From NCBI GenBank assembly GCA_964358095.1, contig CAYHNW010000001.1, positions 71,108 through 135,107 on the forward strand: DNA of 64,000 bases, written 5' to 3'. The DNA is from an uncultured Candidatus Peribacteria bacterium (GTDB lineage Bacteria; Patescibacteriota; Gracilibacteria; UBA1369; UM-FILTER-53-11). The position numbers were made by a program, and so were the translations under genes. How positions within the stretch are numbered: position 1 is the stretch's first letter; the number at the start of each line of letters is the position of its first letter. The notes beneath the pieces were generated by a model. That model made no database searches, had not been told where the DNA came from, and saw only the letters and a list, made by a program, of their open reading frames with translations. This document shows, piece after piece, positions 1-64,000 of the stretch.

Positions 1-283
1 CAAAATCCGCCTGTACGTTAGAAAATTTACATTTGATAAAATTGCAATTATCAAAGCCTACCCCCACCAAAGCTAAATTCTTAAATAAAACATTATCAAA
101 TGTGCAATTATCAAATGTTGAACTGCAAAAATCACCCCCCCGGATTGTGCAATTTTTAAATTTAATATTCATCAAATCCAAATCCATCAAAGCATCACTT
201 TCTATAATCTGAAACTCTCCACTGACGGTACTGTTTGACTCTATAAGTTGTAAAAGATGTGTTTCGCTCTTATATCTGGGCAT
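1..283 (-). CDS. pentapeptide-repeat protein, N-terminal fragment (ORF runs off the left window edge; not in supplied ORF track)
   Basis: Own translation of the reverse strand from the ATG at 283: MPRYKSETHLLQLIESNSTVSGEFQIIESDALMDLDLMNIKFKNCTIRGGDFCSSTFDNCTFDNVLFKNLALVGVGFDNCNFIKCKFSNVQADF... Consecutive 5-residue units (FDNCT FDNVL FKNLA FDNCN FIKCK FSNVQ) fit the pentapeptide-repeat pattern. Confidence 0.6.
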   Translation of the reverse strand, partial: MPRYKSETHLLQLIESNSTVSGEFQIIESDALMDLDLMNIKFKNCTIRGGDFCSSTFDNCTFDNVLFKNLALVGVGFDNCNFIKCKFSNVQADF

Positions 284-362
284 ACACGCATAATATCAAT
301 AAAAACGCTTTCATAAAACGAAAAACATTAATTGATCATTAACAATCTAGAAGAATCAGTGG

Positions 363-407
363 GAATGAAATGTTTACTTGCAAATTAAATCCGTAGATAT
401 TTCATTC
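363..407. promoter_or_regulatory. 9-bp inverted repeat GAATGAAAT-N27-ATTTCATTC upstream of ORF 446 (possible operator)
   Basis: Read directly. It lies 39 nt upstream of the ATG and just before the AAGGAGG at 432-438. Confidence 0.2.
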
Positions 408-445
408 TCACTGACAGTTAAAATCACTGAAAAGGAGGCTGCTCC

Positions 446-754
446 ATGGCTAAACACACGTGGAACGATGGATCCGTTACTTCAACAGGAGAGTGGACTT
501 CGTGGCGCGCACACGAGGATGGTGCTCTCATAAAGTTTCAGCACGATGGCACGTGGATCCATATCCTGGCAAGCGTTGCTGATGAGCCAAAACCCAATGA
601 CAATCACGTCCACTTTAAGTTCAAGATGGACGGAGGTCACCCTCACTCCTACGTGCTCTGTTGCGTCAAGGTAGATGGCATGCGGGAAATCAACAGGAGA
701 AGGCTCATCGAAGAGATCAACAGTATAACCGGGCTGAACCTGAGCTACAGGTAG
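446..754 (+). CDS. hypothetical small protein (102 aa), no recognisable family
   Basis: The ATG is preceded by a strong Shine-Dalgarno AAGGAGG (432-438, 7-nt spacing). A plus-oriented terminator lies at 856-883. The region is visibly more G+C-rich than its flanks. The antisense ORF 482-763 was judged spurious. Confidence 0.55.
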   Translation: MAKHTWNDGSVTSTGEWTSWRAHEDGALIKFQHDGTWIHILASVADEPKPNDNHVHFKFKMDGGHPHSYVLCCVKVDGMREINRRRLIEEINSITGLNLSYR

Positions 755-855
755 TCCAACCATTCAAAACAATCTCGCTGTCAGAAAGAGAGTCCCATTT
801 ATCGGTTTTGGTTAAAGCCATCTCGATGAGCAGAAAACCTGCTGGTTAATGGGTA

Positions 856-883
856 GGGGGCAAGGAAACTTGCCCCCTTTTCC
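856..883 (+). terminator. rho-independent terminator
   Basis: GGGGGCAAG-gaaa-CTTGCCCCC followed by TTTTCC. Confidence 0.6.
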
Positions 884-988
884 AAAAACGAAGAATCTAT
901 AACTTCATTTTAAAATCTTGAGTGGACGTAGCATTTTTGAAGGATGGGTCTAGTGGGCACCAGGCTGAAAAAATGCGAGTGCAGTTTC

Positions 989-1135
989 TCAAGAGGAAAA
1001 ACCTCGCCTCACTCATGAAAATGTTTTCTGATTCTTTACGAATTGAAACACATTTTCATGGTTCGGCGTCCTTCGCTACGGCAAAATCTCGCGGAGCTCG
1101 TTTTGCCTTCGCTGCGGAACGGTTTTTTCGCACTT
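989..1135 (-). repeat. Y-element copy 2: about 147-nt non-coding repeat homologous to 24286-24431
   Basis: The reverse complement aligns with 24286-24431. Shared blocks are AAGTGCGA, TCCG, CGAGCT, GGACGCCGAAC, AAAATG, TT.AATT.GTAAA.AAT.AG, CATTTT, GAGGCGAG and CCTCTTGA, in the same order and at the same spacing (55 vs 56 nt between the first two long blocks). No common reading frame exists. Confidence 0.6.
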
Positions 1136-1138
1136 TGT

Positions 1139-1178
1139 CATAAAAAGTTTAGAAAAATTTAATCTTCATATGGTATGC
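1139..1178 (+). promoter_or_regulatory. conserved 40-nt upstream box (copy 1) with TGnTAT extended -10-like end, shared with comM upstream region
   Basis: cataaaaagtttagaAaaatttaatcttca tatggtatgc matches 45566-45605 at 29/30 plus 7/10 positions. It ends 7 nt before the GTG start (8 nt before the ATG in the other copy). Confidence 0.55.
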
Positions 1179-1185
1179 CAAGCGC

Positions 1186-2040
1186 GTGAAGAAATTTATC
1201 GCAGGCGTTTTTTCAATATTAATTTCCTCTGGCGTATTTTTATTTGAGGCACAGCCAGATGGGCTAATGCATGTGTATTTTTTAAATGTTGGCCAAGGCG
1301 ACGCAACTCTTATTCGCACGCCATCGGGTAAAAATATTTTAATAGACGGCGGGCCTCAAAAAAACATTCTTTCTGAAATAAGAAATGCGCTCCCCTATCT
1401 TAAAAGCAAAATCGACATTGTAATTTTGACTCACGCGGATCGCGACCACATTGAAGGGTTAATCTCTATACTCGAACGCTACAAAGTGGAAAAAGTTTAC
1501 TCAACCGGACTTTATAAAAGTGATTACTTTTCAAATAAATTTCTAAAACTCATTCGTGAAAAAAATGTTCAGTTGGTGGTGACCAATTCTCTTTCGGATG
1601 TCAGACTTGAGGACGGCACGTTGATAGATTTTCTGTTTCCTCTAGCCCAGACCTTCGATTCGGGCGCAAAAGCAAACAGCAATTCGGTTGTGGCTCAAGT
1701 TGTATTTGGAGAAAATAAAATTTTACTTACAGGCGATGCGGATTGCGCCGAAGAAAACTCTATTATTAAATCCGGGGTAGAATTAAAATCGAACATTCTA
1801 AAAGTTGGACATCATGGTTCACGCACCAGCACTTGTGAAACTTTTTTAGAGAAAGTAAAACCCAAAATCAGCGCGATTTCGGTGGGAGCAGATAATAAAT
1901 ATGGCCATCCGAACGGCGAACTTATGTCTCGGCTTAAAAAAATTCGAACTCAAATCTTGCGCACGGATAAAGACGGCCGCATAGAAATAACGCTCAATAA
2001 AAACGGTGTCACATCAATCAAAACTCAATCTATACGTTGA
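1186..2040 (+). CDS. ComEC/Rec2-family metallo-beta-lactamase domain protein (stand-alone, N-terminal signal/TM helix)
   Basis: MBL motifs HADRDHIEG, GDAD, LKVGHHGSRTS and YGHP. Hydrophobic N-terminus. GTG start. Confidence 0.8.
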   Translation: MKKFIAGVFSILISSGVFLFEAQPDGLMHVYFLNVGQGDATLIRTPSGKNILIDGGPQKNILSEIRNALPYLKSKIDIVILTHADRDHIEGLISILERYKVEKVYSTGLYKSDYFSNKFLKLIREKNVQLVVTNSLSDVRLEDGTLIDFLFPLAQTFDSGAKANSNSVVAQVVFGENKILLTGDADCAEENSIIKSGVELKSNILKVGHHGSRTSTCETFLEKVKPKISAISVGADNKYGHPNGELMSRLKKIRTQILRTDKDGRIEITLNKNGVTSIKTQSIR

Positions 2041-3284
2041 ATGTCGGCTCCAAGTTTGCGCAATTTCTCGTCAAATTTTTCGTAACCGCGGTCAATGTAT
2101 TGGATGTCTCGCACCACCGTTTTTCCTTTTGCCACGAGCGCCGCCAAAATCATTGCGGCACCGGCTCGCAAGTCCCAGCTTTTCACTTCACAACCGGTAA
2201 GATGCGTGGGCCCGGCAATAAGCGCCTCATGCGGATTCTGCATTTTTATATTGGCGCCCATTTTCACGAGTTCCGGGAAATATCTAAATCTGCCTTCAAA
2301 AAGGGCTTCGTGAATGTGACTTTCTCCATTGGCCTGTGTTAAAAGCACCGCAAACGGCGGCTGTAAGTCGGTTGGAAATCCGGGAAATATATTTGTCTGC
2401 AACCTTTTGCACGCGGAAACTTTTTGCATAGGAAAAACTTTGACTGAATTCTTTGAAACTTCAAATTTTACGCCCATGTCGCGCAATAAATTCCACATTG
2501 GATCCAAATCGTGAGGTACGATATTGCGCACCGTTATTCCGCCTCCACTCAAAACCCCAGCCAAAACAAAAGTTCCGGCTTCCAAATAATCCGACCTAAT
2601 TTTGTAACCTTTCACTCCGCGTAATTTCTTTTTTCCGCGAATTCTCAGCGTATGAGTCCCAATTCCATAAATATCCACACCGATTGCTTCCAAAAATCTG
2701 CATAAATCTTGGATGTGAGGCTCAACGGCTACTAGTCTGATTATTGTTTCTCCTGTTGTGCGCGCCGCAGCCATAATCGCATTTTCTGTAGCAGTAACGC
2801 TAAATTCCGGCATCACGACATCGCGCGCCAAAGGTTTTCCGGCAAAAATAATTTCATCTTTCGCACTCGGCATTCTTTTTGCACCGAGTTTTTCTAAAAT
2901 ATATGTGTGAGTATCAATGGATCTGGCTCCAAGCACGCATCCTCCGGGATACGGCGAGTGTGCACGTCCGGTTCTGGCTAATAGCGGCCCGATCAACAAC
3001 ACTGAGGCACGCATTTTGCAGCACAAATGGCTTAGGATCTGGGTGTGTTTTATCGCATGTGTCCGAATGCTAACGGTGTGATTCTTGAATTCAACCTCAC
3101 TGCCAAGCGACTTTAGAATTCCCAGCATTGTGTGAATATCAGCAATATCCGGCACATTTATAAATGTGCATTTTTGATCCGTTAAAAGTGTTGCCGCCAA
3201 AATTGGCAGAGCGGCATTTTTTGAACCGCCGATCTTAACTTCACCGTGCAGCTTTTTTTCACCATTAATTACAAAACTTGGCAT
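2025..3284 (-). CDS. murA: UDP-N-acetylglucosamine 1-carboxyvinyltransferase
   Basis: 419 aa. N-terminus resembles GGSKNAALPILAATLL, with the catalytic-loop Cys in PGGCVLGARSIDTH. Full-length EPSP-synthase/MurA fold pattern. Confidence 0.95.
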   Translation of the reverse strand: MPSFVINGEKKLHGEVKIGGSKNAALPILAATLLTDQKCTFINVPDIADIHTMLGILKSLGSEVEFKNHTVSIRTHAIKHTQILSHLCCKMRASVLLIGPLLARTGRAHSPYPGGCVLGARSIDTHTYILEKLGAKRMPSAKDEIIFAGKPLARDVVMPEFSVTATENAIMAAARTTGETIIRLVAVEPHIQDLCRFLEAIGVDIYGIGTHTLRIRGKKKLRGVKGYKIRSDYLEAGTFVLAGVLSGGGITVRNIVPHDLDPMWNLLRDMGVKFEVSKNSVKVFPMQKVSACKRLQTNIFPGFPTDLQPPFAVLLTQANGESHIHEALFEGRFRYFPELVKMGANIKMQNPHEALIAGPTHLTGCEVKSWDLRAGAAMILAALVAKGKTVVRDIQYIDRGYEKFDEKLRKLGADIQRID

Positions 3285-3323
3285 GTGTCGCCTATTATAT
3301 CAGATTTACGCTATAATGCAGCC

Positions 3324-4685
3324 GTGCAAAATGTAAGCTTTATTGCAGCCAAAGCGCGAGAAGTTTCCGCTCGTTTTGGTATGTTTTCTACAGATGCCAA
3401 GAATGAAATTTTGTTAAAAATCGCAGAAAGATTAAAAGAAGATACTGCCCGAATTCTAAAAGCCAATGCAAAAGACGTTGCAGTCGGTAAGCGAAAAGGC
3501 CTTTCAGAAGGCTTGCTTGACCGCCTGCTACTCACGAAAGAACGTATGGAGGGAATAATCGCAGATGTACGTAACATTGCAGGTCTAAAAGATTACGTTG
3601 GGAGTGTGATAGAAGAGCGTGAACTCCCAAACGGATTATTTTTGCGTCGTCTTCGCGTGCCACTTGGAGTTGTTGCCATGATTTACGAAGCTCGCCCAAA
3701 TGTGACCGTTGATGCCGCATGCCTTTGCCTAAAAAGCGGTAATGCCGTAATTTTAAAAGGCGGATCAGATGCCATAAATTCAAACCGAGCGATAGTTTCG
3801 TCCATTCAAAGCGTATTAAAAGAAACCAGTTTTTTGGAGCCGACTTCTCGCCTTCAAGATTTGGTGCAACTGGTAGACAGCACCGATTACGCAGTCACAA
3901 AAGAGTTATTAAGTTTAAATAATTTTATTGACGTTGTGATTCCGCGCGGCAGCATGAAGTTAATAAACTTTGTCCGTGAAAATTCGCGAATTCCGGTGAT
4001 AGAAACGGGCGCGTCGGTGGTGCACGCATACATTCACGAAGATGCCGACGTTGCACAAGCCGTACAGATAATTATGAATGCAAAATTGCGCCGTGTTTCT
4101 ATTTGCAACACGCTGGATACGCTCTTGGTACACAAAAAAATCGCGCCGGTTTTACTGAAAGCTCTCGTTGAAGCGCTGCCAAAAAATCAGTATAAAGCAG
4201 ATCACCTGGAGCTGCGTGCCGACGCAGAAAGTTTTGGAATTTTGCGCAAACTTTCGAAGCCAAAAGAAATTGCAGCCAAGCCACCTCACCTATCGGCAGG
4301 CGGGCGGCTCGGCCTGTTCGAATTAAATTTTAAAAAATCCACACCGCAAGATTATTCCACGGAATTTTTGGATTATATTTTGGCAATTAAGACCGTGCGC
4401 TCGCTTGACGAGGCGTTAAATCATATTTCCCACCACAGCCTGCGCCATTCAGAGGCGATTGTTACCGCAGATGAGCGCGTAGCACAGCGTTTTCTGCAAA
4501 GTGTGGACGCGGCTTGCGTTTACTGGAACGCCTCAACGCAGTTTTCAGATGGCGGACAATTTGGACTCGGCGCAGAGATTGGAATATCCACTCAAAAGCT
4601 GCACGCGCGCGGCCCATTTGCGCTGGAAGGCCTAACAAGCTATAAGTGGGTAATAGAAGGCAACGGACAAATTAGGACACCATAA
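3324..4685 (+). CDS. proA: gamma-glutamyl phosphate reductase
   Basis: Aldehyde-dehydrogenase-type ProA motifs (VIYEARPNVT, GNAVILKGG, CN..DTLLVH, ASTQF.DGG.FG). The listed ORF start 3246 overlaps murA. In-frame GTG at 3324 (or 3285) is a more plausible start; the start is uncertain. Confidence 0.88.
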   Translation: MQNVSFIAAKAREVSARFGMFSTDAKNEILLKIAERLKEDTARILKANAKDVAVGKRKGLSEGLLDRLLLTKERMEGIIADVRNIAGLKDYVGSVIEERELPNGLFLRRLRVPLGVVAMIYEARPNVTVDAACLCLKSGNAVILKGGSDAINSNRAIVSSIQSVLKETSFLEPTSRLQDLVQLVDSTDYAVTKELLSLNNFIDVVIPRGSMKLINFVRENSRIPVIETGASVVHAYIHEDADVAQAVQIIMNAKLRRVSICNTLDTLLVHKKIAPVLLKALVEALPKNQYKADHLELRADAESFGILRKLSKPKEIAAKPPHLSAGGRLGLFELNFKKSTPQDYSTEFLDYILAIKTVRSLDEALNHISHHSLRHSEAIVTADERVAQRFLQSVDAACVYWNASTQFSDGGQFGLGAEIGISTQKLHARGPFALEGLTSYKWVIEGNGQIRTP

Positions 4686-4689
4686 AAAT

Positions 4690-5571
4690 ATGGGCAACAT
4701 AATCAAAAAGTCCGACGTTCAGAAAATATATCCGGTGCGCGATACGCGCTCTCACAAAGGGCAAAATGGCCGCATGCTTATTATTGGCGGTTCCATAAAT
4801 TATTTTGGCGCGCCGATTTTGGCCGGACTTGGCGCTCTTGGCAGTGGCGCAGATTTGGTTCATTTGCTTGTGCCGGAATGTAATTTTGATGTGAGCCGCG
4901 GCTTCTACGCGGATTTTATTGTGAAAAAATACCCTGGCGAACGAATAAATTCTGCAACTTTTGATGCAGCCAGTGATTTTTTTGAAAAAGTTGACTGCAT
5001 TTTAATTGGTCCGGGAGTCAGCGAAAATGAAGAGAGCTTGCAGGTAATAACGAAAATAGTTAAAAATGCGCCATGCCAAATAGTGCTGGATGCAGAAGCT
5101 ATTCCGGCAATTGCGCAGCTTGGATTGCCAGCGACTGGTGAGAACCCAGAAGACCGCGCGCGCAAACTCACAATAACTCCGCATCGTGGTGAAATGGACG
5201 AAATAACGGAAGGCTCATTGCCGGACGATCCATTTGCTCAAAATCAAATGGTAACGGATTTTGCGCAAAAATGGGGCGTAACAATTTTATTAAAAAATCC
5301 GCATGACATAATCGCGGCTCCGGGCAAACCAACCCGCACAAATGAAACCGGCAATGCAGGAATGACCGTTGGCGGCAGCGGAGACGTGCTCGCGGGATTT
5401 ACAGCATCTTTGATCGCTCAGCACTGTGCACCGTATGATGCTTGCCAGTGCGCCGCATTTCTATACGGACTCGCCGGTGACAATTTATTCAACGCAAAAG
5501 GCTACAATTTCACCGCGACGGATTTGGCATTGGAACTTCCATACACAATTAAATCGGTTATTGGCCGTTAG
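4690..5571 (+). CDS. nnrD: ADP-dependent NAD(P)H-hydrate dehydratase (YjeF C-terminal / carbohydrate-kinase family)
   Basis: HKG.NG...IIGGS near the N-terminus and GGSGDVLAG near the C-terminus. Confidence 0.8.
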   Translation: MGNIIKKSDVQKIYPVRDTRSHKGQNGRMLIIGGSINYFGAPILAGLGALGSGADLVHLLVPECNFDVSRGFYADFIVKKYPGERINSATFDAASDFFEKVDCILIGPGVSENEESLQVITKIVKNAPCQIVLDAEAIPAIAQLGLPATGENPEDRARKLTITPHRGEMDEITEGSLPDDPFAQNQMVTDFAQKWGVTILLKNPHDIIAAPGKPTRTNETGNAGMTVGGSGDVLAGFTASLIAQHCAPYDACQCAAFLYGLAGDNLFNAKGYNFTATDLALELPYTIKSVIGR

Positions 5572-5582
5572 ATTAGTTTTTC

Positions 5583-6227
5583 ATGCTTCAATTTAAAAAT
5601 ATTTTGCAATTTAGCGACCGCGTTCGGCACTGCGTTCTCTCGCGACACGAAAAACTTGAGGACGCGCAAAAAAATCTCGGCGCAGCTATTCCGCCAATTC
5701 AATTCGAGAGTCAACTTCATGGCGCAGATTCAATAATTGTTAAATGCGAGAAACTTTCAAAAAACGGCGACGCGCTGATGACAAACAAACCCGGGCTTCC
5801 AATTTTAATCCGCACCGCGGACTGTGCGAGCGTGATGCTTTTTGATCCGGTTAAAAACGTAATCGCAAATATTCACGCCGGCTGGCGCGGCACTGCGCAA
5901 AAAATAGTTCACGCGACTATTCAAAAAATGCACGAAGCTTTTGGCTGCAACGCAAGAGACTTAATGGCAGGCATTAGCCCTTCCATCGGCTCATGTTGCG
6001 CAGTTTTTACAAAACCATACGAAGAACTCCCAAAATTCCTACACACATACATTACCGAAGAAAATACTTTTAATCTTTGGGCGGCCATAGAAGGTCAATT
6101 GTGCGAATGCGGCGTGAAAAATATTGAAAATCCGCGCATTTGTACCATGTGTAATCCTGAAGATTTTTATTCTTACCGCCGCGGAGACAAGGAAAAACGC
6201 TCCGGCACTGCTATAATGCTCGTATGA
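5583..6227 (+). CDS. pgeF: YfiH/PgeF (DUF152) family purine-nucleoside phosphorylase / laccase-domain protein
   Basis: TADC..V.L.D...IANIHAGWRGT, the Cys pair and the C-terminal SYRR motif. Confidence 0.75.
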   Translation: MLQFKNILQFSDRVRHCVLSRHEKLEDAQKNLGAAIPPIQFESQLHGADSIIVKCEKLSKNGDALMTNKPGLPILIRTADCASVMLFDPVKNVIANIHAGWRGTAQKIVHATIQKMHEAFGCNARDLMAGISPSIGSCCAVFTKPYEELPKFLHTYITEENTFNLWAAIEGQLCECGVKNIENPRICTMCNPEDFYSYRRGDKEKRSGTAIMLV

Positions 6228-7015
6228 ATATTGGAATTATCGGCTGCGGCCACATGGGAAGTGCAATCGCAAACGCGTTGCTAAACAAAAAAGTAGGAAA
6301 AATTTTCGCTTCAAGTAAAACTTTTTCGCGCACTGCACCAAATGCAGCAACAAAGAATTTTAAATGGGTGGTAGACAATGTGGACATAGTAGACAGCTGT
6401 GAGCTTATTTGTTTGGCTGTGCGTCCTGGAGATATTCAAGAAATTCTAACTTCAATAAAAAAGAACCTCAAAAATCAGATTTTAGTTTCCATTGCAGCCG
6501 GAGTTTCGCTTAAAAAACTTACGGCGTGGTCTGGCGGATACAAAAAGATCGTCCGCGTGATGCCAAATCTGCCGGTGCAAGTTGGTGAAGGCATGTCCGT
6601 ATGGAAATCCACACCGGGCATAAGCGCAGCGGACAAAAAAATAGTTTTGAATTTTCTAAATTCATTTGGAAAATCACTGGAAGTAAGCGAAGAAAAACTT
6701 ATAGATATAGCAACAGCAGTTTCCGGCGGTGGCCCGGCATACACCGCAGCTTTTTTGGAATGCATGGCAGATGCATGTGAAAAAATCGGATTTACAAAAG
6801 ATGCCGCGAAAGAGCTCGCTCTTCAAACCGTCATAGGCTCCGCTAATTACATTCAAAAGACTGGCGCAGAATTTTCACTACTAAAAAAACTCGTCCAAAC
6901 AAAAGGTGGTACCACTGAAGCCGGCTTCAAGGTTTTAAAGAAAAAACAGTGGCAAAAAACTCTCAAAAATGCGTTTTTTGCGGGTTATAAAAGGGCACGA
7001 ACAATAGCCAAATGA
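6224..7015 (+). CDS. proC: pyrroline-5-carboxylate reductase
   Basis: N-terminal GIIGCGHMG Rossmann motif, SGGGPAY and TKGGTTEAG motifs. 4-nt overlap with the upstream gene. Confidence 0.9.
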   Translation: MNIGIIGCGHMGSAIANALLNKKVGKIFASSKTFSRTAPNAATKNFKWVVDNVDIVDSCELICLAVRPGDIQEILTSIKKNLKNQILVSIAAGVSLKKLTAWSGGYKKIVRVMPNLPVQVGEGMSVWKSTPGISAADKKIVLNFLNSFGKSLEVSEEKLIDIATAVSGGGPAYTAAFLECMADACEKIGFTKDAAKELALQTVIGSANYIQKTGAEFSLLKKLVQTKGGTTEAGFKVLKKKQWQKTLKNAFFAGYKRARTIAK

Positions 7016-7039
7016 CTTATTGACGTTCCGTTGTCTTAT

Positions 7040-7057
7040 CTTGGGCACGCGCCCAAG
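7040..7057. terminator. hairpin between convergent proC and glycosyltransferase genes
   Basis: CTTGGGC-acgc-GCCCAAG. No clear U-tract. Confidence 0.3.
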
Positions 7058-7099
7058 TAGCGCAAGATATTCTCGTTATTGCAACAGTTCGTGGTACTT

Positions 7100-8089
7100 T
7101 TACACAAACCACTTTCGCATCTCTTTAGCAGAAGTGTTCTTTGCTTTCATAATTTCCCGCCTCTTTTTAAGAGCTCGTGGAAGTTGTTTTATGAAATGCC
7201 AAACAGATTTAAACAAAAACTGTTCGCGCAGAACAATCCAGCCACTCATCAAAACTTCTTTAAATAAAATATGCGGCAAATCGCGCAGGGCATGAGGCAA
7301 AAGTTCATTCTTAACCCTCATCAATCTTTCATTCTTGTATGAATAAAACCGCTGAAACTTAGAAAGCGCACCACGATTTTTCGCAACCTTCAAAGAACTA
7401 TCACGGCTTAAAACCCCAGTCCCGCGGCCATGATAAGCCAACGCTTCCGGTTCATAAAAACACTTCCACCCGGCGAGCCGCAGCCTCCACGAAACGTCCA
7501 CATCCTCTTTATACATAAAGAAATCATTATCGAAAATCTCGTCGCAAACTTTTATATCTTCAAGCGCACTGCGCCTATAAAGCGGAGCCGCGCCGGTAAT
7601 TCCAAAAACTTCTTCAGCTGTGTCATATTGCCCAAGGTCTTCTTCTCCCTGCCCCCTATCCACACAACGACGATTTTTAAACATCAAAAGTCCCGCGCTA
7701 TCAATCAAATTAGTTTTTTTGTGATGCTCAAAATCATATTTGCGCAGCTTTCCAATTATCGCGCCAATTTTTGCATCGCGCCCTACCCTCCTCATCAAAA
7801 CGTCCAAGTAATCAGATTCAAAAACAATGTCCGGGTTAAGAATAAAAACAAATTCGCCGCGGCTCACCTCAATTCCCTTGTTCGCGCCCCCCGCATACCC
7901 GGAATTTTCTTTATTAACAACCATCCTCACCTCGGAAAAATTCTTCAAAACATATTCCACAGAATCATCGGTGGACGCATTATCCAAAAAAATCACTTCT
8001 TTATCGGCATATTTTAGCGCCAAAACCGACTTAAGACACTCACCCAGCAATTTTCGCCCATTGTAATTTAAGATGACAATTGAGACCAT
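7100..8089 (-). CDS. family-2 glycosyltransferase
   Basis: VSIVILNYNG...LDNASTD...NSGYAGG.N...ILNPD (GT-A DXD-type) motifs. The ATG at 8089 is preferred to the upstream GTG at 8122. Confidence 0.8.
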   Translation of the reverse strand: MVSIVILNYNGRKLLGECLKSVLALKYADKEVIFLDNASTDDSVEYVLKNFSEVRMVVNKENSGYAGGANKGIEVSRGEFVFILNPDIVFESDYLDVLMRRVGRDAKIGAIIGKLRKYDFEHHKKTNLIDSAGLLMFKNRRCVDRGQGEEDLGQYDTAEEVFGITGAAPLYRRSALEDIKVCDEIFDNDFFMYKEDVDVSWRLRLAGWKCFYEPEALAYHGRGTGVLSRDSSLKVAKNRGALSKFQRFYSYKNERLMRVKNELLPHALRDLPHILFKEVLMSGWIVLREQFLFKSVWHFIKQLPRALKKRREIMKAKNTSAKEMRKWFV

Positions 8090-8123
8090 AAATCTGCCAC
8101 AAGCATACAAAATAAGACCCACC

Positions 8124-8151
8124 TTGCCTATAGCGATTTGGCAGGTATAAT
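8124..8151 (+). promoter_or_regulatory. sigma-70-type promoter for metK
   Basis: TTGCCT-16 nt-TATAAT, 27 nt upstream of the metK ATG. Confidence 0.45.
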
Positions 8152-8178
8152 GGCGCAGTAATCCTTTAATTTTAGACT

Positions 8179-9330
8179 ATGCGTGACTTTTTATTCACTT
8201 CCGAATCCGTAACGGAAGGCCATCCTGATAAAATTTGCGACCAGGTTTCTGATGCGATTTTGGATGCCATGTTAGCGCAGGACAAACATTCTCGCGTTGC
8301 AGTTGAAACTTTAACAAGCACCGGCCTCATAATGGTGGCCGGCGAAGTTACGACAAGTTGTTACGTTGATATTCCGCTTACAGTGCGCAACACCCTTAAA
8401 AATATTGGCTACACAAACCCGGAATACGGACTAGACAGCTCCGACTGCGCGGTTTTAACGGCTATCCATGCACAGAGCCAAAATATTTCCGTTGGCGTCA
8501 CCGGAACCAAAAAGCGCGAACAGGGCGCTGGCGATCAAGGCCTCATGTTTGGCTTTGCTTGCAACGAAACGCCAAGCCTCATGCCGCTTCCAATAAGCCT
8601 CGCTCACCAATTAACGATGCGGCTTGCAGAAGTTAGAAAAAAGAAAATTTTGCCTTGGGTGAGACCGGATGGAAAATCTCAGGTCACAATTCAATATGAG
8701 AATGGCGTGCCAAAGAGAATTGATGCGGTAGTTATAGCGGTACACCACAGTCCAGAAACTCCGCGCAACAAGATTCGCAGCGATATTATTGAGAACGTAA
8801 TAAATCCGGTTTGCAGAAAGATGATGGACAAGAACACCAAGATTTTCATAAATGAAACCGGCGTTTTCTCCGTCGGCGGACCGGAAGCAGATACGGGCGT
8901 GACCGGAAGAAAAATTATAGTGGATACATACGGCGGCTACGCACCTCATGGTGGCGGTTGTTTTAGCGGGAAAGACCCAACAAAAGTTGACCGCAGCGCA
9001 AGTTACGCATCGCGCTACATTGCAAAAAACATCGTGGCTGCAGGATTTGCAGACAAGTGCCTCGTCCAGCTCGCTTATTCAATTGGCGTTGCGGAACCTG
9101 TTTCAATTTCAGTTGATCTTTACGGCACCGGCCGCGTTGATGAGAAAAAACTCACAGCTGCAATTAGAAAAATTTTTCCGGTAAAACCTGCCGACATGAT
9201 TTCCGAATTAAAACTTCTCCGTCCAATTTATTTAAAAACCGCGGCATATGGCCATTTTGGTCGCGAAGAACCGGAATTCACTTGGGAAAAAACCGACAAA
9301 GTCGCCGCCCTCAAAGCCGCGTTAAAATAA
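8179..9330 (+). CDS. metK: S-adenosylmethionine synthase
   Basis: [43 protein letters not shown]. Confidence 0.97.
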
Positions 9331-9336
9331 TTTCTT

Positions 9337-10599
9337 ATGAAATACCAAGTAAAAGACATCGGCCTCGCCGCTCAAGGCGAGAATCAAATTAAATGGGCTC
9401 GCCAAAGCATGTCCGCACTGCTCGAAGTAGAAAAGCGCTTTGCCAAAGAAAAACCATTTAAAAATCTAAAAATCGGCATGGCATTGCACGTCACAAAAGA
9501 AACCGGCGTTTTGGTTGAAGTTTTGCAGGCCGGCGGCGCAGAAGTGCACATCGCAAGCTGCAATCCCCTTTCCACTCAAGATGATGTAGCCGCTTACTTG
9601 GCAAAGAAAGGTGTCGCGGTTTTTGCATATAAAGGCGAAAACAAAAGCGACTATTACAAGTTTATCAAAGCTGTAATCGCGTCAAAACCTCACATCACAA
9701 TAGACGACGGTTGCGATGTGGTTTCGGAAATTCATTTGAAGCATAAAGAATTAATTCCACAGATTCTGGGCGGCTGCGAAGAAACGACGACCGGTATCAA
9801 CCGCTTAAAAGCCATGGAAGCGGACGGCGCGCTTAAATATCCAATGATCGCCGTAAACGACAATCGCACAAAACATCTTTTTGATAATTATTACGGAACC
9901 GGGCAATCAACTTGGGACGGCATTTTGCGCGCAACAAACATTTTAATAGCCGGAAAAACCGTTGTCGTGGCAGGTTACGGCGATTGCAGCCGCGGCATTG
10001 CAAATCGCGCAGCCGGTCTTGGCGCAAAGGTGATAGTTATGGAAATTGACCCGGTTCGAGCACTTCAAGCATTTATGGATGGATATCGCGTTATGAAAAT
10101 GGAAAATGCTGCGACGCTCGGAGATTTGTTTATAACGGCGACCGGTGGAAAACACATCATCAGTACATCTCACATGAAAAAAATGAAATCCGGGGCAATT
10201 ATGGCGAATAGCGGGCACTTTAATGTTGAGATAGACGTGGAAGGTTTGAATAAAATGGCAACGCGCAAAAAACTCATTCGCCCATTTGCGGAAGAATTCC
10301 AAATTGGCACGGGTTCAAATGCAAAAAATATTTATTTGTTGGGCGAAGGCCGTTTGATAAATCTGGCAGCGGCAGAAGGCCATCCGTCCGAAGTTATGGC
10401 GATGTCGTTCTGTGGCCAAGCGCTAGCTTGCGAATGGTTGGTTAGGCAGCGGGGGAAATTAGAATCAAAGGTCTACACTTTGCCGCAAGTAATAGACGAC
10501 GCAATTGCTTCATTACAACTAAAATCACTTGGCATCAGCATAGACAAGCCAACCGCCGAGCAGAAGAAATACGCCTCTTCCTGGCAAGAAGGAACCTAA
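9337..10599 (+). CDS. ahcY: adenosylhomocysteinase
   Basis: Typical AhcY sequence (CNPLSTQDDVAA, EETTTG, GYGDCSRG, NSGHFNVEI). Confidence 0.95.
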   Translation: MKYQVKDIGLAAQGENQIKWARQSMSALLEVEKRFAKEKPFKNLKIGMALHVTKETGVLVEVLQAGGAEVHIASCNPLSTQDDVAAYLAKKGVAVFAYKGENKSDYYKFIKAVIASKPHITIDDGCDVVSEIHLKHKELIPQILGGCEETTTGINRLKAMEADGALKYPMIAVNDNRTKHLFDNYYGTGQSTWDGILRATNILIAGKTVVVAGYGDCSRGIANRAAGLGAKVIVMEIDPVRALQAFMDGYRVMKMENAATLGDLFITATGGKHIISTSHMKKMKSGAIMANSGHFNVEIDVEGLNKMATRKKLIRPFAEEFQIGTGSNAKNIYLLGEGRLINLAAAEGHPSEVMAMSFCGQALACEWLVRQRGKLESKVYTLPQVIDDAIASLQLKSLGISIDKPTAEQKKYASSWQEGT

Positions 10600-10637
10600 G
10601 GACAGGCTGGCATCCTTAAAATGTAACAAAAACCCCC

Positions 10638-10666
10638 TTGACTAATATAAGTATTAAGTGAATACT
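10638..10666 (+). promoter_or_regulatory. candidate promoter of the Cys-rich surface protein gene
   Basis: TTGACT-17 nt-AATACT, 26 nt upstream of the ATG at 10693. Confidence 0.3.
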
Positions 10667-10692
10667 TACCTCTTTACCGTTTTTATAAAAAT

Positions 10693-12204
10693 ATGAGCAA
10701 ACTACCATCGTCTCCAGATAGAAGCACACTCCCTGACCGAGTCGGTGTCCGGACACAAATTGGAAAACCAACCGGATTTAGCGCCTTTACCGGAGCTATT
10801 GCACTTGCAGCACTTAGCCAAGCCGGATGCATAGTTGAATTTGATTGCAAAGATAACATTCCATGCAAAGTTGGCACAGGAGTATGCGCACAGGGGGGTA
10901 CTTACGTATGTGATGGTTTGACGGACGAAATAGACAAAAAGACCAGTAAATGCAGCGCAGAACCACTTCCGCCAACAGAACTTCCAGAAATTTCCTGTGA
11001 CGGTTTAGATAATGACTGTGATGGAGACACTGACGAGGACGGGCTATGTAAAGTTCCACTGCCGGATGTAGGGACTCTCGATGCAGATGCTCCCGATGTC
11101 GAAACTGCTACCGATACTGGAGCTCCTGACGCTGGTACACCAGATGCTGAGGCCGAAGACTCCGGACTTCGCACAGACAGTGACACCGGCATGATTTTCC
11201 CAGACACCGGTGGAGACGACAGCGGTCAACCACAACCTGATGAAGGAGAACCTGATGCCGAAATATCTGTGGATACAGGCAGCGTCGATGTCGGCGGCAA
11301 CGTGCCCGACGAGGGAAGCCCGGATGCCGAGGCTCAAGACTCTGGACTTCACACAGATAGTGACACCGGCATGATTTTCCCAGACGCCGGAAGTGATGCC
11401 GGCCAAGCCGACGGCGGCGAGGTTTGCCAGCCCACAGAAGACCTCGAAATTTCCTGTGACAACATAGATAACGATTGTGACGGCGCAACCGATGAAGATC
11501 TTGTGTTTGGCGATTGCAGTGAAGGCGTTGGCTCATGTGAAGCTCAAGGCCAAATAGTATGCCGCGATGGCGAATTAGAGTGCGATGCCCTTCCTGGCGA
11601 ACCTCAAGAAGAAGCTTGCGACGATGAAGATAACGATTGTGACGGACTAATAGATTTGGATGAAGCTAACCGCCCACTCCAACTCGAATGCTTATCTCCG
11701 GTTTGCGGAGTTCAAGGAGCAGAGACCTGCATAGGTGGTGAATTTCAACCTTGCACGGCGGTAGATCCGGATGCCGATAGGGACTTAGTTCTGGATTGCA
11801 TAGACAATTGTCCCGACACTTCAAATCCAGACCAACAAGACGCAAACCAAAGTGGTACAGGAGATGCCTGTGAGGACTCAATGGGCAGATTGTCTTGCGT
11901 CAACAACGGTCGTTCTCCGAGTTTTATACTGCGACAGACCCCTAACGCCCGCACGATGGATGTATTTCTAGAAGGGTGTGGCAATGTAACTATTAACCCA
12001 AACGATGGCGTTCATGGTTCTGTTTTTGCACACAACATACCCGCAAACCCAGGTGCCGTTCCAGAAGCTGCACGCGTTACCGTTGGAATAACTCCGGGCG
12101 TTCTAGTAAGCGGATGTGTAGCCAATACGGACGGCACTCAAGAGACTATGATTCCAGGCAATCCAAACAGCAACTGCTGGGGTCAATCGTTTCAGCCTCA
12201 ATAA
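10693..12204 (+). CDS. secreted acidic Cys-rich protein with CD..DNDCDG..DED metal-binding-type motifs and a thrombospondin-type-3-like repeat
   Basis: Signal-like segment AIALAALSQAGC. Three copies of C-D-x-x-D-N-D-C-D-G-x-x-D-E-D. DNCPDTSNPDQQDANQSGTGDAC. Internal 60-aa duplication. Confidence 0.7.
   Translation: MSKLPSSPDRSTLPDRVGVRTQIGKPTGFSAFTGAIALAALSQAGCIVEFDCKDNIPCKVGTGVCAQGGTYVCDGLTDEIDKKTSKCSAEPLPPTELPEISCDGLDNDCDGDTDEDGLCKVPLPDVGTLDADAPDVETATDTGAPDAGTPDAEAEDSGLRTDSDTGMIFPDTGGDDSGQPQPDEGEPDAEISVDTGSVDVGGNVPDEGSPDAEAQDSGLHTDSDTGMIFPDAGSDAGQADGGEVCQPTEDLEISCDNIDNDCDGATDEDLVFGDCSEGVGSCEAQGQIVCRDGELECDALPGEPQEEACDDEDNDCDGLIDLDEANRPLQLECLSPVCGVQGAETCIGGEFQPCTAVDPDADRDLVLDCIDNCPDTSNPDQQDANQSGTGDACEDSMGRLSCVNNGRSPSFILRQTPNARTMDVFLEGCGNVTINPNDGVHGSVFAHNIPANPGAVPEAARVTVGITPGVLVSGCVANTDGTQETMIPGNPNSNCWGQSFQPQ
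11140..11390 (+). repeat. in-frame 180-bp-period duplication (71-bp cores at 11140-11210 and 11320-11390)
   Basis: The cores encode PDAEA(E/Q)DSGL(R/H)TDSDTGMIFPD(T/A)G twice. They differ at only a few positions. Confidence 0.8.
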
Positions 12205-12248
12205 ATTCCGTTTGCCTTCCTTAAGATACGCCCCTATCATCAGTAGGC

Positions 12249-14471
12249 ATGATGGTTAAATTAGAAAAAGTTTTCCTTCAAATTACGCGTTTTTTTATTT
12301 TTGCCGCGCTGCTGTCGCCAGTAATTTCAAGTAATTACTTTTTGTTCCCGTACATGCAGCCGGCCGTATTTTTGTTTCAAACATTTATTCTGCTCGCGGC
12401 CATATCCCTGTGTGTGCTATTTGCGCTAAATTCAACATACAGACCACCTATAAATAACCTAACCATAGTCATCACAGTATTCTTTGCTATTCAGCTTTTA
12501 CTGGTCTTTACCGGAGTAAATCCGTTAAAAAGTTTTGGGGGGTCTGTCGAAAGGCTGGATGGAGTGTGGAATATACTGCACTACTGGCTCTTCATGATCG
12601 TGACTCTCAGTGTATTTCGCGACTTAAAAGAAATTAAAAAACTTATTATATTTTCAATGTTGGTAAGTTTGTTTGGGAGTCTGCGCTATCTAATATTTTA
12701 CGCACTACATCTCACAAAATATCCAACCTATCCATTTGGAAACCCGGGTTTCTTTGCAAATTACATAATGCCCCACATCCCCCTTGCTTTGTGGGTACTG
12801 ATTACGGCAAAAAGTCGCGAGATAAGGATATTTCTCGGCGCATTTATAATTATGCAAACCGCCGTAGTGATTAATACCGGCAACAGAGCGGTATTTCTTG
12901 GGCTAATGTCCATGGTATTTATGCTTGGCATATACTTTATCTTTCAGTATAAAAAATTACGTAAAATTATAGCAGGCGGGCTAATTTTGGTATTTGTATC
13001 TTTTGGTTTACTGGTGGCTTTTCGCAACACGCCGACTATTCAAAAAATATATTTCTTACAAAAAATAACGGATTGGTCATTGCATTCAGAAACAGTAGTT
13101 AAGAGGCTTTCCATCTGGAATATGGCCATAAATGCTATTAAAGAGAAACCAGTTTTTGGCTGGGGCAGAGAAAATTTCAATAATGTTTTTGCCAAACATT
13201 ACGATCCAAAGTTCTATAATTTCAATTCTTCGGAACAGTGGATAGATAGGAGCCACAATGTGATTTTAGACGAACTGGTTTTTGGCGGCATCGTTGGTGG
13301 CTTGGCCGGCTTAATATTAATAGCATTTTTTGTGTACTACCTGGTGCGGGCATTGAGGAAATATAGTGACGACCCCGATCATTTGCACCTGCCTGCAATT
13401 TTGTTATGCATTATTGCGGTTTATTTCGTACAAACGGCTTTTACACCGAACAGTTTTGCCTCTTATTTGCCTCTATTTATTGCGTTCATCGCCACAACAC
13501 TGATGTCCAGCAAAACGGAATCGCCAATTAATCATGCTTTTCTTAACACGAGAAGCATAAGGATAATCGGTGGATGCGTAGCAATAACGGCATTCGTGGT
13601 GTCTTGGATCAACTTCACACTGACACCCGCAAGAGTAAGCAACTACACAGTGATGGCTGCCATTCAAATACATAAAAATGACGTAGAAAAATTCAAATAC
13701 TTCAACGACAAGATAGACGGGTTATTACCTGATAATAACCCCTATAAGGCTGATTCAATTATGTTTGAGGGAATCGGTCTCTATACCGCCGGTGAAAGCC
13801 CGGGAAAGTCAGATATGGTACGGCCGTTTCAAGACTATTTTATTCCAAAGCTAGAGAAAATATCTGAGATTCACTCATATGCTCCACGGCTAGCCGGTGT
13901 ATACGCGTCTAATGTTTCAACTTTGGCAAGGATAACTCGTTCAGAAAAAGACATCAAAAAAGCCATTGCTGTGTGGGAAGATACAGTAGAAGAATACCCG
14001 CAATTTCAACTATTTTTCGTGAGTCTTGGAGGCGTGTATGCGCTAGATGGCCAAATCCAGCGTTCATTAGACGCAATCAATAAAGCTATAGAATTATCTA
14101 CCAGAGAAACAACCGGTGTATTACGTTGGAGGGGCGGACTATCACTGATGACAGCGGGGTGGTACAGCGATGGATTAAATTTACTCTCCAGCGCTGCGGA
14201 GATAGGTTTTCTTCCGTATGATGGAGATATACCTTTCGCCTTTAAAATGGCGGGGATTTTGACCAAATCCAAAAACACGATCACCTTCGCGCGTGATGTA
14301 TACCTGGCAATTTTAAAGGTTGATCCTGCCGGACCATATACGCCACTTGTTCACGGGAATCTGTCCATTGTATATGGTCAGCTTGGAGAGAAGGATCTTG
14401 CCCAAAAAGAAGCGTTAGAAGCTGTACGAACTGCCCCACTTATGGATAAACAACTTGAACATTTCCAATAA
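12249..14471 (+). CDS. O-antigen-ligase/Wzy_C-like polytopic membrane protein with C-terminal TPR-like domain
   Basis: More than 10 hydrophobic helices, a Wzy_C-like loop (NRAVFLGL...SIWNMA...GWG..NF...HN) and a soluble helical-repeat C-terminus. Confidence 0.7.
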   Translation: MMVKLEKVFLQITRFFIFAALLSPVISSNYFLFPYMQPAVFLFQTFILLAAISLCVLFALNSTYRPPINNLTIVITVFFAIQLLLVFTGVNPLKSFGGSVERLDGVWNILHYWLFMIVTLSVFRDLKEIKKLIIFSMLVSLFGSLRYLIFYALHLTKYPTYPFGNPGFFANYIMPHIPLALWVLITAKSREIRIFLGAFIIMQTAVVINTGNRAVFLGLMSMVFMLGIYFIFQYKKLRKIIAGGLILVFVSFGLLVAFRNTPTIQKIYFLQKITDWSLHSETVVKRLSIWNMAINAIKEKPVFGWGRENFNNVFAKHYDPKFYNFNSSEQWIDRSHNVILDELVFGGIVGGLAGLILIAFFVYYLVRALRKYSDDPDHLHLPAILLCIIAVYFVQTAFTPNSFASYLPLFIAFIATTLMSSKTESPINHAFLNTRSIRIIGGCVAITAFVVSWINFTLTPARVSNYTVMAAIQIHKNDVEKFKYFNDKIDGLLPDNNPYKADSIMFEGIGLYTAGESPGKSDMVRPFQDYFIPKLEKISEIHSYAPRLAGVYASNVSTLARITRSEKDIKKAIAVWEDTVEEYPQFQLFFVSLGGVYALDGQIQRSLDAINKAIELSTRETTGVLRWRGGLSLMTAGWYSDGLNLLSSAAEIGFLPYDGDIPFAFKMAGILTKSKNTITFARDVYLAILKVDPAGPYTPLVHGNLSIVYGQLGEKDLAQKEALEAVRTAPLMDKQLEHFQ

Positions 14472-14476
14472 GTGGA

Positions 14477-15799
14477 TTATTTCAAATCCGCCAACTGCAC
14501 TAACCAAACAGCAATTTCGGTTGGGGTAACAAAGCCACGCAGCTTTGTATATTCCACAAAGGTCTGATCTTTTACCTTCATGCCCTTTATAGTCAAAAGG
14601 ACTTTAAATGCCGTCTTCTTCGTCATTTTTTTACCTGCTTTTACCGTCTTGGAAAAATAACGTAGTGTTTTAAAAGTCTTTAAATAACTGCCTTGTTGCA
14701 ACTCCACATTCATGGCCTTTCCGGCAATACCGGCGAAATCGGCGTACTTAAGCTCTTTAGCTGGACGCATTTTTGTTCCCCTTGGGGCAAGTGCGCCTAA
14801 TTTAATTAAATACACAAGCCCTTTTAAATTCTCCGTATCTGGCTTAAGGTCAGAATATTTTGCAAGCGCGGCATCCACTTCTGATTGAGTGACTGTGTCC
14901 AGCACACTTTGACTGGTTAAAGTCGGCTGTTGAGTCGTATTATTCCCTTCACTGCCGGTAGGGGGCTGCTCAGAAGAAGCTGCCGGAGTAGTATCCGCAA
15001 CTACTACAGTCGTAGCCAGCGCCTCCCCCAAATTACTCACATTGTCCTTAGTCCTAAAAGAATATTGAACACTATCCCCTACGAGTGATTCATTGTCCGT
15101 ATATTGTGTGTCCAAACGTCCCAGAGGAATTTCTTTTGGAGCAGATACAACTCCCGCCCTCGTTAAAGTGCTTGTTATAATTAGCCCGTTATAGTCGGGA
15201 TCTGGCGGATTTTCCCACGAGAGTATAATTTTTCCATTTTCAATTTTAGTTGTTAAGGCAGATACCTGATACGGTGGCAAAAAATCCGTAGCGGGGTTAG
15301 CATTATCTATCCTAAGGCCATTTACACCGGTAATATCTCCAACTCCATCTCCAGTAATATCTAACTGCAAATCTTTATAAATGTAAGCTCTATCATAAAT
15401 ACGTACTTTCTGGCCGGTAATCGTCATTGATTCATTAACCCCAAAAGCTTTTGAGACAGGAACAGTTAGGCTTTTCAATGTCTTATCATATGTTACTGTC
15501 ACGGTAGACGTACCATCCACTGTCACTTCCGTTATGGATTTATCCCAAAGCAGATCCATATCTTTAGGTAGCATTATTGACATACCGTTCGCCGACGTTA
15601 TATTACCGCCATCCACGTCCGTAACGGTAATGGCAGGTAGAAACTGTGGCGAGTCATTAGAATTAAAACCCACCCACGTTGCCATAAATAGTGTTACATT
15701 TGGCGTAGTAGCAAAAATCACTTGCCGTATTCCAAAAGTAAAAAGAAGCGTTAGAAGTGAAAATACAACCACCGCTTTCGTTAAGTTAAAATTTTTCAT
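14477..15799 (-). CDS. secreted/anchored surface protein with FN3-like segment and Thr/Ser-rich linker
   Basis: N-terminal signal anchor VVVFSLLTLLFTF, the segment ILSWENPPDPDYNG...YSFRTKDNVSN, and the linker TTPAASSEQPPTGSEGNNTTQQPT. Confidence 0.6.
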   Translation of the reverse strand: MKNFNLTKAVVVFSLLTLLFTFGIRQVIFATTPNVTLFMATWVGFNSNDSPQFLPAITVTDVDGGNITSANGMSIMLPKDMDLLWDKSITEVTVDGTSTVTVTYDKTLKSLTVPVSKAFGVNESMTITGQKVRIYDRAYIYKDLQLDITGDGVGDITGVNGLRIDNANPATDFLPPYQVSALTTKIENGKIILSWENPPDPDYNGLIITSTLTRAGVVSAPKEIPLGRLDTQYTDNESLVGDSVQYSFRTKDNVSNLGEALATTVVVADTTPAASSEQPPTGSEGNNTTQQPTLTSQSVLDTVTQSEVDAALAKYSDLKPDTENLKGLVYLIKLGALAPRGTKMRPAKELKYADFAGIAGKAMNVELQQGSYLKTFKTLRYFSKTVKAGKKMTKKTAFKVLLTIKGMKVKDQTFVEYTKLRGFVTPTEIAVWLVQLADLK

Positions 15800-15805
15800 T
15801 TTATT

Positions 15806-16336
15806 TTATTGGGGGTTACCGAATAATTTTATTAATTCTAAATCTTGACCACTCGTAAACTGCACATATCTGCCATATGCCTCTCTCGCCTTTGGAATAT
15901 CTTCGAGTCGGTAATAATCCCAAGCCAAACTTAGATAATAAGCGTTGAGATCAAAAGTCTCCACTAGTTTGGTATAGAAAACAATTGCAGACTTATAATC
16001 TCCCTTTTTATCATACAATTTTGCAATATTATTCCAACCAACGCTGGTATTTTCGTAATACTTAAAGGACTCAAGCAGAACGTCTATTGCCTTGCCATAC
16101 TTGCCCAAATACTCCAAATACCGCGCTTTTTCTACGAACAAATCTATATCCGGCTTCTCCGGTGGAGTAACTGTCTTTATTCTCTTATCCATCAAATCAA
16201 CTTTTTCTGTATACTCGGCTATTTGTTCAGGCGTTAACTTTAGATCCACTTCGTATCCGGATCTTGAAAAATAAATCAACACACCGACAATCGCGATTAC
16301 CAGGAGTAGCAATCCAATTGTGTATTCTTTTTTCAT
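15806..16336 (-). CDS. membrane-anchored TPR-repeat protein
   Basis: N-terminal TM helix IGLLLLVIAIVGVLIYF followed by TPR-like A..Y..LG.Y..A repeats. Confidence 0.65.
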   Translation of the reverse strand: MKKEYTIGLLLLVIAIVGVLIYFSRSGYEVDLKLTPEQIAEYTEKVDLMDKRIKTVTPPEKPDIDLFVEKARYLEYLGKYGKAIDVLLESFKYYENTSVGWNNIAKLYDKKGDYKSAIVFYTKLVETFDLNAYYLSLAWDYYRLEDIPKAREAYGRYVQFTSGQDLELIKLFGNPQ

Positions 16337-16379
16337 AGCGAAGAAATTATATCACATTAAACAAAAAGCTATAAGCAAA

Positions 16380-16402
16380 GAGCCCCGCACGTGGCGGGGC
16401 TC
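16380..16402 (-). terminator. terminator hairpin downstream of the giant surface protein gene
   Basis: GAGCCCCGC-cacgt-GCGGGGCTC with T-rich flanks on both strands. Confidence 0.6.
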
Positions 16403-16445
16403 TTTTGTTAACCGATTAAGTAAGTTACCACTTGGGCTAAGCCGA

Positions 16446-19400
16446 TTAGAAGCTCAAGCTGACTGTAGATGTCGGTAAGCTTGGAATGTCAACACCGTTT
16501 GTCCAGTCGTTCGTAGTTGTAGCGTGACTGGTAGCGGAGTTATCAGACCATATGAAGTTTGCACTTGATGTAAACATTTCCGTGTTGTTGGCAGGAGCTG
16601 ACGTAGGCGCATTTACCAGACCTAATCCTCCAGTTGTACTACCAACGATGGTGAAGTCACCAGTTGCTGAGAAGGCACCGACACCAGTATCTCCAAGAAC
16701 GTCAATATATACACCAGCCGTACCACCGGTAGAACCGGCAACAGCGCTATAGTACAAGAGATTGCCGACTACGGCATTGTTCAAGGTTGTCAACGAAGCA
16801 GTCGAACCGGTAACGCTTGTCGTAGACAGTGGCATACCGAAGTCACTACCAGCTGTATAAGTACCAGCCGTTCCACCTGGAAGGTCAAAGTAGACACCAG
16901 CTACAGAAGCTGCAGATAGAACACTATCCAAGTCCACAGAGTTCTCAAATCTTAACGTACCAGGAATTATAGAGCCACTTACCAGGAATGGTGCACCAAA
17001 TGCTGCGGATGAAGAATATGCCGTTACACCAGCTGCACCTGTCGCACCGATTGAAAGATAGAGTATTGGATCATTTGCTTGCGTGAAAGCACCATCACCA
17101 CCAACGTCTATGAAAGCACAACCGTTAGTAGCAACCGCATATGGACAAGAAGTACCATCGAATAACCATCTCCATATAACTCTCGTATTGGCAACAGATG
17201 CGTTTGCATCACTTGCCGTGGTGGCACCAGTTAATGATACCAATTCATCAATACCACCTACGGCGGTGTTAGATGCATTTGCCGTTGAACCAAGTCTTGT
17301 TGTGTCATCGGCAAGATAAGTAGAAATGCTTGTATTTGCGGCAGCGCCAGCAACGTTCGTTCTCACCAAGTAAGTATTTGTAGCACCTTTGGCGACAGTT
17401 TCTTCCGCCGTGGCCTTACCAAGAGTCAAAGTCTTATCCCATGTAACATAGACAGTATCTGTAGTTACAAGATTTGCGCTCATTGCAGTACCACCAGACT
17501 TCAGGTTAATACCCCTTCTGTTGCGGATTGAAACATTTGACGTGACGCTTGTCTCAGAACCAGTACCGATCTTTCTGTAAAGTTCAAAGTTATTTACAGT
17601 GATTGTAGCTGTTGAGTTATATTCAAACGCAAATCTCTTCAGAGAAACTGCCTCCTTGGCATCTGCAGCAATCGTGATTGCAGCAATGTCATTTTGACCG
17701 CTGTTAAGTTTTGTAGCAGCAGAAGCAAGTTTTGCAACTGTTGGAACAGTCTTGCGTACCACAACCGGATTAATACCGGTTGAGTTACCCATCGTGCTGA
17801 CAGACGTAGCATCTTTCTTTTCGCTTGAACCTTCACCTATTGATTCGAACGAGTTCGTATCAACTGTGGCAAGTTCGTTCAAACCAAGTCGGAAGCTAGT
17901 TCCAGATACAGCCCCAAGATCAATCGTGTTTATGTCGGCAAGAATAGTGATTGTTGCACTCTGATCCTTAGCTACATAGAAATTCAAATTCGTAAAAGAA
18001 GCTTTTCCAGAAGCCATGTTTGCATACATAGTCTCTGTAGTTCCATCTTTCTTAGGATAAGACAGACCAACCCTTATCACGTTGTTACCAGCCGTAAAGG
18101 AGGCTGGCGTGCCGTTGAACGCTGTGGAATTTGTAGTCGTACCAACAACGTCAAGTTTGGTGATAGTGGAAGCTTCGGTTGCAGAAGTAAATTTGTACTT
18201 GCCCACCGTAACGCCAGTAACACCGGCAACTGCGACAGAAGCATCCGGGCTACCCTCTTGTACCCCAACTAGAGTACCACCGGTTGCAACTGTCTTAAGT
18301 ACAGTTGGGTTACCAGTAGCTAAATTATTTGGACCAGTAGCAGAAGCTCCGGATGTTTGAGCGGCCAACACCGTGTTGCCGTCCTTGTCTTGAGCTTCGA
18401 TATCGTTTGCGGTAGCACCATTTAATATCAAATCAACACCAAAGTAGCGTGTTGCAGATATCGTATTCTTCAAATCAACCTTAACAAGCCATTTCTCGCT
18501 GATTGATTTTGCCAATGTGTAACCAAGGCTATTGAATTCAGCCTTGTAGTAACCGGCTGCAGCGCCAATAGTGCCTACCAAGCTCATACCGACTGGACCA
18601 GAAATACGTGTTTCGCTATTGTCAGCATTCACTTTGTAGAGAGACACCGTGTCAATAATTGTGTTAGCAGCTGTGTCACCATAACCACTGTTGTCGAATG
18701 TACCATCATCATCAGCGACCAAGCGCAGTGTTACTTTGGTAATTTTGACATCAACACCATCGCCTGCTTTTACAGCAAGGCCAAGTGCATTTACGCCTTT
18801 TTGACCCTTTACATGAGTTTCGGAAACCGGTGTTGAAGCTCTATCAACGGTGAGAGAAGCCGCAACTATGCTCATGCCCTTGCCAAATGTATTGCCACCA
18901 ACCACATCGGATGTAGCAATGAATTCATTGGCATCCGGATCCTTGATCATGCTTGCCTCTGCGAAGTCAACACCAGCCTTAATCGTGTTGCCTGCAACGA
19001 GAGAAGAATCAAGATCCACTAATACTGACAGAGACTTAGCTGTAGCGGATGTTAGATCAAAGTCATCACTGAACGCGTTCAAGTAAGTAGATGTTGCAAC
19101 GGAAGCGAGTGTACCGTTTGCTCCATTATCCACAAGTTTTACATTCTTCACCTTCGAAATCAAATCATGATCGAACACCTCAATATAATCATTACTAGCT
19201 GCCTCATCTGCCCAAGCAAGCGCCACAGCCACAGATGTTGGATAAACCAACGTAGCTGTTACGTCAGCAGCGGAAGTATCTGCAGGTGCTGCTGTTGTAA
19301 CCTTGGCATAGTAAGTGCCAGCCGTGCCGGCAGTTACTGTTGTCAATGTTAATTTAACTACATCGTTTAAGATAAGAGCATTGTCATCTGCATCGGTCTG

Positions 19401-21395
19401 AAAAGTGACAACGCCAGCTGTTGTAATGGCTCCGGCATCTAGATCTATAGTAGCACCGTCCGTACCCGCGCCCGTACCAGCCTGGAAAGAACCGGTTTTG
19501 TTATCAAATGCAGTCTGTTCAAGCCATACATAATAATCTTTGATTGTGACATTTCTATCTGAAGTCAAAGAGAAGTCGAACAGGTGAACATTAGTCGTAT
19601 TGATAGCGACGTTTTGAGCAACAGGACCATTATCGGCCAATGTGATCTTGCCACCTTGGAAGGTGGTGTCGGTCACGAGAACCTTGGTCATAGTATTCGT
19701 TACGCGTGCGCCATAACCAACTGTTGAATCAACAGCAACCAAGTCGGTTGATTCATCGAGATAGAAGTCTAGAGTGTCCGTTGTCTTGCCACCCAAAATA
19801 TCGCCCCATATGCGGAAGCTGCGATTGTTGTTTTTTGGAATCTTATATGGGGTAGCGAGAGTTAAGACCAAAAGATCAGAATCCATAGTAGCAACAGTAG
19901 CGAGAGCAACTGTCGTATCGGCGGAATCTGTCAATTTGAGGTTACTTAAAAAGCTCCTCGTAATTGTGCCACCATGAGTCAATGTGATTGACGAAAAGTT
20001 TATATCATTTGTACCAGCCGTAAGTTTGAAGTTAGAGACCTCAACTTGCTTTTGACCAAGTGTCGGCTTTGAAAGGACATTAGCTGGAGCAATAGTTATA
20101 GTTTGTACTACAGCGCCACCAACTGTCATCAAATTTGATGTAACCGGAACACCAGTAACACCGGTTGCGTTGCTCTTAACGGCGGCCGCATTTTCAATCG
20201 TGAATTGATGCGTGCTTGCTGCAGCTGCAGCAATAGTAAGGTCGCCCTTTAGAGTCAACGTGACAGGAGCACCGTCCGCCACGACAAGATTCAAACCGGC
20301 AAAGTCAACAGTGTTCGTATCTGCAGAAATCGTCTTGCCTGCCTTTAAGCGCGTCGCGCCTTTGTAAAGACTGACAGCCGAGAAATCTGTAGAAGCACCA
20401 CCTCCAGTTCTTTTGAAAGTGATTGTATCAATAGTTCCAGCGCCGCTAAAAGTGAACATGGCTATAGGAACGCCGTTTGCACCCGGGTTAATTGTCTTTG
20501 AAGCTGGAGAATCAGGAGCGAGAGATACAGCAATCGCACCAGCTACTGGGACAGTGTCCACAGGAATATCGTCCACAGGGACATCATCCACAGGGACATC
20601 GTCCACAGGAACATCATCCACAGGGATTACCTCAACCGCAACCAGTACGCCATCAACGACGTTCATACCCGTATCGAGAGCTTCTTGCATAACATCTAGC
20701 TCAACATCCGCCCTTTCTGCAGCAATAAGTATGACATCGAGCTCTTCTGTATCAGCGTAATCAACCTGAGCGTTCAATATTACAATAACCTCAGCTTTGA
20801 TTGCACCTTTTAATGGGTTGAGTTGCGTTACGCCCTCACCCTGACCCATCAATTTGTTCTCAACCATACAAGCCATAGCGTCTTTTGCCCAAATATCAAT
20901 AGAAGCCTTGTCCGTATAAGCGTTGAGCACTGTAGCGTCGCAGCTCTCGAGACCAAGAACCTTAGCGGCGGCAACAGCCATCTGTTCACGAGTCATATCA
21001 CTTGAGCCTCCGAACTTGCCGGTGCTTACACCGGAAGTCCAGCCAAGTGTATATGCAGTATTTGCAGCAGCTTCCCACCATTTGCCGCCAACGTCTCCAA
21101 ATGGAGACATTGCGCTCTCGCTAATAACATCAAAACCAGCAGCGAGCATTTGGTAACCAACTGCTCTGTTTACAATCGTCTTGAGGCCCGCATCTGCAAG
21201 TTCGCAGTCTATAATACCCTTTTCACAGGCCGCATCAACGGCATCTTTGGCCCAAGATACGCCAGCTTTAACGGCATCAGCACCTGTATAGGAGGCGCTT
21301 GCTGCAGGAATTCCCACAACGAATGTGGAAAGAATTGAGAATAACGCGACGACTGAAAGCCATCTGCGGATTCTCGTAAGTGTTTTTGCATTCAT
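16446..21395 (-). CDS. giant S-layer-type surface protein (1649 aa) with N-terminal signal peptide and SLH-like domains
   Basis: Signal peptide ...VVGIPAASA. Two SLH-like units (FGDVGGKWWEAAANTAY..MTREQMAVAAAKVL; YTDKASIDIWAKDAMACMVENKLM). (VDDVP)n linker. A long Thr/Ala/Gly/Val-rich beta-type body. Confidence 0.85.
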   Translation of the reverse strand: MNAKTLTRIRRWLSVVALFSILSTFVVGIPAASASYTGADAVKAGVSWAKDAVDAACEKGIIDCELADAGLKTIVNRAVGYQMLAAGFDVISESAMSPFGDVGGKWWEAAANTAYTLGWTSGVSTGKFGGSSDMTREQMAVAAAKVLGLESCDATVLNAYTDKASIDIWAKDAMACMVENKLMGQGEGVTQLNPLKGAIKAEVIVILNAQVDYADTEELDVILIAAERADVELDVMQEALDTGMNVVDGVLVAVEVIPVDDVPVDDVPVDDVPVDDIPVDTVPVAGAIAVSLAPDSPASKTINPGANGVPIAMFTFSGAGTIDTITFKRTGGGASTDFSAVSLYKGATRLKAGKTISADTNTVDFAGLNLVVADGAPVTLTLKGDLTIAAAAASTHQFTIENAAAVKSNATGVTGVPVTSNLMTVGGAVVQTITIAPANVLSKPTLGQKQVEVSNFKLTAGTNDINFSSITLTHGGTITRSFLSNLKLTDSADTTVALATVATMDSDLLVLTLATPYKIPKNNNRSFRIWGDILGGKTTDTLDFYLDESTDLVAVDSTVGYGARVTNTMTKVLVTDTTFQGGKITLADNGPVAQNVAINTTNVHLFDFSLTSDRNVTIKDYYVWLEQTAFDNKTGSFQAGTGAGTDGATIDLDAGAITTAGVVTFQTDADDNALILNDVVKLTLTTVTAGTAGTYYAKVTTAAPADTSAADVTATLVYPTSVAVALAWADEAASNDYIEVFDHDLISKVKNVKLVDNGANGTLASVATSTYLNAFSDDFDLTSATAKSLSVLVDLDSSLVAGNTIKAGVDFAEASMIKDPDANEFIATSDVVGGNTFGKGMSIVAASLTVDRASTPVSETHVKGQKGVNALGLAVKAGDGVDVKITKVTLRLVADDDGTFDNSGYGDTAANTIIDTVSLYKVNADNSETRISGPVGMSLVGTIGAAAGYYKAEFNSLGYTLAKSISEKWLVKVDLKNTISATRYFGVDLILNGATANDIEAQDKDGNTVLAAQTSGASATGPNNLATGNPTVLKTVATGGTLVGVQEGSPDASVAVAGVTGVTVGKYKFTSATEASTITKLDVVGTTTNSTAFNGTPASFTAGNNVIRVGLSYPKKDGTTETMYANMASGKASFTNLNFYVAKDQSATITILADINTIDLGAVSGTSFRLGLNELATVDTNSFESIGEGSSEKKDATSVSTMGNSTGINPVVVRKTVPTVAKLASAATKLNSGQNDIAAITIAADAKEAVSLKRFAFEYNSTATITVNNFELYRKIGTGSETSVTSNVSIRNRRGINLKSGGTAMSANLVTTDTVYVTWDKTLTLGKATAEETVAKGATNTYLVRTNVAGAAANTSISTYLADDTTRLGSTANASNTAVGGIDELVSLTGATTASDANASVANTRVIWRWLFDGTSCPYAVATNGCAFIDVGGDGAFTQANDPILYLSIGATGAAGVTAYSSSAAFGAPFLVSGSIIPGTLRFENSVDLDSVLSAASVAGVYFDLPGGTAGTYTAGSDFGMPLSTTSVTGSTASLTTLNNAVVGNLLYYSAVAGSTGGTAGVYIDVLGDTGVGAFSATGDFTIVGSTTGGLGLVNAPTSAPANNTEMFTSSANFIWSDNSATSHATTTNDWTNGVDIPSLPTSTVSLSF
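20556..20628 (-). repeat. about 5 tandem copies of a 15-bp unit (gtccacaggRacatc) encoding (VDDVP)n
   Basis: Read directly. In-frame within the S-layer gene. Confidence 0.85.
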
Positions 21396-21695
21396 AGAGA
21401 ATGAAAAATTAAGTAATAAGTACGTTTTTGAGTGTAGTTTTCTCCGATTTGCGCCCCAGAGAAAGGCGGTTCCAACAGTAGAGGAACGTCTGAATCCTTC
21501 CCTTCTGACGTTAGCATCGACCTCAAGAACTTCAGAAGTTTAGGAAGATTTTCATAAAGGTAATAAAGGAAAGAAAGTCTAGTTTTTAATGAGCGGTAAC
21601 AACAGAAACACCTAGGGTTCCACGTGTGTCCCTAAGTGCGTAATACGTGATTTACATCAACAAATCCCGAACTCTCGCATAAATAATCGAAGGAA

Positions 21696-21724
21696 ATTCT
21701 ATAGGAATTAAAATTCGAAGTCAA
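21696..21724 (-). promoter_or_regulatory. strong sigma-70-type promoter of the S-layer gene, implying a leader of about 290 nt
   Basis: On the reverse strand: TTGACT (21724-21719), a 17-nt spacer, then TAGAAT (21701-21696). The start codon is at 21395. Confidence 0.45.
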
Positions 21725-21930
21725 ACTCATAATATGGTTAAAAGTTAGACAATAACTCACTAAAAATTCTAACGGACACGAAGACTTGGCGGGTAGTTTC
21801 ACTTGTATCTAACAGGTTAAATCCCCTCTTTGCATTCAATAACCCTACTGGCATTTGTAACGGAGAAACTTTGGGTTTATTTCTAAAATCCAAGTGACAG
21901 AATATAGTTTTGTGGTAACATTTGTAGCGG

Positions 21931-22038
21931 TGGTATCGCGTATGGGATTTGGTCACACGTCATTCCGCCTTAGCGGAATGCGCGCGACCCCGCCTCGGTA
22001 AGCCTTTTCTAAAGGCTTACCTCCGGCATTCAAACCCC
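21931..22038 (-). ncRNA. X-element copy B: structured element ending in a copy of the tRNA-Glu 3' end
   Basis: Reverse strand: GGGGTTTG AATGCCG GA GGTAAGCC-tttagaaa-GGCTTACC GAGGCGGGGTCGCGCGC ATTCCGC-TAAG-GCGGAAT GACGTGTGACC AAATCCCATACGCGATACCA. Homologous to 24173-24282 and 31785-31895. Confidence 0.6.
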
Positions 22039-22089
22039 AATACGGTTCTGTGGAGCCGCTTAGTGTTTACCGATTAAACGTATGTAAAT

Positions 22090-22166
22090 TGGTACCGCGT
22101 ATGGGATTTGAACCCATGATTTCCTCCGTGAGAGGGAGGCGTCCTAGGCCACTAGACGAACGCGGC
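22090..22166 (-). tRNA. tRNA-Glu (anticodon CUC), CCA encoded
   Basis: GCCGCGT TC GTCT AGTGGCCTA GGAC G CCTCC CTCTCAC GGAGG AAATC ATGGG TTCAAAT CCCAT ACGCGGT A CCA folds as a cloverleaf. Confidence 0.9.
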
Positions 22167-22187
22167 GCGTACTTGCGCACTATGGTA

Positions 22188-22193
22188 TATAAT
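22188..22193 (+). promoter_or_regulatory. TATAAT -10 box 10 nt upstream of the dnaJ ATG (leaderless-type)
   Basis: Read directly. There is no Shine-Dalgarno between the box and the ATG. Confidence 0.4.
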
Positions 22194-22203
22194 CTACCAC
22201 GCT

Positions 22204-23340
22204 ATGGCCAGAGATTTTTATGAAATTCTAGGAGTAAATCGCAACGCTACAGAGGATGAAATCAAGCGTGCGTACCGGAAACTCGCACAGAAACACCATC
22301 CCGACAGAACAAAGGGAGACAAGGAGTCTGAAACCAAGTTTAAGGAGATTAATGCGGCATATGAGGTTTTATCGGATAAGAAGAAAAGAGGCCAGTATGA
22401 CCAGTTCGGAGAAAGTGTATTTACGGGTGGGGGCGACGGACAAGGATTTCCGGGCGGATTCGACTTCAGTGGATTTTCAGGGTTTGGGGGTGGAGGATTT
22501 GCAGATATATTTGAGTCTTTTTTTGGAGGGGGATCTACTAAATCGAGAGCCGGTGGGCAGCCGCTAGCGGGTGAAGATCGCGAAGTGCACCTTACTATCA
22601 GTTTTGAAGAGGCAGCATTTGGGGTCGAAAGGGAGGCGAAAGTTAACCGCGTGGGGGAATGTGAAGTTTGTAAAGGCAAAGGTGCGGCTCTGGGATCAAA
22701 AATAGTGCTGTGCGAAACATGCCGAGGTGCCGGAGAGGTGAAAACCGTGAGAAATACCATACTTGGACAAGTGAGTACCCGCCGGGTATGCGATGCCTGC
22801 TCAGGGGTAGGCAAGAGGCCAGAAAAGCCTTGTACAAGCTGTCGCGGTGCTGGCAGAGTTCGGCTATCCGAAAAATTACGCATAAAAATTCCGGCGGGCA
22901 TTGATGATGGTTCGACTATACGACTAGTCGGCAATGGAGATAGCGGCATGAGGGGCGGAGAAAGCGGTGATTTGTACGTAAACGTCACGATCACTCCGCA
23001 TAAGACATTTACCCGCAGAGGAGCCGATGTATATTCGGAACAAGGAATTCGCTTAGTACAGGCCGTCTTGGGGGATGACCTAGAGATTGAAACTGTTTAT
23101 GGACCAGTAAAAATGCACATACCAGCTGGCATCCAAGCCGGAAAAGCTTTTTTCCTAAAAGGATATGGCGTTCCAAAAATTAAAGGCATCGGAAAAGGAG
23201 ATCACTTTGTGACGATAAGAATTAAAATTCCACAGAAATTAACAAAAAGAGAGCACGAGCTCTACCACGAGTTAGCAAACGAAGAAGGGCTTAAAATAAA
23301 GGAAGACAAGGGGTTCTTTAAAAGAATAATTGGAGAGTAA
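22204..23340 (+). CDS. dnaJ: molecular chaperone DnaJ
   Basis: J-domain with HPD (KHHPDR), a G/F-rich region, and four CxxCxGxG zinc-finger motifs. Confidence 0.95.
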
Positions 23341-23393
23341 TTCTAAATTGTCCTTTTATTTTCAACTGGTGTAAAATATTAAAAGATTTTCTT

Positions 23394-23966
23394 ATGCTAA
23401 AACTTTCCTGGGATCTTTTCGTGGTTGTAGTGTTCGCGGTAATCATCGCTTACAGCTTTATTATTGGCAAAGAAAATACCCTAAAGGTGATGATAGGCAC
23501 TTATATTGCCATTCTGGCCGCAGACGGACTTGGGAATTTATTTCAAACTTACATACTAAAATCGCCGGATGCCGTGATGTTTCTGCGATTTTTGGGGCTT
23601 GGCGGCGAAGATAGAACGATGATTTTGGTGAAAGTGTTGGTGTTTATACTCGCAATTCTCATCATAACGGTTAAGGGCAGTTTTGAAGTGAGCCACGGCG
23701 GACACCACGGCGTAATCGGATTGATTATGACCCTGATTTTTGGCTTTTTAAGTGGCGCCCTCGTGATTAGCACACTGTTGGTCTATGCGTCCGGCGCGTC
23801 ATTCGTGAGTGGCAATATTCAAATAGTTAATAATACGCTTGCAGCAGCTTATTCTGAGTCACAAATGGTGAAGCTGATGATTGATAATTATAATTTTTGG
23901 TTCGCGCTACCAGCAGTGGCGTTCTTGGTATCAAGCTTGTTTAGCAAAAAACAATCTGTTGCGTAA
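23394..23966 (+). CDS. hypothetical integral membrane protein (about 5 TM helices)
   Basis: Hydrophobicity pattern only. Confidence 0.55.
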   Translation: MLKLSWDLFVVVVFAVIIAYSFIIGKENTLKVMIGTYIAILAADGLGNLFQTYILKSPDAVMFLRFLGLGGEDRTMILVKVLVFILAILIITVKGSFEVSHGGHHGVIGLIMTLIFGFLSGALVISTLLVYASGASFVSGNIQIVNNTLAAAYSESQMVKLMIDNYNFWFALPAVAFLVSSLFSKKQSVA

Positions 23967-24032
23967 AACCCACTAATCTCAAATTTTGCTTTGAGTATTT
24001 TTGGATAATCTGATAATTTTTCACCGTCATTT

Positions 24033-24108
24033 GGGTCGGTAGCTCAGTTGGTAGAGCAACAGCCTTTTAAGCTGATGGTCGCGGGTTCGATTCCCGCCCG
24101 ACCCACCA
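24033..24108 (+). tRNA. tRNA-Lys (anticodon UUU), CCA encoded
   Basis: GGGTCGG TA GCTC AGTTGGTA GAGC A ACAGC CTTTTAA GCTGA TGGTC GCGGG TTCGATT CCCGC CCGACCC A CCA. Confidence 0.92.
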
Positions 24109-24172
24109 AGAAAAATCACAATAGACGTTTTTATAGCACGCTAAAAAATAGAAGCGTTATTTGTGAAAATCA

Positions 24173-24282
24173 GGGAATCGAATGCCGTAGGAAAGCCTTT
24201 AGAGAAGGCTTTCCGAGGCGGGGTCGCGCGCAATTTTGCTAAGGCAAAATTGACGCGTGACCGATTCCCGCCCGACCCACCA
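24173..24282 (+). ncRNA. X-element copy A: structured element ending in a 21-nt exact copy of the tRNA-Lys 3' end
   Basis: GGGAATCG AATGCCG TA GGAAAGCC-tttagagaa-GGCTTTCC GAGGCGGGGTCGCGCGC AATTTTGC-TAAG-GCAAAATT GACGCGTGAC CGATTCCCGCCCGACCCACCA. The last 21 nt are identical to 24088-24108. Confidence 0.65.
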
Positions 24283-24285
24283 AAT

Positions 24286-24431
24286 AAGTGCGAGTTTTGC
24301 GGTCCGAGTGCAATGAGGCCGAGCTTCGTCGAGGCCGAAATGGCACGAGGACGCCGAACTGTAAAAATGCGCTTTAATTTGTAAAAAATTAGAAAGCATT
24401 TTTACGAGAGAGGCGAGCAAAACCCTCTTGA
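24286..24431 (+). repeat. Y-element copy 1 (about 146-nt non-coding repeat, homologous to 989-1135 reverse strand)
   Basis: See copy 2. It starts 3 nt after X-element copy A. ORFs 24163-24384 and 24199-24534 cross it, but their frames are not conserved in the other copy. Confidence 0.6.
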
Positions 24432-24539
24432 ACACGCTTCCCTCCCCCACCCCAAACTCTGACCACATCCGCATAGTCACGCTAGAGCTTTCTTGCGTAG
24501 CCACTTGCGTATCCAAACGGTTTTGATTATTCATAGGGT

Positions 24540-24983
24540 ATGGAACTACTCACAATTAACGAAGCGGCATTATTCTCCGGTAAATCTATCCAGACTATCC
24601 GCCGCATGATCAAGCAAAAGAAAGTAACCGTAAAACGCCAAAAAACCCCTCAGGGATTCAATTATTTGGTTATTAAAGATTCATTATTGGAATCTATAAG
24701 TCGGGCTAGCCAGACACCTACTCAAGCTGAGCCGATTATTCAAGAGGATACCCGAGAACACCGCCCTATCACGGAGGCCACTTCTCCGGATCTTGAGCAG
24801 GTATTCAGACGTGAAATTGGACAGTTTAATACGACTATTCAAAAGCTTGTTGAGCAGAATCAAAAGGACAAAGAAGGATTTTTCCAATTGATAAAAACTT
24901 TTCAAGATCGCGTCGTGGTTTTAGAGGATCAAATAAAGCAATTGGGAGCTCCTCAAGCATCTTGGTGGCAATTCTGGAAATAA
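24540..24983 (+). CDS. helix-turn-helix (excisionase/MerR-superfamily HTH_17-like) DNA-binding protein with coiled-coil tail
   Basis: N-terminus LLTINEAALFSGKSIQTIRRMIKQKKV. Confidence 0.65.
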   Translation: MELLTINEAALFSGKSIQTIRRMIKQKKVTVKRQKTPQGFNYLVIKDSLLESISRASQTPTQAEPIIQEDTREHRPITEATSPDLEQVFRREIGQFNTTIQKLVEQNQKDKEGFFQLIKTFQDRVVVLEDQIKQLGAPQASWWQFWK

Positions 24984-25009
24984 TTATGAAAAAGGTGTAA
25001 GTTTCTGGC

Positions 25010-26284
25010 ATGAGCTTTTTTCAAAATACGTTAAACCTGATAGATAAGGCTGCGAAGCTGATGAAGCTTTCCGCAGACACAAAACAGCTTCTTAGTAATC
25101 CGGACAGGATTATTGAGGTTAGCCTTCCGGTAAGAATGGATAATGGGAAAATTAGGGTATTTCGCGGTTTTAGGGTACAGCACAACGACCTAGCTGGCCC
25201 TTACAAGGGCGGCATTCGCTATCATCCTCAAGTTGATATGGAAGAGGTGAAAGCTTTGGCTACGTTGATGACTTTTAAATGTTCTGTAGTGGGTATTCCC
25301 CTGGGCGGAAGCAAAGGTGGAATCATTATGGATCCAAGAACACTTTCAAAAGGGGAACTCGAACGCGTAACCAGAGCCTACGCTAGAGCTATCGCTAAAT
25401 TTATTGGTCCTACAGTTGATATACCGGCTCCGGACGTGAACACGGACGGACAAATCATGGCTTGGATAGCCGACGAGTATTCAAAGCTTATGGGGGAGAA
25501 TATGCTTGGGGTAGTCACTGGTAAGCCGCTTGAAGTAGGCGGATCTCTTGGACGTGATAAGGCGACTGCAAAGGGCGGTTTTTATGTACTTATGGAAATT
25601 GTAAAAGAAAAGAAAATGAATCCCGGAAAAACGACTGTCGTTATTCAAGGTTTTGGAAACGCCGGAGCAAATGCTGCCCGCATACTCGACGAGGCTGGTT
25701 TTAATGTTGTTGCGGTTTCCGATTCAAAAGGTGGAATTTATTGCAAAGATGGTATCCATGCAATTAAGGCAATAAAATGTAAAGAAGACTTGGGTTCGGT
25801 TCATGCATGCACGGTAAAAGGAAAAGTGGATTACCATGTGGCCAAAGGTTCTAAATGTGAAAAAGTCACTAATGGGGAATTACTGGAGCTACCTTGCGAC
25901 ATCTTAGTTCTCTCTGCGATGGAGAACCAAGTTAATGAAAAAAATGCCGGTAAAGTTAAAGCTAAAATGATTTTGGAATTGGCTAATGGCCCGGTTACTA
26001 CCGAAGCCGATGATATTTTAGAAAAAAGGGGTATACCTATCATTCCGGACATTTTGGCCAACGCCGGAGGCGTTACTGTGAGTTATTTTGAACTTGTCCA
26101 AAACCAAATGAATTATTATTGGACGAGTGAAGAGATTCAGGACAGACTAAAAATAATAATGGTGGATGCATGGAAAGGTGTCTCCGAAATTCAGGCCAAG
26201 TACAAGTGCACATATAGAATGGCTGCGTTTATTCGGACGCTTACTAGACTGGCACAGATGGCAAAGATAAGGGGGCGTGTGTAA
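25010..26284 (+). CDS. gdhA: Glu/Leu/Phe/Val-family glutamate dehydrogenase
   Basis: GPYKGGIRYHP, PLGGSKGG, the GFGNAG Rossmann motif, and ANAGGV. Confidence 0.92.
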   Translation: MSFFQNTLNLIDKAAKLMKLSADTKQLLSNPDRIIEVSLPVRMDNGKIRVFRGFRVQHNDLAGPYKGGIRYHPQVDMEEVKALATLMTFKCSVVGIPLGGSKGGIIMDPRTLSKGELERVTRAYARAIAKFIGPTVDIPAPDVNTDGQIMAWIADEYSKLMGENMLGVVTGKPLEVGGSLGRDKATAKGGFYVLMEIVKEKKMNPGKTTVVIQGFGNAGANAARILDEAGFNVVAVSDSKGGIYCKDGIHAIKAIKCKEDLGSVHACTVKGKVDYHVAKGSKCEKVTNGELLELPCDILVLSAMENQVNEKNAGKVKAKMILELANGPVTTEADDILEKRGIPIIPDILANAGGVTVSYFELVQNQMNYYWTSEEIQDRLKIIMVDAWKGVSEIQAKYKCTYRMAAFIRTLTRLAQMAKIRGRV

Positions 26285-26293
26285 TTGTTACGT

Positions 26294-28975
26294 ATGCAAA
26301 AAACTTACACTTCGACTACTCGTAAAAGTTCCAGGGTGATTAGGCGACACCCACGTATTACTGACATTAAGTTTGTTTATTCATTCCAAGAGGGAAAGGC
26401 TGATATGCACCTTCTTCTTGGAGGTAAGGGCTCTGTATTGGCAGACATGACAAAGTTGGGGTTGCCGGTTCCCCCCGGATTTACTATTACAACTGAGGCT
26501 TGTCATTTTCTTCATGAGAACGGCGACTACCCAAAAAACCTCTGGGATGATTTTGAATTACAACTTGCTGCACTCGAAAAAAAACTCGGGAAGAAATTTG
26601 GATCAAAAGAAAATCCATTGCTCGTTTCGGTTCGCTCCGGCGCGGCAGTTTCTATGCCGGGAATGATGGATACTATTTTGAACTTGGGACTCAATGACGA
26701 AACGGTGGTCGGACTTATAAATAAGACAGGAAATGAGAGGTTTTGCTACGATGCCTACCGTAGGTTTGTAAATATGTTTGGGGAAGTGGTTCTTGAAGTT
26801 GAGCATGACTTGTTTGAAGAAGCTATTTCGAAGATAAAGAAAGAGAAGGGGATTACGTTGGATACCCAGCTCGACATTACAGATTTAAAACGACTAGTCG
26901 CTGCGTATAAGCAGCTGATTAAGCAACATACGGGTGCTGATTTTCCATCGAATCCGCGAGTACAAATTAAATTGGCCATAGAGGCTGTGTTTAACTCTTG
27001 GGACAACGAACGCGCAAAGGCGTATAGGCGAATAAATAAGATTACAGGGTTGCTCGGAACGGCTGTGAATATCCAAAGCATGGTATTTGGAAATATGGGG
27101 GAAACTTCCGGTACCGGAGTGGCATTCACTCGAAATCCGTCAACTGGTCAAAAAGAATTTTATGGAGAATTTTTAATAAATGCACAGGGCGAAGATGTGG
27201 TGGCAGGAATTAGAACCCCTCAAAAAATTAGCGACTTAGGAAAAATAATGCCCGGCGTATACAAACAGCTTTTGACTATTCAGAAAAAATTGGAGAGCCA
27301 TTATGCAGATATGCAGGACATTGAATTTACTATTGAAGAAGGAAAATTATTTATTCTTCAAAGTAGAAATGGGAAACGTACCGCGGCTGCGGCACTAAAA
27401 ATTGCCACCGATATGGTGAAAGAAAAGTTGATTACCCAAAACCAGGCGATATTGCAGGTGAACCCGATGCAGTTAGATCAACTGCTTCATCCGACAATTG
27501 CGGCAGGAGTAAGATCAAACGTTCTCTGCAAAGGCTTGGCGGCATCACCTGGCGCGGCCACGGGGAAAGTCGTTTTTACTCCTGAGGACGCAGTGAAGTG
27601 GACCGAAAATAAAGAAAAGGTAATTTTAGTTAGAAAAGAAACTTCACCTGAAGATATTCAAGGAATGTATGCGTCACGCGGAATTTTAACGGCCATGGGC
27701 GGGATGACTTCTCATGCTGCGGTGGTTTGTCGTGGAATGGGAAAATGTTGCGTAGCCGGATGCTCGGCTATCCATGTGGACGTGAAGAAAAAAATATTTT
27801 CTTGTGGCGATGTAATTTTAAAAGAAGGGGATTTGATTACGCTTAACGGTTCAACCGGTGAAGTGATAATTGGCGAAGTGGAATTGCAGGAACCGAAGAT
27901 GAGTCCGGATTTTGCAAAATTTATGGGTTGGGCGGACAAAATACGCAAATTAAAAGTTAGGGCAAATGCCGATACCCCACATGATGCTATGCGTGCTCGC
28001 GAGTTTGGCGGTGAGGGGATTGGCCTATGCAGAACGGAACATATGTTTTTTGAGGAAGATCGAATACCTCTTATTAGAGAGATGATTATTGCAAAAGATC
28101 GCGCGGGAAGAATAAAAGCCTTGGATAAGCTGCTGCCTTTGCAGAGAGGGGATTTTGTCGGAATCTTTAAAGCTATGGACTCCTACCCTGTGACTATCCG
28201 ACTACTCGACCCGCCACTGCATGAATTTTTGCCCACAAATAGCTCTCAAATAGAAAGCTTGGCACTAACCATGGGAATAACAGTAGACGAATTAAATAAA
28301 ATTGTAATCGGATTACATGAAATAAATCCGATGTTGGGTCACAGAGGATGCCGACTAGCCGTGACCTATCCAGAGATTTATGAAATGCAAACGCGCGCAA
28401 TTTTGGAAGCTGCAATAGATGTTACAAAAAAGGGAATTAAAGTAATACCGGAAATAGAAATACCACTCGTTGGATTGGCAACGGAATTAAAATCCATGAG
28501 ACAGTTGGTAGAAAATATTGTGAAAGAATACTGCGGAAAAATTAATTTTAAATTCAAAATCGGAACAATGATTGAATTACCGCGAGCATGTTTAACCTCA
28601 GATGAACTTGCGCCCATTGCTGATTTCTTTTCTTTTGGCACAAATGATTTAACTCAAATGACGTATGGGTTTTCTAGGGATGATGCAGGAAAATTTTTGC
28701 CGTCGTATTTGGAGCAGGGACTTATGGAAAGAGATCCGACCGAGACAATTGACCAAAAGGGAGTTGGGCAGTTGATGAAAAAGTGCGTGCAGCTTGGACG
28801 AGGGATTAAACCAAATTTGGAAATAGGTATTTGCGGTGAACATGGCGGCGAACCAAAGTCTGTTGAGTTCTGTCACTCCATAGGACTAAACTACGTGAGC
28901 TGCTCGCCTTATCGCATACCGATAGCAAGGCTTGCCGCAGCACAGGCCGTAATAAAAGAATCTAACCAAAAATAA
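26294..28975 (+). CDS. ppdK: pyruvate, phosphate dikinase
   Basis: LLGGKG..LA.M...GLPVPPGFTI, the phospho-His loop GGMTSHAAVVCRGMG, and the C-terminal PEP-utilizer motifs FFSFGTNDLTQ and GICGE. ATG at 26294 was chosen; GTG at 26336 is also possible. Confidence 0.93.
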   Translation: MQKTYTSTTRKSSRVIRRHPRITDIKFVYSFQEGKADMHLLLGGKGSVLADMTKLGLPVPPGFTITTEACHFLHENGDYPKNLWDDFELQLAALEKKLGKKFGSKENPLLVSVRSGAAVSMPGMMDTILNLGLNDETVVGLINKTGNERFCYDAYRRFVNMFGEVVLEVEHDLFEEAISKIKKEKGITLDTQLDITDLKRLVAAYKQLIKQHTGADFPSNPRVQIKLAIEAVFNSWDNERAKAYRRINKITGLLGTAVNIQSMVFGNMGETSGTGVAFTRNPSTGQKEFYGEFLINAQGEDVVAGIRTPQKISDLGKIMPGVYKQLLTIQKKLESHYADMQDIEFTIEEGKLFILQSRNGKRTAAAALKIATDMVKEKLITQNQAILQVNPMQLDQLLHPTIAAGVRSNVLCKGLAASPGAATGKVVFTPEDAVKWTENKEKVILVRKETSPEDIQGMYASRGILTAMGGMTSHAAVVCRGMGKCCVAGCSAIHVDVKKKIFSCGDVILKEGDLITLNGSTGEVIIGEVELQEPKMSPDFAKFMGWADKIRKLKVRANADTPHDAMRAREFGGEGIGLCRTEHMFFEEDRIPLIREMIIAKDRAGRIKALDKLLPLQRGDFVGIFKAMDSYPVTIRLLDPPLHEFLPTNSSQIESLALTMGITVDELNKIVIGLHEINPMLGHRGCRLAVTYPEIYEMQTRAILEAAIDVTKKGIKVIPEIEIPLVGLATELKSMRQLVENIVKEYCGKINFKFKIGTMIELPRACLTSDELAPIADFFSFGTNDLTQMTYGFSRDDAGKFLPSYLEQGLMERDPTETIDQKGVGQLMKKCVQLGRGIKPNLEIGICGEHGGEPKSVEFCHSIGLNYVSCSPYRIPIARLAAAQAVIKESNQK

Positions 28976-28977
28976 TT

Positions 28978-29427
28978 ATGACGCTCAAAGAAAAAGTTAA
29001 CGCAGATATGTTGGCAGCGATGAAAGCTAAAGAAGAAACTAAACTTGGCGCACTCCGATTACTCAAGGCTGCGATTATGAAATTTGAAGTTTCGGGGAAA
29101 GAGAAAAAAGATGCGAGCGATGAGACGGTCATGCAGATTATTAATAAGGAGGTAAAACAGAGAAAAGATTCGATTGATGCCTTTAAAAAAGGAGGCCGCG
29201 AAGATATGGCAAAAAAAGAGGAAGATGAAATGAAAATTCTTCAAGAATATCTTCCTGCTCAAATGTCCGAAGAAGAGATAAAAACTTTGGCTAGTCAGGT
29301 GATTAGTCAAACCGGCGCCTCTTCAAAAGCCGACTTTGGAAAAGTTATGGGTGTCGTAATGGCACAGGCGAAAGGAAAAGCTGATGGACAAGTTGTGAGT
29401 AAAGTGGTGGGGGGACTTTTGAAGTAA
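28978..29427 (+). CDS. yqeY: GatB/YqeY-domain protein
   Basis: LRLLKAAI...KEVKQRKDSI..F.KGGRED...E..E..IL.EYLP pattern. Confidence 0.85.
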   Translation: MTLKEKVNADMLAAMKAKEETKLGALRLLKAAIMKFEVSGKEKKDASDETVMQIINKEVKQRKDSIDAFKKGGREDMAKKEEDEMKILQEYLPAQMSEEEIKTLASQVISQTGASSKADFGKVMGVVMAQAKGKADGQVVSKVVGGLLK

Positions 29428-29553
29428 AAAGGACAACTGCGTTCAGCCACATCTGCTTGATGATGGCACCCGCCTTAGCTTGTCTCTAAAGAAAGCCATT
29501 CTCTTGCTGACTGGCAGCATTCATGGTTTTCTTTAGGATTCACTTGTTGTCTT

Positions 29554-29640
29554 TGGTGGGCAGGGAAGGATTTGAACCTTCGAAGGCCGTAGGCCGACAG
29601 ATTTACAGTCTGTTGCAGTTGACCACTTTGCTACCTGCCC
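29554..29640 (-). tRNA. tRNA-Tyr (anticodon GUA), long variable arm, CCA encoded
   Basis: Reverse strand: GGGCAGGTAGCAAAGTGGTCAACTGCAACAGACTGTAAATCTGTCGGCCTACGGCCTTCGAAGGTTCAAATCCTTCCCTGCCCACCA. Confidence 0.9.
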
Positions 29641-29657
29641 ATATTGTAAAACCCCAA

Positions 29658-29732
29658 TGGAGCCGCCTGTCGGATTTGAACCGACGACCCACAGTTTACA
29701 AAACTGTTGCTCTACCACTGAGCTAAGGCGGC
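29658..29732 (-). tRNA. tRNA-Thr (anticodon UGU), CCA encoded
   Basis: Reverse strand: GCCGCCT TA GCTC AGTGGTA GAGC A ACAGT TTTGTAA ACTGT GGGTC GTCGG TTCAAAT CCGAC AGGCGGC T CCA. Confidence 0.92.
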
Positions 29733-29769
29733 AATATATAATATAGCTGGCACATATTAACAACGATGC

Positions 29770-30660
29770 ATGACTTTGAAAAGTTTTAAAAAACAGTTTC
29801 CGGGGATAAAAGAACATGAATTGCTTAAAAATCACTGTACTTTGCGGGTTGGGGGATCAGCCGATTTCTTCTATGAATTGACAAATATAGAGGAATTGCC
29901 GACCCTGGTTAGCTTATCGGAAGAAAATCGTATCCCTTATAAAATTATTGGGCGTGGAACTAATGTCTTGTTTACAGATAAGGGTTTTCGGGGTCTTGTA
30001 ATAAAAAATCTTACTAACAGGATTGAAGTCACCGGAGAAGAAATAATTGCCGACAGCGGCGTTCTTTGGGCTCAAATAATAAAAGTGGCAATGGATAATA
30101 ATTTAACCGGCTCCGAACCCTTGCATGGAATCCCAGGAACTATTGGTGCGGCGGTATATGGCAACGCCGGGGTTCCTGGGATTGAAACAGGAATGTTAGT
30201 AAAAAGTATAACCGCCTTTAATGTTGGCGATGGTGTGCGGGAAATATCTAGAGATAATATAGCCTTTAGATATAGATGGAGTTCACTGCAAGAGCACCGA
30301 GAAATAGTAATGCGTGTGATTCTTATGCTCAAAAAGAGTGGCGTCCAAAAATCACAGGAACTAATAAACAAAACAAACGAAGCAAGGCGCAGCAAACAAC
30401 CTACCGGGTTGAGCGCAGGATCTTTCTTTAAAAATCCATCTTCCGATAAGTCCGCCGGCTACTTAATTGAACAAGTAGGACTAAAGGGATTTAAAATTGG
30501 AGACGCGCAAATTAGCGAGAAGCATGCGAACTTTTTTATGAATATGGGGAAGGCCACATGTGCGCAGATTTTAGAATTAGCCGATATAGCAAAGGGAAAA
30601 GTGCGTGACCGCTTTGGAATTGAGCTCGAAATGGAGGTAAAAATAATCGGTGAACTATAA
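29770..30660 (+). CDS. murB: UDP-N-acetylenolpyruvoylglucosamine reductase
   Basis: FAD-binding N-terminus (T.RVGG.A...) with GRGTN, and the C-terminal GSFFKNP...AGYLIE..GLKG...G.A.ISEKHANF. Confidence 0.92.
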   Translation: MTLKSFKKQFPGIKEHELLKNHCTLRVGGSADFFYELTNIEELPTLVSLSEENRIPYKIIGRGTNVLFTDKGFRGLVIKNLTNRIEVTGEEIIADSGVLWAQIIKVAMDNNLTGSEPLHGIPGTIGAAVYGNAGVPGIETGMLVKSITAFNVGDGVREISRDNIAFRYRWSSLQEHREIVMRVILMLKKSGVQKSQELINKTNEARRSKQPTGLSAGSFFKNPSSDKSAGYLIEQVGLKGFKIGDAQISEKHANFFMNMGKATCAQILELADIAKGKVRDRFGIELEMEVKIIGEL

Positions 30661-30758
30661 GCTAAACCTACAACGCGTCAATTTTCTGTATATTGAATTT
30701 AAACTTATTCGTAGTAAAATATCAGGTGAGGATTTAATTTTTTAATAACCTAACCAAT

Positions 30759-31166
30759 ATGCAACTCATAAAGACACTGCGGCAATTCACGGTAGTGACT
30801 GGGCTCACCGTCTTGGCTCTGCTCTTGGTCAATGCCTTTGGAATTGACTTGGCAATGGCTCAGGGCGCAATTGATCCGGATGCAGATCAGCCAGGAATTA
30901 TCCGCCAACTTTCCGGCGGTCAAACTGGTTTGCGCGGTATGGTTCTCACACTCGTCAACTTTGGCCTTGGCTTCCTCGGCCTTCTTGCCGTAGTCATGGT
31001 GATATATGGTGGCTTCCTATATGTGAGTTCGGCCGGTAACGAAGAAAACGTGAACAAAGCGAAAAAAATTCTTCTTTATGCCGTGGTCGGTGTTGTTTTA
31101 ATCATCGCATCATTCGCTATAGTAAACACTCTTCTCAGCGCCGGTACAGCTGCTAGAGGAGCTTAG
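30759..31166 (+). CDS. TrbC/VirB2-like (T4SS-pilin-type) small membrane protein common in CPR genomes
   Basis: Signal peptide ending AMAQG and two TM helices flanking IYGGFLYVSSAGNEENVNKAKKIL. Confidence 0.7.
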   Translation: MQLIKTLRQFTVVTGLTVLALLLVNAFGIDLAMAQGAIDPDADQPGIIRQLSGGQTGLRGMVLTLVNFGLGFLGLLAVVMVIYGGFLYVSSAGNEENVNKAKKILLYAVVGVVLIIASFAIVNTLLSAGTAARGA

Positions 31167-31183
31167 TCGTACAAAAGAACATC

Positions 31184-31214
31184 AAAAAAGCCCTGCAAAC
31201 AGCGGGGCTTTTTT
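31184..31214. terminator. bidirectional rho-independent terminator between convergent genes
   Basis: AAAAAA-GCCCTGC-aaaca-GCGGGGC-TTTTTT. Confidence 0.7.
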
Positions 31215-31221
31215 GATGTCC

Positions 31222-31737
31222 CTAACCGGCAAATGCGGACTCGCCAACGGCAACTTTTGCCTTTGACATCACGGCTTGCTCTTTCACTATAACGCTGTGT
31301 TTTTCTATTCGCACTATATGTTTAAAATCAATTATTCGTTCATTGAAGTGCAGAAATAAGAACTGTTTAGCGACATGAATATTAGCGAGAACCATGTGCG
31401 TAGTATCTATTTCAAAATCCGTTACGCGACCCAAATACTCATGATTTTTTTCCGTGATCACTTTTGCGCTTGGAATTGAGATATGACGCGACAAAACCAT
31501 TTTTACGCGCAGAACATCGTCCACCGGTAGAATGCGGTCATTATCGGCAATAAAGATAGCCGAAGTGGTTGATCTTTCTATATCCATTGGCACTATGATG
31601 TGGTTATTTTTTACAAGCAGAGCCAACAATTTGCCATTTTCCGGATCAATAATTGCATCCTTAATCAAAGCAAGCGGGGAAGATGAATACTCGCTGAAAA
31701 CCGGCATGCCGATGAATTCGGAATAAAGTTTTTGCAT
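31222..31737 (-). CDS. PRC-barrel domain protein
   Basis: Two PRC-barrel-like halves (GMPVFSE....LA.IKDAIIDPENGKLLALLV; YLGRVTDFEID). Confidence 0.6.
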   Translation of the reverse strand: MQKLYSEFIGMPVFSEYSSSPLALIKDAIIDPENGKLLALLVKNNHIIVPMDIERSTTSAIFIADNDRILPVDDVLRVKMVLSRHISIPSAKVITEKNHEYLGRVTDFEIDTTHMVLANIHVAKQFLFLHFNERIIDFKHIVRIEKHSVIVKEQAVMSKAKVAVGESAFAG

Positions 31738-31784
31738 GAGTCAATAATATAACTATTATTAAACAATATGAAGGCGTGAGTTTT

Positions 31785-31895
31785 AGGGACATGCTGGGAT
31801 TTGGTCACGCGTATTTTTTGACTTAGCAAAAAATCGCGCGGCCCCGCCTCAGAAAGCCGCCGCTTGCGGACTCGGCTCCGGCATTCAAATCCCGG
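31785..31895 (-). ncRNA. X-element copy C: structured element ending in a decayed copy of the tRNA-Pro 3' end
   Basis: Reverse strand: GGGATTTG AATGCCG G AGCCG-AGT-CCG-caag-CGG-CGGCT TTCT GAGGCGGGGCCGCGCG ATTTTTTG-CTAAGT-CAAAAAAT ACGCGTGACC AAATCCCAGCA tgtccc. Confidence 0.55.
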
Positions 31896-31939
31896 AGTTT
31901 GTTGCACATCTAAAACTAGAGTTGTTCCAACTATAGTTT

Positions 31940-32016
31940 TGGTCGGGGTGCTGGGATTCGAACCCAGGACCTCTTGCTCCCAAAGCAAGCGCGCTAGCCA
32001 GCTACGCTACACCCCG
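31940..32016 (-). tRNA. tRNA-Pro (anticodon UGG), CCA encoded
   Basis: Reverse strand: CGGGGTG TA GCGT AGCTGGCTA GCGC G CTTGC TTTGGGA GCAAG AGGTC CTGGG TTCGAAT CCCAG CACCCCG A CCA. Confidence 0.92.
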
Positions 32017-32028
32017 ATACCTATTAAA

Positions 32029-32463
32029 TTATACCATCATTTTATCCGTCAGTCTCTCCATGAGCTTTGACGCTGCCGGTTTTTGGTGGTCGTAACCAAA
32101 TAAATGCAGTAGGCCATGTATGAATAAAAACATCAATTCTGCCTGCAAAGAGTGACCCATTTCTTTTGCCTGCCACTTTGCAAATTCCAGGCATATGAAT
32201 ATTTCCCCGGCAAAATTGTCGCCCGTTTTTTTATCAAAAAAAGAAATGGAAATTACGTCCGTGGGTTTATTTTTGCCGCGATATTTTTTATTCAACTCCG
32301 TAATTTCTTTTTTAGAAACGAGTGTTAATTCAATTGAATGTGTTTCGCTTTTTTTTATAACTTTTTCTTTGGCTAAAACGGTTTCTGTGCGTGGTATAAG
32401 CTTTAAAAAGAAATTTTTATTTAGCTTACTCTTTGTGTGATTGTAAATATCAAGATTCAACAT
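32029..32463 (-). CDS. ybeY: rRNA maturation endoribonuclease YbeY
   Basis: HGLLHLFGYDH zinc motif. Confidence 0.9.
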   Translation of the reverse strand: MLNLDIYNHTKSKLNKNFFLKLIPRTETVLAKEKVIKKSETHSIELTLVSKKEITELNKKYRGKNKPTDVISISFFDKKTGDNFAGEIFICLEFAKWQAKEMGHSLQAELMFLFIHGLLHLFGYDHQKPAASKLMERLTDKMMV

Positions 32464-32650
32464 ATTCGGACTGTTGCCACTATGCGCACGCCTGTGGACG
32501 GAACGACATCAGTGACCTCAAGTGCAGGTTTGTCTATACTTTTTTGTACGGACTTCGTTGACCGCCGGCTTCTTATTTTTTATTTCTTCGTTTGAAATTT
32601 TCTCTATGTGCATTTGACTTTTCATTCAAAGGTTTTAATAATAGGAAGAG

Positions 32651-33202
32651 ATGATTGACCTAGACAGGAAATCAGCCGGTAAAATACTCGGTGTCTCTGT
32701 GAGGACTATAGACAGATATATTAGAAGTGGCAAGCTCTTTGCGTATGAGCGGAGCGGCAGAATCTGGCTGAAGAAAGACGAAATTGCACGTTTTTCTCGC
32801 GAGAAAATGCCCGTGGTTTTACGACCAGTAGACAAGGAACGACGCAGTCCATCCGTGTCTACATTTGCCGCCAAATCTCAGGAAACGGATTTTTACAAAG
32901 ATCTGTACGAAGAGGCAAAGCGCGTGCTCACCGACTACCAGCAGAAGTTGGAACAGTCAAACTACAGAATCGGGCAGCTTGAATCTCAAACAACTCATCC
33001 AATTTCAATTCCAAAAACCACCGAGCGGTATGAAGATTCTGCGGCTCAAGAAATAATAAAGAGGGAACTTCATGACCGCGAACGTGAGCTTGCTCAATCA
33101 AAAGAACTTTTTAAACAAGAACGCGCAGGAAAAATAGCGTTCTCTATTTTGACGTATATATTGCTCGCGGCTATACCGTTGATTTGGTATTTACTGCGTT
33201 AA
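32651..33202 (+). CDS. HTH_17-like DNA-binding protein with coiled coil and C-terminal TM anchor
   Basis: SAGKILGVSVRTIDRYIRSGKL, and the C-terminal segment IAFSILTYILLAAIPLIWYLL. Confidence 0.6.
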   Translation: MIDLDRKSAGKILGVSVRTIDRYIRSGKLFAYERSGRIWLKKDEIARFSREKMPVVLRPVDKERRSPSVSTFAAKSQETDFYKDLYEEAKRVLTDYQQKLEQSNYRIGQLESQTTHPISIPKTTERYEDSAAQEIIKRELHDRERELAQSKELFKQERAGKIAFSILTYILLAAIPLIWYLLR

Positions 33203-33823
33203 TGCCGGAATCGTAATTGTATCTTTTCCTGTGACGATTATTTTTGCTTTGCCATACGAACTTCCGATGCGATCCAGTATGCCGCCGCTTTGGGAAATGG
33301 CCTGTTTTAGTTCTACCTTTGGCCCAATGACGGTTATCTTGAATGGCGGGCGTAAGAATTGACTGCGCATCAAAAGACCCGCGGAAGCCGGATCGTTGCC
33401 AATATCTCGCAAACCTGCCGTGTTTTCTGTGAACCGAATATCGTTTATGGCCACAGCTTCTGCTCCTGCGCTTACCAATTGCGCGATTAAATCTGACAAC
33501 CAAAACGCCTTAAGCCATTGCGGGAACACAATCTCAATTCCTTCTCCGGAGACCTCTTCTGTGCCCGAGAGTGCGCGTAAATTTTTGATTTCATCTTCTA
33601 TTGTCTGGCTGGAAATTTTTGATTTTATATCTTCCAAACTTTTCTCTTTTTCAGCTATATGATCCCTTAATTGCTGGTTGGCGACTTGCAATACGCGTAA
33701 TTCCTTAATTAAATTTGCCGGACCTGAACGCGCAACTAAAATTTCAACTTGTTTAAACGACCTCATTTGGATGGATAAAAATATCCCGACTATTAAAGCT
33801 GTAATGATAAGTGCTTTTTTCAT
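33191..33823 (-). CDS. DUF881-family (YlxW-like) membrane-anchored protein
   Basis: N-terminal TM helix, a coiled-coil region, and the C-terminal (GEGI.I..)...I..LV..L...GAEA..IN..R pattern. Confidence 0.7.
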   Translation of the reverse strand: MKKALIITALIVGIFLSIQMRSFKQVEILVARSGPANLIKELRVLQVANQQLRDHIAEKEKSLEDIKSKISSQTIEDEIKNLRALSGTEEVSGEGIEIVFPQWLKAFWLSDLIAQLVSAGAEAVAINDIRFTENTAGLRDIGNDPASAGLLMRSQFLRPPFKITVIGPKVELKQAISQSGGILDRIGSSYGKAKIIVTGKDTITIPALTQ

Positions 33824-34512
33824 TTACTAATGATAGATAAATATTTTACCGATCGCGGGGTTTGGATAGACTCAATTTCCATTTTTTCAAGGCGCTCCAA
33901 ATAAACATGTATTTTTTTGCTCTGTAAACTAATGGCAACTTCCTTGAGAGCATCTGAATTTCCAACTGCTTCTACCATAAACGGCGATGATATTTGAAAA
34001 TTGCCCACTAGAATGCTGTCAAAAACCGGTTGTATTGGCATGAGTGGCGATACTCTTTTTCCGTTTATGGAAATTGCCTTGGCATCTTTTAAATACAAAG
34101 CATTAACGAGGTCGCGCAAATCAGTGGCCTGAACGAAATTTTCATTAATGGCGCTAAAATCCAGCCTGGAAACCGAAGGATTGTCACTTAAAGTTATTCG
34201 AATACCAGAACCTGTAGCAGCATTCAATTGTGTAAGTTTTTTTAGAGAATCAAGTTGGCGCAAGGTTTGCCTGGAGGATCTTCTCTCAACTATAGCCCTG
34301 GCTTCAGTTAATTTATTCTCAACAGATTCTAATTCCTTTTTTAAATCTGTTTGTTCCAGAGAAAAAGTAGACAAAAGAGATTTTTGCACTTCAAGTTGAT
34401 CTAGGGGAAACGACCTATTGCCAATAGGTTGGGATCTTATTTGCAAAGACAAAATAATACCGACAGCGAGGCCTATTAGGATAAAAACTGTATCTATTAG
34501 GCGCAATTTCAT
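33820..34512 (-). CDS. DUF881-family protein (paralog, 4-nt overlap with the downstream gene)
   Basis: Same architecture: GSGIRITL...DLRDLVNALYLKDAKAISINGKR. Confidence 0.7.
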   Translation of the reverse strand: MKLRLIDTVFILIGLAVGIILSLQIRSQPIGNRSFPLDQLEVQKSLLSTFSLEQTDLKKELESVENKLTEARAIVERRSSRQTLRQLDSLKKLTQLNAATGSGIRITLSDNPSVSRLDFSAINENFVQATDLRDLVNALYLKDAKAISINGKRVSPLMPIQPVFDSILVGNFQISSPFMVEAVGNSDALKEVAISLQSKKIHVYLERLEKMEIESIQTPRSVKYLSIISK

Positions 34513-34611
34513 AAATCAGGCTACTAAACTAATTTCTGTATATAAATACTGTTTGCATACATTCGCCCGCTTTGGTAAATTGGCATGATTTGTTCTTTGA
34601 AAATTTGGAAG

Positions 34612-34707
34612 GCAGGAAAAGATGCGAGGTAAACAGCCTTCACTATAGCAAATTCCGAATCTTGCTGGGAAGAAATATTTGCTCACAAATCTCGCACCTT
34701 TTTCTGC
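34612..34707. other. 96-nt long-stem hairpin (17-bp closing stem, one mismatch) in an ORF-free region
   Basis: GCAGGAAAAGATGCGAG ... CTCGCACCTTTTTCTGC, enclosing an AGCAA-N10-TTGCT inner hairpin. Strand undetermined. Confidence 0.35.
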
Positions 34708-35048
34708 TTTACAGTGGCAAGGGATTACAAAAGACCGCCCTCGCCTCTCAAAACAAAAACAAAGCTTGGTGTCCTTTATTCTTCTCATTGACGGCCTAGC
34801 CGCTCAAAAATAAAAACACAATAAACAGGCCGCCGTTATGGTTCGGCGGAAATAAAACCCAAGTAAGGCAGATTCGCTCGTCGAACCAGAAAGGATTGGT
34901 CTCCTTTCTCTCCATTAATTTCTGGGAAAAATCACCCTCTGGTGTCTTTCAATTTTTTATACTTTGAACATCTGATAGGGTTACCCGGGAAAGCGTGGAT
35001 GCTCTGGGCCTCAATTAATCTTTGGGGCCCATAAAAAAGTCCCTCGTT

Positions 35049-35081
35049 AACCGGACATACGTGCGGTTGGGGGATTTTTTT
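35049..35081 (+). terminator. terminator-like hairpin plus T7 run inside the murI upstream region
   Basis: AACCG-gacatacgtg-CGGTT GGGGGA TTTTTTT. It implies that a plus-strand transcript ends here. Confidence 0.4.
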
Positions 35082-35089
35082 ATGTGGCT

Positions 35090-35196
35090 GCGGCTGGGGT
35101 GTGTCTGCTTCGGTCACTGGAAGTCGGCCTGCCTCATACATGATTCGGCAGGCACTCCTTCTGGAAACGTTTCCTGCGCAGACACACCCCAGCCGC
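35090..35196. repeat. 107-bp element bounded by perfect 19-bp inverted repeats (structured RNA or MITE-like)
   Basis: GCGGCTGGGGTGTGTCTGC (35090-35108) and GCAGACACACCCCAGCCGC (35178-35196). The interior has GCCTGCC-N13-GGCAGGC and GGAAACGTTTCC hairpins. G+C-rich compared with its surroundings. Confidence 0.5.
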
Positions 35197-35258
35197 GCCC
35201 CAATCTAGGCTTACTAAAAGGCCTGTATTTCAGGTTAATTCACGTGTATAACGTTGGC

Positions 35259-36140
35259 ATGATCGGTATATTTGACTCGGGCTATGGCGGCCTTACAATA
35301 ATGCGCGAGATCGTCAAGACGTTGCCGCAGTATGATTATCTTTACCTCGGCGATAACGCGCGCGCTCCTTATGGAAACCACAGCAAGGAGACGGTGACGA
35401 AGTTTTCGGAAGAAGCCGTGAGATTTTTGTTTGATAAGGGATGCAATTTGATAATTTTTGCGTGTTTCACGGCGAGTTCGCTTGCACTGCGTGAATTGCA
35501 GGAAAAGTATTTGCGGAATCCCTGCCTGCCGGCAGGCGAGGCAAAATCTAAATTTAAAGACAGAAAAATTCTGGGGGTGATTCGGCCGATTGCGGAGCAG
35601 GCGGTGCGCGAGACTATGACCGGACGCATTGGCGTTACTGGCACGCGTGCGACGGTTAATTCGCACACTTTTGATGTGGAGCTGGAAAAAGAATGGAAAC
35701 TCGCGTCAGGGCATAAAAAAGGCATTAAACTGGATTTGACTAGCCAGGCTTGCCCGCTGCTCGTGCCGCTGATTGAGGAACACTGGCACACGAAGCCTGA
35801 GGCGCGCATGATTTTGAAAAAATATTTGAGGCCTGTGAAAAATCACAACGTGGATACGCTGATTTTGGGATGCACACATTATCCGCTGATGCTGCGGGAT
35901 TTCGTGTCGTTTATGGGTAGCCGCGTGAAGGTGCTGAATTCGGGAGAGATTGTGGCGCGCAGCCTTGCCGACTATTTAACTAGACATCCGGAAATTGAGA
36001 AAAAGTTGAGCCGTGGCGGCGCACGAAAATTCATGACCACCGATGATCCGGCGAAGTTTAAACAATTCGTGGAGGAGTTTGGCGGAATGAAGGCGGGAGA
36101 TGTGGAGGGGGCGGAGGTTGGAAAGATTACAAGCCGCTAG
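35259..36140 (+). CDS. murI: glutamate racemase
   Basis: MIGIFDSGYGGLT..., ACFTAS and LGCTHYP catalytic Cys motifs. The listed ORF start 35022 is a non-homologous extension over the hairpin element. Confidence 0.92.
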   Translation: MIGIFDSGYGGLTIMREIVKTLPQYDYLYLGDNARAPYGNHSKETVTKFSEEAVRFLFDKGCNLIIFACFTASSLALRELQEKYLRNPCLPAGEAKSKFKDRKILGVIRPIAEQAVRETMTGRIGVTGTRATVNSHTFDVELEKEWKLASGHKKGIKLDLTSQACPLLVPLIEEHWHTKPEARMILKKYLRPVKNHNVDTLILGCTHYPLMLRDFVSFMGSRVKVLNSGEIVARSLADYLTRHPEIEKKLSRGGARKFMTTDDPAKFKQFVEEFGGMKAGDVEGAEVGKITSR

Positions 36141-36283
36141 ATTACTTAATATTTTTTTATGGGAGCAGATATGGAAGGGGAGATATCCCAAGAAGTTGAA
36201 CTAAAACTCGGTACAATTGGCGAACTAAGGACTTTTTTAACGGAATACGTAGATATCGCCTGAGGGTGTGAGGGGACAAGAAC

Positions 36284-36318
36284 CTCACTCCCACTCAATC
36301 GTCCCTGGCGGTTTGTTT
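36284..36318. repeat. direct repeat DR1 (orphan copy of the guaA 3' end; att-like)
   Basis: 35/35 identity with 37636-37670. Confidence 0.9.
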
Positions 36319-36380
36319 TGTATTGCCGGGAATCCCGGTAGTTTGACATTTAATGCTAATTCCCGGTATACTTAACCTGT

Positions 36381-37340
36381 ATGAAGATACATATCCCAAA
36401 CAGCGTGTGGTTAGGGAATATAGACCCGTTCCTTAAAGGATTTAAACCAGCAAATCCTGATCAATTAAAAATAACATTCAATAAGAAATGGCTATCTATA
36501 CATCCAATGGTGCTGACGATGATTGCCGCTTTAGGCATAAAAACAAATCCCTCAAATATCGAGTGTGAAAAACTCGAAGCAAGATCTAAACATTACTTAG
36601 AGAGGATGAGATTATTTGATTTTCTGCATGTAACGTCGGGCATTACGATGAAAAAACATGAACTCGCGGGCAGATCTGTACCGTTGACTCAAATTAAAAA
36701 CTCGACGGAATTAACGGAATTCATCACAGAAGTAACGCCTTTACTTCACCTTGAGCCAAAACACGCTGAACCCATACGCTACATAATGAGCGAATTGATA
36801 AGAAATGTACTTGAGCACTCCATGTCAAAACACGGAGCTATTGTATCCGCCCAATACTACAAAAAAAGTAATACTATTCGCATTGGGATTGCTGACACAG
36901 GTATCGGCATATGGAAATCAATAAACCAATCTTACAACCCAAAGACTGATTTGGAGGCAATCCGTTTAGCATTAACTCCTGGCATTACCGGAACAACAAG
37001 GCAAGAAGGCGGGACGGATCGCAATGCGGGTGCAGGCTTGTTTTTCATAAAATCAATAGCTTCTGTAAATAGTGATTTTTTCGTTATCTATAGCGGAAAA
37101 GCAATGTATAAACTCTTAAAAAGAAAAGGTAAAAAAATAAAATTGCATGTTGACCCTTTTGAAGACAGACATTCTAAAAAAGGTGATCTGCCAAGCTGGG
37201 AAGGTACTGTTGTCGGTATCGATCTTTCATTGGATACTACACAAGAATTTTCCCTGCTCTTAAAACTGCTAAACGAAACTTTGAACGAAGCCATAAAAGA
37301 AAGGAAAAAAGCTCGTTATAAAAAACCGCAATTCACATGA
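36381..37340 (+). CDS. GHKL-superfamily (HATPase_c, RsbW/SpoIIAB-like) ATP-binding protein with an uncharacterised N-terminal domain of about 120 aa
   Basis: N-box SELIRNVLEHS, G1 IADTGIGI, G2 GAGLFF. No His-kinase H-box/DHp domain. TATACT -10 box lies 8 nt before the ATG. Confidence 0.7.
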   Translation: MKIHIPNSVWLGNIDPFLKGFKPANPDQLKITFNKKWLSIHPMVLTMIAALGIKTNPSNIECEKLEARSKHYLERMRLFDFLHVTSGITMKKHELAGRSVPLTQIKNSTELTEFITEVTPLLHLEPKHAEPIRYIMSELIRNVLEHSMSKHGAIVSAQYYKKSNTIRIGIADTGIGIWKSINQSYNPKTDLEAIRLALTPGITGTTRQEGGTDRNAGAGLFFIKSIASVNSDFFVIYSGKAMYKLLKRKGKKIKLHVDPFEDRHSKKGDLPSWEGTVVGIDLSLDTTQEFSLLLKLLNETLNEAIKERKKARYKKPQFT

Positions 37341-37627
37341 TTCACATAAAATTATTCAAACAGGTTGGCGTATTCGCTGAAAATAAAGACATTGCCGCAG
37401 ATATCAGATTAAACAAATTGCTTCCAGCCCTAGAGAAAAATCAAGATATCATATTGGACTTTGAAAAAATCGAAGGAGCCACTCAATCTTTTATACACGC
37501 CCTTATCAGCGATTTAATGAGAAAATACGGGAATGAAGTGTTAGATAAAATTCAATTTAAATCGTGCAACGCCACAGTGAAAGGAATCATTTCCATCGTA
37601 GTAGATTATATGCAAGAAAGTGATTAG
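37337..37627 (+). CDS. STAS-like (DUF4325-type) small protein, putative partner of the GHKL ATPase
   Basis: 96 aa. IILDFEKIEGATQSFIHALISDL matches the 'LDF..V....SF..ElF' signature as I recall it for DUF4325/STAS-like domains. ATGA 4-nt overlap with the upstream gene. Confidence 0.6.
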   Translation: MIHIKLFKQVGVFAENKDIAADIRLNKLLPALEKNQDIILDFEKIEGATQSFIHALISDLMRKYGNEVLDKIQFKSCNATVKGIISIVVDYMQESD

Positions 37628-37635
37628 GAACCCTG

Positions 37636-37670
37636 CTCACTCCCACTCAATCGTCCCTGGCGGTTTGTTT
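37636..37670. repeat. direct repeat DR2 (functional 3' end of guaA)
   Basis: Encodes ...NKPPGTIEWE-stop on the reverse strand. Confidence 0.9.
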
Positions 37671-39433
37671 GTGATGTCGTATAAAACGGCGCCGGATTTT
37701 TTGTGGAGTTTGGCGGTGAGTTTTTTGAGCAGCGTCGAATTCATTTTGTAAAAATGCGCGGTCATGGCTTCGTCGGAACAAATTGGGCGCAGAACCACGG
37801 ACTCCAGCGCGCTACCGTTCACCGACACGGGCAAAAGCACGCTTGGGAACTGCCAAACTTCGCGCTCGAGTTTATTTTGCGTGACGAATTTCATGGTGAT
37901 ATCGTCAAGTTCTTGCAGTTTTTTTATGCGAGCCGACGTGAGAGTTGATGGAATTGCACGGACATTTTCTATTTCTTTTGGCGAAAGGAGCAAGCACACG
38001 CGATTGATCGCCGCAAAACGATTCGTGAGCGCCGTTGAAATATTTTCCAAATGTTCAAAATCATAATTTTTGCCCCAAATCACAAGCGGATTGCGATACG
38101 TGCGGCAGTCGCCCTGCACGCCAACGCTCTGAATTGGCAAAATGCGGCCAAAAAGTCCGTGCGGCGCAAGGTGCTTGGAAATGGCTTCGGAAACGTCTGA
38201 ATACTCCGCCGGAAGACTCTCTTTTTTGGTGCACAAGATGCGAACCGCGAGACCCGGACCCGGGAACGGATGCTTCCACACGACTTCGTCCGGCAAACCC
38301 AAATCTGCACCGACTTCGCGAACTTCGTCTTTATAAAGCTCGGCAAGCGGCTCAACGATGCGGCCTTTCTTCATCAGCTCCAATATCTCCGGCACGCGAT
38401 TGTGATGAGTTTTAATTTTATCCGAATGCTTTGTGCCAGCGCTTTCAATCGTGTCAGGATAAATCGTACCTTGGCCAAGTACCCAGTCCGCTGGATTTAG
38501 TTTTAGTTTGCGCGTTTCTTCGGCTTGAATCCGCAAAAACATGTCGCCGATTATGTGGCGTTTTTCTTCCGGGTTCGTGATGCCCTTGAGTGCTTTTATA
38601 AATTTATCCGCGGCGCACACCATGTGAAAATTCTTAATGCCAACTTGAGCAAAAGTTTTACAAATTTTTCCTGCTTCATTTTTGCGCAAAAAGCCAGTGT
38701 CCACAAAAAGTCCGTACACGCGTTCCGTGCCAAGCGCCTTCGTTAAAAGCGCATAGGCAACGGTAGAATCCACTCCTCCACTAACCAGCAAAAACACTTT
38801 TCTATCACCAAGCATTTTCTTGACCTCCTTCATTTTTCCCTCCAAAAACATCTTCATATTCCAACTGCGTTTTGCCTTACAAATATTTATGAAATTATCG
38901 AGCATTTTTAGGCCTTCCGTGGTGTGCGCAACTTCAACATGGAATTGCGTGGAAAAAATCTTTTTTGAAGAGTAGGCGAGTGCCGCAAATTCACAATCCT
39001 CGGTTTTTCCAATACTTATAAAGCCCGGTGGTGGCTTTGTAACCGTGTCACCGTGTGACATCCAAACTTGACTGTGATCTTTTATTCCTTCAAAAATTCC
39101 TATTTTTTTCAGGACGTTCAAGCGCGCCAAGCCATATTCTTTAGTATTCCCTGACTCAACTTTCCCGCCAAGCAAATGCGCAATTATGTGATGCCCATAA
39201 CAGAGTCCGAGTACCGGGACTTCAAGCTCAAAAACTTTTTTATCAATCGTCGGCGCGCCGGATTCATAAACCGACTGCGGCCCGCCGGACAAAATAATTC
39301 CCTTAAATTTGCGAAAATCCGAAAGAGGTGACTCGGGCAGCAAAATTTCTGAATAAACGCCAAGCCTGCGGAGACGATTTGCGATGAGGTGCGCGTATTG
39401 ACTTCCGAAATCTATAACAGCAATGGCATCCAT
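37637..39433 (-). CDS. guaA: glutamine-hydrolysing GMP synthase
   Basis: GATase N-terminus (IAVIDFGSQY, LGLCYGHH), PP-loop LVSGGVDS, and C-terminal dimerisation domain ending TIEWE. ATG at 39433 is preferred; the 34-codon upstream extension has no homology. Confidence 0.93.
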   Translation of the reverse strand: MDAIAVIDFGSQYAHLIANRLRRLGVYSEILLPESPLSDFRKFKGIILSGGPQSVYESGAPTIDKKVFELEVPVLGLCYGHHIIAHLLGGKVESGNTKEYGLARLNVLKKIGIFEGIKDHSQVWMSHGDTVTKPPPGFISIGKTEDCEFAALAYSSKKIFSTQFHVEVAHTTEGLKMLDNFINICKAKRSWNMKMFLEGKMKEVKKMLGDRKVFLLVSGGVDSTVAYALLTKALGTERVYGLFVDTGFLRKNEAGKICKTFAQVGIKNFHMVCAADKFIKALKGITNPEEKRHIIGDMFLRIQAEETRKLKLNPADWVLGQGTIYPDTIESAGTKHSDKIKTHHNRVPEILELMKKGRIVEPLAELYKDEVREVGADLGLPDEVVWKHPFPGPGLAVRILCTKKESLPAEYSDVSEAISKHLAPHGLFGRILPIQSVGVQGDCRTYRNPLVIWGKNYDFEHLENISTALTNRFAAINRVCLLLSPKEIENVRAIPSTLTSARIKKLQELDDITMKFVTQNKLEREVWQFPSVLLPVSVNGSALESVVLRPICSDEAMTAHFYKMNSTLLKKLTAKLHKKSGAVLYDITNKPPGTIEWE

Positions 39434-39448
39434 GAGCCAAGTATAGCA

Positions 39449-39478
39449 GGGGATGGGGTATATGGGATAGGGGATGGG
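39449..39478 (+). other. G-run cluster (GGGG-at-GGGG-tatat-GGG-ata-GGGG-at-GGG), potential G-quadruplex / C-rich guaA leader
   Basis: Read directly in the guaA-mscS divergent intergenic region. Confidence 0.3.
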
Positions 39479-39545
39479 AAAGCGAATAACACAACCAACC
39501 TTACGGTACGTCAATGGTTGGTGCGTGCTAGGCACACGTTTTTGT

Positions 39546-39553
39546 GGTAGAAT
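39546..39553 (+). promoter_or_regulatory. extended -10 (TGGTAGAAT) 11 nt upstream of the mscS ATG (leaderless-type)
   Basis: Read directly. Confidence 0.4.
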
Positions 39554-39564
39554 AGCAAGATTTT

Positions 39565-40617
39565 ATGGATACAAGACTCCTCGCGTTCGAAATTTTTAAA
39601 ACGAAAACCAACCTGGCAAGTGGGATTGCGGAGCGAACGTCAGAAATTGACTATGCCGGCATTGCTGTCAATATTTTTCTAAAATTCATGGACGTGCTTG
39701 AGGGCGCGATCGTGATCGTCGCCGGTATTTTTGCGGTAAAACTTTTGAAAAGTTATTTTCAAAGAATTGAAACAACCCACGAAAGGCAGCGCACGGTTCT
39801 AAATCTTCTTGAAAAAATTACGAGCGGATTTTTGATTGCGGTTGCCATTACCTTGGGACTAAAAGTTATTGGCCTGGATTTGACACTACTAATCAGCGTG
39901 CTGACTTTGGGTTTGAGTTTTGGCCTGCGCGATGTGATTAAAAATTACGTGGCGGGTTTGCTGATTTTATTTAAATCTCCATTTGAAATAGGGGACATAG
40001 TAAAAATCAGAAGTTTTACCGGACGTATAGAAAAAATTGAATTTCAGTCTGTGACATTGCGCACTTTTGACCAAAAAGAAGTCACAATTCACAACAGCGA
40101 CCTGCTTACTCAGCCGCTTACGAATTTCTCGCGCAGTCAGCAAATGAGGCTTGAGATGAGCATGATGATGGGATATGGCAGCGATTTGCAGCGGGCTGTG
40201 AAAATTTTTGACAGGATTTTGCAAAATAATTCGTTGGTGTTAAAGACACCGAAATATTCAATTGTTTTTAAAGAATTTACGAGAGATGCGATGTCGGTTT
40301 TGATACGTTTTTGGGTGCAGCGTCCGTGCAATCCGCTAAAAATTCGCTCGGAATTGGCGATGCAAATACAAGAAGCTTTTGATGATGAAAAGATTTACGC
40401 ACCATATGCGCGCGAAGCGGGGCTTGCCGCAGATTTTGCCATGACCGAAGCGCGCAAGGAACGATTAAAAACTTTTTATGGACAATTTGCGGATATTGCG
40501 ACGCAGACAATAGAGCAGGTTGCAGCTGCAGCGCCAGCGGCTATTGGGTCGGACGGGCAACCGATTCCCACGGCTGCGCCGGTTGAGGAATATGCGGATG
40601 CGGAGGAGCCGGAGTAA
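39565..40617 (+). CDS. MscS-family mechanosensitive ion channel
   Basis: TM3/beta-domain signature GLRDVIKNYVAGLLILFKSPFEIGDIVKI....G.IEKIEFQSVTLRTFD.KEVTIHNS. Confidence 0.88.
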   Translation: MDTRLLAFEIFKTKTNLASGIAERTSEIDYAGIAVNIFLKFMDVLEGAIVIVAGIFAVKLLKSYFQRIETTHERQRTVLNLLEKITSGFLIAVAITLGLKVIGLDLTLLISVLTLGLSFGLRDVIKNYVAGLLILFKSPFEIGDIVKIRSFTGRIEKIEFQSVTLRTFDQKEVTIHNSDLLTQPLTNFSRSQQMRLEMSMMMGYGSDLQRAVKIFDRILQNNSLVLKTPKYSIVFKEFTRDAMSVLIRFWVQRPCNPLKIRSELAMQIQEAFDDEKIYAPYAREAGLAADFAMTEARKERLKTFYGQFADIATQTIEQVAAAAPAAIGSDGQPIPTAAPVEEYADAEEPE

Positions 40618-40789
40618 AGGTTCTATTTTTTACCCTTCTCCTTTTCTTCAGCATGGATCTTCAATATCACCGTTTGGTCGCGCGCCTCGTAATGAGATTT
40701 CTTGATTCACACAAAAAGGCCTAATCTTGCCGAGATTGTACCTACCTGTCAACCTGACTACGGGGCAAATCTGTTGGTTTATACCTAGT

Positions 40790-42391
40790 TTATGCCGCCG
40801 AAAACCTCTCGATCACAAACTCCCTTGGCAGCGCCTCCAGGAACCAGCCGGCTTGCGGGCCGGAAGTTTTTCCCAGGAGGGCGGTGTAAATTGCGCCAAA
40901 AGCTTGTTTTGCCTCTAGCGTGGAATTTTTCTTGAGTTCATGAATTGCGGCGTGAAGTTCCTCGCCCTGCCAGTCTTTTTGATTTAAAAGCGCGGCGACA
41001 TCGGCCAAAAATTTCTTTTGTTCGGGCGTTAGGGTTTTCATTAGTTCCGGCGCTTCTTTTTGAACTTCAAATTTGTCATTTTCGCCGGCGAAGTCGCAGA
41101 TCCAGCGTTTGGCGTAAGCCGCGCGGCGGTTTGCTTCCTGCTTTTCTTCTGCCGTCAGCGACGAGCCCTTCAACTTCTCAATTTCTTTCAAAAAATCCAG
41201 CTGCGGCATTTGGATTAAAAATGCGACACGGGAAAAACGCGGGCGGAAAAAATCTTTTTCTGTGCCGGGTTTTAGCTGCGCGAAGTGAAAAGCCTTTTTT
41301 ACGTCTTCGGGAACATCTGATTCTTTGCGGCCAAAAGTCACGTCCGCACCTTCATCAAAAAAATCGTAAAGCCTTGGCATCGTGCCGCCGCTTGGATCAA
41401 AATCAATGTGTCGTTCCGGACGGTTTCTAACCATCAAAAAGCGCAGCAGCTCTTCCGGCAAAAGCTCGGAAACTTCTTGCGCACTCGCCCCGCGAGCTTT
41501 GCTCGAACTCATTTTTACCCCTCCGATCGTAAAAAATTCATATGGAACATTCACAGGCACGTAGCCTTTGAAAATTTTGCGGGCGATTGTTTCTGCAACT
41601 TCGCGACTGCCGCCGGCAACCGAATGATCTTTGCCCGCGCCCTCAACGTGCACCGGCCAAATTTGCCATTTTGCAGCCCACTCAACTTTCCACGGCAATT
41701 TGCCGCGACCGCGGTATGGAGCCACTTTCCCGCGATGTCCGCAACCCGTGGCCCATTTTACTTTTGCCGGTTCGCAAACATATTCCACGATTTTTGCGCC
41801 GCGCGGCCCCTCCGAACCAACCACTGTCGTAGTCCCAACTTTTCCGCATTTCTCACAAATAATTTGCACAGGATTCCATTCTTCGCGTTTCTCCGAACCC
41901 GAAACTTCTTTATAAATCGCGCGAATTTCATCCGAATTCTCAAGCACAATATCAATCAGATCATCATATTTTCCCTCTTTATAAAGCGTGCTGTTTAAAT
42001 AAATTTCCGGTTCAAAGCCAAGCCGGCGAATCACATTCACAAATTCATCTCCATAAAAACGCGCGTAATTTTTTTCCGGAGTAGGCGGGGTATCCGGCGA
42101 CTCCGGCGACGGCACATCGCAGAGCGGTTTGCCCATATGCTGCAAAAACTTGTCGCGCGGAAGATAAACCGGCAGGCCGTCCATTGGATCCGAGTCATTT
42201 ATTTCATAATAATATTTGACATCATAACCGGCTCCCTTTAGTGCCAGCGCAACAACGCCATGAATCACAACTCCACGCAAAGAACCAACGTGCACTCTGC
42301 CCGATGCCGTTTTTTCATCACGGACAACAATCTTTTTCTGACCCGGAAAAGCTTTCGCAACCGCAGCGGTAACTTCGTCTGCCCAAAACAT
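40790..42391 (-). CDS. lysK: class-I (archaeal-type) lysyl-tRNA synthetase
   Basis: FWAD......ASGRVHVGSLRG (HIGH-like) and VKMSSSKARG (KMSKS-like). Length 533 aa. Confidence 0.88.
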   Translation of the reverse strand: MFWADEVTAAVAKAFPGQKKIVVRDEKTASGRVHVGSLRGVVIHGVVALALKGAGYDVKYYYEINDSDPMDGLPVYLPRDKFLQHMGKPLCDVPSPESPDTPPTPEKNYARFYGDEFVNVIRRLGFEPEIYLNSTLYKEGKYDDLIDIVLENSDEIRAIYKEVSGSEKREEWNPVQIICEKCGKVGTTTVVGSEGPRGAKIVEYVCEPAKVKWATGCGHRGKVAPYRGRGKLPWKVEWAAKWQIWPVHVEGAGKDHSVAGGSREVAETIARKIFKGYVPVNVPYEFFTIGGVKMSSSKARGASAQEVSELLPEELLRFLMVRNRPERHIDFDPSGGTMPRLYDFFDEGADVTFGRKESDVPEDVKKAFHFAQLKPGTEKDFFRPRFSRVAFLIQMPQLDFLKEIEKLKGSSLTAEEKQEANRRAAYAKRWICDFAGENDKFEVQKEAPELMKTLTPEQKKFLADVAALLNQKDWQGEELHAAIHELKKNSTLEAKQAFGAIYTALLGKTSGPQAGWFLEALPREFVIERFSAA

Positions 42392-42402
42392 ATAAGAGCA
42401 TA

Positions 42403-43758
42403 CTACGCCGCAATTCTTTGCCTTTCAATATCCAGAAACCTCATTTTTTCGCGTTCAAACATTAGCTCTATGTGGCCGGTTGGACCGTTTCTGTGTTTTC
42501 GGATGTAAATGTCCGTAACTCCCTTGCGGTCACTGTCTTCTTCGTAATAATCTTCGCGGTACATCATCAAAACTATATCGGCATCTTGTTCAATCGAACC
42601 GCTTTCACGCAAGTCGGCAAGTTGAGGGATTTTACTTGGACGGCTTTCCACCGCACGCGAAAGCTGAGAAAGCGCAATGACTGGAATGTGTAATTCGCGA
42701 GCCAGATTTTTTAGGGCGCGTGTGATTTCGGAAATCTCCTGCACGCGATTCATTTGATACGAAGATTTGATTCCGGCGCTCATCATCTGCAAATAATCCA
42801 CAATTAACAAATCCAAACCGTGTTCGGCTTTGAGCCGACGTGCTTTTGTGCGCAATTCCACAATCCCATTCACAGAAGAATCATCTATAAAAATTTTCGT
42901 TTGGTTGAGATCGTCCATTACAGCGCCAATTTTTGAGAAATCTTCGTCGGACAATTTGCCTGTGCGCATTTTCCAGCTATCTACGCCAAGCAGCGCGCAA
43001 AACATACGCTCAACCAGCTGCTCTTTGGACATTTCCAATGAAATTATGCCAACTGACCGGCCTCGACGAGCAATATTTTGGGCAATATTCATGGCAAAAG
43101 CCGTTTTTCCCATTGCGGGACGGGCGGCAATAATCACCAAATCGGTTGAATGCAGACCCGCCAAAATATTATCGAGTGAGCGAAAACCACTTGGCAGACC
43201 GATGAATTTGTCCTTCATCTCAGGATCGTGAAGATCTGAAATCTTTTCGTAGGTTTTATTGAGAACATCCTTTATGTGAATAAAACGATCTTTGACGAAA
43301 GCTTGAGAAACCGAAAATAGCGTTTTTTCCGCTTCTTCCAAAAGTGCGTCCAATTCGGTCACTTCATCATAACCGAGCCCAATAATCTTATCGCCGGAAG
43401 CAATAAGCCTGCGCAGCGTGGACTTGTGCTTAACAATGAGCGCGTATTGCAAAATGTGAGTAGCGGTCGGGACTTCCAGCGTGAGTTCTGCCAAATATGA
43501 TACGCCACCTATCGTGTCCAATTTGCCGTGATCCTCCAAATAATTTGCCAAAATCTTCAAATCAACCGGCATACGGCGACCAAAAAGATCGAGCATGCCT
43601 TGGTAAATAATATTATTTTGGTCAAAGTAAAAATCTTCAGGCTTCAAAAAGTCCGCGACCTTTATGATAGCGTCTTTATCTAACAAAATTGAACCGAGGG
43701 TTACTTTCTCGGCCTCAAGTGATTGTGGCGGAACTTTGGTGAGTGGCGTGGTCTGCAT
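42403..43758 (-). CDS. dnaB: replicative DNA helicase DnaB
   Basis: PPQSLEAE..LGSIL, Walker A ARPAMGKT, IVDYLQ and LSQLSR motifs. Confidence 0.95.
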   Translation of the reverse strand: MQTTPLTKVPPQSLEAEKVTLGSILLDKDAIIKVADFLKPEDFYFDQNNIIYQGMLDLFGRRMPVDLKILANYLEDHGKLDTIGGVSYLAELTLEVPTATHILQYALIVKHKSTLRRLIASGDKIIGLGYDEVTELDALLEEAEKTLFSVSQAFVKDRFIHIKDVLNKTYEKISDLHDPEMKDKFIGLPSGFRSLDNILAGLHSTDLVIIAARPAMGKTAFAMNIAQNIARRGRSVGIISLEMSKEQLVERMFCALLGVDSWKMRTGKLSDEDFSKIGAVMDDLNQTKIFIDDSSVNGIVELRTKARRLKAEHGLDLLIVDYLQMMSAGIKSSYQMNRVQEISEITRALKNLARELHIPVIALSQLSRAVESRPSKIPQLADLRESGSIEQDADIVLMMYREDYYEEDSDRKGVTDIYIRKHRNGPTGHIELMFEREKMRFLDIERQRIAA

Positions 43759-43801
43759 ATGTTGGATTCTTTATGTAGCGCCTCGCTGAGGCTCGGCGTG
43801 G

Positions 43802-43834
43802 TGTAATGAATTTTTAATGAATTTGTAATGAATT
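43802..43834. repeat. three tandem 11-bp repeats (G/T)TAATGAATTT in the dnaB-yraN divergent intergenic region
   Basis: gtaatgaattt ttaatgaattt gtaatgaattt, read directly. The period is about one helical turn. Confidence 0.7.
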
Positions 43835-43953
43835 TCAAATTAACCAGCTTGAAGAGTTTGTGGATTGATGTACGGTGCGTGTGAAAAGTGTGTAAAAAGT
43901 GTATAAAGCCAAAGCTGTGCCACAGTTCCTTACTACTATGCTAGAATCCATCT

Positions 43954-44316
43954 ATGCACCCAAGACGCTCAGGTTCTATCGGCGAAGAGCTGGCCTGCAA
44001 ATATTTGGCCAGCCATGGATTTAAAATAATTAAAAAAAACTTCACGATTTCCGGCGGCGAGGTTGACATAATTGCAAAAAAGGCTGACCTTTTAGTTTTT
44101 ATCGAAGTCAAAACTAGAACAAATGAAAGTTTTGGCAATGCCGATGAAAGTATTAACTTTGCAAAAAAGCGCAGCTTAAAACGCACCGTCGCAAAATATT
44201 TGGCAAAATTTACATCTGGCGATGTTGACTATCGCGTTGACCTGATAGAAATCGAACTGGATCGCTACACAAGTGTTCTTGTAAAAATCAATCACCTTGA
44301 AGACATAGAATTATGA
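43954..44316 (+). CDS. yraN: YraN-family (UPF0102) endonuclease-like protein
   Basis: GEELACKYL...G..I...N.....GE.DIIA......VFIEVKTR. Confidence 0.85.
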   Translation: MHPRRSGSIGEELACKYLASHGFKIIKKNFTISGGEVDIIAKKADLLVFIEVKTRTNESFGNADESINFAKKRSLKRTVAKYLAKFTSGDVDYRVDLIEIELDRYTSVLVKINHLEDIEL

Positions 44317-45530
44317 ACCAACCGCACCAGCCAAGCCGCAAACAGGCAGTCGTATTCTTCTTTCTTACACTCGTGCTGGCGATTGGCGTGTATGCCTGGG
44401 TTTTCTTTTTAAATAAAGGAACCCTGCGAATTAATGGGGCTTTTCCATTTAAGGTGCAAGTTTCCGGAATTACAAAAACTTGCGATGCCTCTCCGTGCGA
44501 AATAACTCTTGAACCACGCAACCATACAATCATTTTGCAAAAAGAGGGCTTCTTTCCAGATAAAATCATCACAGAGGTAAAACGTTGGAGCACAGTGGAC
44601 GCTACTGCCAGTTTCAAATTCATACCGGTAGCAAAAGAGCTTGGTGAAATTTCGTTTCCTTTTAAATCTCTGCCTTTGCGTCCGCCATTTTTGGCAGCAA
44701 CAAAGCTTAAAAATTTTCCAAAAGAAACGAAGGATGTGATTTTTTCACCATCCGGCTCTAGCGCACTGGTGGTACTTGGAAAAGAAATTTATTTATATGA
44801 CGCTTTGAGCGGTACAACCGACAAAACTGACTTATTGATTACGAGCAGACCAACTTGGGCAGGGGAAAATATAGCAATTCTGGAAGACAAAGCCTCTAAA
44901 CAAATTCTGCAAATTATTAAAAACGGCAAGCGCGAAGTTGTCGTGAGTTTTGAGCGTCCATTTAAAAATCCAAAAATTTTAGGCGATGTTGGCGGAAAGA
45001 AAATATTGGTGGCGGCGAATGAAACCGCTGGCAGTTCATATTATTTAGTTGATCTTGATCAAAAAACACGCAAAAAAATCAACGTGCAGGTTGATGCAAA
45101 AAATCCAACGTGGGTTGGAATAAATCTGGCATTTGAACTTGGTGATGTCAAAACGAAGCGGGTGATTTTGGTTAATACCGAAACGCTTGAAGAGTTTTTA
45201 CTACCAGCGGAAGATTCACAAAATATTATAGAAATGGATAATGGAAACATTGTATTTTTGTCATCTTCAAAGCAAGATTCCGACCAGCCACCATTGGGAA
45301 TGTCGGTTGCGGAAGCGGTCGAAGAGGCTACTAAAAAGACCTTTAATCCTGAGAAAAAAGGTACTTCGCTTTTTGTGGTTGAATTTGATTTCGCAAAAAA
45401 AACTTATAAAACTTTGGTCGAAATACCTATTAAAAAAGGAGAAACGGTGAGCAGGCTAACGCCTTATACGAAAGACGGAAAAATTTATTTTGAAAAAGAC
45501 GGGAAGTTATTTGAGATTAGCTTGCGTTGA
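44313..45530 (+). CDS. membrane-anchored PEGA-domain protein
   Basis: N-terminal TM helix, then a PEGA-like segment (V.VSG..K.C...PCEITLEPRNHTIILQKEGF), then a beta-propeller-like remainder. Confidence 0.6.
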   Translation: MNQPHQPSRKQAVVFFFLTLVLAIGVYAWVFFLNKGTLRINGAFPFKVQVSGITKTCDASPCEITLEPRNHTIILQKEGFFPDKIITEVKRWSTVDATASFKFIPVAKELGEISFPFKSLPLRPPFLAATKLKNFPKETKDVIFSPSGSSALVVLGKEIYLYDALSGTTDKTDLLITSRPTWAGENIAILEDKASKQILQIIKNGKREVVVSFERPFKNPKILGDVGGKKILVAANETAGSSYYLVDLDQKTRKKINVQVDAKNPTWVGINLAFELGDVKTKRVILVNTETLEEFLLPAEDSQNIIEMDNGNIVFLSSSKQDSDQPPLGMSVAEAVEEATKKTFNPEKKGTSLFVVEFDFAKKTYKTLVEIPIKKGETVSRLTPYTKDGKIYFEKDGKLFEISLR

Positions 45531-45565
45531 TAACTCTGCCGCCTATTTCTGTGTAATAAAAAATT

Positions 45566-45605
45566 CATAAAAAGTTTAGAGAAATTTAATCTTCAGGTGC
45601 TATAC
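45566..45605 (+). promoter_or_regulatory. conserved 40-nt upstream box (copy 2) with TGcTATACA extended -10
   Basis: cataaaaagtttagaGaaatttaatcttca ggtgctatac. 36/40 identity with 1139-1178. It ends 8 nt before the comM ATG. Confidence 0.55.
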
Positions 45606-45613
45606 AGGGCTCT

Positions 45614-47119
45614 ATGCCCTCAAAAGCGTTTTCGGCATCCATCTTTGGATATGACTCTAAAACGGTCGAAGTTGAAGTGGATATTTTAAATGGCCCGGCT
45701 TCTATAATCATAGTCGGACTGGGGGATGCCACTGTGCAGGAATCCAAAGAGCGCATACGTTCGGCAATAAAAAACAGTGGGCTTGAGTACCCACGGCGTA
45801 AAAAAACCATAAATTTGGCGCCTGCAAATCTGCAAAAACATGGCCCGATGTTTGATTTGCCGATCGCCTTGGGTCTACTTTTGCAATCCGAACAGATTCC
45901 GCAAAACTGTTTAGCTAAAACGCTTATTATTGGTGAACTGGCATTGAGCGGTGAACTTAGGCGAATTCACGGAGCCCTTGCCATTGCGTCACATGCAAAA
46001 AGTGAAAATTTTGAAACGGTCATTTTGCCGGAGACCAATGGATATGAGGCTTCGGCTATTGCCGGTATAAAAATAATCGGCGCGCAGAATCTGGGGCAGT
46101 TGGTGCGACATTTGCGAGGTGAAGAAATAATAAAACCTTCCGAGTCTCATTCTCCAGCCTCCGATTTTTCAATTAATATGCCGTGGCATTTTGAAGATAT
46201 TCGCGGGCACGAGAGCGCAAAACGAGTTTTGACTATTGCCGCAGCGGGATGCCACAACGTCCTTTTATACGGACCGCCTGGATCCGGAAAAACTCTTCTG
46301 GCACGCAGCCTACAAAGCATTTTGCCCATGCTTAAATTTGAACAATCCGTTGAGGTTACGAAAATTTATTCCATTGCGGGTAAGCTGCCAAACGAAGTTC
46401 CGCTTATAAAAATGCCGCCATTCCGCGCTGTGCATCACACGGCTTCGGCGGTTTCACTGGTTGGAGGCGGTACAATTCCCAGACCCGGAGAAATCTCTCT
46501 TTCGCACCACGGCGTTTTATTCCTTGATGAACTTTTGGAATTCCCGCGTGCGACCCTGGATTGTCTCCGCCAACCGATGGAAGACGGCACAGTAAACGTA
46601 ACTCGTGTAGCTGGTAGCTCTATTTTTCCGGCGGAATTCATATTGATTGCCGCCACAAATCCCTGTTCGTGCGGGTATTATGGCGACCCGGTAAAAGCCT
46701 GTATTTGCACTCCAGTAAAACTGGAGCAATACCGCAAGAAACTTTCCGGCCCTTTACTCGATCGCATAGACCTAATGTGTTATGTGCCGAGACTTCCATT
46801 TGAAAAATTTTCAACATTAACTAACGTAAATTCATCGGAGCAGATTAGAGAAACTGTCATTTCTACGCGAAAATTTCAAGACGCTCGTGCCCAAACAACA
46901 ACGAACGGAAAGATTGCTTCAAAACTTGTACGTGAATTTTGCGAGCTCGATGCGGGTGGCACTCAGCTACTCAAAGAGGCTTTTTCTAAACTCCAATGTT
47001 CCGGCCGCGCATATTACAGAATTTTAAAAGTTGCCCGCACAATTGCCGATCTGGAAAATTCGGAAAAAATACGGATACACCATCTGGCAGAAGCACTGCA
47101 GTATCGTCCGCATTTGTAA
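45614..47119 (+). CDS. comM: YifB/ComM-family Mg-chelatase-like AAA+ ATPase
   Basis: Lon-protease-like N-domain (VEVDI..G....IVGL.D..V.ES.ERI), Walker A GPPGSGKT, LFLDEL and the C-terminal ChlI-type domain. Confidence 0.9.
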   Translation: MPSKAFSASIFGYDSKTVEVEVDILNGPASIIIVGLGDATVQESKERIRSAIKNSGLEYPRRKKTINLAPANLQKHGPMFDLPIALGLLLQSEQIPQNCLAKTLIIGELALSGELRRIHGALAIASHAKSENFETVILPETNGYEASAIAGIKIIGAQNLGQLVRHLRGEEIIKPSESHSPASDFSINMPWHFEDIRGHESAKRVLTIAAAGCHNVLLYGPPGSGKTLLARSLQSILPMLKFEQSVEVTKIYSIAGKLPNEVPLIKMPPFRAVHHTASAVSLVGGGTIPRPGEISLSHHGVLFLDELLEFPRATLDCLRQPMEDGTVNVTRVAGSSIFPAEFILIAATNPCSCGYYGDPVKACICTPVKLEQYRKKLSGPLLDRIDLMCYVPRLPFEKFSTLTNVNSSEQIRETVISTRKFQDARAQTTTNGKIASKLVREFCELDAGGTQLLKEAFSKLQCSGRAYYRILKVARTIADLENSEKIRIHHLAEALQYRPHL

Positions 47120-47133
47120 ATATTAACTTGCTT

Positions 47134-47162
47134 TTGCAACTTTGCTCACCTTTCGCTATACT
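47134..47162 (+). promoter_or_regulatory. sigma-70-type promoter of carB, leaderless-type
   Basis: TTGCAA-17 nt-TATACT, with the ATG 8 nt after the -10 box. Confidence 0.5.
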
Positions 47163-47170
47163 TTCGCGGA

Positions 47171-50100
47171 ATGACGAAAACGAACTTGAAACTACCCAAG
47201 AAGGTACTGATTCTTGGCTCCGGAGCGCTAAAAATCGGAGAGGCTGGAGAGTTCGATTATTCCGGTTCGCAGGCTATCAAAGCCCTCAAGGAAGAGGGAA
47301 TAAAGACAGTTCTGGTCAATCCAAACATCGCCACGAATCAGACTTCCAAGAACCTCGCCAACGAGGTTTATTTTTTGCCCGTAAATCCATACTTTGTTGA
47401 AAAAATTATAGAGAAAGAGCGTCCGGACGGCGTTCTTTTGAGCTTTGGCGGGCAGACCGCGTTAAATTGCGGAGTTGAATTAAATCGCAAGGGCGTTTTT
47501 AAAAAACACGGCGTGCGAGTTTTGGGAACGCCGGTTTCTGCAATTGAAGAAACCGAAGATCGCGAACTTTTTAAACGGGCTTTGGCAAAAATTAACGTAG
47601 CGTGCCCACGAAGCTTTTCTTGCACAGACAAGCCAAGTTCACGAAAAGCCGCAAAAAAAATCGGTTATCCTGTTATTTTGCGAGCTGCATTTGCGCTCGG
47701 CGGAAAAGGTTCCGGCTCGGCATATAACGAAAAAGAATTGGATGAGCTACTAGACACGGCATTTGCATTTTCGAGCCAAGTCTTGATTGAGGAAAACTTA
47801 AAAGGCTGGAAAGAAGTTGAATATGAAGTTGTTCGCGACCAATATGATAATTGCGTCACCGTTTGTAATATGGAAAACGTGGATCCGCTGGGCATTCACA
47901 CCGGAGAAAGCATTGTGATTGCACCTTCTCAAACGCTTACCAATCACGAATATCACTTCTTGCGCGAGCTTTCCATTCGCACAATTCGGCATTTGGGAAT
48001 TATTGGCGAGTGCAACATTCAATACGCGCTTGATCCAAAATCTGAAGATTATCGTGTGATAGAAGTGAACGCGCGCCTTTCTCGCTCTTCGGCTTTGGCA
48101 TCAAAAGCCACCGGCTATCCGTTGGCTTATATTGCGGCAAAGCTGGGCTTGGGCTACAGACTTTCTGAACTCAAAAACGCAGTCACAAAAAAGACAAAAG
48201 CGTTTTTTGAACCGGCACTCGACTACGTTGCTCTAAAAATTCCGCGCTGGGATTTGGACAAATTCAAAAAAGTTTCGCATGAGATTTCCACGGAAATGAA
48301 ATCTGTTGGCGAAGTAATGGCGTTAGGTCGCAATTTTGAAGAAGTTTTGCAAAAGGGACTCAGAATGCTGCAAATCGGGCTTCAGGGTTTTGCGGCAAAT
48401 AAAAAAGTAAAACTTCAGTCCAATAATTTGGCGCACGACATCGCTGTTCCAACCCCAAAGCGCATGCTGGCAATTGCAGAAGCTCTGCGCAAAGGCTGGT
48501 CCACTGCAAAAATTGAAAAACTTTCCGGCATTGACCGTTGGTTTTTGGACAAAATGAAAAATATTATAAAGATGGAGAAGCTGCTTGGTTCCGCCCGTTG
48601 CACTTCAGAAGATCTGCGCATTGCCAAGACAATGGGTTTTTCTGACAAACAAATTGCGAATATCACCGGCAAATCAGAAATGGACATCCGCGCGCTACGC
48701 AAAAAATTAAAAATTCTGCCGAGCATTAAGCAAATTGATACGCTCGCCGCCGAATATCCTGCTGAGACCAATTATCTTTACGTAACTTATCACGGCGAAA
48801 AAGACGACATAACAATTGACCACCGCCGCAAAAAAGTGATGGTGCTCGGAAGTGGAGCTTATGCCATCGGCACATCTGTGGAATTTGATTGGTGTGGCGT
48901 AAATTGCGTACAGACTCTGCAAAAAGAAGGCTACGAAACCATCATCGTGAATTACAACCCGGAAACGGTTTCCACCGATTATGACATGTGCGACAAACTT
49001 TATTTTGACGAACTTTCGCTGGAGCGCGTTTTGGATATTTATGAAAAAGAGCAGCCGATTGGCGTTGTTATTTCAACTGGCGGGCAAGTGCCAAACAATT
49101 TGGCATTAAAATTGCACGAAGCCGGCGTAAAGATTTTGGGTACTCATCCTCACAATATTGACAGGGCGGAGGATAGAAACAAATTCTCCGCATTGCTGGA
49201 TGAATTAAAAATTGACCAGCCAATGTGGCGCGAATTAAGTTCGCTTTCCAAAATCAAACAGTTTGCCGATGAAGCTGGCTACCCATTACTAGTTCGCCCA
49301 AGTTATGTACTTTCGGGTGCGGCAATGAGTGTGGCCCATAATTACGACGATTTGGAACTTTATCTCTCTCTCGCAACAGACGTTTCACCGGAGGCACCGG
49401 TTGTTGTGAGCAAGTTCGAGCAAGGCGCAAAAGAAATAGAGATAGATGCAGTTGCTCATAAAGGAGAAATAATAATCTTTGCAATTTCGGAACATATAGA
49501 AAACGCGGGCGTACATTCCGGTGACGCTACAATGGTTTTACCTCCACAGAAACTTTATTTTGAAACCGTAAAGCAAATAAAAAATATTGCGGCAAAAATA
49601 GCGAAGGCGCTGCAAATTTCCGGTCCATTTAATATGCAGTTTTTGGCAAAGAGCAATCAAGTAAAAGTAATTGAGTGCAACTTGCGCGCAAGCCGCAGCT
49701 TCCCATTCGCTTCAAAAGTAACCGGTCACAATTTTATAGAAATCGCTACGTGCGCAATGCTTGATCTGCCAAAAATCAACAGCTTTAAGACCGAAACTTT
49801 TCACACATTAGACATGGATTACGTTGGCGTAAAAGCTCCGCAATTTTCCTTCTCACGACTTAAGGGTGCAGATCCGGTTCTGGGCGTAGAAATGGCTTCA
49901 ACCGGCGAGGTCGCATGCTTTGGCAGCGACCTCTATGAAGCTCTTTTAAAGGCCATGATTTCCGTGGGATTCACAATTCCAAAGAAAAATATTTGTCTAA
50001 CAATCGGACGCATCGAAGATAAAGCCGACTTTTTGTCTTCGGCGCGCAAACTGCATCAAATGGGCTACTCTCTTTTTGCAACAGAGGGTACTTCAAAATT

Positions 50101-50386
50101 CCTCTACGAGAATCACGTGCCAGTTATGATGCTACACAAGGCGCGTTCCGGCAAAAAGCCAAATATCATTGATTATTTGATTGAAAAAAAGTTGGATCTC
50201 GTAATAGATATTCCAAAAACTTATGCGCGCGACGAAATCACCGACGGCTATTTGATCCGCCGCCGTGCGATTGATTCAAATATTCCACTCCTAACAAACA
50301 TTCAAATTGCACGAACACTTGTTGAAGCGCTTGAGAAATACAAACAAGACGATTTACCTATAAAGCCGTGGAGCGAGTACATCTGA
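47171..50386 (+). CDS. carB: carbamoyl-phosphate synthase large subunit
   Basis: 1071 aa with duplicated ATP-grasp halves (ILGSG...IGQA.EFDYSG; VNPN..T) and an MGS-like C-terminus. No carA lies adjacent. Confidence 0.95.
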   Translation: MTKTNLKLPKKVLILGSGALKIGEAGEFDYSGSQAIKALKEEGIKTVLVNPNIATNQTSKNLANEVYFLPVNPYFVEKIIEKERPDGVLLSFGGQTALNCGVELNRKGVFKKHGVRVLGTPVSAIEETEDRELFKRALAKINVACPRSFSCTDKPSSRKAAKKIGYPVILRAAFALGGKGSGSAYNEKELDELLDTAFAFSSQVLIEENLKGWKEVEYEVVRDQYDNCVTVCNMENVDPLGIHTGESIVIAPSQTLTNHEYHFLRELSIRTIRHLGIIGECNIQYALDPKSEDYRVIEVNARLSRSSALASKATGYPLAYIAAKLGLGYRLSELKNAVTKKTKAFFEPALDYVALKIPRWDLDKFKKVSHEISTEMKSVGEVMALGRNFEEVLQKGLRMLQIGLQGFAANKKVKLQSNNLAHDIAVPTPKRMLAIAEALRKGWSTAKIEKLSGIDRWFLDKMKNIIKMEKLLGSARCTSEDLRIAKTMGFSDKQIANITGKSEMDIRALRKKLKILPSIKQIDTLAAEYPAETNYLYVTYHGEKDDITIDHRRKKVMVLGSGAYAIGTSVEFDWCGVNCVQTLQKEGYETIIVNYNPETVSTDYDMCDKLYFDELSLERVLDIYEKEQPIGVVISTGGQVPNNLALKLHEAGVKILGTHPHNIDRAEDRNKFSALLDELKIDQPMWRELSSLSKIKQFADEAGYPLLVRPSYVLSGAAMSVAHNYDDLELYLSLATDVSPEAPVVVSKFEQGAKEIEIDAVAHKGEIIIFAISEHIENAGVHSGDATMVLPPQKLYFETVKQIKNIAAKIAKALQISGPFNMQFLAKSNQVKVIECNLRASRSFPFASKVTGHNFIEIATCAMLDLPKINSFKTETFHTLDMDYVGVKAPQFSFSRLKGADPVLGVEMASTGEVACFGSDLYEALLKAMISVGFTIPKKNICLTIGRIEDKADFLSSARKLHQMGYSLFATEGTSKFLYENHVPVMMLHKARSGKKPNIIDYLIEKKLDLVIDIPKTYARDEITDGYLIRRRAIDSNIPLLTNIQIARTLVEALEKYKQDDLPIKPWSEYI

Positions 50387-51157
50387 ATTTAATTCACTAT
50401 CTTCTGCCAAAATGCCGATTGACATTGCGCGTCCCCCAGTCGATATCCTCATAGATTCAATAACAGTGCCTAATCTACCATCATCACCGATATACAGTAC
50501 TTTTCCCAATTCTTCTTTTTCTATTCTTGTCTGTAATCCTCGTTGTCTTTTCGCCCAAGATGGCAGTCTTTCCCTTATTGATTCTCTAGTTCGAGCGAAC
50601 ACGGTTCTCCCGACTGATGGGCGTGCTGGCTTTATAGCATGTATGCCTGCCCCTTTAATCTGCGGCAAGAGATCAATAAGATGTGTTAAAGTAGCAAGTT
50701 CTGCCTCAGGGCTTAATGTATCTTGCAAATAATCAAGCTGAACACAAGCGCGTCCACGAAGTAAATCCATACACCCATGCCTTAACCGGTCGAATAAATA
50801 TCTGAATTGCTTCATAAATTCCTGTTCAGATAAATCCGTCAGTGCTCTCGGATTTTCCACATGTACCCCTGCATCATGAATTAACTGGCCAAGGTATGGT
50901 GTATTCAGTGCCAGTAAAAAGTTTTGAAGTTCGTCTCCTAGAGCAACAAGCTCATTGGACTCCCTATCTGCAGTAACATCCGACCTTGCAACACCAGCTT
51001 GATCAATTGGCTCTACGTGTCCCTCTAATGAGGATGCAATCATAATAAAATTATAAAAACTACGCGCACAAAGACGTATTTTATGGATTTGTCCAACATT
51101 GTCAACAACATTCCCTAAAAATGACGCAGCGGCTCCTTGTGACTTAATCCTATACAT
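50354..51157 (-). CDS. hypothetical protein (267 aa), no recognisable family
   Basis: Long ORF filling the carB-pdxS gap. Its 3' end overlaps the carB 3' end by 33 nt (convergent). Confidence 0.5.
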   Translation of the reverse strand: MYRIKSQGAAASFLGNVVDNVGQIHKIRLCARSFYNFIMIASSLEGHVEPIDQAGVARSDVTADRESNELVALGDELQNFLLALNTPYLGQLIHDAGVHVENPRALTDLSEQEFMKQFRYLFDRLRHGCMDLLRGRACVQLDYLQDTLSPEAELATLTHLIDLLPQIKGAGIHAIKPARPSVGRTVFARTRESIRERLPSWAKRQRGLQTRIEKEELGKVLYIGDDGRLGTVIESMRISTGGRAMSIGILAEDSELNSDVLAPRLYR

Positions 51158-51188
51158 CCCTCTTTATATCTGCTAAAACCTTATTGCT

Positions 51189-52073
51189 ATGAAGAAAATT
51201 GAAAAGAACACGCCTGAATTAAAAAGGGGACTGGCTCAAATGTTAAAAGGCGGCGTAATTATGGATGTGGTCACGGCTGATCAAGCTAAAATTGCCGAAA
51301 ACGCTGGTGCGGTTGCCGTCATGGCTCTTGAACGCGTACCGGCGGATATTCGCAAAGATGGCGGTGTGGCTCGCATGTCTGACCCAAAACTTATTAAAGA
51401 AATAATGAAAGCGGTCTCTATTCCGGTTATGGCAAAAGTTCGCATCGGCCATTTTGTAGAAGCGCAAATTTTGGAAGCCCTTGGCGTTGATTATATTGAT
51501 GAATCCGAAGTTTTAACTCCGGCAGACGAAGAATTTCACATTGAGAAAAATAAATTCAAAATTCCGTTTGTTTGTGGCGCACGTGATTTGGGTGAAGCTC
51601 TGCGCAGAATTTCCGAAGGCGCGGCAATGATCCGCACAAAAGGGGAGGCCGGCACCGGAAATGTGGTAGAAGCCGTACGCCATATGCGTTACATCACTCG
51701 CCAGATGGAGGCGTTAAAAGAATTAAGCAAAGAAGATTTGGCCGCAAAAGCTGAAGAAATGCGCGTTAGTTGCGAGTTGGTTAGCTGGGTGGCCAAGCAC
51801 GGCAAATTACCTGTTGTTAACTTTGCAGCCGGCGGCATTGCAACTCCGGCCGATGCCGCAATGATGATGCAACTTGGATCCGAAGGCGTGTTTGTGGGTT
51901 CCGGAATTTTTAAATCAAATGAGCCGGAAAAGCGTGCCGCAGCAATTGTAAAAGCGGTTTTGCACTACAATGATCCGGCAGTTATCGCAAAAGTTTCCGA
52001 AGGGCTAGGTACGGCAATGGAAAGTTTTGAGATTTCAAAACTAGATCAACTCTACGCAAAGCGGGGGATTTAA
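51189..52073 (+). CDS. pdxS: pyridoxal 5'-phosphate synthase lyase subunit PdxS
   Basis: GGVIMDV...[27 protein letters not shown]. Confidence 0.96.
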
Positions 52074-53338
52074 TTAAATCCAAATACAGACGAAATTACC
52101 AGAAGAACCGTCGCTCCTATAATTCCAATAATTGTCAGCCACGAAATAATGTTTCCGATGGGCTTATTCGTGAACTCGCCCATTATCTTCTTGTTATTAA
52201 CTATCAGCATCACGAAGATAAGGATAATTGGCAGCAAAATACCATTTATATCCTGCGAAAAGATCATCACCTTCACAAGCGGCATACTTGGAATCAAAAC
52301 CAAAATCGCCGGAACTATAATTGAAACAAGAATTGTGATGTAAAAAGCTTTTCCATTTTCCCAATTAGTGTCGAATCCATATTCCCAACCAAACGCCTCA
52401 CAAAGGGCGTATGCGGTTGCTACCGGCAAAATAAAAGCACCAAGCATTGATGCGCTAAAAAGCCCAAAAGAAAATAACATTTGGGCAAAATCTCCGGCCA
52501 ACGGTTGCAGAGCAATCGCCGCGTCTTTTGCATCTGTAATTTTTATGCCAAATTTATACAACGTCGCCGCAGTACTGATAATAATAAAAAAACTAACGAT
52601 ATCGGTTATAAATGCGCCGGCAAAAACCTCTATTTTCTCTGCTTTGTAATGTTTTATTTTAAGCCCCTTATCCACAACATACGATTGAATGAAAAACTGT
52701 CCCCACGGTGTGATGGTGGTTCCAATTAAAGCGATCATAGTAAGCAAAAACGGCGTAGTCCACTCAACAGTTGGGGTCACAAGACTCGTGAGGGCACCAC
52801 TAAAATCCGGCTTAACTATAAATCCGTTGATAATATAAACGATGTAAAAAGCCGAAAATACCAAAAATATTTTTTGCGTCGTTTTAAATGAACCTTTGTA
52901 TAAAACGAACCACACAACCAAGGCGGCAAGTGGCACAGAAAGATACTTACTTACTCCAAAAATCTCAAATGATGAGGCCACTCCGGCGAATTCAGCCGTG
53001 ATTGTGCCCATGTTTGCAACCAGCATCGTAATCATGGCAAAAGTAGTCCATCTCACTCCGAAGTGCTCACGAATTACGCCACCGAGTCCCTGCCGCGTCA
53101 CAAGCCCTATGCGAACGCCCATTTCTTGCGTGATAGCCAAAGAAATCGTAACCAGCAACAAAACCCACAGCATTTTAAAACCAAAATGCGCACCGACTGC
53201 GGAATAGGTACTGATACCACCGGCATCGTTATCTGCATTGGCCGCTATAATCCCAGGACCAATGACGCTTAAGAAAAACATTATTTTGGTCCAAAACCGA
53301 CTTTTCGTGCCATTAGTAGGTGTAACTGCTGTGCTCAT
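52070..53338 (-). CDS. NRAMP/SLC11-family transporter with non-canonical metal-site residues (NRMT-like)
   Basis: 11 to 12 TM helices. The TM1 motif reads [18 protein letters not shown], so DAGG replaces canonical DPGN. The TM6 motif reads [12 protein letters not shown], replacing G-A-x-x-M-P-H-N. Confidence 0.8.
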
Positions 53339-54558
53339 TATGCTGTTGGGACAAGTCGTCTCATTATGTCGTCTACCGTTACCACTCCGATTAGTTTTCT
53401 GTCTTTATCCAAAACGGCGACTGAAAGTAAATTATATTTTGTCATTAATCGGGTGAGATATTCAAAAGTCTGATCCACATGAATTGTTGGAAGCTTTTTA
53501 TTTGGCTTCCTCATAATTTCTTTAATGGACTGTGTTTTTGCGGCCACAATCAAGTTACGCAAAGACACGACACCGAGGAACTTGCCGTCGGTATCCACAA
53601 TATAAATAAACTGGATTGAATGATGCAGATGAGAAACGCGTTTTATTTCTGCAATTGCCTGCTCCACGGTCATATCTGAACTTGCAGTAATGTACTCGGT
53701 TGTCATCAAGCCACCAGCCGTGTCTTCGTCATATTCCATAATTTTTTTAACCTTTTGTATTTTGCTATCCAGCGGCAATTTACTGATAATTTCGCGCGAT
53801 TCTCGACCTGGCAATAGCTGTATTAAATCAACAAGTTCATCAACTGACATTTTTCCCATCAAAGTTGCCGTTCGTTCCGCCCCAAGATTTTTGACAAGCA
53901 GTTTTTTAATATCAGGTTGAATTTCTTCAAGAACGCGAGCCGCAACAGTCGGATCCAAAGATTGTAGCAACGTGCTGCCTTGATACACATTCATCTTTTC
54001 AATCAAGTTTGCGATATCAGCCGGGTGAAGTTTTACAATTTCCTTGGCACCGGTGGATAGATAAAGCTTATTATCCATTAGTTTCACATTTTTCCATTCC
54101 AAAAAGTTCGGTTTAAAAATATGATTCAAAAAATGACTGCGCATACCAAGCCTACGCAGAATTCCGCGATTACTTATATCTATCGCAATTAAGCACATGG
54201 ACTGTTGAACCCTGCTAAACTGCAAATCGTTAACCCGAACCACTCGCATGCCAGCCAGATCCACAATTTGTTTATCGAGCACGTTGTCGCGCAATGAAAC
54301 TATATTGTCTCCAGTTGGAATCTTTGCCGTTGATTCATATAGTTTTCTGGCCAATTCAATTTCAGAAGCGCCCCAACTCTCAATATATTCAACCGGAATA
54401 AACTGTTTTGTGCTCCTTTTATCTTTTATAACTATCCCCATGACCGGCGGGAATTCCCTGTCAGTATCGTTGTTTATTAAAACGTCATAAACAACGCCAA
54501 CGACTTCTTCCAAGTTGTCGCGCACAGACGCATCGCGAATATTGCTGAAAAATAGCAT
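53338..54558 (-). CDS. soluble MgtE-N-domain + tandem-CBS protein with PRC-barrel-like N-terminus (no transmembrane domain)
   Basis: MgtE_N-like helical segment (DIANLIEKM.......LL..L.P..AA.VLEE........LV..L), then two CBS motifs (MTTEY...; VVDTDGKFLGVVSLRNLI / VLDKDRKLIGVVTVDDIM). The stop overlaps the NRAMP ATG (TAATG). Confidence 0.75.
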   Translation of the reverse strand: MLFFSNIRDASVRDNLEEVVGVVYDVLINNDTDREFPPVMGIVIKDKRSTKQFIPVEYIESWGASEIELARKLYESTAKIPTGDNIVSLRDNVLDKQIVDLAGMRVVRVNDLQFSRVQQSMCLIAIDISNRGILRRLGMRSHFLNHIFKPNFLEWKNVKLMDNKLYLSTGAKEIVKLHPADIANLIEKMNVYQGSTLLQSLDPTVAARVLEEIQPDIKKLLVKNLGAERTATLMGKMSVDELVDLIQLLPGRESREIISKLPLDSKIQKVKKIMEYDEDTAGGLMTTEYITASSDMTVEQAIAEIKRVSHLHHSIQFIYIVDTDGKFLGVVSLRNLIVAAKTQSIKEIMRKPNKKLPTIHVDQTFEYLTRLMTKYNLLSVAVLDKDRKLIGVVTVDDIMRRLVPTA

Positions 54559-54662
54559 TAAGCGTCCTAATTAAGTTAAGAGCAGTATAGTAGCCTCAAG
54601 CCTTCTTGACAATCCTAAATTTTGGGCTTTATTACAACTAAAAAACGATGTAGAATTTTGCC

Positions 54663-55259
54663 GTGAAAATTGGCGTTTTGGACATTCAAGGTTCAGTTGA
54701 AGAGCATTTGGCGATACTACAAAATCTTGGCGAGAATCCGGTTGCGGTAAAAACAAAAGCGGATTTGGCGAAAGTCAGCGGGCTTATAATTCCCGGTGGT
54801 GAGTCAACTACTATAGGCAAACTTTTGGCGCACTACGGACTGAGTGAAGAAATCGCCAGACGAGCACAAGAAAAAAGTCTGACGATCTGGGGGACGTGTG
54901 CCGGCGCTATTTTAATCGCAAAAAAGGTAATAAATAGGCCGCCGCAAAATATGGCACTCATGGACATCACGATTAAAAGAAATGCCTACGGCAGACAAAT
55001 AGACAGTTTTAAAACTCCGGTTTCCATACCAATTTTGGGAGCCACTCCATTCCAAGCTGTTTTTATCCGCGCACCGCAAGTGAAAGTGGCTTCTGCAAAA
55101 GCAAAAGTGCTAGCAAAATACGGCAAAAAGCCGATAATGGTGCGGCAAAATAATTTACTTGCTACAATGTTTCACCCTGAGTTAACGACGGACGGGCGAA
55201 TCCATAAATATTTTATTAAAATGACGCAAGAATATGTCTCAAAAAAATCTAAAAATTGA
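54663..55259 (+). CDS. pdxT: pyridoxal 5'-phosphate synthase glutaminase subunit PdxT
   Basis: KIGVLDIQG...EH, GGESTT, GTCAG and FHPE motifs. GTG start 6 nt after a TAGAAT box. Confidence 0.93.
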   Translation: MKIGVLDIQGSVEEHLAILQNLGENPVAVKTKADLAKVSGLIIPGGESTTIGKLLAHYGLSEEIARRAQEKSLTIWGTCAGAILIAKKVINRPPQNMALMDITIKRNAYGRQIDSFKTPVSIPILGATPFQAVFIRAPQVKVASAKAKVLAKYGKKPIMVRQNNLLATMFHPELTTDGRIHKYFIKMTQEYVSKKSKN

Positions 55260-55794
55260 ACAAGCTGTTGAGCAAATGATTGTTGCTCTCGGGGAAGATG
55301 TTGGACGCGACGGTTTGGTTAAAACACCTCAGCGCGTTGCAAAATCTTTTGAAAAAGTTTTTTCCGGCTACGGAAAAGAGCCTCGCGATATTCTCACAAC
55401 TTTCGTGGAAAACGATTATGACGAGATGATTGTGGTGAAAGATGTTGAGTTTTATTCCACGTGTGAGCACCACATGTTGCCATTTTTTGGTAGAGCGCAT
55501 ATTGGCTACATTCCAAGCGGGAAAATTATCGGGATTTCAAAAATCCCGCGCATTGTGGAAATTTATTCCCGTAGATTGCAAAATCAAGAAAGATTGACGG
55601 TTGAAATTGCGCGAACGCTGCAAGACTTGATAAATCCGCGCGGCGTTGGCGTTGTGCTTGAGGCTCGCCACCTTTGCATGATGGCTCGCGGCGTGGAGAA
55701 ACAGAGGAGCAGCATTGTCACATCTGCCATGTATGGACTATTTAAAAAAAATCTAAATACCAGGAACGAATTCTTAAAACTAATCGGAAAATAA
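55234..55794 (+). CDS. folE: GTP cyclohydrolase I
   Basis: GL..TP.RVAK, the YSTCEHHMLPF.G.AHIGYIP motif and RLQ.QERLT. Confidence 0.95.
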   Translation: MSQKNLKIEQAVEQMIVALGEDVGRDGLVKTPQRVAKSFEKVFSGYGKEPRDILTTFVENDYDEMIVVKDVEFYSTCEHHMLPFFGRAHIGYIPSGKIIGISKIPRIVEIYSRRLQNQERLTVEIARTLQDLINPRGVGVVLEARHLCMMARGVEKQRSSIVTSAMYGLFKKNLNTRNEFLKLIGK

Positions 55795-56417
55795 TGCTAC
55801 CAAAGTCGCTGCAAAAATTAATTGATTCTCTTTCCAAGCTGCCCGGCGTTGGCCAAAAAACTGCGCAGAGATTTGCGTATTTTTTGCTGCGTTCACACCG
55901 TTCTATTTCAAATGAGATCGGAGAATCGCTGTTAAATTTAAAAAATGAAATTGCACTTTGCAACGAATGTTTTTGCATTACCGATGTTAACGAAAGTGGC
56001 GAGCCGATTTGTAACATCTGCTCAAACGCAAGGCGCGATAAACACATAATTTGCGTTGTGGAACACATATTTGATGCCGAAGCTATTGAGCGTGCCGGTG
56101 ATTATCGCGGCCTATATCACGTTTTGCATGGGCGCATTTCCCCGTTAGACAACATTGCTCCTGATGATTTGAAAATTAAAGAATTAGTTTCACGCGTTCA
56201 AAAATATCAGGCGGATTCACAACCTGTTGAGGTAATTTTGGCTACAAATCCAAGTAGCGAAGGAGAGACAACTGCGCTTTACATTCAAAGACTTTTAAAA
56301 CCGTTTGGTGTAAAAGTAACACGCATTGCGACGGGGATTCCCGTTGGCGCAGATTTGGAATATGCCGATGCCGTAACTTTGGCTCGCGCCTTAAAAGGAA
56401 GGCAAAATTACGAATAA
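55794..56417 (+). CDS. recR: recombination protein RecR
   Basis: LPGVGQKTAQRFA HhH motif, C4 zinc finger (CNEC...CNIC) and Toprim domain. Confidence 0.95.
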   Translation: MLPKSLQKLIDSLSKLPGVGQKTAQRFAYFLLRSHRSISNEIGESLLNLKNEIALCNECFCITDVNESGEPICNICSNARRDKHIICVVEHIFDAEAIERAGDYRGLYHVLHGRISPLDNIAPDDLKIKELVSRVQKYQADSQPVEVILATNPSSEGETTALYIQRLLKPFGVKVTRIATGIPVGADLEYADAVTLARALKGRQNYE

Positions 56418-57190
56418 ACGCGAACCAGTGCGCCACCGGAGCCGCAGAGTAAAACGTGACCACCTTTTAATGATTCCATTTCGCGTTTTTTATCGAGCGA
56501 CTTTGGATATTTTTCAAAAACTATATCCTCAAAATCATTGTGAAGATTTTTAAGTATGCCATTAATATCTCCGCCGTTGATCGCATTCAACATTTGCTCC
56601 GTTTTGTGGGCATTTTTTCCGCATTTCCTTAAATCAATTTGCGAATATGCAAAGTGTGACGAAACTTCCACGTCGGTATCTATAATCTCAAATTTGATGC
56701 GTAACGGCAACGTCGGCAGGGGAGTAATCGTCTCTCCAAAATGCTCACCGAGAGCCGTGCCACCATCAAGGAAAAAAGCGCAATCCATGCCAATTTGGGT
56801 CGTGACTTTTCGCAATAAACATTGTGGGTCTTTTACGGCCCACAATGTCGCGAGTCCTTTTAGCGCGGCAACGGCATTGCTAGATCCTCCGCCAAGTCCA
56901 CTCATTAGTGGAATTCTCTTTTTGATAAAAATCTTGGCACCTTTTTTTGTGCCGGTATGTTTTTTTAGTAATTTCGCGGCTTTCAAAACTATGTTCGTAT
57001 CATCCAGTGGCAATGCGGGATTATCACACCCGATTTCAATTCTATCTTCGGACAAGTCTTCAATAATAAGTTCATCAAACAGCTCTGTGAGCATATGGAA
57101 AACCGTTTTTATTTCGTGATATCCTGACGCATCTTTATTTAAAATATCCAGTGCCAGATTTATTTTGGGATACGATTTTAGGCTTATCAT
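56408..57190 (-). CDS. ispE: 4-diphosphocytidyl-2-C-methyl-D-erythritol kinase
   Basis: PKINL.L.I......GYHEI, and the GHMP motif IPLMSGLGGGSSNAVA. Confidence 0.9.
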   Translation of the reverse strand: MISLKSYPKINLALDILNKDASGYHEIKTVFHMLTELFDELIIEDLSEDRIEIGCDNPALPLDDTNIVLKAAKLLKKHTGTKKGAKIFIKKRIPLMSGLGGGSSNAVAALKGLATLWAVKDPQCLLRKVTTQIGMDCAFFLDGGTALGEHFGETITPLPTLPLRIKFEIIDTDVEVSSHFAYSQIDLRKCGKNAHKTEQMLNAINGGDINGILKNLHNDFEDIVFEKYPKSLDKKREMESLKGGHVLLCGSGGALVRVYS

Positions 57191-57195
57191 AAAGG

Positions 57196-58356
57196 TTATT
57201 TAAACGACCCAAGTAGAACAACGGCCTGGCACTTAATAGCTTCTCCTCTCCCGAACGGTGTCAGCTTTTCTCCAGAGTGAGCCGTGACACCTATGTTTTC
57301 TGATGCGCAGTTGAGTAGCCCGCTTAACTTCTCTTTTATTTGCGGCGTAATTTTATCTATATTTGGACGCGCTGCTTCTATGCTAATTGCGCAGTGCAAA
57401 ACCGCCTTATTTAATTTTACGGCTTCTTGCGTTATATAAGCCAAATATTTTGTACTTTTTTTAATCCCATTCTGGCACATTTTAGTAGCATACGTTCCCA
57501 ATGAACCGCCTCCAAATGCAGAAGAAATCGCGTTGCAAAGCGCATGTATCACAACATCACCATCGGAATTAGCTTCAAGTTGCGGAAAGCCGCAAACTTC
57601 TACGCCGCCCAAAACCAAACTGCCTTTTTTGCCAAATCTGTGGCTATCTTCCCCAAATCCAACCGATTGTGCAAAATCTCCGCTTAAAAAACGCAATGTT
57701 TCCATGTCGTACTTGGTTGTAATTTTTCTATTTACGTCCGATGCATCAACAACAGCCGTGCATCTTCCGGCTTGTTCAAGCACAGAAAGGTCATCCGTAT
57801 AGTCAAACTTTTGTGGTGAAAATTTTTGGCATGCATCCGTAAAACCTTTTGCACGAACCACCTGTGGAGTTTCCATCTCCCTCAAATTTGCGCGTGGGAT
57901 CGTATACCCAACTTCACTTTTTGTTTCATTTTTAAGCACCTTTACGGTGGAATTAATTTTTCGTCCAACTGCAACGCCGAACACGTCGGGGTTAAATTTT
58001 TCAAAACAAGCATTTAGTTCCGTCTGCATAGCCAAAGGATTTGCAGCATTGTGTATCACTAAAAATTCGGCGTTTTGCGGTATTCTTTTAAGCGCATTAA
58101 TTACAGAAGAGTAACGTGTTGCCCCGCCAAGTAAAATACCTTTAACTTTTTTAAATTTCGCGTTCTCTATCAGCTTTTTTATGCGTTCGATATTATTTTT
58201 ATTAGCAACTATAAAAATAGTATTTATTCTTTTTGAATCGTGCAAAAACCTCAAAGAATGATATATGGTCGGTTTTCCATTAATTAAACAAAATAGTTTA
58301 TCGTTGCCACCAAAGCGTTTACTCTTCCCCGCTGCAAGTAAGATACCGATATTCAT
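57196..58356 (-). CDS. ispDF: bifunctional MEP cytidylyltransferase / MEcPP synthase
   Basis: The N-terminal AAGKSKRFG and C-terminal GFGEDSHRF...GDV..HA motifs lie in one ORF. Confidence 0.9.
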   Translation of the reverse strand: MNIGILLAAGKSKRFGGNDKLFCLINGKPTIYHSLRFLHDSKRINTIFIVANKNNIERIKKLIENAKFKKVKGILLGGATRYSSVINALKRIPQNAEFLVIHNAANPLAMQTELNACFEKFNPDVFGVAVGRKINSTVKVLKNETKSEVGYTIPRANLREMETPQVVRAKGFTDACQKFSPQKFDYTDDLSVLEQAGRCTAVVDASDVNRKITTKYDMETLRFLSGDFAQSVGFGEDSHRFGKKGSLVLGGVEVCGFPQLEANSDGDVVIHALCNAISSAFGGGSLGTYATKMCQNGIKKSTKYLAYITQEAVKLNKAVLHCAISIEAARPNIDKITPQIKEKLSGLLNCASENIGVTAHSGEKLTPFGRGEAIKCQAVVLLGSFK

Positions 58357-59444
58357 TTGATTATATCTCTTAAATTTTTTATTGCGTTAAGTGAAAGTTT
58401 CTCGTTTTTTACGCGACGCAAAGTATCCCCTATAAAATCGTAAATTTCTAAAAACGCGATTTCTCCGATAAGAAATTTATTTACGGCAATCTCATCCGCC
58501 ATGCACAGCGCAGCAGCCATAATACCGCCTTCTTCAAGCGCTCTGTAAGCCAATTCTGGTCCTTTAAATAAAGAAAAATCGGGGGTTTTAAAAGTAAGTG
58601 ATAAATTAGAAAAAGCCAATCGCGGAAGACTATTTTTAATACGCTTTGGGTAAAAAAGCGCGTAAGAAATTGGAACTCGCATATCCGTCGCGCCCAGGAT
58701 CGCAACAATATTCCCGTCCACAAACTGCACGAATGAATGAACCGCACTTTGGCGATGAATACTTATGTCAAGTTTCTCCGCCGGCACATCAAAAAGCCAA
58801 TGTGTTTCTATAATTTCAAAACCCTTATTCATCAAAGTCGCACTATCCACAGAAATTCGTTTTCCCATTTTCCAAGTCGGATGATTCAAGGCTTGAGCCT
58901 GTGTGACATTTTGTAATTCTTCTCGGCTACGTCCCCAAAAAGGCCCGCCTGAAGCGGTTAAAGTGATTTTTTCAATTTCCCTATCCGCATTTTTTTCCGC
59001 GGCACACGGCAAATCCCCACCACCCAGCGCCTGCCAAATCGCAGACGGTTCGGAGTCAATCGGCAAAATTTTTGCGCCAGCTTTGCGTGCAGTTTCCATT
59101 ATCAATTCGCCTGCCATAACCAGAGACTCTTTATTTGCAAGCGCGAGCGTCTTTTTGGCTTCACAAGCGGCATAAGTAGGCATAAGTCCCGCGTAACCAG
59201 AAATTGCATTAACTACCAAATCCGCATCTTTTGCACGTGCCAATTCCATTAATTCTTTTTCCGATTCTTTGCCGGCCAATACCACATACTTCGGCTGAAA
59301 TTCTTCGACCTGCCGCTTAAATAAATCCACGTTGTTATGAGCAGAAAGGCCGACTACTTCAAACTCGTCCGGGTGAGCCTTAATTACATCCAGCGTTTGC
59401 ATGCCTATTGAACCGGTTGATCCCAGAATAATAATCTTTTTCAT
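58353..59444 (-). CDS. dxr: 1-deoxy-D-xylulose-5-phosphate reductoisomerase
   Basis: ILGSTGSIG.QTLDV, LANKESLV, NHP.W.MG.KI.VDSATLMNKG.E. Confidence 0.93.
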   Translation of the reverse strand: MKKIIILGSTGSIGMQTLDVIKAHPDEFEVVGLSAHNNVDLFKRQVEEFQPKYVVLAGKESEKELMELARAKDADLVVNAISGYAGLMPTYAACEAKKTLALANKESLVMAGELIMETARKAGAKILPIDSEPSAIWQALGGGDLPCAAEKNADREIEKITLTASGGPFWGRSREELQNVTQAQALNHPTWKMGKRISVDSATLMNKGFEIIETHWLFDVPAEKLDISIHRQSAVHSFVQFVDGNIVAILGATDMRVPISYALFYPKRIKNSLPRLAFSNLSLTFKTPDFSLFKGPELAYRALEEGGIMAAALCMADEIAVNKFLIGEIAFLEIYDFIGDTLRRVKNEKLSLNAIKNLRDIIK

Positions 59445-60508
59445 AGTGATTCCTCAATTATTTTCATAAATTCATCTACGAGCTCTGCTTCCGGTATCCA
59501 TTTTATAATTTTTCCTTTTTTAAAAATCGCGCCTTGACCGCGCCCACCGGCAATTCCAAAATCCGCTTCGCGGGCTTCTCCTGGGCCATTTACTGTGCAA
59601 CCCATCACGGCAATTTTTAACGGTTTTTTAATTTTCGCCACGCGCTTTTCAATTTCTTTTGCCAGTGCAATCACATCAATTTCTGTTCGTCCACAGCTCG
59701 GGCACGCAATAATTTCCGGCTCCTTATTATAAAGCCCTACGGACTTTAAAATCTGATGCGCCACTCGCACTTGCTCAACCGGATCGTCCGAAGAAAGCGA
59801 AACCCTAATAGTGTCTCCGATTCCGAGGAGCAGCAACGCGCCAATTCCAATAGCGCTTTTGAGACTCCCATATGGAGGGATTCCAGCTTCAGTAACACCC
59901 AAATGCAACGGATAATTACATTTCTTCGCGATCATTTCGTATGCCTCAACCGTTTCTCTCACTCCCGAACTTTTTATGGAAATTACAAAATTCTTAAATT
60001 TATTCTTTTCAAAAATCTTCACCCAACGCAACGCAGAAGCAACCAACGCCTCCGAGCTTGGCCGTCCAAATTTTTCCAAAAGATCCGTTTCTAGTGAACC
60101 CGAATTAACCCCAAGCCTCAGCGCAGTTTTATATTTTCTTGCGGCAGCTAAAATCTGCTCAACTCGCTCGACATTCCCAATATTCCCGGGATTTATGCGT
60201 ATTTTGTCGGCTCCATTATTAATCGCCTCAATCGCAAGCCTAAAATCAAAATGAATATCTGCAACTAACGGAATATGGATTTTCTTCTTAATCTCGGGAA
60301 TTGCGCGTGCAATTTCAAGGTTTGGCACTGCAATTCTCACCAAGTCGCAACCCTCTTTTTCGAACTGCAAAATCTGCGAAATGATCGCCTTCGGCGTCTT
60401 TGCCTCTTTGGAACACATGGCCTGAATTGTGATTGGCGCACCGCCTCCCAAGGTTAAACTCCCCACCTTGACTTGACGCGTTTTTCGACGCCTGGATGTA
60501 AAGTCCAT
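59441..60508 (-). CDS. ispG: 4-hydroxy-3-methylbut-2-en-1-yl diphosphate synthase
   Basis: GcpE pattern (RIAVP....A..I..IK......PLVADIHFD; CPSCGR; MGC.VNGPGEA). ATG at 60508 is preferred over the upstream TTG at 60547. Confidence 0.9.
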   Translation of the reverse strand: MDFTSRRRKTRQVKVGSLTLGGGAPITIQAMCSKEAKTPKAIISQILQFEKEGCDLVRIAVPNLEIARAIPEIKKKIHIPLVADIHFDFRLAIEAINNGADKIRINPGNIGNVERVEQILAAARKYKTALRLGVNSGSLETDLLEKFGRPSSEALVASALRWVKIFEKNKFKNFVISIKSSGVRETVEAYEMIAKKCNYPLHLGVTEAGIPPYGSLKSAIGIGALLLLGIGDTIRVSLSSDDPVEQVRVAHQILKSVGLYNKEPEIIACPSCGRTEIDVIALAKEIEKRVAKIKKPLKIAVMGCTVNGPGEAREADFGIAGGRGQGAIFKKGKIIKWIPEAELVDEFMKIIEESL

Positions 60509-60596
60509 AGCAGCGTTATTATAAACTCCATCTCTTGACTTACACAAGGCTTTCCCATAAGATTACCTCTGCCCTGAAGTCCTTAATTTAAAATAT

Positions 60597-61103
60597 ATTT
60601 CAAAGCATTTTCGCCTCAATGAACGGATACGGGTTCCAACCGTTCGACTGATAGACCAAGATGAGAATCAGGCTGGGATTATGGCGCTTGAAAAAGCGCT
60701 AGCGATGGCGCGCGAACATGAACTGGATCTGGTGGAAGTGGCGCCAAATGCCAATCCTCCGGTCTGCAAAATAATGGACTTTGGAAAGTTCCTCTACAAA
60801 CAGAAGAAACAGGATCAGAAGCAGAAAAAGTCGCAGAAACAGGGAGAAGTGAAGGGAATCCGTCTAAGTATGAGAACGGATACTCACGATCTAGAAGTTA
60901 AAGCCAACAAAGCAAAAGAATTCTTGAGAGCAAGAAACCTCGTGAAAGTTGCAATGATATTGCGCGGTCGCGAACTCTCTCATATAGACTTGGCTAGGGT
61001 GAAGATGAATCTGTTTAAGACTATGATCGAAGACGTTGGTCAACTGGAGGAGGGGCCAAAAAAACAAGGAAACAATTTATTCATGATGATTACCCCAAAA
61101 TAA
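60597..61103 (+). CDS. infC: translation initiation factor IF-3, probable AUU start
   Basis: The frame is open from 60561. In-frame upstream residues ...SKHFRLNERIRVPTVRLIDQDENQAGIM... form the conserved IF-3 N-domain, which lies upstream of the first ATG (60681). ATT at 60597 is the only start-like codon. Confidence 0.8.
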   Translation: MSKHFRLNERIRVPTVRLIDQDENQAGIMALEKALAMAREHELDLVEVAPNANPPVCKIMDFGKFLYKQKKQDQKQKKSQKQGEVKGIRLSMRTDTHDLEVKANKAKEFLRARNLVKVAMILRGRELSHIDLARVKMNLFKTMIEDVGQLEEGPKKQGNNLFMMITPK

Positions 61104-61104
61104 T

Positions 61105-61302
61105 ATGAAGCTCAAATCACACAGTGGCACAAAAAAGCGCATAAAAATTTCCAGCACAGGAAAAATCATGTACCGCAAGCCTTGCAAGAAACATTTATTG
61201 ATAAACAAGAGCAAGCGCCAAAAATCTGTCGGCAACATGGGCGTAGCTCTTCATCATTCAGATGCGGACAAGATTCGCAAACTTTTGCCGCAGTCATTTT
61301 AG
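61105..61302 (+). CDS. rpmI: 50S ribosomal protein L35
   Basis: MKLKSHSGTKKR.K.S..GK......CK.HLL. Confidence 0.93.
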   Translation: MKLKSHSGTKKRIKISSTGKIMYRKPCKKHLLINKSKRQKSVGNMGVALHHSDADKIRKLLPQSF

Positions 61303-61334
61303 GTTTATACCCTACATCCTAATATCCCAATTTT

Positions 61335-61679
61335 ATGAGAGTTAAAGGTGGTGTCGTTACAAAAAGGAGACATAAGAAGATTCTTAAGAAGGCAAAAGGT
61401 TACCGCGATAAAAGGCATAACGTATGGAGTCTTGCCAAGCGTGCGGTAATGATTGCCGGCAAGAATGCATTTATTGGTCGCAAATTAAAAAAGCGCGATT
61501 ATCGCACTCTTTGGATTGCCAGATTAAACGCCGCACTTAAGTTGCAGGGCGTTTCTTATAGCAGATTCATCTACAAAGCGACTCGCAAGCAAATCGCCTT
61601 AAACCGTAAAGTGCTTTCGGAGCTCGCAATAAACGAGCCAAAAGTGTTTGACGATGTGGTGAAAACGGTGATGGCGTAG
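61335..61679 (+). CDS. rplT: 50S ribosomal protein L20
   Basis: MRVKGGVVTKRRHKKILK.AKGYR. Confidence 0.95.
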   Translation: MRVKGGVVTKRRHKKILKKAKGYRDKRHNVWSLAKRAVMIAGKNAFIGRKLKKRDYRTLWIARLNAALKLQGVSYSRFIYKATRKQIALNRKVLSELAINEPKVFDDVVKTVMA

Positions 61680-61728
61680 CGATGGGGGCCAACAGTGTTT
61701 TGTGCGTATTCCGAGCATGACTTTCGCA

Positions 61729-61755
61729 GGTTCTGCTTTTAGCGAAAGCAGAACC
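61729..61755. terminator. 11-bp-stem hairpin between convergent rplT and tkt (no U-tract)
   Basis: GGTTCTGCTTT-tagcg-AAAGCAGAACC. Confidence 0.4.
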
Positions 61756-61824
61756 GAGAACGGGGCGGCGGCGAATTAAGATGAGCCGACAGCCGGTTCA
61801 TGCGAGAAATATGCAAAAACACTG

Positions 61825-63822
61825 CTATTTCTTTATCTTCAATAGCTCTTTTGCGCTGGCCACGATATGCTCTGCTGCAAGCCCAAACTTCCAAATAAGC
61901 TCCCATGGCTGACCGGATTCTCCAAAACGATCTTTTACGCCGATCATATCCATTTTTACCGGAAGTCCCGCCCTAGCAACGACACCTGCAACCAAATTCC
62001 CAAATCCACCAACTTGGTGCTCTTCTACCGTAATAATATTTCCGATTTCTTTTGCAGCAGCCTTAATAGTTTTAATGTCGAGTGGCTTTACCGTGTGCAT
62101 ATTAACAACGCGAGTCTCAATTTCATGTTCAACTTTTAGAATATATGCGGCGCGCATTGCCTCTGGCACCTCCGGCCCGCACGCCATAATGCAAAGTTTC
62201 TCATCCTCCGGAGTGTATTCATCCGAAACGAACCATTCAAACGCTTCAATAAACGACTTGGCTTCTTTGCGAAACCTGCAAATATTGGCTTTTCCAAAAA
62301 CAAAAGGCGTAGTTGGCGTAGTCACAATGGGCGTCGCCTCACGAGCCAGTCGCACAGCGCCGGGTCCTTTTTGTTTCATCACTATTTCTTCGGTGGCCTT
62401 GTCCGCCTCAATCGAATCACACGGAACAACCACCTTCATATTAGGCAAAATTGTGAGTAAGGAAATATCTTCGAGCCCTTGGTGAGTTGCACCATCCGGA
62501 CCTACAGAAATTCCGCCGTGCCCAACCGCAATTTTTACATTCAAATCGCTGTAACAAACCGTTGTACGCAGCTGATCCCAATTGCGCCCCGTTACAAATA
62601 CGCTGTAACTGCCAATAACCGGAATTTTACCTTCTTTTGCGAGTCCGGCGGCTACCGTTGTCATATTTTGCTCTGCAATTCCCATACTCAAAAACCTATC
62701 TTTGCGCTCTGGATTATTTTTACAAAAATCGTAAATACAAATTGAGCTGGAAATATCGGCTCCCAAGCACACAACTCTTTTATCTGAACCAATTCTTGCG
62801 AGCGCACCGCCAAATCCCATTCGTGTTGGCACCATTTTTACTCGCATACCCTCCTCGGCATTCCACCAATGCGGACGGCGCTCTTTTGGAATCATTTTTC
62901 CGTATTCATGTGAAATCTCATCTCGCAGTTCTTTGGCTTTTTGCATCAGCTTTGGCGTAAGTAAGTGCGCTAAACCAAGTTCCTTTAACGCAGCCTGAGT
63001 TTCTTCAAGGGTCGGCCCTTTACCGTGCCACCCTGCGTTATTCTCCATAAAAGAAACGCCTTTGCCTTTTATTGTATGGATCACCAAAACCGTCGGCTTG
63101 CCCTTAACGGTTTTTGCCTGTTCAAAAGCCTTGAGCAGCGCAGGAATATCGTGTCCGTCCGCTTCGATTACATTCCAGCCAAACGATACATATTTATCTT
63201 TAACGGGCTCAATATCCATCACATCGCTCACGTTTCCATCTATTTGTAATTTATTGCAGTCAACAACGGCGCAAAGGTTGTCTAATTTATAATGAGCTGC
63301 ACTCATTGCCGCTTCCCAAATACTGCCCTCTTGCTGCTCGCCATCACCCATGATGCAGTAAATTCTGTGGTCTTCACCGTTTAATCTAGCCGCGAGAGCA
63401 GACCCTATTGCAATTCCAAGCCCTTGCCCAAGAGAGCCTCCGCTCATTTCAATCCCCGGCAGTTTCATCCAATCCGGATGCCCTTGAAACGCCGTGCCAA
63501 TAGTGCGCAACTCAGTGGCAAAATCCTCAACCGGGTAATATCCTGCGAGACCCATTACGGCATACTGAGCCGGACACTTGTGCTGACCCGAAATAAAAAG
63601 TCTATCGCGCCCTTCCCAAGACGGATTTTTGGGATCATGACGCATTACGTTGAAATAAAGCGCTGCTTCCGTATCTACAACAGAAAGACTGCCGCCTGGA
63701 TGCCCGGATCCTGCAAAATGAATCGCCATCAAAATATATGCGCGCGCCTCGTTCGCCTTTTTCTTTATTTGAGCTGCATCCAAGTTCAGCAGGATCGGCG
63801 CAGCATGTGTGTTTCTTGGCAT
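61825..63822 (-). CDS. tkt: transketolase (single-chain)
   Basis: GSGHPGGSLS, the TPP motif GDGE..EG..WEA, and the C-terminal pyrimidine-binding domain (GIAEQNM). Confidence 0.92.
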   Translation of the reverse strand: MPRNTHAAPILLNLDAAQIKKKANEARAYILMAIHFAGSGHPGGSLSVVDTEAALYFNVMRHDPKNPSWEGRDRLFISGQHKCPAQYAVMGLAGYYPVEDFATELRTIGTAFQGHPDWMKLPGIEMSGGSLGQGLGIAIGSALAARLNGEDHRIYCIMGDGEQQEGSIWEAAMSAAHYKLDNLCAVVDCNKLQIDGNVSDVMDIEPVKDKYVSFGWNVIEADGHDIPALLKAFEQAKTVKGKPTVLVIHTIKGKGVSFMENNAGWHGKGPTLEETQAALKELGLAHLLTPKLMQKAKELRDEISHEYGKMIPKERRPHWWNAEEGMRVKMVPTRMGFGGALARIGSDKRVVCLGADISSSICIYDFCKNNPERKDRFLSMGIAEQNMTTVAAGLAKEGKIPVIGSYSVFVTGRNWDQLRTTVCYSDLNVKIAVGHGGISVGPDGATHQGLEDISLLTILPNMKVVVPCDSIEADKATEEIVMKQKGPGAVRLAREATPIVTTPTTPFVFGKANICRFRKEAKSFIEAFEWFVSDEYTPEDEKLCIMACGPEVPEAMRAAYILKVEHEIETRVVNMHTVKPLDIKTIKAAAKEIGNIITVEEHQVGGFGNLVAGVVARAGLPVKMDMIGVKDRFGESGQPWELIWKFGLAAEHIVASAKELLKIKK

Positions 63823-63837
63823 AGCCGATAATTTTGT

Positions 63838-64000
63838 TCATTTAATCGTAACTTTCTTCATGATCACCGGAGTTTTTGGCTTGTCGTTAGCGTCACGAGT
63901 AACGGTTGCTATTGCATCAATAATATCTAAACCCTCAAATACTTGCCCAAAAATGGTGTAGCCTCCATCCAGCATCGTGGCTCCATCTTTGTTTTGTACT
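63838..64000 (-). CDS. cyclophilin-type peptidyl-prolyl isomerase, C-terminal fragment (5' end beyond the window)
   Basis: Own translation of the reverse strand: ...VQNKDGATMLDGGYTIFGQVFEGLDIIDAIATVTRDANDKPKTPVIMKKVTIK-stop (stop codon at 63838-63840). Confidence 0.75.
   Translation of the reverse strand, partial: VQNKDGATMLDGGYTIFGQVFEGLDIIDAIATVTRDANDKPKTPVIMKKVTIK

Follow-up and report, generated by a model that had tools for sequence, protein, structure and literature searches.

The 3' end of guaA, the gene for GMP synthase, is a target of tyrosine-integrase elements in Firmicutes, Actinobacteria, and Proteobacteria; the direct repeats of these elements are 12-54 bp long and consist of the exact gene end only (PMC4701971, PMC5704250). 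CIMEs are att-flanked elements that have lost the genes for integration and transfer (PMC4701971, PMC5704250). Here we describe a 1.3-kb islet at the same gene end in a Peregrinibacteria genome of the CPR from groundwater. Like Tn5801-type ICEs, ICE_SmiB6_guaA, GIsul2, ATE-1, and the Brucella IncP island (PMC4701971, PMC5704250), the islet targets the guaA 3' end, its repeat is the exact end of the gene, and the repeat length, 35 nt, lies within the reported range. However, those elements span 10-60 kb, encode their own integrase by the att site, and carry conjugation or mobilization genes, none of which is present in the islet. The first-pass annotation had invoked the guaA hotspot of Tn5801-like elements in Firmicutes; the gene end is indeed a documented tyrosine-integrase target (PMC4701971, PMC5704250), but Tn5801 itself is only an analogy because the host is a CPR bacterium. 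The islet also resembles the CIMEs and other decayed or non-autonomous elements at the 3' ends of housekeeping genes in Streptococcus (PMC5704250), in which direct repeats exactly copy a conserved gene's 3' end, integrase and transfer genes are missing, and the cargo is small and of the accessory or toxin-antitoxin type. Unlike CIMEs, it consists of a single conserved operon with almost no DNA for arm sites, resides in a CPR host, and has no related integrase-bearing parent seen at guaA in this lineage.

The cargo, too, has recognizable counterparts. Similarly to SpoIIAB-SpoIIAA and RsbW-RsbV, adjacent, translationally coupled genes encode a predicted GHKL kinase of the HATPase_c_2-type fold and a small STAS-fold protein. 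Unlike SpoIIAB and RsbW, the islet kinase is extended by an N-terminal domain of ~100 aa and a C-terminal helix. Its STAS partner is a member of the uncharacterized DUF4325 family; neither a sigma factor nor a PP2C phosphatase is encoded in the cassette or among its conserved neighbors in ten contexts; and the pair travels alone, with further occurrences in prophages and as a fusion with a DrmA-type helicase. Two short overlapping genes, a promoter with a palindromic operator-like site, a patchy distribution suggestive of horizontal transfer, and the use of the same guaA/murI hotspot as MNT/HEPN, HicAB, and YafQ/RelE-like pairs are all reminiscent of type II toxin-antitoxin cassettes, but no established toxin-antitoxin family corresponds to the islet in its domains or in the order and size of its genes (319 aa, then 96 aa).

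A repeat-flanked islet between murI and guaA

The window, that is, the entire 64-kb stretch of DNA analyzed here, contains exactly two copies of the 35-nt sequence CTCACTCCCACTCAATCGTCCCTGGCGGTTTGTTT, which are identical, directly repeated, and enclose 1,317 nt (Table 1). There is no third copy in the window even with up to 3 mismatches allowed, and the shuffled-sequence control gave 0 matches. The repeat is the scar of an insertion, the guaA-proximal copy now forming the end of guaA, and the original proposal of an insertion of foreign DNA at the guaA 3' end with regeneration of the gene end is supported. Its composition had been given as 32 coding nt plus the stop codon and has to be corrected to 31 coding nt, the stop codon, and 1 nt beyond. 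The surrounding genes include, besides murI, those for DUF881, YbeY, MscS, and LysS.

Table 1 Features of the islet and the adjacent genes, in window coordinates
Feature	Position	Strand	Description
murI, glutamate racemase	35082..36140	+	ancestral tail-to-tail neighbor of guaA; Pfam Asp_Glu_race
Spacer, murI stop codon to left repeat, 143 nt	36141..36283	.	30-codon ORF (36171-36263) and 5' arm of a hairpin
Left repeat copy, murI-proximal	36284..36318	.	displaced guaA 3' end copy, not functional
Conserved mobile unit, ~1,308 nt	36320..37628	+	promoter and two genes; blastn homology to nine other contexts
Cassette promoter region with operator-like sites	36326..36372	+	promoter scan, 11/12 matches
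Predicted GHKL ATPase/kinase, 319 aa	36381..37340	+	~100-aa N-terminal domain, then SpoIIAB/RsbW-like HATPase_c_2
STAS-like DUF4325 protein, 96 aa	37337..37627	+	start overlaps the stop of the kinase gene by 4 nt
Junction filler GAACCCTG, 8 nt	37628..37635	.	cassette stop codon to right repeat; from alignments
Right repeat copy, functional guaA end	37636..37670	.	stop codon at 37637-37639, 1 nt beyond at 37636
guaA, GMP synthase, 598 aa	37637..39433	-	target gene; Pfam GATase and GMP_synt_C

The islet is present in three independent assemblies (ENA ERZ1292638 and ENA ERZ1292629, both from Hainich H43 samples, and NCBI GCA_038078575.1) that are 99.8-99.97% identical, and the exact GuaA protein of the window is also encoded in GCA_038078575.1. 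Two contigs (L001 and L003) span both repeat copies, and a short, low-coverage contig (L002) begins within the left one. In GCA_038078575.1, the kinase gene looks frameshifted because of a scaffold gap of 10 N and is not a pseudogene; in L104 and L105, where it looks truncated, the ORF is intact and the shortening stems from the start-codon call. Exact-protein look-up retrieved no match for MurI and a single contig for GuaA; the next GuaA relative is 76% identical, and the collections contain no conspecific contig with an empty site. The islet is absent from the nearest available relatives, of which L013 shows an empty junction, with a guaA/murI gap of 20 nt, and L010-L012 hold other content. 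An ancient arrangement that has become fixed in this lineage, or a repeat that is an assembly artifact or a chance match, is hardly credible: every available assembly of the species carries the islet, with no polymorphism observed, but the relatives without the cassette, at 62-70% GuaA identity, include one with an empty junction, and the two repeat copies are perfect. The agreement of three independent assemblies and the expectation of zero chance matches refute the artifact and chance versions outright.

The left repeat copy probably occupies the ancestral position of the guaA end, its outer flank GTTCTTGTC resembling the sequence that follows the guaA stop codon in L013 (GTTCTGTC). The copy and this flank together can be folded into a hairpin, GGGTGTGAGG-9 nt-CCTCACTCCC, tentatively a bidirectional terminator at the old guaA end; the reading stays tentative because the hairpin only marginally beats shuffled sequence (z = -1.8). 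The spacer between the murI stop codon and the left repeat has no similarity to any other sequence fetched in this work. Filler at the promoter-side junction amounts to at most 1-7 nt (36319 to 36325). At the opposite junction, the sequence in guaA orientation is GAGTGAG-CAGG-GTTCCT, compared with the ancestral GAGTGAG-GTTCTT, which could be a 4-nt filler combined with 4-nt microhomology, although this is a weak indication.

The interior is more A+T-rich than murI and guaA, as originally noted (GC 0.34-0.38 and GC3 0.36-0.37, against 0.51/0.59 in murI and 0.47/0.50 in guaA), although some other host genes, such as the DUF881 gene with a GC of 0.38, are equally A+T-rich. The islet does not conform to an IS or transposon: there are no inverted repeats at the insert ends, no transposase is encoded in it, and the duplication is 35 nt long and variable among the sister islets described below. 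Neither does it conform to an integron cassette or a product of Xer-dif recombination, given that the repeat is a non-palindromic coding sequence; no conserved non-coding attC- or dif-like site is found at the 3' boundary of the cassette, which ends at a stop codon. Altogether, the islet represents a genuine insertion, neither ancestral nor autonomous, into a hotspot.

A self-contained, horizontally spreading kinase-DUF4325 operon

Apart from ~2 nt next to the promoter and 8 nt next to guaA, the inserted DNA is a conserved cassette. This makes it less likely that the islet is the remnant of a larger element, one of the options initially considered. The initial count of two genes and no integrase, on the other hand, holds. 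The ~1,308-nt unit occurs in at least nine other contexts, in CPR and in other phyla, with 67-82% nucleotide and 73-91% amino acid identity, the latter range spanning MAGs labeled as Gracilibacteria, Parcubacteria, WOR-1, and Nitrospirae. At the nucleotide level, the homology to the nine contexts is confined to this unit, with blastn boundaries at 36320-36326 and 37620-37628 (L090, L092, L093, L095, L098, L099, L100, L103, and L104-106). In the MAG JACQRJ01, GuaA is 50% identical to that of the window whereas the cassette kinase is 84% identical, and the cassette occupies a different locus. The copies elsewhere stand alone between unrelated housekeeping genes, mostly at non-guaA sites and free of repeats, and none of them has guaA-like sequence at its ends; in L095, an unrelated intergenic repeat of 14 nt, TTTTATGCTAAAAT, brackets the cassette. 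In none of the nine contexts does the cargo lie next to an integrase, and Pfam searches of the cassette contexts with annotated genes detected no recombinase. The GC content of the cassette is lower than that of the flanking DNA in the window and in 8 of the 9 other contexts. What landed at the guaA/murI junction of this genome is a self-contained, horizontally spreading operon.

The cassette promoter, a strong one of the sigma70 type (TTGACA-18 nt-TATACT, 36343-36372), is flanked and overlapped by three CCGGGAWT half-sites that make up the palindrome CCGGGAATCCCGG (36326-36338) and ATTCCCGG (36359-36366). This non-coding motif is kept in all copies of the cassette, and we read it as a putative operator-like autoregulatory region. 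The palindromes were also considered as recombination sites and rejected because they bracket the -35 and -10 hexamers and are missing from the 3' end of the cassette.

The Pfam match of the kinase to HATPase_c_2 scores 27.4 bits, equal to the family cut-off. In Foldseek searches with its AlphaFold2 model (pLDDT 72, pTM 0.79), the best matches were SpoIIAB, UsfX, and RsbW (probability 0.98, TMt up to 0.68), and the kinase role is predicted from this fold; the ~100-aa N-terminal domain has no functional assignment. The kinase has 3,104 homologs, the top 120 of which are 73-91% identical to it, and matches PHROG 3364 (E = 2e-26); no relatives were found in IMG/VR. Sequence searches of the cargo against the PDB gave a weak match named 'VapS', and the DefensePredictor paper mentions a HATPase domain in a figure legend only. 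The 96-aa protein is a member of DUF4325 (Pfam, E = 6e-14), a family with essentially no functional literature. Its AlphaFold2 model (pLDDT 94.5) matches the STAS domains of SLC26 transporters, RsbS, and SpoIIAA (Foldseek probability up to 0.99), and T49 and S51, located just before model helix 50-64, are invariant in 25 homologs. The DUF4325 and ATPase domains are fused in the phage family PHROG 5816 and in one PADLOC model of DrmA. The two islet proteins match only N-terminal positions 75-389 of that one ~1,750-aa DrmA model, and the large helicase core of the DISARM protein is absent from them. A distant pair with the same architecture is located after the lysin gene in prophages of Streptococcus agalactiae.

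Judging from the predicted folds, the cargo is probably a partner-switching pair. The kinase would bind or phosphorylate the STAS-like protein and possibly also a host target, the pair would repress its own promoter, and the whole would behave as an addiction-like or defense-like accessory module. Such behavior would explain the persistence and spread of the cassette as a minimal unit.

The guaA/murI junction in related genomes

The convergent, tail-to-tail arrangement of guaA and murI was found in 32 species of Peregrinibacteria. The junction is empty in 9 of the 32, including a close relative, and in the remaining 23 it holds 0.3-4.4 kb of variable cargo, among which are toxin-antitoxin pairs (MNT/HEPN, HicAB, and YafQ/RelE-like) and a Fic gene. 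The guaA-murI gaps of relatives range from -17 to +38 nt, that is, the genes abut or overlap. Repeats of the guaA tail that end at the stop codon are seen around different cargo in two other lineages, L020 (31/31 nt) and L060 (22/23 nt; a YafQ/RelE-like toxin-antitoxin pair). A 12-nt repeat at the junction in L017 covers the last murI codons instead of the guaA tail. No decayed copy of the guaA tail was detected, at the nucleotide or the peptide level, in the other 21 filled junctions, and the element-side flanks downstream of guaA in the three repeat-bearing islets share no motif.

The L020 junction contains 19 nt (the end of the guaA tail and 9 nt of filler) that match the cargo interior in inverted orientation, and a 14-mer overlapping them matches the antisense of guaA at a distance of 1.65 kb. 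In an empirical null, a match of at least 14 nt was obtained for 2 of 400 random 30-mers and a longer one for none. Locally templated patches of this kind are not made by a conservative recombinase. The junctions in the window itself contain no significant templated patch.

In the same genome as the window, three tRNA genes are each followed by an insert of ~140-150 nt that lacks a recombinase and ends in a copy of the segment of its own tRNA from the T-loop to the 3' end, as in the classical att geometry at tRNA genes. Unrelated high-GC soil bacteria, with a GuaA identity of only 39%, have a 30-nt piece of the window repeat unchanged in their guaA genes. Six metagenome contigs with this piece, considered as a potential attP, empty site, or element, proved to be unrelated guaA 3' ends that share it because of codon conservation, and the piece was not found in any viral contig. 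By a rough table count, contigs end just after guaA in ~13 of 80 cases and just before it in ~10 of 80; the similar frequencies give no hint of hidden elements.

How the cassette was inserted

We tentatively favor, with a probability of roughly 0.45, CIME-like site-specific recombination in trans. Conservative recombination at the guaA 3' end would have inserted the cassette, with the recombinase encoded elsewhere. The islet would then not be an ICE but an integrative element of a miniature or CIME-like kind. Under this explanation, a small circle integrated in trans takes about two-thirds of the weight, and a trimmed larger element one-third. The identity of the repeat with the exact guaA end, the recurrent use of the site, the tRNA inserts, and the foreignness of the cassette support it. 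Set against it are the L020 patches, the repeats of L017 and L095 that are not guaA tails, the lack of a shared flank motif and of an integrase; furthermore, an insert made up of the cassette and ~2 and 8 nt leaves no room for attP arm sites. No integrase was found among the annotated or scanned ORFs of the window (tyrosine-recombinase motif scan, with Pfam searches of the less obvious ORFs) or in or near the three repeat-flanked guaA islets, and the islet with its two genes contains no conjugation or mobilization module. In the examined guaA loci of Peregrinibacteria and other CPR, no tyrosine-recombinase-like protein was detected by a crude regex motif scan or among the 25 of 78 Pfam families listed, and no intact integrase-bearing element was seen at guaA; the only match was a XerD-like gene in a Fibrobacter locus. 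Of the site-specific integration initially proposed, what stands is an insertion that regenerated the guaA end; the scanned CPR guaA loci yielded no evidence for a tyrosine recombinase.

Recombinase-independent insertion during replication or break repair is a serious rival that we consider possible, if somewhat unlikely. A nascent strand or broken end at the guaA/murI terminator would have copied or captured the cassette and been rejoined 35 nt back, by template switching or by fill-in of a staggered break; either would give a target duplication of arbitrary length, and selection at the packed, convergent essential genes would keep only the events that spare both gene ends. Where guaA and murI abut or overlap, as in the relatives, duplication would often be the sole viable outcome. 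The varying lengths of the host-derived repeats (35, 31, 23, 14, and 12 nt), two of which are not guaA tails, are compatible with such a process, as are the L020 patches with their matches to cargo interior and guaA antisense, the possible filler and microhomology at the window junction, an insert that is essentially the cassette alone, and the failure to find a recombinase anywhere in the scanned loci. However, all three guaA-tail repeats end within 1-2 nt of the stop codon, for which a site-specific core is the simplest account; the spacer in the window provides ~143-144 nt of free sequence, so that selection did not require a duplication there; 35-nt duplications are unusual for known bacterial end-joining; no significant templated patch marks the window junctions; and the patchwork in L020 may have arisen secondarily. 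Integration of the Campbell type, through the homologous recombination of the host, appears improbable. It posits that recombination between the repeats yields a 1,352-nt circle, the cassette with one guaA tail, that can re-enter the tail of any guaA through one RecA-dependent crossover; the guaA tail, one of the best-conserved nucleotide stretches in bacteria, would then act as an 'att' site of broad host range that works with no recombinase. Repeats of 23-35 nt come close to the shortest length that RecA-dependent exchange requires, the repeat stops where interspecies conservation stops, at the stop codon, the 30-nt piece is shared with the soil bacteria, and no recombinase is needed. Nevertheless, stretches of 23-35 nt recombine very inefficiently, the model leaves the origin of the first repeat-flanked copy unexplained, and the cassette is found mostly at non-guaA sites without repeats. 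Moreover, the three guaA tails differ, so crossovers between species should leave mismatches, yet the repeats in the window and in L020 are perfect.

A more general possibility, speculative and in our view rather doubtful, is that guaA ends and tRNA 3' ends are used in CPR by an undescribed, recombinase-poor mode of insertion of minimal selfish cassettes, which may involve copying or capture with a 12-35-nt target duplication through template switching or short-homology capture. If so, the guaA/murI junction would be an integron-like collector of addiction and defense modules that operates without a dedicated integrase. In an alternative version, the HATPase/DUF4325 pair may promote its own spread.

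The CPR, or Patescibacteria, have tiny genomes with few recognizable mobile elements, and their gain of accessory genes is poorly understood. The tail-to-tail guaA/murI junction provides a concrete, recurrent landing site for toxin-antitoxin-like and defense-like cassettes in these bacteria, and the highly conserved, promiscuous 1.3-kb operon of a predicted kinase and a DUF4325 protein may well be a new module of conflict or addiction. Repeat-flanked junctions devoid of recombinases can tell capture by repair apart from site-specific recombination in trans. If capture by repair is the true route, streamlined genomes would have a general way of gaining genes that has been overlooked.

The direct repeat at the guaA end

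A search of the window finds two exact copies of the 35-mer CTCACTCCCACTCAATCGTCCCTGGCGGTTTGTTT and no third copy with up to three mismatches; shuffled sequence yields no match. Because guaA (Pfam GATase and GMP_synt_C) lies on the minus strand, the guaA-proximal copy comprises its last 31 coding nucleotides, the stop codon and one nucleotide beyond. The first-pass annotation correctly recognized a perfect 35-nt repeat that includes the guaA stop codon, but placed it as 32 coding nucleotides plus the stop. The islet, that is, the insert between murI and guaA, is present at 99.8-99.97% identity in three independent assemblies (two Hainich groundwater assemblies from ENA and NCBI GCA_038078575.1), and two of the three contigs span both repeat copies, which rules out an assembly artefact; no conspecific assembly lacking the islet was found in the collections searched. 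Between the copies lie 1,317 nt with two overlapping genes on the plus strand and, as initially described, no integrase in limited scans. The interior (GC 0.34-0.38, GC3 about 0.36) is indeed more A+T-rich than guaA (GC 0.47, GC3 0.50) and murI (0.51 and 0.59), although the host DUF881 gene is AT-rich to the same degree.

Coordinates of the features discussed (in the window unless a comparison locus, L, is named)
Feature	Position	Strand	Remarks
tRNA-Glu + insert	21931-22166	-	tail copy 20/21 nt
tRNA-Lys + insert	24033-24283	+	tail copy 22/22 nt
HTH_17 protein	24540-24983		excisionase-type helix-turn-helix
tRNA-Pro + insert	31792-32016	-	tail copy 11 nt, then decayed
HTH_17 protein	32651-33202		excisionase-type helix-turn-helix
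Repeat, murI-proximal	36284-36318		
Kinase gene	36381-37340	+	319 aa
DUF4325 gene	37337-37627	+	96 aa
Repeat, guaA-proximal	37636-37670		
guaA	37637-39433	-	598 aa
L020 islet	9766-11264		Patescibacteria MAG JBDRDX01; guaA-tail repeat 31/31 nt
L020 19-mer, inverted copy	10308-10326		inside cargo
L020 14-mer, second copy	8135-8148		guaA antisense
L060 islet	9760-10406		guaA-tail repeat 22/23 nt
L017 islet	9802-10609		12-nt repeat
L042 junction	3122-5651		
L099 contig	1-4137		Logan SRR22388055
L057 repeats	119-140, 2210-2231		
L026 repeats	5054, 8320		
L004 GuaA ORF	788-4963		ERZ777306, GC 0.37; 1,391 aa

A two-gene cassette in many contexts

For the 319-aa kinase there are 3,104 homologues; the top 120 (73-91% identical) belong to MAGs labelled Gracilibacteria, Peregrinibacteria, Parcubacteria, Pacebacteria, WOR-1 and Nitrospirae; the DUF4325 protein is distributed in the same way. 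We compared nine other genomic contexts of the pair (rpmF, pair, tpiA; ftsH, pair; TPR gene, pair, ftsK; Fic, pair, queG; purD, pair, ..., purL; prepilin peptidase, pair; and three further arrangements). In all nine, housekeeping genes surround an isolated pair, no recombinase is nearby, and the stretch that aligns with the window at the nucleotide level (67-82% identity) invariably begins at 36320-36326 and stops at 37620-37628. A promoter (TTGACA-18 nt-TATACT, 11/12 matches) with three embedded conserved CCGGGAWT half-sites and the two genes make up the unit, the stop codon being its 3' limit; in the window, about 2 nt separate it from the repeat copy next to the promoter and 8 nt from the copy next to guaA. 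Cassette GC is below that of the flanking DNA in eight of the nine contexts, all but that of the short contig L099. In MAG JACQRJ01, which carries the cassette at another locus, the kinase is 84% identical to that of the window, compared with 50% for GuaA and 39% for LysS. Judged from sequence, the unit boundaries, this identity contrast, the lower GC and the stand-alone contexts indicate that a minimal operon has spread horizontally. Contig L099 also encodes two unknown ORFs, a putative lipoprotein and a papain-family peptidase; its ends are an identical 18 nt, and these 4,137 nt may represent a small circle or a segment bounded by repeats.

The kinase matches Pfam HATPase_c_2 at the family cut-off, and the best Foldseek matches of its AlphaFold2 model (pLDDT 72, pTM 0.79) are the anti-sigma serine kinases SpoIIAB, UsfX and RsbW (probability 0.98, TMt up to 0.68). 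The model of the DUF4325 protein (pLDDT 94.5) matches STAS domains, including RsbS and SpoIIAA; two invariant residues directly preceding STAS helix 2, T49 and S51, are candidate phospho-acceptors. Fusions of the two domains occur in PHROG 5816 and at the N-terminus of one PADLOC DrmA model, and a distant pair (298 and 99 aa, overlapping genes) follows the lysin gene in Streptococcus agalactiae prophages. We found essentially no functional literature on DUF4325, and no sigma factor or phosphatase travelling with the pair. From the predicted folds, we infer that the cassette may be a self-regulated partner-switching pair, an addiction-like or defence-like accessory module.

The guaA/murI junction in relatives

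GuaA relatives place the host in Candidatus Peregrinibacteria (CPR), the nearest species representative having a 70% identical GuaA. In 32 species loci, guaA and murI are convergent, tail to tail. Comparison of these relatives finds nine loci with an empty murI-guaA junction (gaps of -17 to +101 nt), including L013 (GuaA 66% identical to that of the window, 20-nt gap). The other 23 junctions contain 283-4,391 nt of unrelated cargo, including MNT/HEPN and HicAB toxin-antitoxin pairs, a Fic gene, a PAP2 membrane protein and proteins without known domains; the gap in the window is 1,496 nt. The murI-proximal repeat copy is probably the ancestral guaA end because its outer flank GTTCTTGTC resembles the sequence after the guaA stop in L013 GTTCTGTC and forms a modest hairpin with the repeat end.

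Several observations on related loci are of separate interest. In another species, the L042 junction contains a distant version of the cassette module, a MerR-HTH protein with a HATPase-like region plus a DUF4325 protein, next to an AAA-DUF4143 ATPase; this hints that a DNA-binding regulator can take the place of the kinase partner. Five related loci also have HTH_17 proteins downstream of guaA. In two other species (L057 and L026), perfect direct repeats of 20-22 nt occur near guaA, one pair bracketing guaA itself and the other enclosing 3.2 kb that start 229 nt downstream. The single GuaA ORF of L004 contains two large in-frame insertions between conserved blocks, by eye resembling acetyltransferase-like repeats and a 3-methyladenine-glycosylase-like segment, and may reflect either an unusual fusion or faulty assembly.

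Routes of insertion

Tyrosine-integrase elements are known to insert at the guaA 3' end in several phyla, as the first-pass annotation had pointed out for Firmicutes; the direct repeats of such elements are 12-54 bp long and cover the exact gene end only, and their att-flanked derivatives without recombination genes are known as CIMEs (PMC4701971, PMC5704250). We tentatively favour insertion of the islet by site-specific recombination, whether in trans or with subsequent trimming (probability about 0.45). The same architecture with other cargo appears in two further lineages, around a 348-aa ORF without a known domain in L020, where the second repeat copy abuts the murI stop, and around a DUF2683 and YafQ/RelE-like toxin-antitoxin pair in L060. 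In all three guaA-tail cases, the repeat ends at most 1-2 nt from the stop codon, and three tRNA genes of the window likewise carry recombinase-less inserts ending in a tRNA-tail copy. Against this route, limited scans detect no integrase in the islets, in the cassette contexts, among the window's annotated and scanned ORFs or, in CPR loci, downstream of guaA; the islet leaves no room for arm sites; the element-side flanks of the guaA islets share no motif; and the cassette carries no guaA-like end at other locations, being flanked in L095 by an unrelated 14-nt repeat. Also against it, the repeat around the MNT/HEPN pair of L017 equals the last four murI codons, which suggests that murI once overlapped guaA and then gained a new stop codon. 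The first-pass observation is confirmed, and its integrative-element interpretation is supported in part: insertion at the guaA end and the match of repeat to gene end hold, and limited scans found no cognate integrase.

Repair or template-switch insertion with target duplication, which we consider less likely for the islet but a serious alternative, draws on the L020 junction after guaA. This junction is a patchwork, in which the 19-mer AGTGGGAATAGCGGAAAGA, spanning the tail end and 9 nt of filler, recurs inverted inside the cargo, and an overlapping 14-mer CGGAAAGAATAATT recurs in guaA antisense; in the null, matches of at least 14 nt occur for 2 of 400 random 30-mers. Templated repair typically leaves such a pattern, and conservative recombination does not. 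That a circle integrated by RecA through the ultra-conserved guaA tail is improbable; unrelated soil bacteria share an identical 30-nt stretch of the repeat. To an artefact, chance or an ancient fixed arrangement we assign a negligible probability, and to some other route the remainder.

The inserts behind three of the five tRNA genes in the window are 137-152 nt long and non-coding, each ending in a copy of its own tRNA from T-loop to 3' end. They share a core of about 90-105 nt (73-86% identity) with a predicted fold of two hairpins and a closing stem, the duplicated tRNA segment forming the 3' strand of that stem; 8 of 39 predicted pairs show compensatory changes. They have no Rfam match and no integrase nearby, and they look like miniature integrative elements of one family or relics of att arms. 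The two HTH_17 proteins of the window, one encoded right after the tRNA-Lys insert, have no partner integrase.

Compared with known att-flanked islets at housekeeping gene ends, the islet is a variant of that kind, differing in its minimal size, CPR host, lack of a detected cognate integrase and uncharacterised cargo. The insertion is real, is neither ancestral nor autonomous, and brought a widely travelling two-gene cassette to a hotspot shared across the lineage.

Follow-up and report, generated by a model that had tools for sequence, protein, structure and literature searches.

The two-gene pair analyzed here very probably belongs, as a stand-alone form, to the CapK/VapK-CapS/VapS class of kinase-substrate switches. 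Its genes, hereafter K (gene 1) and S (gene 2), lie in the window, i.e., the whole 64,000-nt stretch of DNA that was analyzed. An earlier note on this DNA held the pairing to be uncharacterized, a view superseded by the description of CapK/CapS and VapK/VapS/VapC in 2026 (Chambers et al., EMBO J, PMC13373217). In these systems, ssDNA-activated CapK phosphorylates CapS at Ser54, and the phosphomimetic substitution S48E frees VapS from the VapC toxin (PMC13373217). CapS acts on DNA (promoter palindromes) via its wHTH, and CapK/CapS regulate a downstream operon, namely CBASS, Bub, Thoeris, or other immune operons, whereas VapS acts on VapC and needs its C-terminal helix (residues 94-116) to inhibit it; VapKSC of Escherichia sp. 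E4736 protects against phage Bas42 (PMC13373217). A coupling of PIN genes to DUF4325 genes was reported earlier (Matelska, 2017). The switch has thus far (2026) been described only as the front-end of an immune operon or a PIN toxin. In the pairs considered here, the two proteins of this switch make up a self-sufficient unit, and each pair has a matching putative operator.

The stop of K and the start of S share an ATGA (37337-37340), and the two genes are the only ones between two 35-nt direct repeats (Table 1). The repeats match at 35/35 positions with a spacing of 1352 nt and carry the final codons and stop of guaA, whereas shuffled flanks, used as a control, yield repeats of 11 nt or less. 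The six nearest genes encode two DUF881 proteins, MurI, GuaA, an MscS-type channel, and the class I LysS. Neither a sigma factor nor a PP2C phosphatase gene was found among the nearest genes in the window, in agreement with the earlier note as regards the sigma factor. The repeat-bounded insert contains no phosphatase gene, and the window contains no second copy of K or S. The segment between the repeats has a GC content of 0.377, compared with 0.438 for the window, the minimum among all 1317-nt windows. The suggestion that the pair sits on mobile, compositionally foreign DNA was borne out in that the segment is inserted and reaches this GC minimum. In 61 of 66 loci, however, the pair lies approximately 4 GC points under its flanks, and its GC content tracks that of the host. 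Low GC content is accordingly a family trait and was rejected as a sign of recent arrival.

Table 1. Features of the K-S locus, in coordinates of the window
Feature	Position	Strand	Description
Left 35-nt direct repeat	36284..36318		Orphan copy of the 3' end of guaA
Putative operator site 1	36325..36339	+	Palindrome GCCGGGAATCCCGGT, directly 5' of the -35 hexamer
Promoter-like TTGACA-18-TATACT	36343..36372	+	11/12 consensus matches
Putative operator site 2	36358..36367	+	Half-site AATTCCCGGT 28 nt downstream of site 1, overlaps the -10 hexamer
Gene 1 (K)	36381..37340	+	319 aa, open reading frame
K residues 1-106	36381..36698	+	Degenerate STAS-like domain (VapK profile alignment, Phishy gp32 BLASTP)
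K residues 107-285	36699..37235	+	GHKL (Bergerat-fold) kinase/ATPase of SpoIIAB/RsbW type (Pfam, Foldseek, motifs)
K residues 286-319 and stop	37236..37340	+	Family-specific C-terminal helix with basic tail KERKKARYKKPQFT (AF2, locus comparison)
Gene 2 (S)	37337..37627	+	96 aa, single DUF4325 STAS-like domain (PF14213, 52 bits)
Thr49-Gln50-Ser51 codons of S	37481..37489	+	Predicted phospho-acceptor site, N-cap/first turn of helix alpha-2
Right 35-nt direct repeat	37636..37670		Genuine guaA 3' end
guaA	37637..39433	-	Product with GATase and GMP_synt_C domains

The assignment of K to the GHKL superfamily is based on profiles, motifs, and the predicted fold. PF13581 (HATPase_c_2) matches K with 27.4 bits, exactly the gathering score, PF02518 remains slightly under its gathering score with 23.9 bits, and the best NCBIfam match, a weak one, is anti-sigma F factor. 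By target TM-score, the top match of the predicted fold is SpoIIAB (1tid_A; TM 0.72, probability 1.0; Foldseek), and the lowest E-value belongs to topoisomerase VI-B. The motifs quoted for K in the earlier note are ELIRNVLEH (residues 138-146), DTGIGI (172-177), and GAGLFF (217-222), and HYLERMRLFDFL (71-82) in the N-terminal part. Residues E138, N142, H146, D172xGxG176, and N215xGxGLFF are kept in relatives down to 28% identity.

The N-terminal part of K, described in the earlier note as an uncharacterized domain of about 120 aa, is a degenerate STAS domain like those of VapK and CapK. The family profile of K aligns with VapK (sequence as in the supplementary AF3 model of PMC13373217) with a probability of 98% and an E-value of 1.5e-13 (hhalign), the alignment covering K 19-252 and VapK 35-272. 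In addition, K residues 40-105 align by BLASTP with the region of gp32 of Gordonia phage Phishy that Pfam calls STAS. The predicted secondary structure alternates strands and helices, the conserved H41-P42 occupy the canonical position of the STAS phospho-serine, and YLERMRLF is the counterpart of the STAS helix-3 motif. Direct profile searches with this domain alone against PDB sequences and the DUF4325 profile were not significant, and hence the STAS call rests on the VapK and gp32 alignments. An aromatic residue of the STAS domain stacks on ssDNA in the described kinases (W68 in CapK, F54 in VapK; PMC13373217). In the hhalign alignment, VapK F54 stands opposite Ser39 of K, with Trp37 two columns off and P42 opposite VapK P57; about half of the aligned distant relatives have W, Y, or F at the Trp37 position. 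At the other end of the protein, AF2 predicts a helix at residues 290-313, and the basic tail motif is present in 87 of the 104 loci; VapK (302 aa) stops about 23 residues before the C-terminus of K.

The substrate candidate S is matched by PF14213 (DUF4325) with 52 bits against a cut-off of 23, and its AF2 model (pLDDT 95) forms one STAS domain, with structural matches to STAS proteins up to a probability of 0.99. Among PDB sequences, the S family profile matches VapS (9z7o_A) best (E-value 0.0056), and the VapS fragment itself also matches PF14213 (53.8 bits). Used as a query, this fragment had no match in a large protein database, and its sole match among plasmids was a fragmentary DUF4325 gene on a Leptotrichia plasmid. 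The predicted acceptor site falls within ILDFEKIEGATQSF (S residues 39-52), at the beginning of helix alpha-2, which starts at residue 50 in the model; the TQSF at this helix is invariant across all full-length S proteins checked. Ser48 of VapS aligns with Gln50 of S, between the invariant Thr49 and Ser51, so that the predicted acceptor is shifted by one position. With 96 aa, S gave no match to an HTH and has no CapS-type wHTH. Its alignment with VapS stops at S residue 90 (chain position 107, VapS native residue 89), and the inhibitory C-terminal helix of VapS is absent from S.

The architecture proposed from the letters of the window has consequently held. Both open reading frames, their coordinates, the ATGA overlap, and the motifs quoted in the earlier note are all present, and profiles and predicted folds agree on an RsbW/SpoIIAB-type GHKL ATPase coupled to a DUF4325 STAS-like protein, so that these domain calls were accepted.

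Homologous K-S pairs were found in CPR bacteria with their minimal genomes, DPANN archaea (Nanoarchaeota and Woesearchaeota MAGs), prophages, and a plasmid, and purifying selection on them is very strong. All of the 104 loci have an intact K, which is followed by S wherever no contig end interrupts the locus, and the ATGA overlap is retained in 90 of the 104. The dN/dS of the pair is 0.03-0.04 and synonymous sites are saturated. Identity reaches 73-91% across phyla and 57% between bacterial and archaeal copies; recent horizontal transfer as a cause of the high cross-phylum identity was rejected because of the saturation of synonymous sites. Such conservation (dN/dS about 0.03, 57% between bacteria and archaea) is unusual for defence and toxin-antitoxin genes, which normally diversify, and speaks against the conflict-type mechanism outlined below.

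Two further interpretations can be judged from these data. Classical partner switching with a sigma factor could be suspected from the SpoIIAB-like fold and the weak anti-sigma F factor match of K, and a decaying, toxin-less remnant of VapKSC from an architecture that equals VapKSC minus VapC. The former is contradicted by the lack of a sigma factor or PP2C phosphatase among the nearest genes and by the presence of the pair in archaea, which to our knowledge have no sigma factors. The latter is contradicted by the 104 intact K genes and a dN/dS of about 0.03, which exclude decay of the pair. We consider both close to refuted.

The K-S subfamily is not enriched in defence islands. About 104 loci revealed no conserved neighboring or third gene, the neighbors varying from locus to locus (29 loci scanned with Pfam). 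The 139 neighbors in these 29 loci are mostly housekeeping genes, and PADLOC gave few, scattered matches among them: AbiE, SoFic, and PDC-S01 were found in one locus each, and several further matches belong to broadly distributed types (radical SAM/pVip, SMC-like/LmuB, AAA/IetA). The link to defence contexts mentioned in the earlier note, which proposed neighborhood enrichment as a check, thus survives for the relatives, as represented by the DrmA model, prophage cargo, and the anti-phage VapKSC, but does not extend to the neighborhoods of this subfamily. The location of the subfamily mostly amid housekeeping genes and outside defence islands is likewise an observation against a conflict role.

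Two-gene K-S pairs do occur at cargo positions of phages. In S. agalactiae prophages they follow the lysin gene, in Gordonia phage Phishy the pair neighbors the integrase, and in IMG/VR phages such pairs are placed between head genes and tail genes. Another is carried by an Alicyclobacillus plasmid. These positions, together with the missing effector, which would suit a modulator, are what one would expect if the pair were counter-defence cargo of mobile elements, either disrupting the CapKS/VapKSC-type alarms of the host or soaking up the ssDNA signal. Most copies, however, are chromosomal in CPR/DPANN organisms and surrounded by housekeeping genes, no cognate host systems of the CapKS/VapKSC type were seen in the window, and a self-operator combined with strict conservation favors an autonomous function. 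A decoy role is in our view distinctly unlikely.

The same neighborhoods bear on a CapKS-like function of the pair as a transcriptional regulator of adjacent genes. In addition to the precedent of CapK and CapS, which control their downstream operon, lexA or recA is located at most 82 nt downstream of the pair and on the same strand in two loci. Yet guaA, which follows the pair in the window, is convergently oriented, the downstream genes are different in every locus, and S lacks a wHTH. The conserved palindrome described below, moreover, was found upstream of gene 1 only and never downstream of gene 2. Regulation of adjacent genes is therefore given very little credence.

The pair carries its own promoter bracketed by a family-specific palindrome, and this palindrome is retained across the transition from bacterial to archaeal promoter type. 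The start codon of K is located 9 nt beyond the -10 hexamer, so that the leader would be very short or absent. The exact sequence CCGGGAWTCCCGG occurs in the window at site 1 only, and exact copies in other loci are likewise confined to the region upstream of gene 1. With up to three mismatches, the palindrome is present within 140 nt upstream of gene 1 in 98 of 104 loci, compared with a background of 0.24 sites per kb. A second site was observed in 42 of the 104 loci, at a spacing of 28 nt in 31 of these 42. TTGACA is kept in bacterial loci, whereas archaeal loci have TTTATAAA instead and keep the palindrome upstream of their TATA boxes. A phage copy with 48% identity has a different inverted repeat in place of the palindrome and the same basic tail in K; the tail thus cannot set operator specificity and was dismissed as an unlikely operator reader. 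No recognizable DNA-binding domain was identified in K or S by domain search.

In 14 of about 99 loci, the pair is bracketed by direct repeats that derive from the target and measure 14 to >150 nt; the insertion sites vary between genomes. The left boundary of the repeat-flanked unit lies 7 to ~200 nt upstream of the putative operator, and repeat length varies as well. An apparent mode of repeat length at 26 nt failed, one case being cut by a contig end and others extending imperfectly past 26 nt. The "repeat" of locus L076 lies within duplicated tyrosine-recombinase gene segments, as read from translation, and may not be a target duplication.

It could be supposed that the 1.3-kb unit is itself a mobile element, inserted by the GHKL ATPase K and host factors. 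The target-derived repeats in units that have no internal recombinase, the differing insertion sites, and the fact that some GHKL proteins act on DNA (compare the topoisomerase VI-B match of K) are in keeping with this supposition. On the other hand, the unit contains no recombinase, nuclease, or transposase, and no nuclease or recombinase fold, and it has no fixed ends, its left boundary being variable. Short contigs showed no terminal overlaps that would reveal circular or tandem forms. The exact 51-nt uninterrupted murI-guaA junction, i.e., the empty site, was absent from the metagenome collection, the same guaA product having been found in one other contig only, which belongs to the same genome. 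Finally, movement must be rare, since synonymous sites are saturated and the GC content of the pair follows that of its host. Self-movement as the function of the pair is very improbable.

For the pair as a stand-alone kinase-substrate switch, we propose the following mechanism, which relies on analogy with the described systems. A cue would turn K on, and K would phosphorylate S at Thr49 (or Ser51); by analogy with CapK and VapK, the cue may be ssDNA arising from damage or infection. K, S, or the K-S complex would repress the promoter of the pair via the palindromes. More speculatively, unphosphorylated S might keep K (or a K-operator complex) inactive, active K might deplete S through phosphorylation, and the effector might then be the freed K, acting by way of its ATPase/kinase activity or its basic C-terminal tail. 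The pair has no toxin gene, no wHTH in S, no VapS-type tail, no phosphatase in the insert, and no conserved neighbor, and it is shared by bacteria and archaea, which argues that the target of S is either inside the module or universal. Taken as a whole and including its output, the mechanism of a self-repressing, signal-triggered module serving as a minimal system of conflict or addiction is quite possible, short of probable. We know of no SpoIIAB-type kinases that act as toxins.

A different output would follow if partner switching involved a distant target, with unphosphorylated S binding and controlling a protein of the host or of a mobile element whose gene lies at a different locus, in the manner of SiaC, RsbV, or VapS. 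All characterized relatives have an S that targets a third component (DNA for CapS, VapC for VapS), the DrmA fusion suggests that K-S is the front-end of an effector, and several interaction surfaces would fit the strong purifying selection. Against this stand the lack of a conserved neighbor in about 104 loci, the lack of the tail that VapS needs to inhibit VapC, and the lack of a second K or S copy in the window. Furthermore, a lineage-specific partner is unlikely because bacteria and archaea share the pair at 57% identity. We regard a distant target as rather unlikely.

A bolder version of the self-contained switch is unlikely as well. According to it, the pair would be a two-protein conflict system of CPR, DPANN, and phages in which the STAS-GHKL kinase is both sensor and effector. 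The kinase or the K-S complex would read the palindrome without a known DNA-binding fold, and the 1.3-kb unit would spread recombinase-free, duplicating 14 to >150 nt of its target.

Several molecular details also run counter to the self-contained mechanism, namely the lack of a recognizable DNA-binding domain in K or S, the acceptor register that is off by one, and the counterpart of VapK Phe54 that is out of register.

If the two proteins alone give an output, the pair would be the smallest form of kinase-STAS signaling logic and would indicate a novel effector or a novel mode of DNA binding. If they give none, a conserved partner encoded elsewhere is to be sought. In either case, the pair offers a handle on the sensing of stress or infection in the hard-to-culture CPR and DPANN organisms.

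VapKSC is among the known systems closest to the pair: K is homologous to VapK across the STAS and GHKL domains and similar in size (319 vs. 302 aa), both substrates are PF14213 proteins with a conserved Ser/Thr where helix alpha-2 begins, and the order, K followed by S in one operon, is the same. In contrast to VapKSC, the pair has neither VapC nor any third gene, S lacks the inhibitory tail of VapS and has Gln opposite VapS Ser48 between the invariant Thr and Ser, and K extends ~23 residues further at its C-terminus, where it has a basic tail. The conserved palindromic putative operator and the hosts (CPR bacteria, DPANN archaea, and others) set it further apart. With CapK/CapS, the pair has in common the gene of a STAS-containing GHKL kinase with the gene for a STAS-domain substrate immediately behind it, as well as palindromic sites that overlap the promoter and imply autoregulation. 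It differs in the absence of the N-terminal HTH of CapK, the wHTH of CapS, and a downstream immune operon, and in its operator, CCGGGAWTCCCGG compared with TTAA half-sites.

The SpoIIAB/SpoIIAA and RsbW/RsbV pairs resemble K-S in the kinase fold (TM 0.72), the ExxxNxxxH N-box, and the STAS substrate. Here, however, the sigma factor and the PP2C phosphatase are lacking, K has an additional N-terminal STAS domain, the pair is also archaeal, and spoIIAA-spoIIAB has the opposite gene order. DrmA of DISARM (PADLOC PDLC02567) contains both components in the same order, K matching positions 75-249 of the profile and S positions 326-389; these form an N-terminal K-S fusion in DrmA, whereas the proteins of the pair are separate, stand-alone, and devoid of the helicase part. 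The Vibrio Shedu-GHKL system, also considered from the literature, proved unrelated. The unit departs from insertion sequences and integrative elements in having no transposase or integrase of its own and no fixed ends. Type II toxin-antitoxin systems share with it an overlapping two-gene operon, a strong promoter, palindromic operators, a sporadic distribution, lone insertion amid housekeeping genes, and occurrence on phages and plasmids; K-S differs from them in having no known toxin fold or DNA-binding antitoxin and in a sequence conservation that is far stronger than usual.

The two ORFs proposed in the earlier note, which encode a kinase (K) and a DUF4325 STAS protein (S), agreed with the sequence in coordinates, plus strand and ATGA overlap, and every motif quoted for them was found. 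Gene 1 matched the Pfam domains HATPase_c_2 with 27.4 bits, which equals the gathering score, and HATPase_c with 23.9 bits, and gene 2 matched DUF4325 with 52 bits. The promoter is near consensus (TTGACA-18-TATACT), the start codon of gene 1 lying 9 nt after its end. The pair is flanked by housekeeping genes, including two DUF881 genes, murI, guaA, an MscS-type channel gene, and class I lysS, and presumably also dnaB, as read by eye from the translation; as previously noted, no sigma factor is encoded among the nearest genes in the window. In the public record gene 1 is a 277-aa product (P0021) starting at Met43, with window positions 36381-36506 left out; since the first 42 residues are conserved in all relatives, the annotated start probably truncates the protein. 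Upstream of the probable murI start, within a long TTG-started ORF (35022..36140), is a perfect 19-nt inverted repeat (35090-35108/35178-35196, arms separated by 69 nt).

Features of the K-S locus in the window
Feature	Position	Strand	Description
Gene 1 (K)	36381..37340	+	ORF, 319 aa
Gene 2 (S)	37337..37627	+	ORF, 96 aa; overlaps gene 1 by ATGA
35-nt direct repeat, left copy	36284-36318		perfect match to right copy
35-nt direct repeat, right copy	37636-37670		contains last codons and stop codon of guaA (minus strand)

The AF2 model of K (pLDDT 78, pTM 0.83) contains a GHKL domain, and its closest fold by target TM-score is that of the anti-sigma kinase SpoIIAB (1tid_A, TM 0.72, probability 1.0). 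The residues E138, N142, H146, D172xGxG176, PGxTG, and N215xGxGLFF are kept in relatives down to 28% identity. The family profile of K was aligned by hhalign with VapK, a published kinase of 302 aa whose sequence was obtained from the supplementary AF3 model file of PMC13373217, over both domains (K 19-252, VapK 35-272; probability 98%, E 1.5e-13). By BLASTP, residues 40-210 of K align with gp32 of Gordonia phage Phishy, the N-terminal part of which is STAS by Pfam. The N-terminal region of about 120 aa, regarded earlier as an uncharacterized domain, is therefore a STAS domain, though a degenerate one. In our own reading of the sequence, YLERMRLFDFL would be the counterpart of the STAS helix-3 motif, and His41-Pro42 would occupy the position of the phospho-serine of canonical STAS proteins.

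The AF2 model of S (pLDDT 95) has STAS domains as its fold matches. The best PDB sequence match of the S family profile is VapS, the proposed substrate of VapK (9z7o_A, E 0.0056), and a fragment of VapS in turn reaches 53.8 bits against PF14213. The motif TQSF (residues 49-52) is invariant, with Thr49 capping helix alpha-2; in the alignment, VapS Ser48 is matched by Gln50, flanked by Thr49 and Ser51. The likely phospho-acceptor of S lies within TQSF, at Thr49 or Ser51.

Relatives of gene 1 number in the thousands. The best 120, all of about 319 aa and 73-91% identical, are labeled as Peregrinibacteria, Gracilibacteria, Parcubacteria, Pacebacteria, WOR-1, and one "Nitrospirae" MAG. Species-representative genomes also contain copies in Nanoarchaeota, Woesearchaeota, and Pacearchaeota (56-71% identity), as well as in Omnitrophota, Elusimicrobia, and one gammaproteobacterium. 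Approximately 104 loci were collected, a few being duplicates of one population genome. K is intact in all of them (317-327 aa) and is followed by S wherever the contig continues, the two genes overlapping by ATGA in 90 of 104. One locus (L037; GCA_038078575.1, JBBTYB010000145.1) represents the same genome as the window and has gene 1 split into ORFs of 147 and 171 aa; a pseudogene was rejected, the N run inside the gene being an assembly artefact.

Insertion sites vary among genomes (e.g., TPR gene/ftsK, ftsH/hypothetical, rpmF/tpiA, and murI/guaA), and no conserved third gene was found beside the pair across the loci. The 139 neighbor proteins from 29 loci are mostly housekeeping, with only a few PADLOC matches; the defence-island setting mentioned in the earlier note was not found for this subfamily in this sample. 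The next gene after the pair, in the same orientation, is lexA in one locus (L017:5332-5952, 82 nt away) and recA in another (L024:5320-6414, 64 nt away), which is of note given the activation of the published kinase CapK by ssDNA from DNA damage but could be due to chance.

Comparison with even the nearest copies, at about 90% amino-acid identity, shows saturation at synonymous sites (pS 0.66-0.84), with a dN/dS of 0.03-0.04 in each gene. That identity remains high between phyla is therefore, as judged from these substitution patterns, a mark of very strong constraint, and recent transfer was rejected as the cause. The GC content between the direct repeats (0.377, versus 0.438 for the window) is the minimum among all 1317-nt windows. 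This low GC content is a family trait, since the pair lies below its flanks in 61 of 66 loci (mean offset 4.4 points) while tracking them closely (r = 0.88, range 0.30-0.62).

Of about 99 loci in which both flanks are present, 14 have target-derived direct repeats around the pair (the window and L012, L001, L048, L056, L060, L065, L073, L076, L083, L094, L102, L109, and L115). Their perfect cores span 14-56 nt, compared with 10-15 nt in shuffled flanks. The repeats are sharp in the window, L012, L001, L073, and L048; others run on imperfectly for 60 to >150 nt, with mismatches recurring roughly every third base in two loci. In several cases the repeat takes in the 3' end of a neighboring gene, and the left end of the insert varies among loci. 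No recombinase was found inside the inserted unit, no empty site in the metagenome collection using the exact murI-guaA junction pattern, and no circular form of the unit. Because the 35-nt repeat is still perfect, the insertion in the window genome does not appear to be ancient. In L076 the long "repeat" (2200-2450 and 3930-4250) translates to a tyrosine recombinase C-terminal motif (…HLVMAGIDLNTVRDLLGHKTLTMTLRY); an integrase gene segment is present there in two copies, one on each side of the pair.

Immediately 5' of the -35 hexamer of the gene 1 promoter lies a palindrome of 13-15 nt, (A)CCGGGAWTCCCGG(T), and a second, full or half site is found 28 nt downstream of the first, overlapping the -10 hexamer. 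Of the 104 loci, 98 have at least one site of this candidate operator in the 140 nt upstream, against a background of 0.24 sites per kb; 42 loci have two sites, spaced by 28 nt in 31 of them. No exact copies were found elsewhere in the window or the collected loci. Archaeal loci (L029-L032, DPANN MAGs) retain a palindrome of the bacterial type, TACCGGGATTCCCGGT, but have a TATA box, TTTATAAA, where bacterial loci have the -35 and -10 hexamers; conservation of the operator therefore extends across the change from bacterial to archaeal promoter. A 48%-identical pair from an IMG/VR phage contig (L034:5940-5995), located between head and tail genes, has another inverted repeat, ATACCCGTAGG/CCTACGGGTAT, surrounding its -35 hexamer, which may mean that operator and proteins changed in concert. 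The distribution and spacing of the sites, the promoter swap, and the phage variant argue for recognition of the candidate operator by a product of the module, and hence for self-regulation of the pair. Neither K nor S has a recognizable DNA-binding domain.

At the sequence level, homology of K to VapK and of S to VapS is established together with intact ATP-binding motifs and an invariant acceptor-site motif, as are strict pairing, translational coupling, a private candidate operator, and strong constraint. By analogy with the published systems, we infer that a cue such as ssDNA would lead K to phosphorylate S on Thr49 or Ser51 and that the pair would repress its own promoter. Since the pair functions without a conserved neighbor and is present in bacteria and archaea alike, its target should be internal or universal; the main rival explanation is that S has a target encoded elsewhere in the genome. 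The output that we favor, speculatively, is that of a minimal module resembling toxin-antitoxin systems: S would restrain K, and phosphorylation would use S up. Against it count the absence of this subfamily from defence islands and the conservation of the pair, which is atypical for conflict genes; moreover, SpoIIAB-type kinases are not known as toxins. The output, the operator-reading protein, and the insertion route are all easy to test.

Related modules occur on mobile elements and perhaps in defence systems. K-S pairs encoded by two genes are present in three IMG/VR phages, between the head and tail genes; in Streptococcus agalactiae prophages, following the lysin gene; and on an Alicyclobacillus plasmid. 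Phishy carries its STAS-GHKL gene, followed by a small gene without a Pfam match, between tail genes and integrase, and a Francisella prophage has a DUF4325 gene beside its repressor and integrase. In one PADLOC DrmA model, the N-terminal part is matched by K and then by S, which suggests that some DISARM helicases contain a fused K-S module.

Among the published systems, CapK (HTH-STAS-GHKL), activated by ssDNA, phosphorylates the repressor CapS (STAS-wHTH) on Ser54, whereas VapK (STAS-GHKL) was proposed to phosphorylate VapS at Ser48; the phosphomimetic S48E made VapS let go of the PIN toxin VapC, and VapKSC conferred protection against phage Bas42 (Chambers et al., EMBO J 2026; PMC13373217). 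That one PIN group is coupled to DUF4325 genes had been mentioned earlier (Matelska et al., 2017). Unlike VapKSC, the pair has neither VapC nor any other effector gene, and no phosphatase gene was found inside the repeat-bounded insert. S ends short of the inhibitory tail of VapS and lacks the wHTH of CapS; K lacks the HTH of CapK and extends about 23 residues beyond the C-terminus of VapK as a helix and basic tail, found in 87 of 104 loci. The earlier interpretation thus holds for a kinase/STAS-like pair with no sigma factor nearby, but not for the uncharacterized domain or the defence-island setting; within the CapK/VapK-CapS/VapS class, the pair represents a new variant that lacks an effector.
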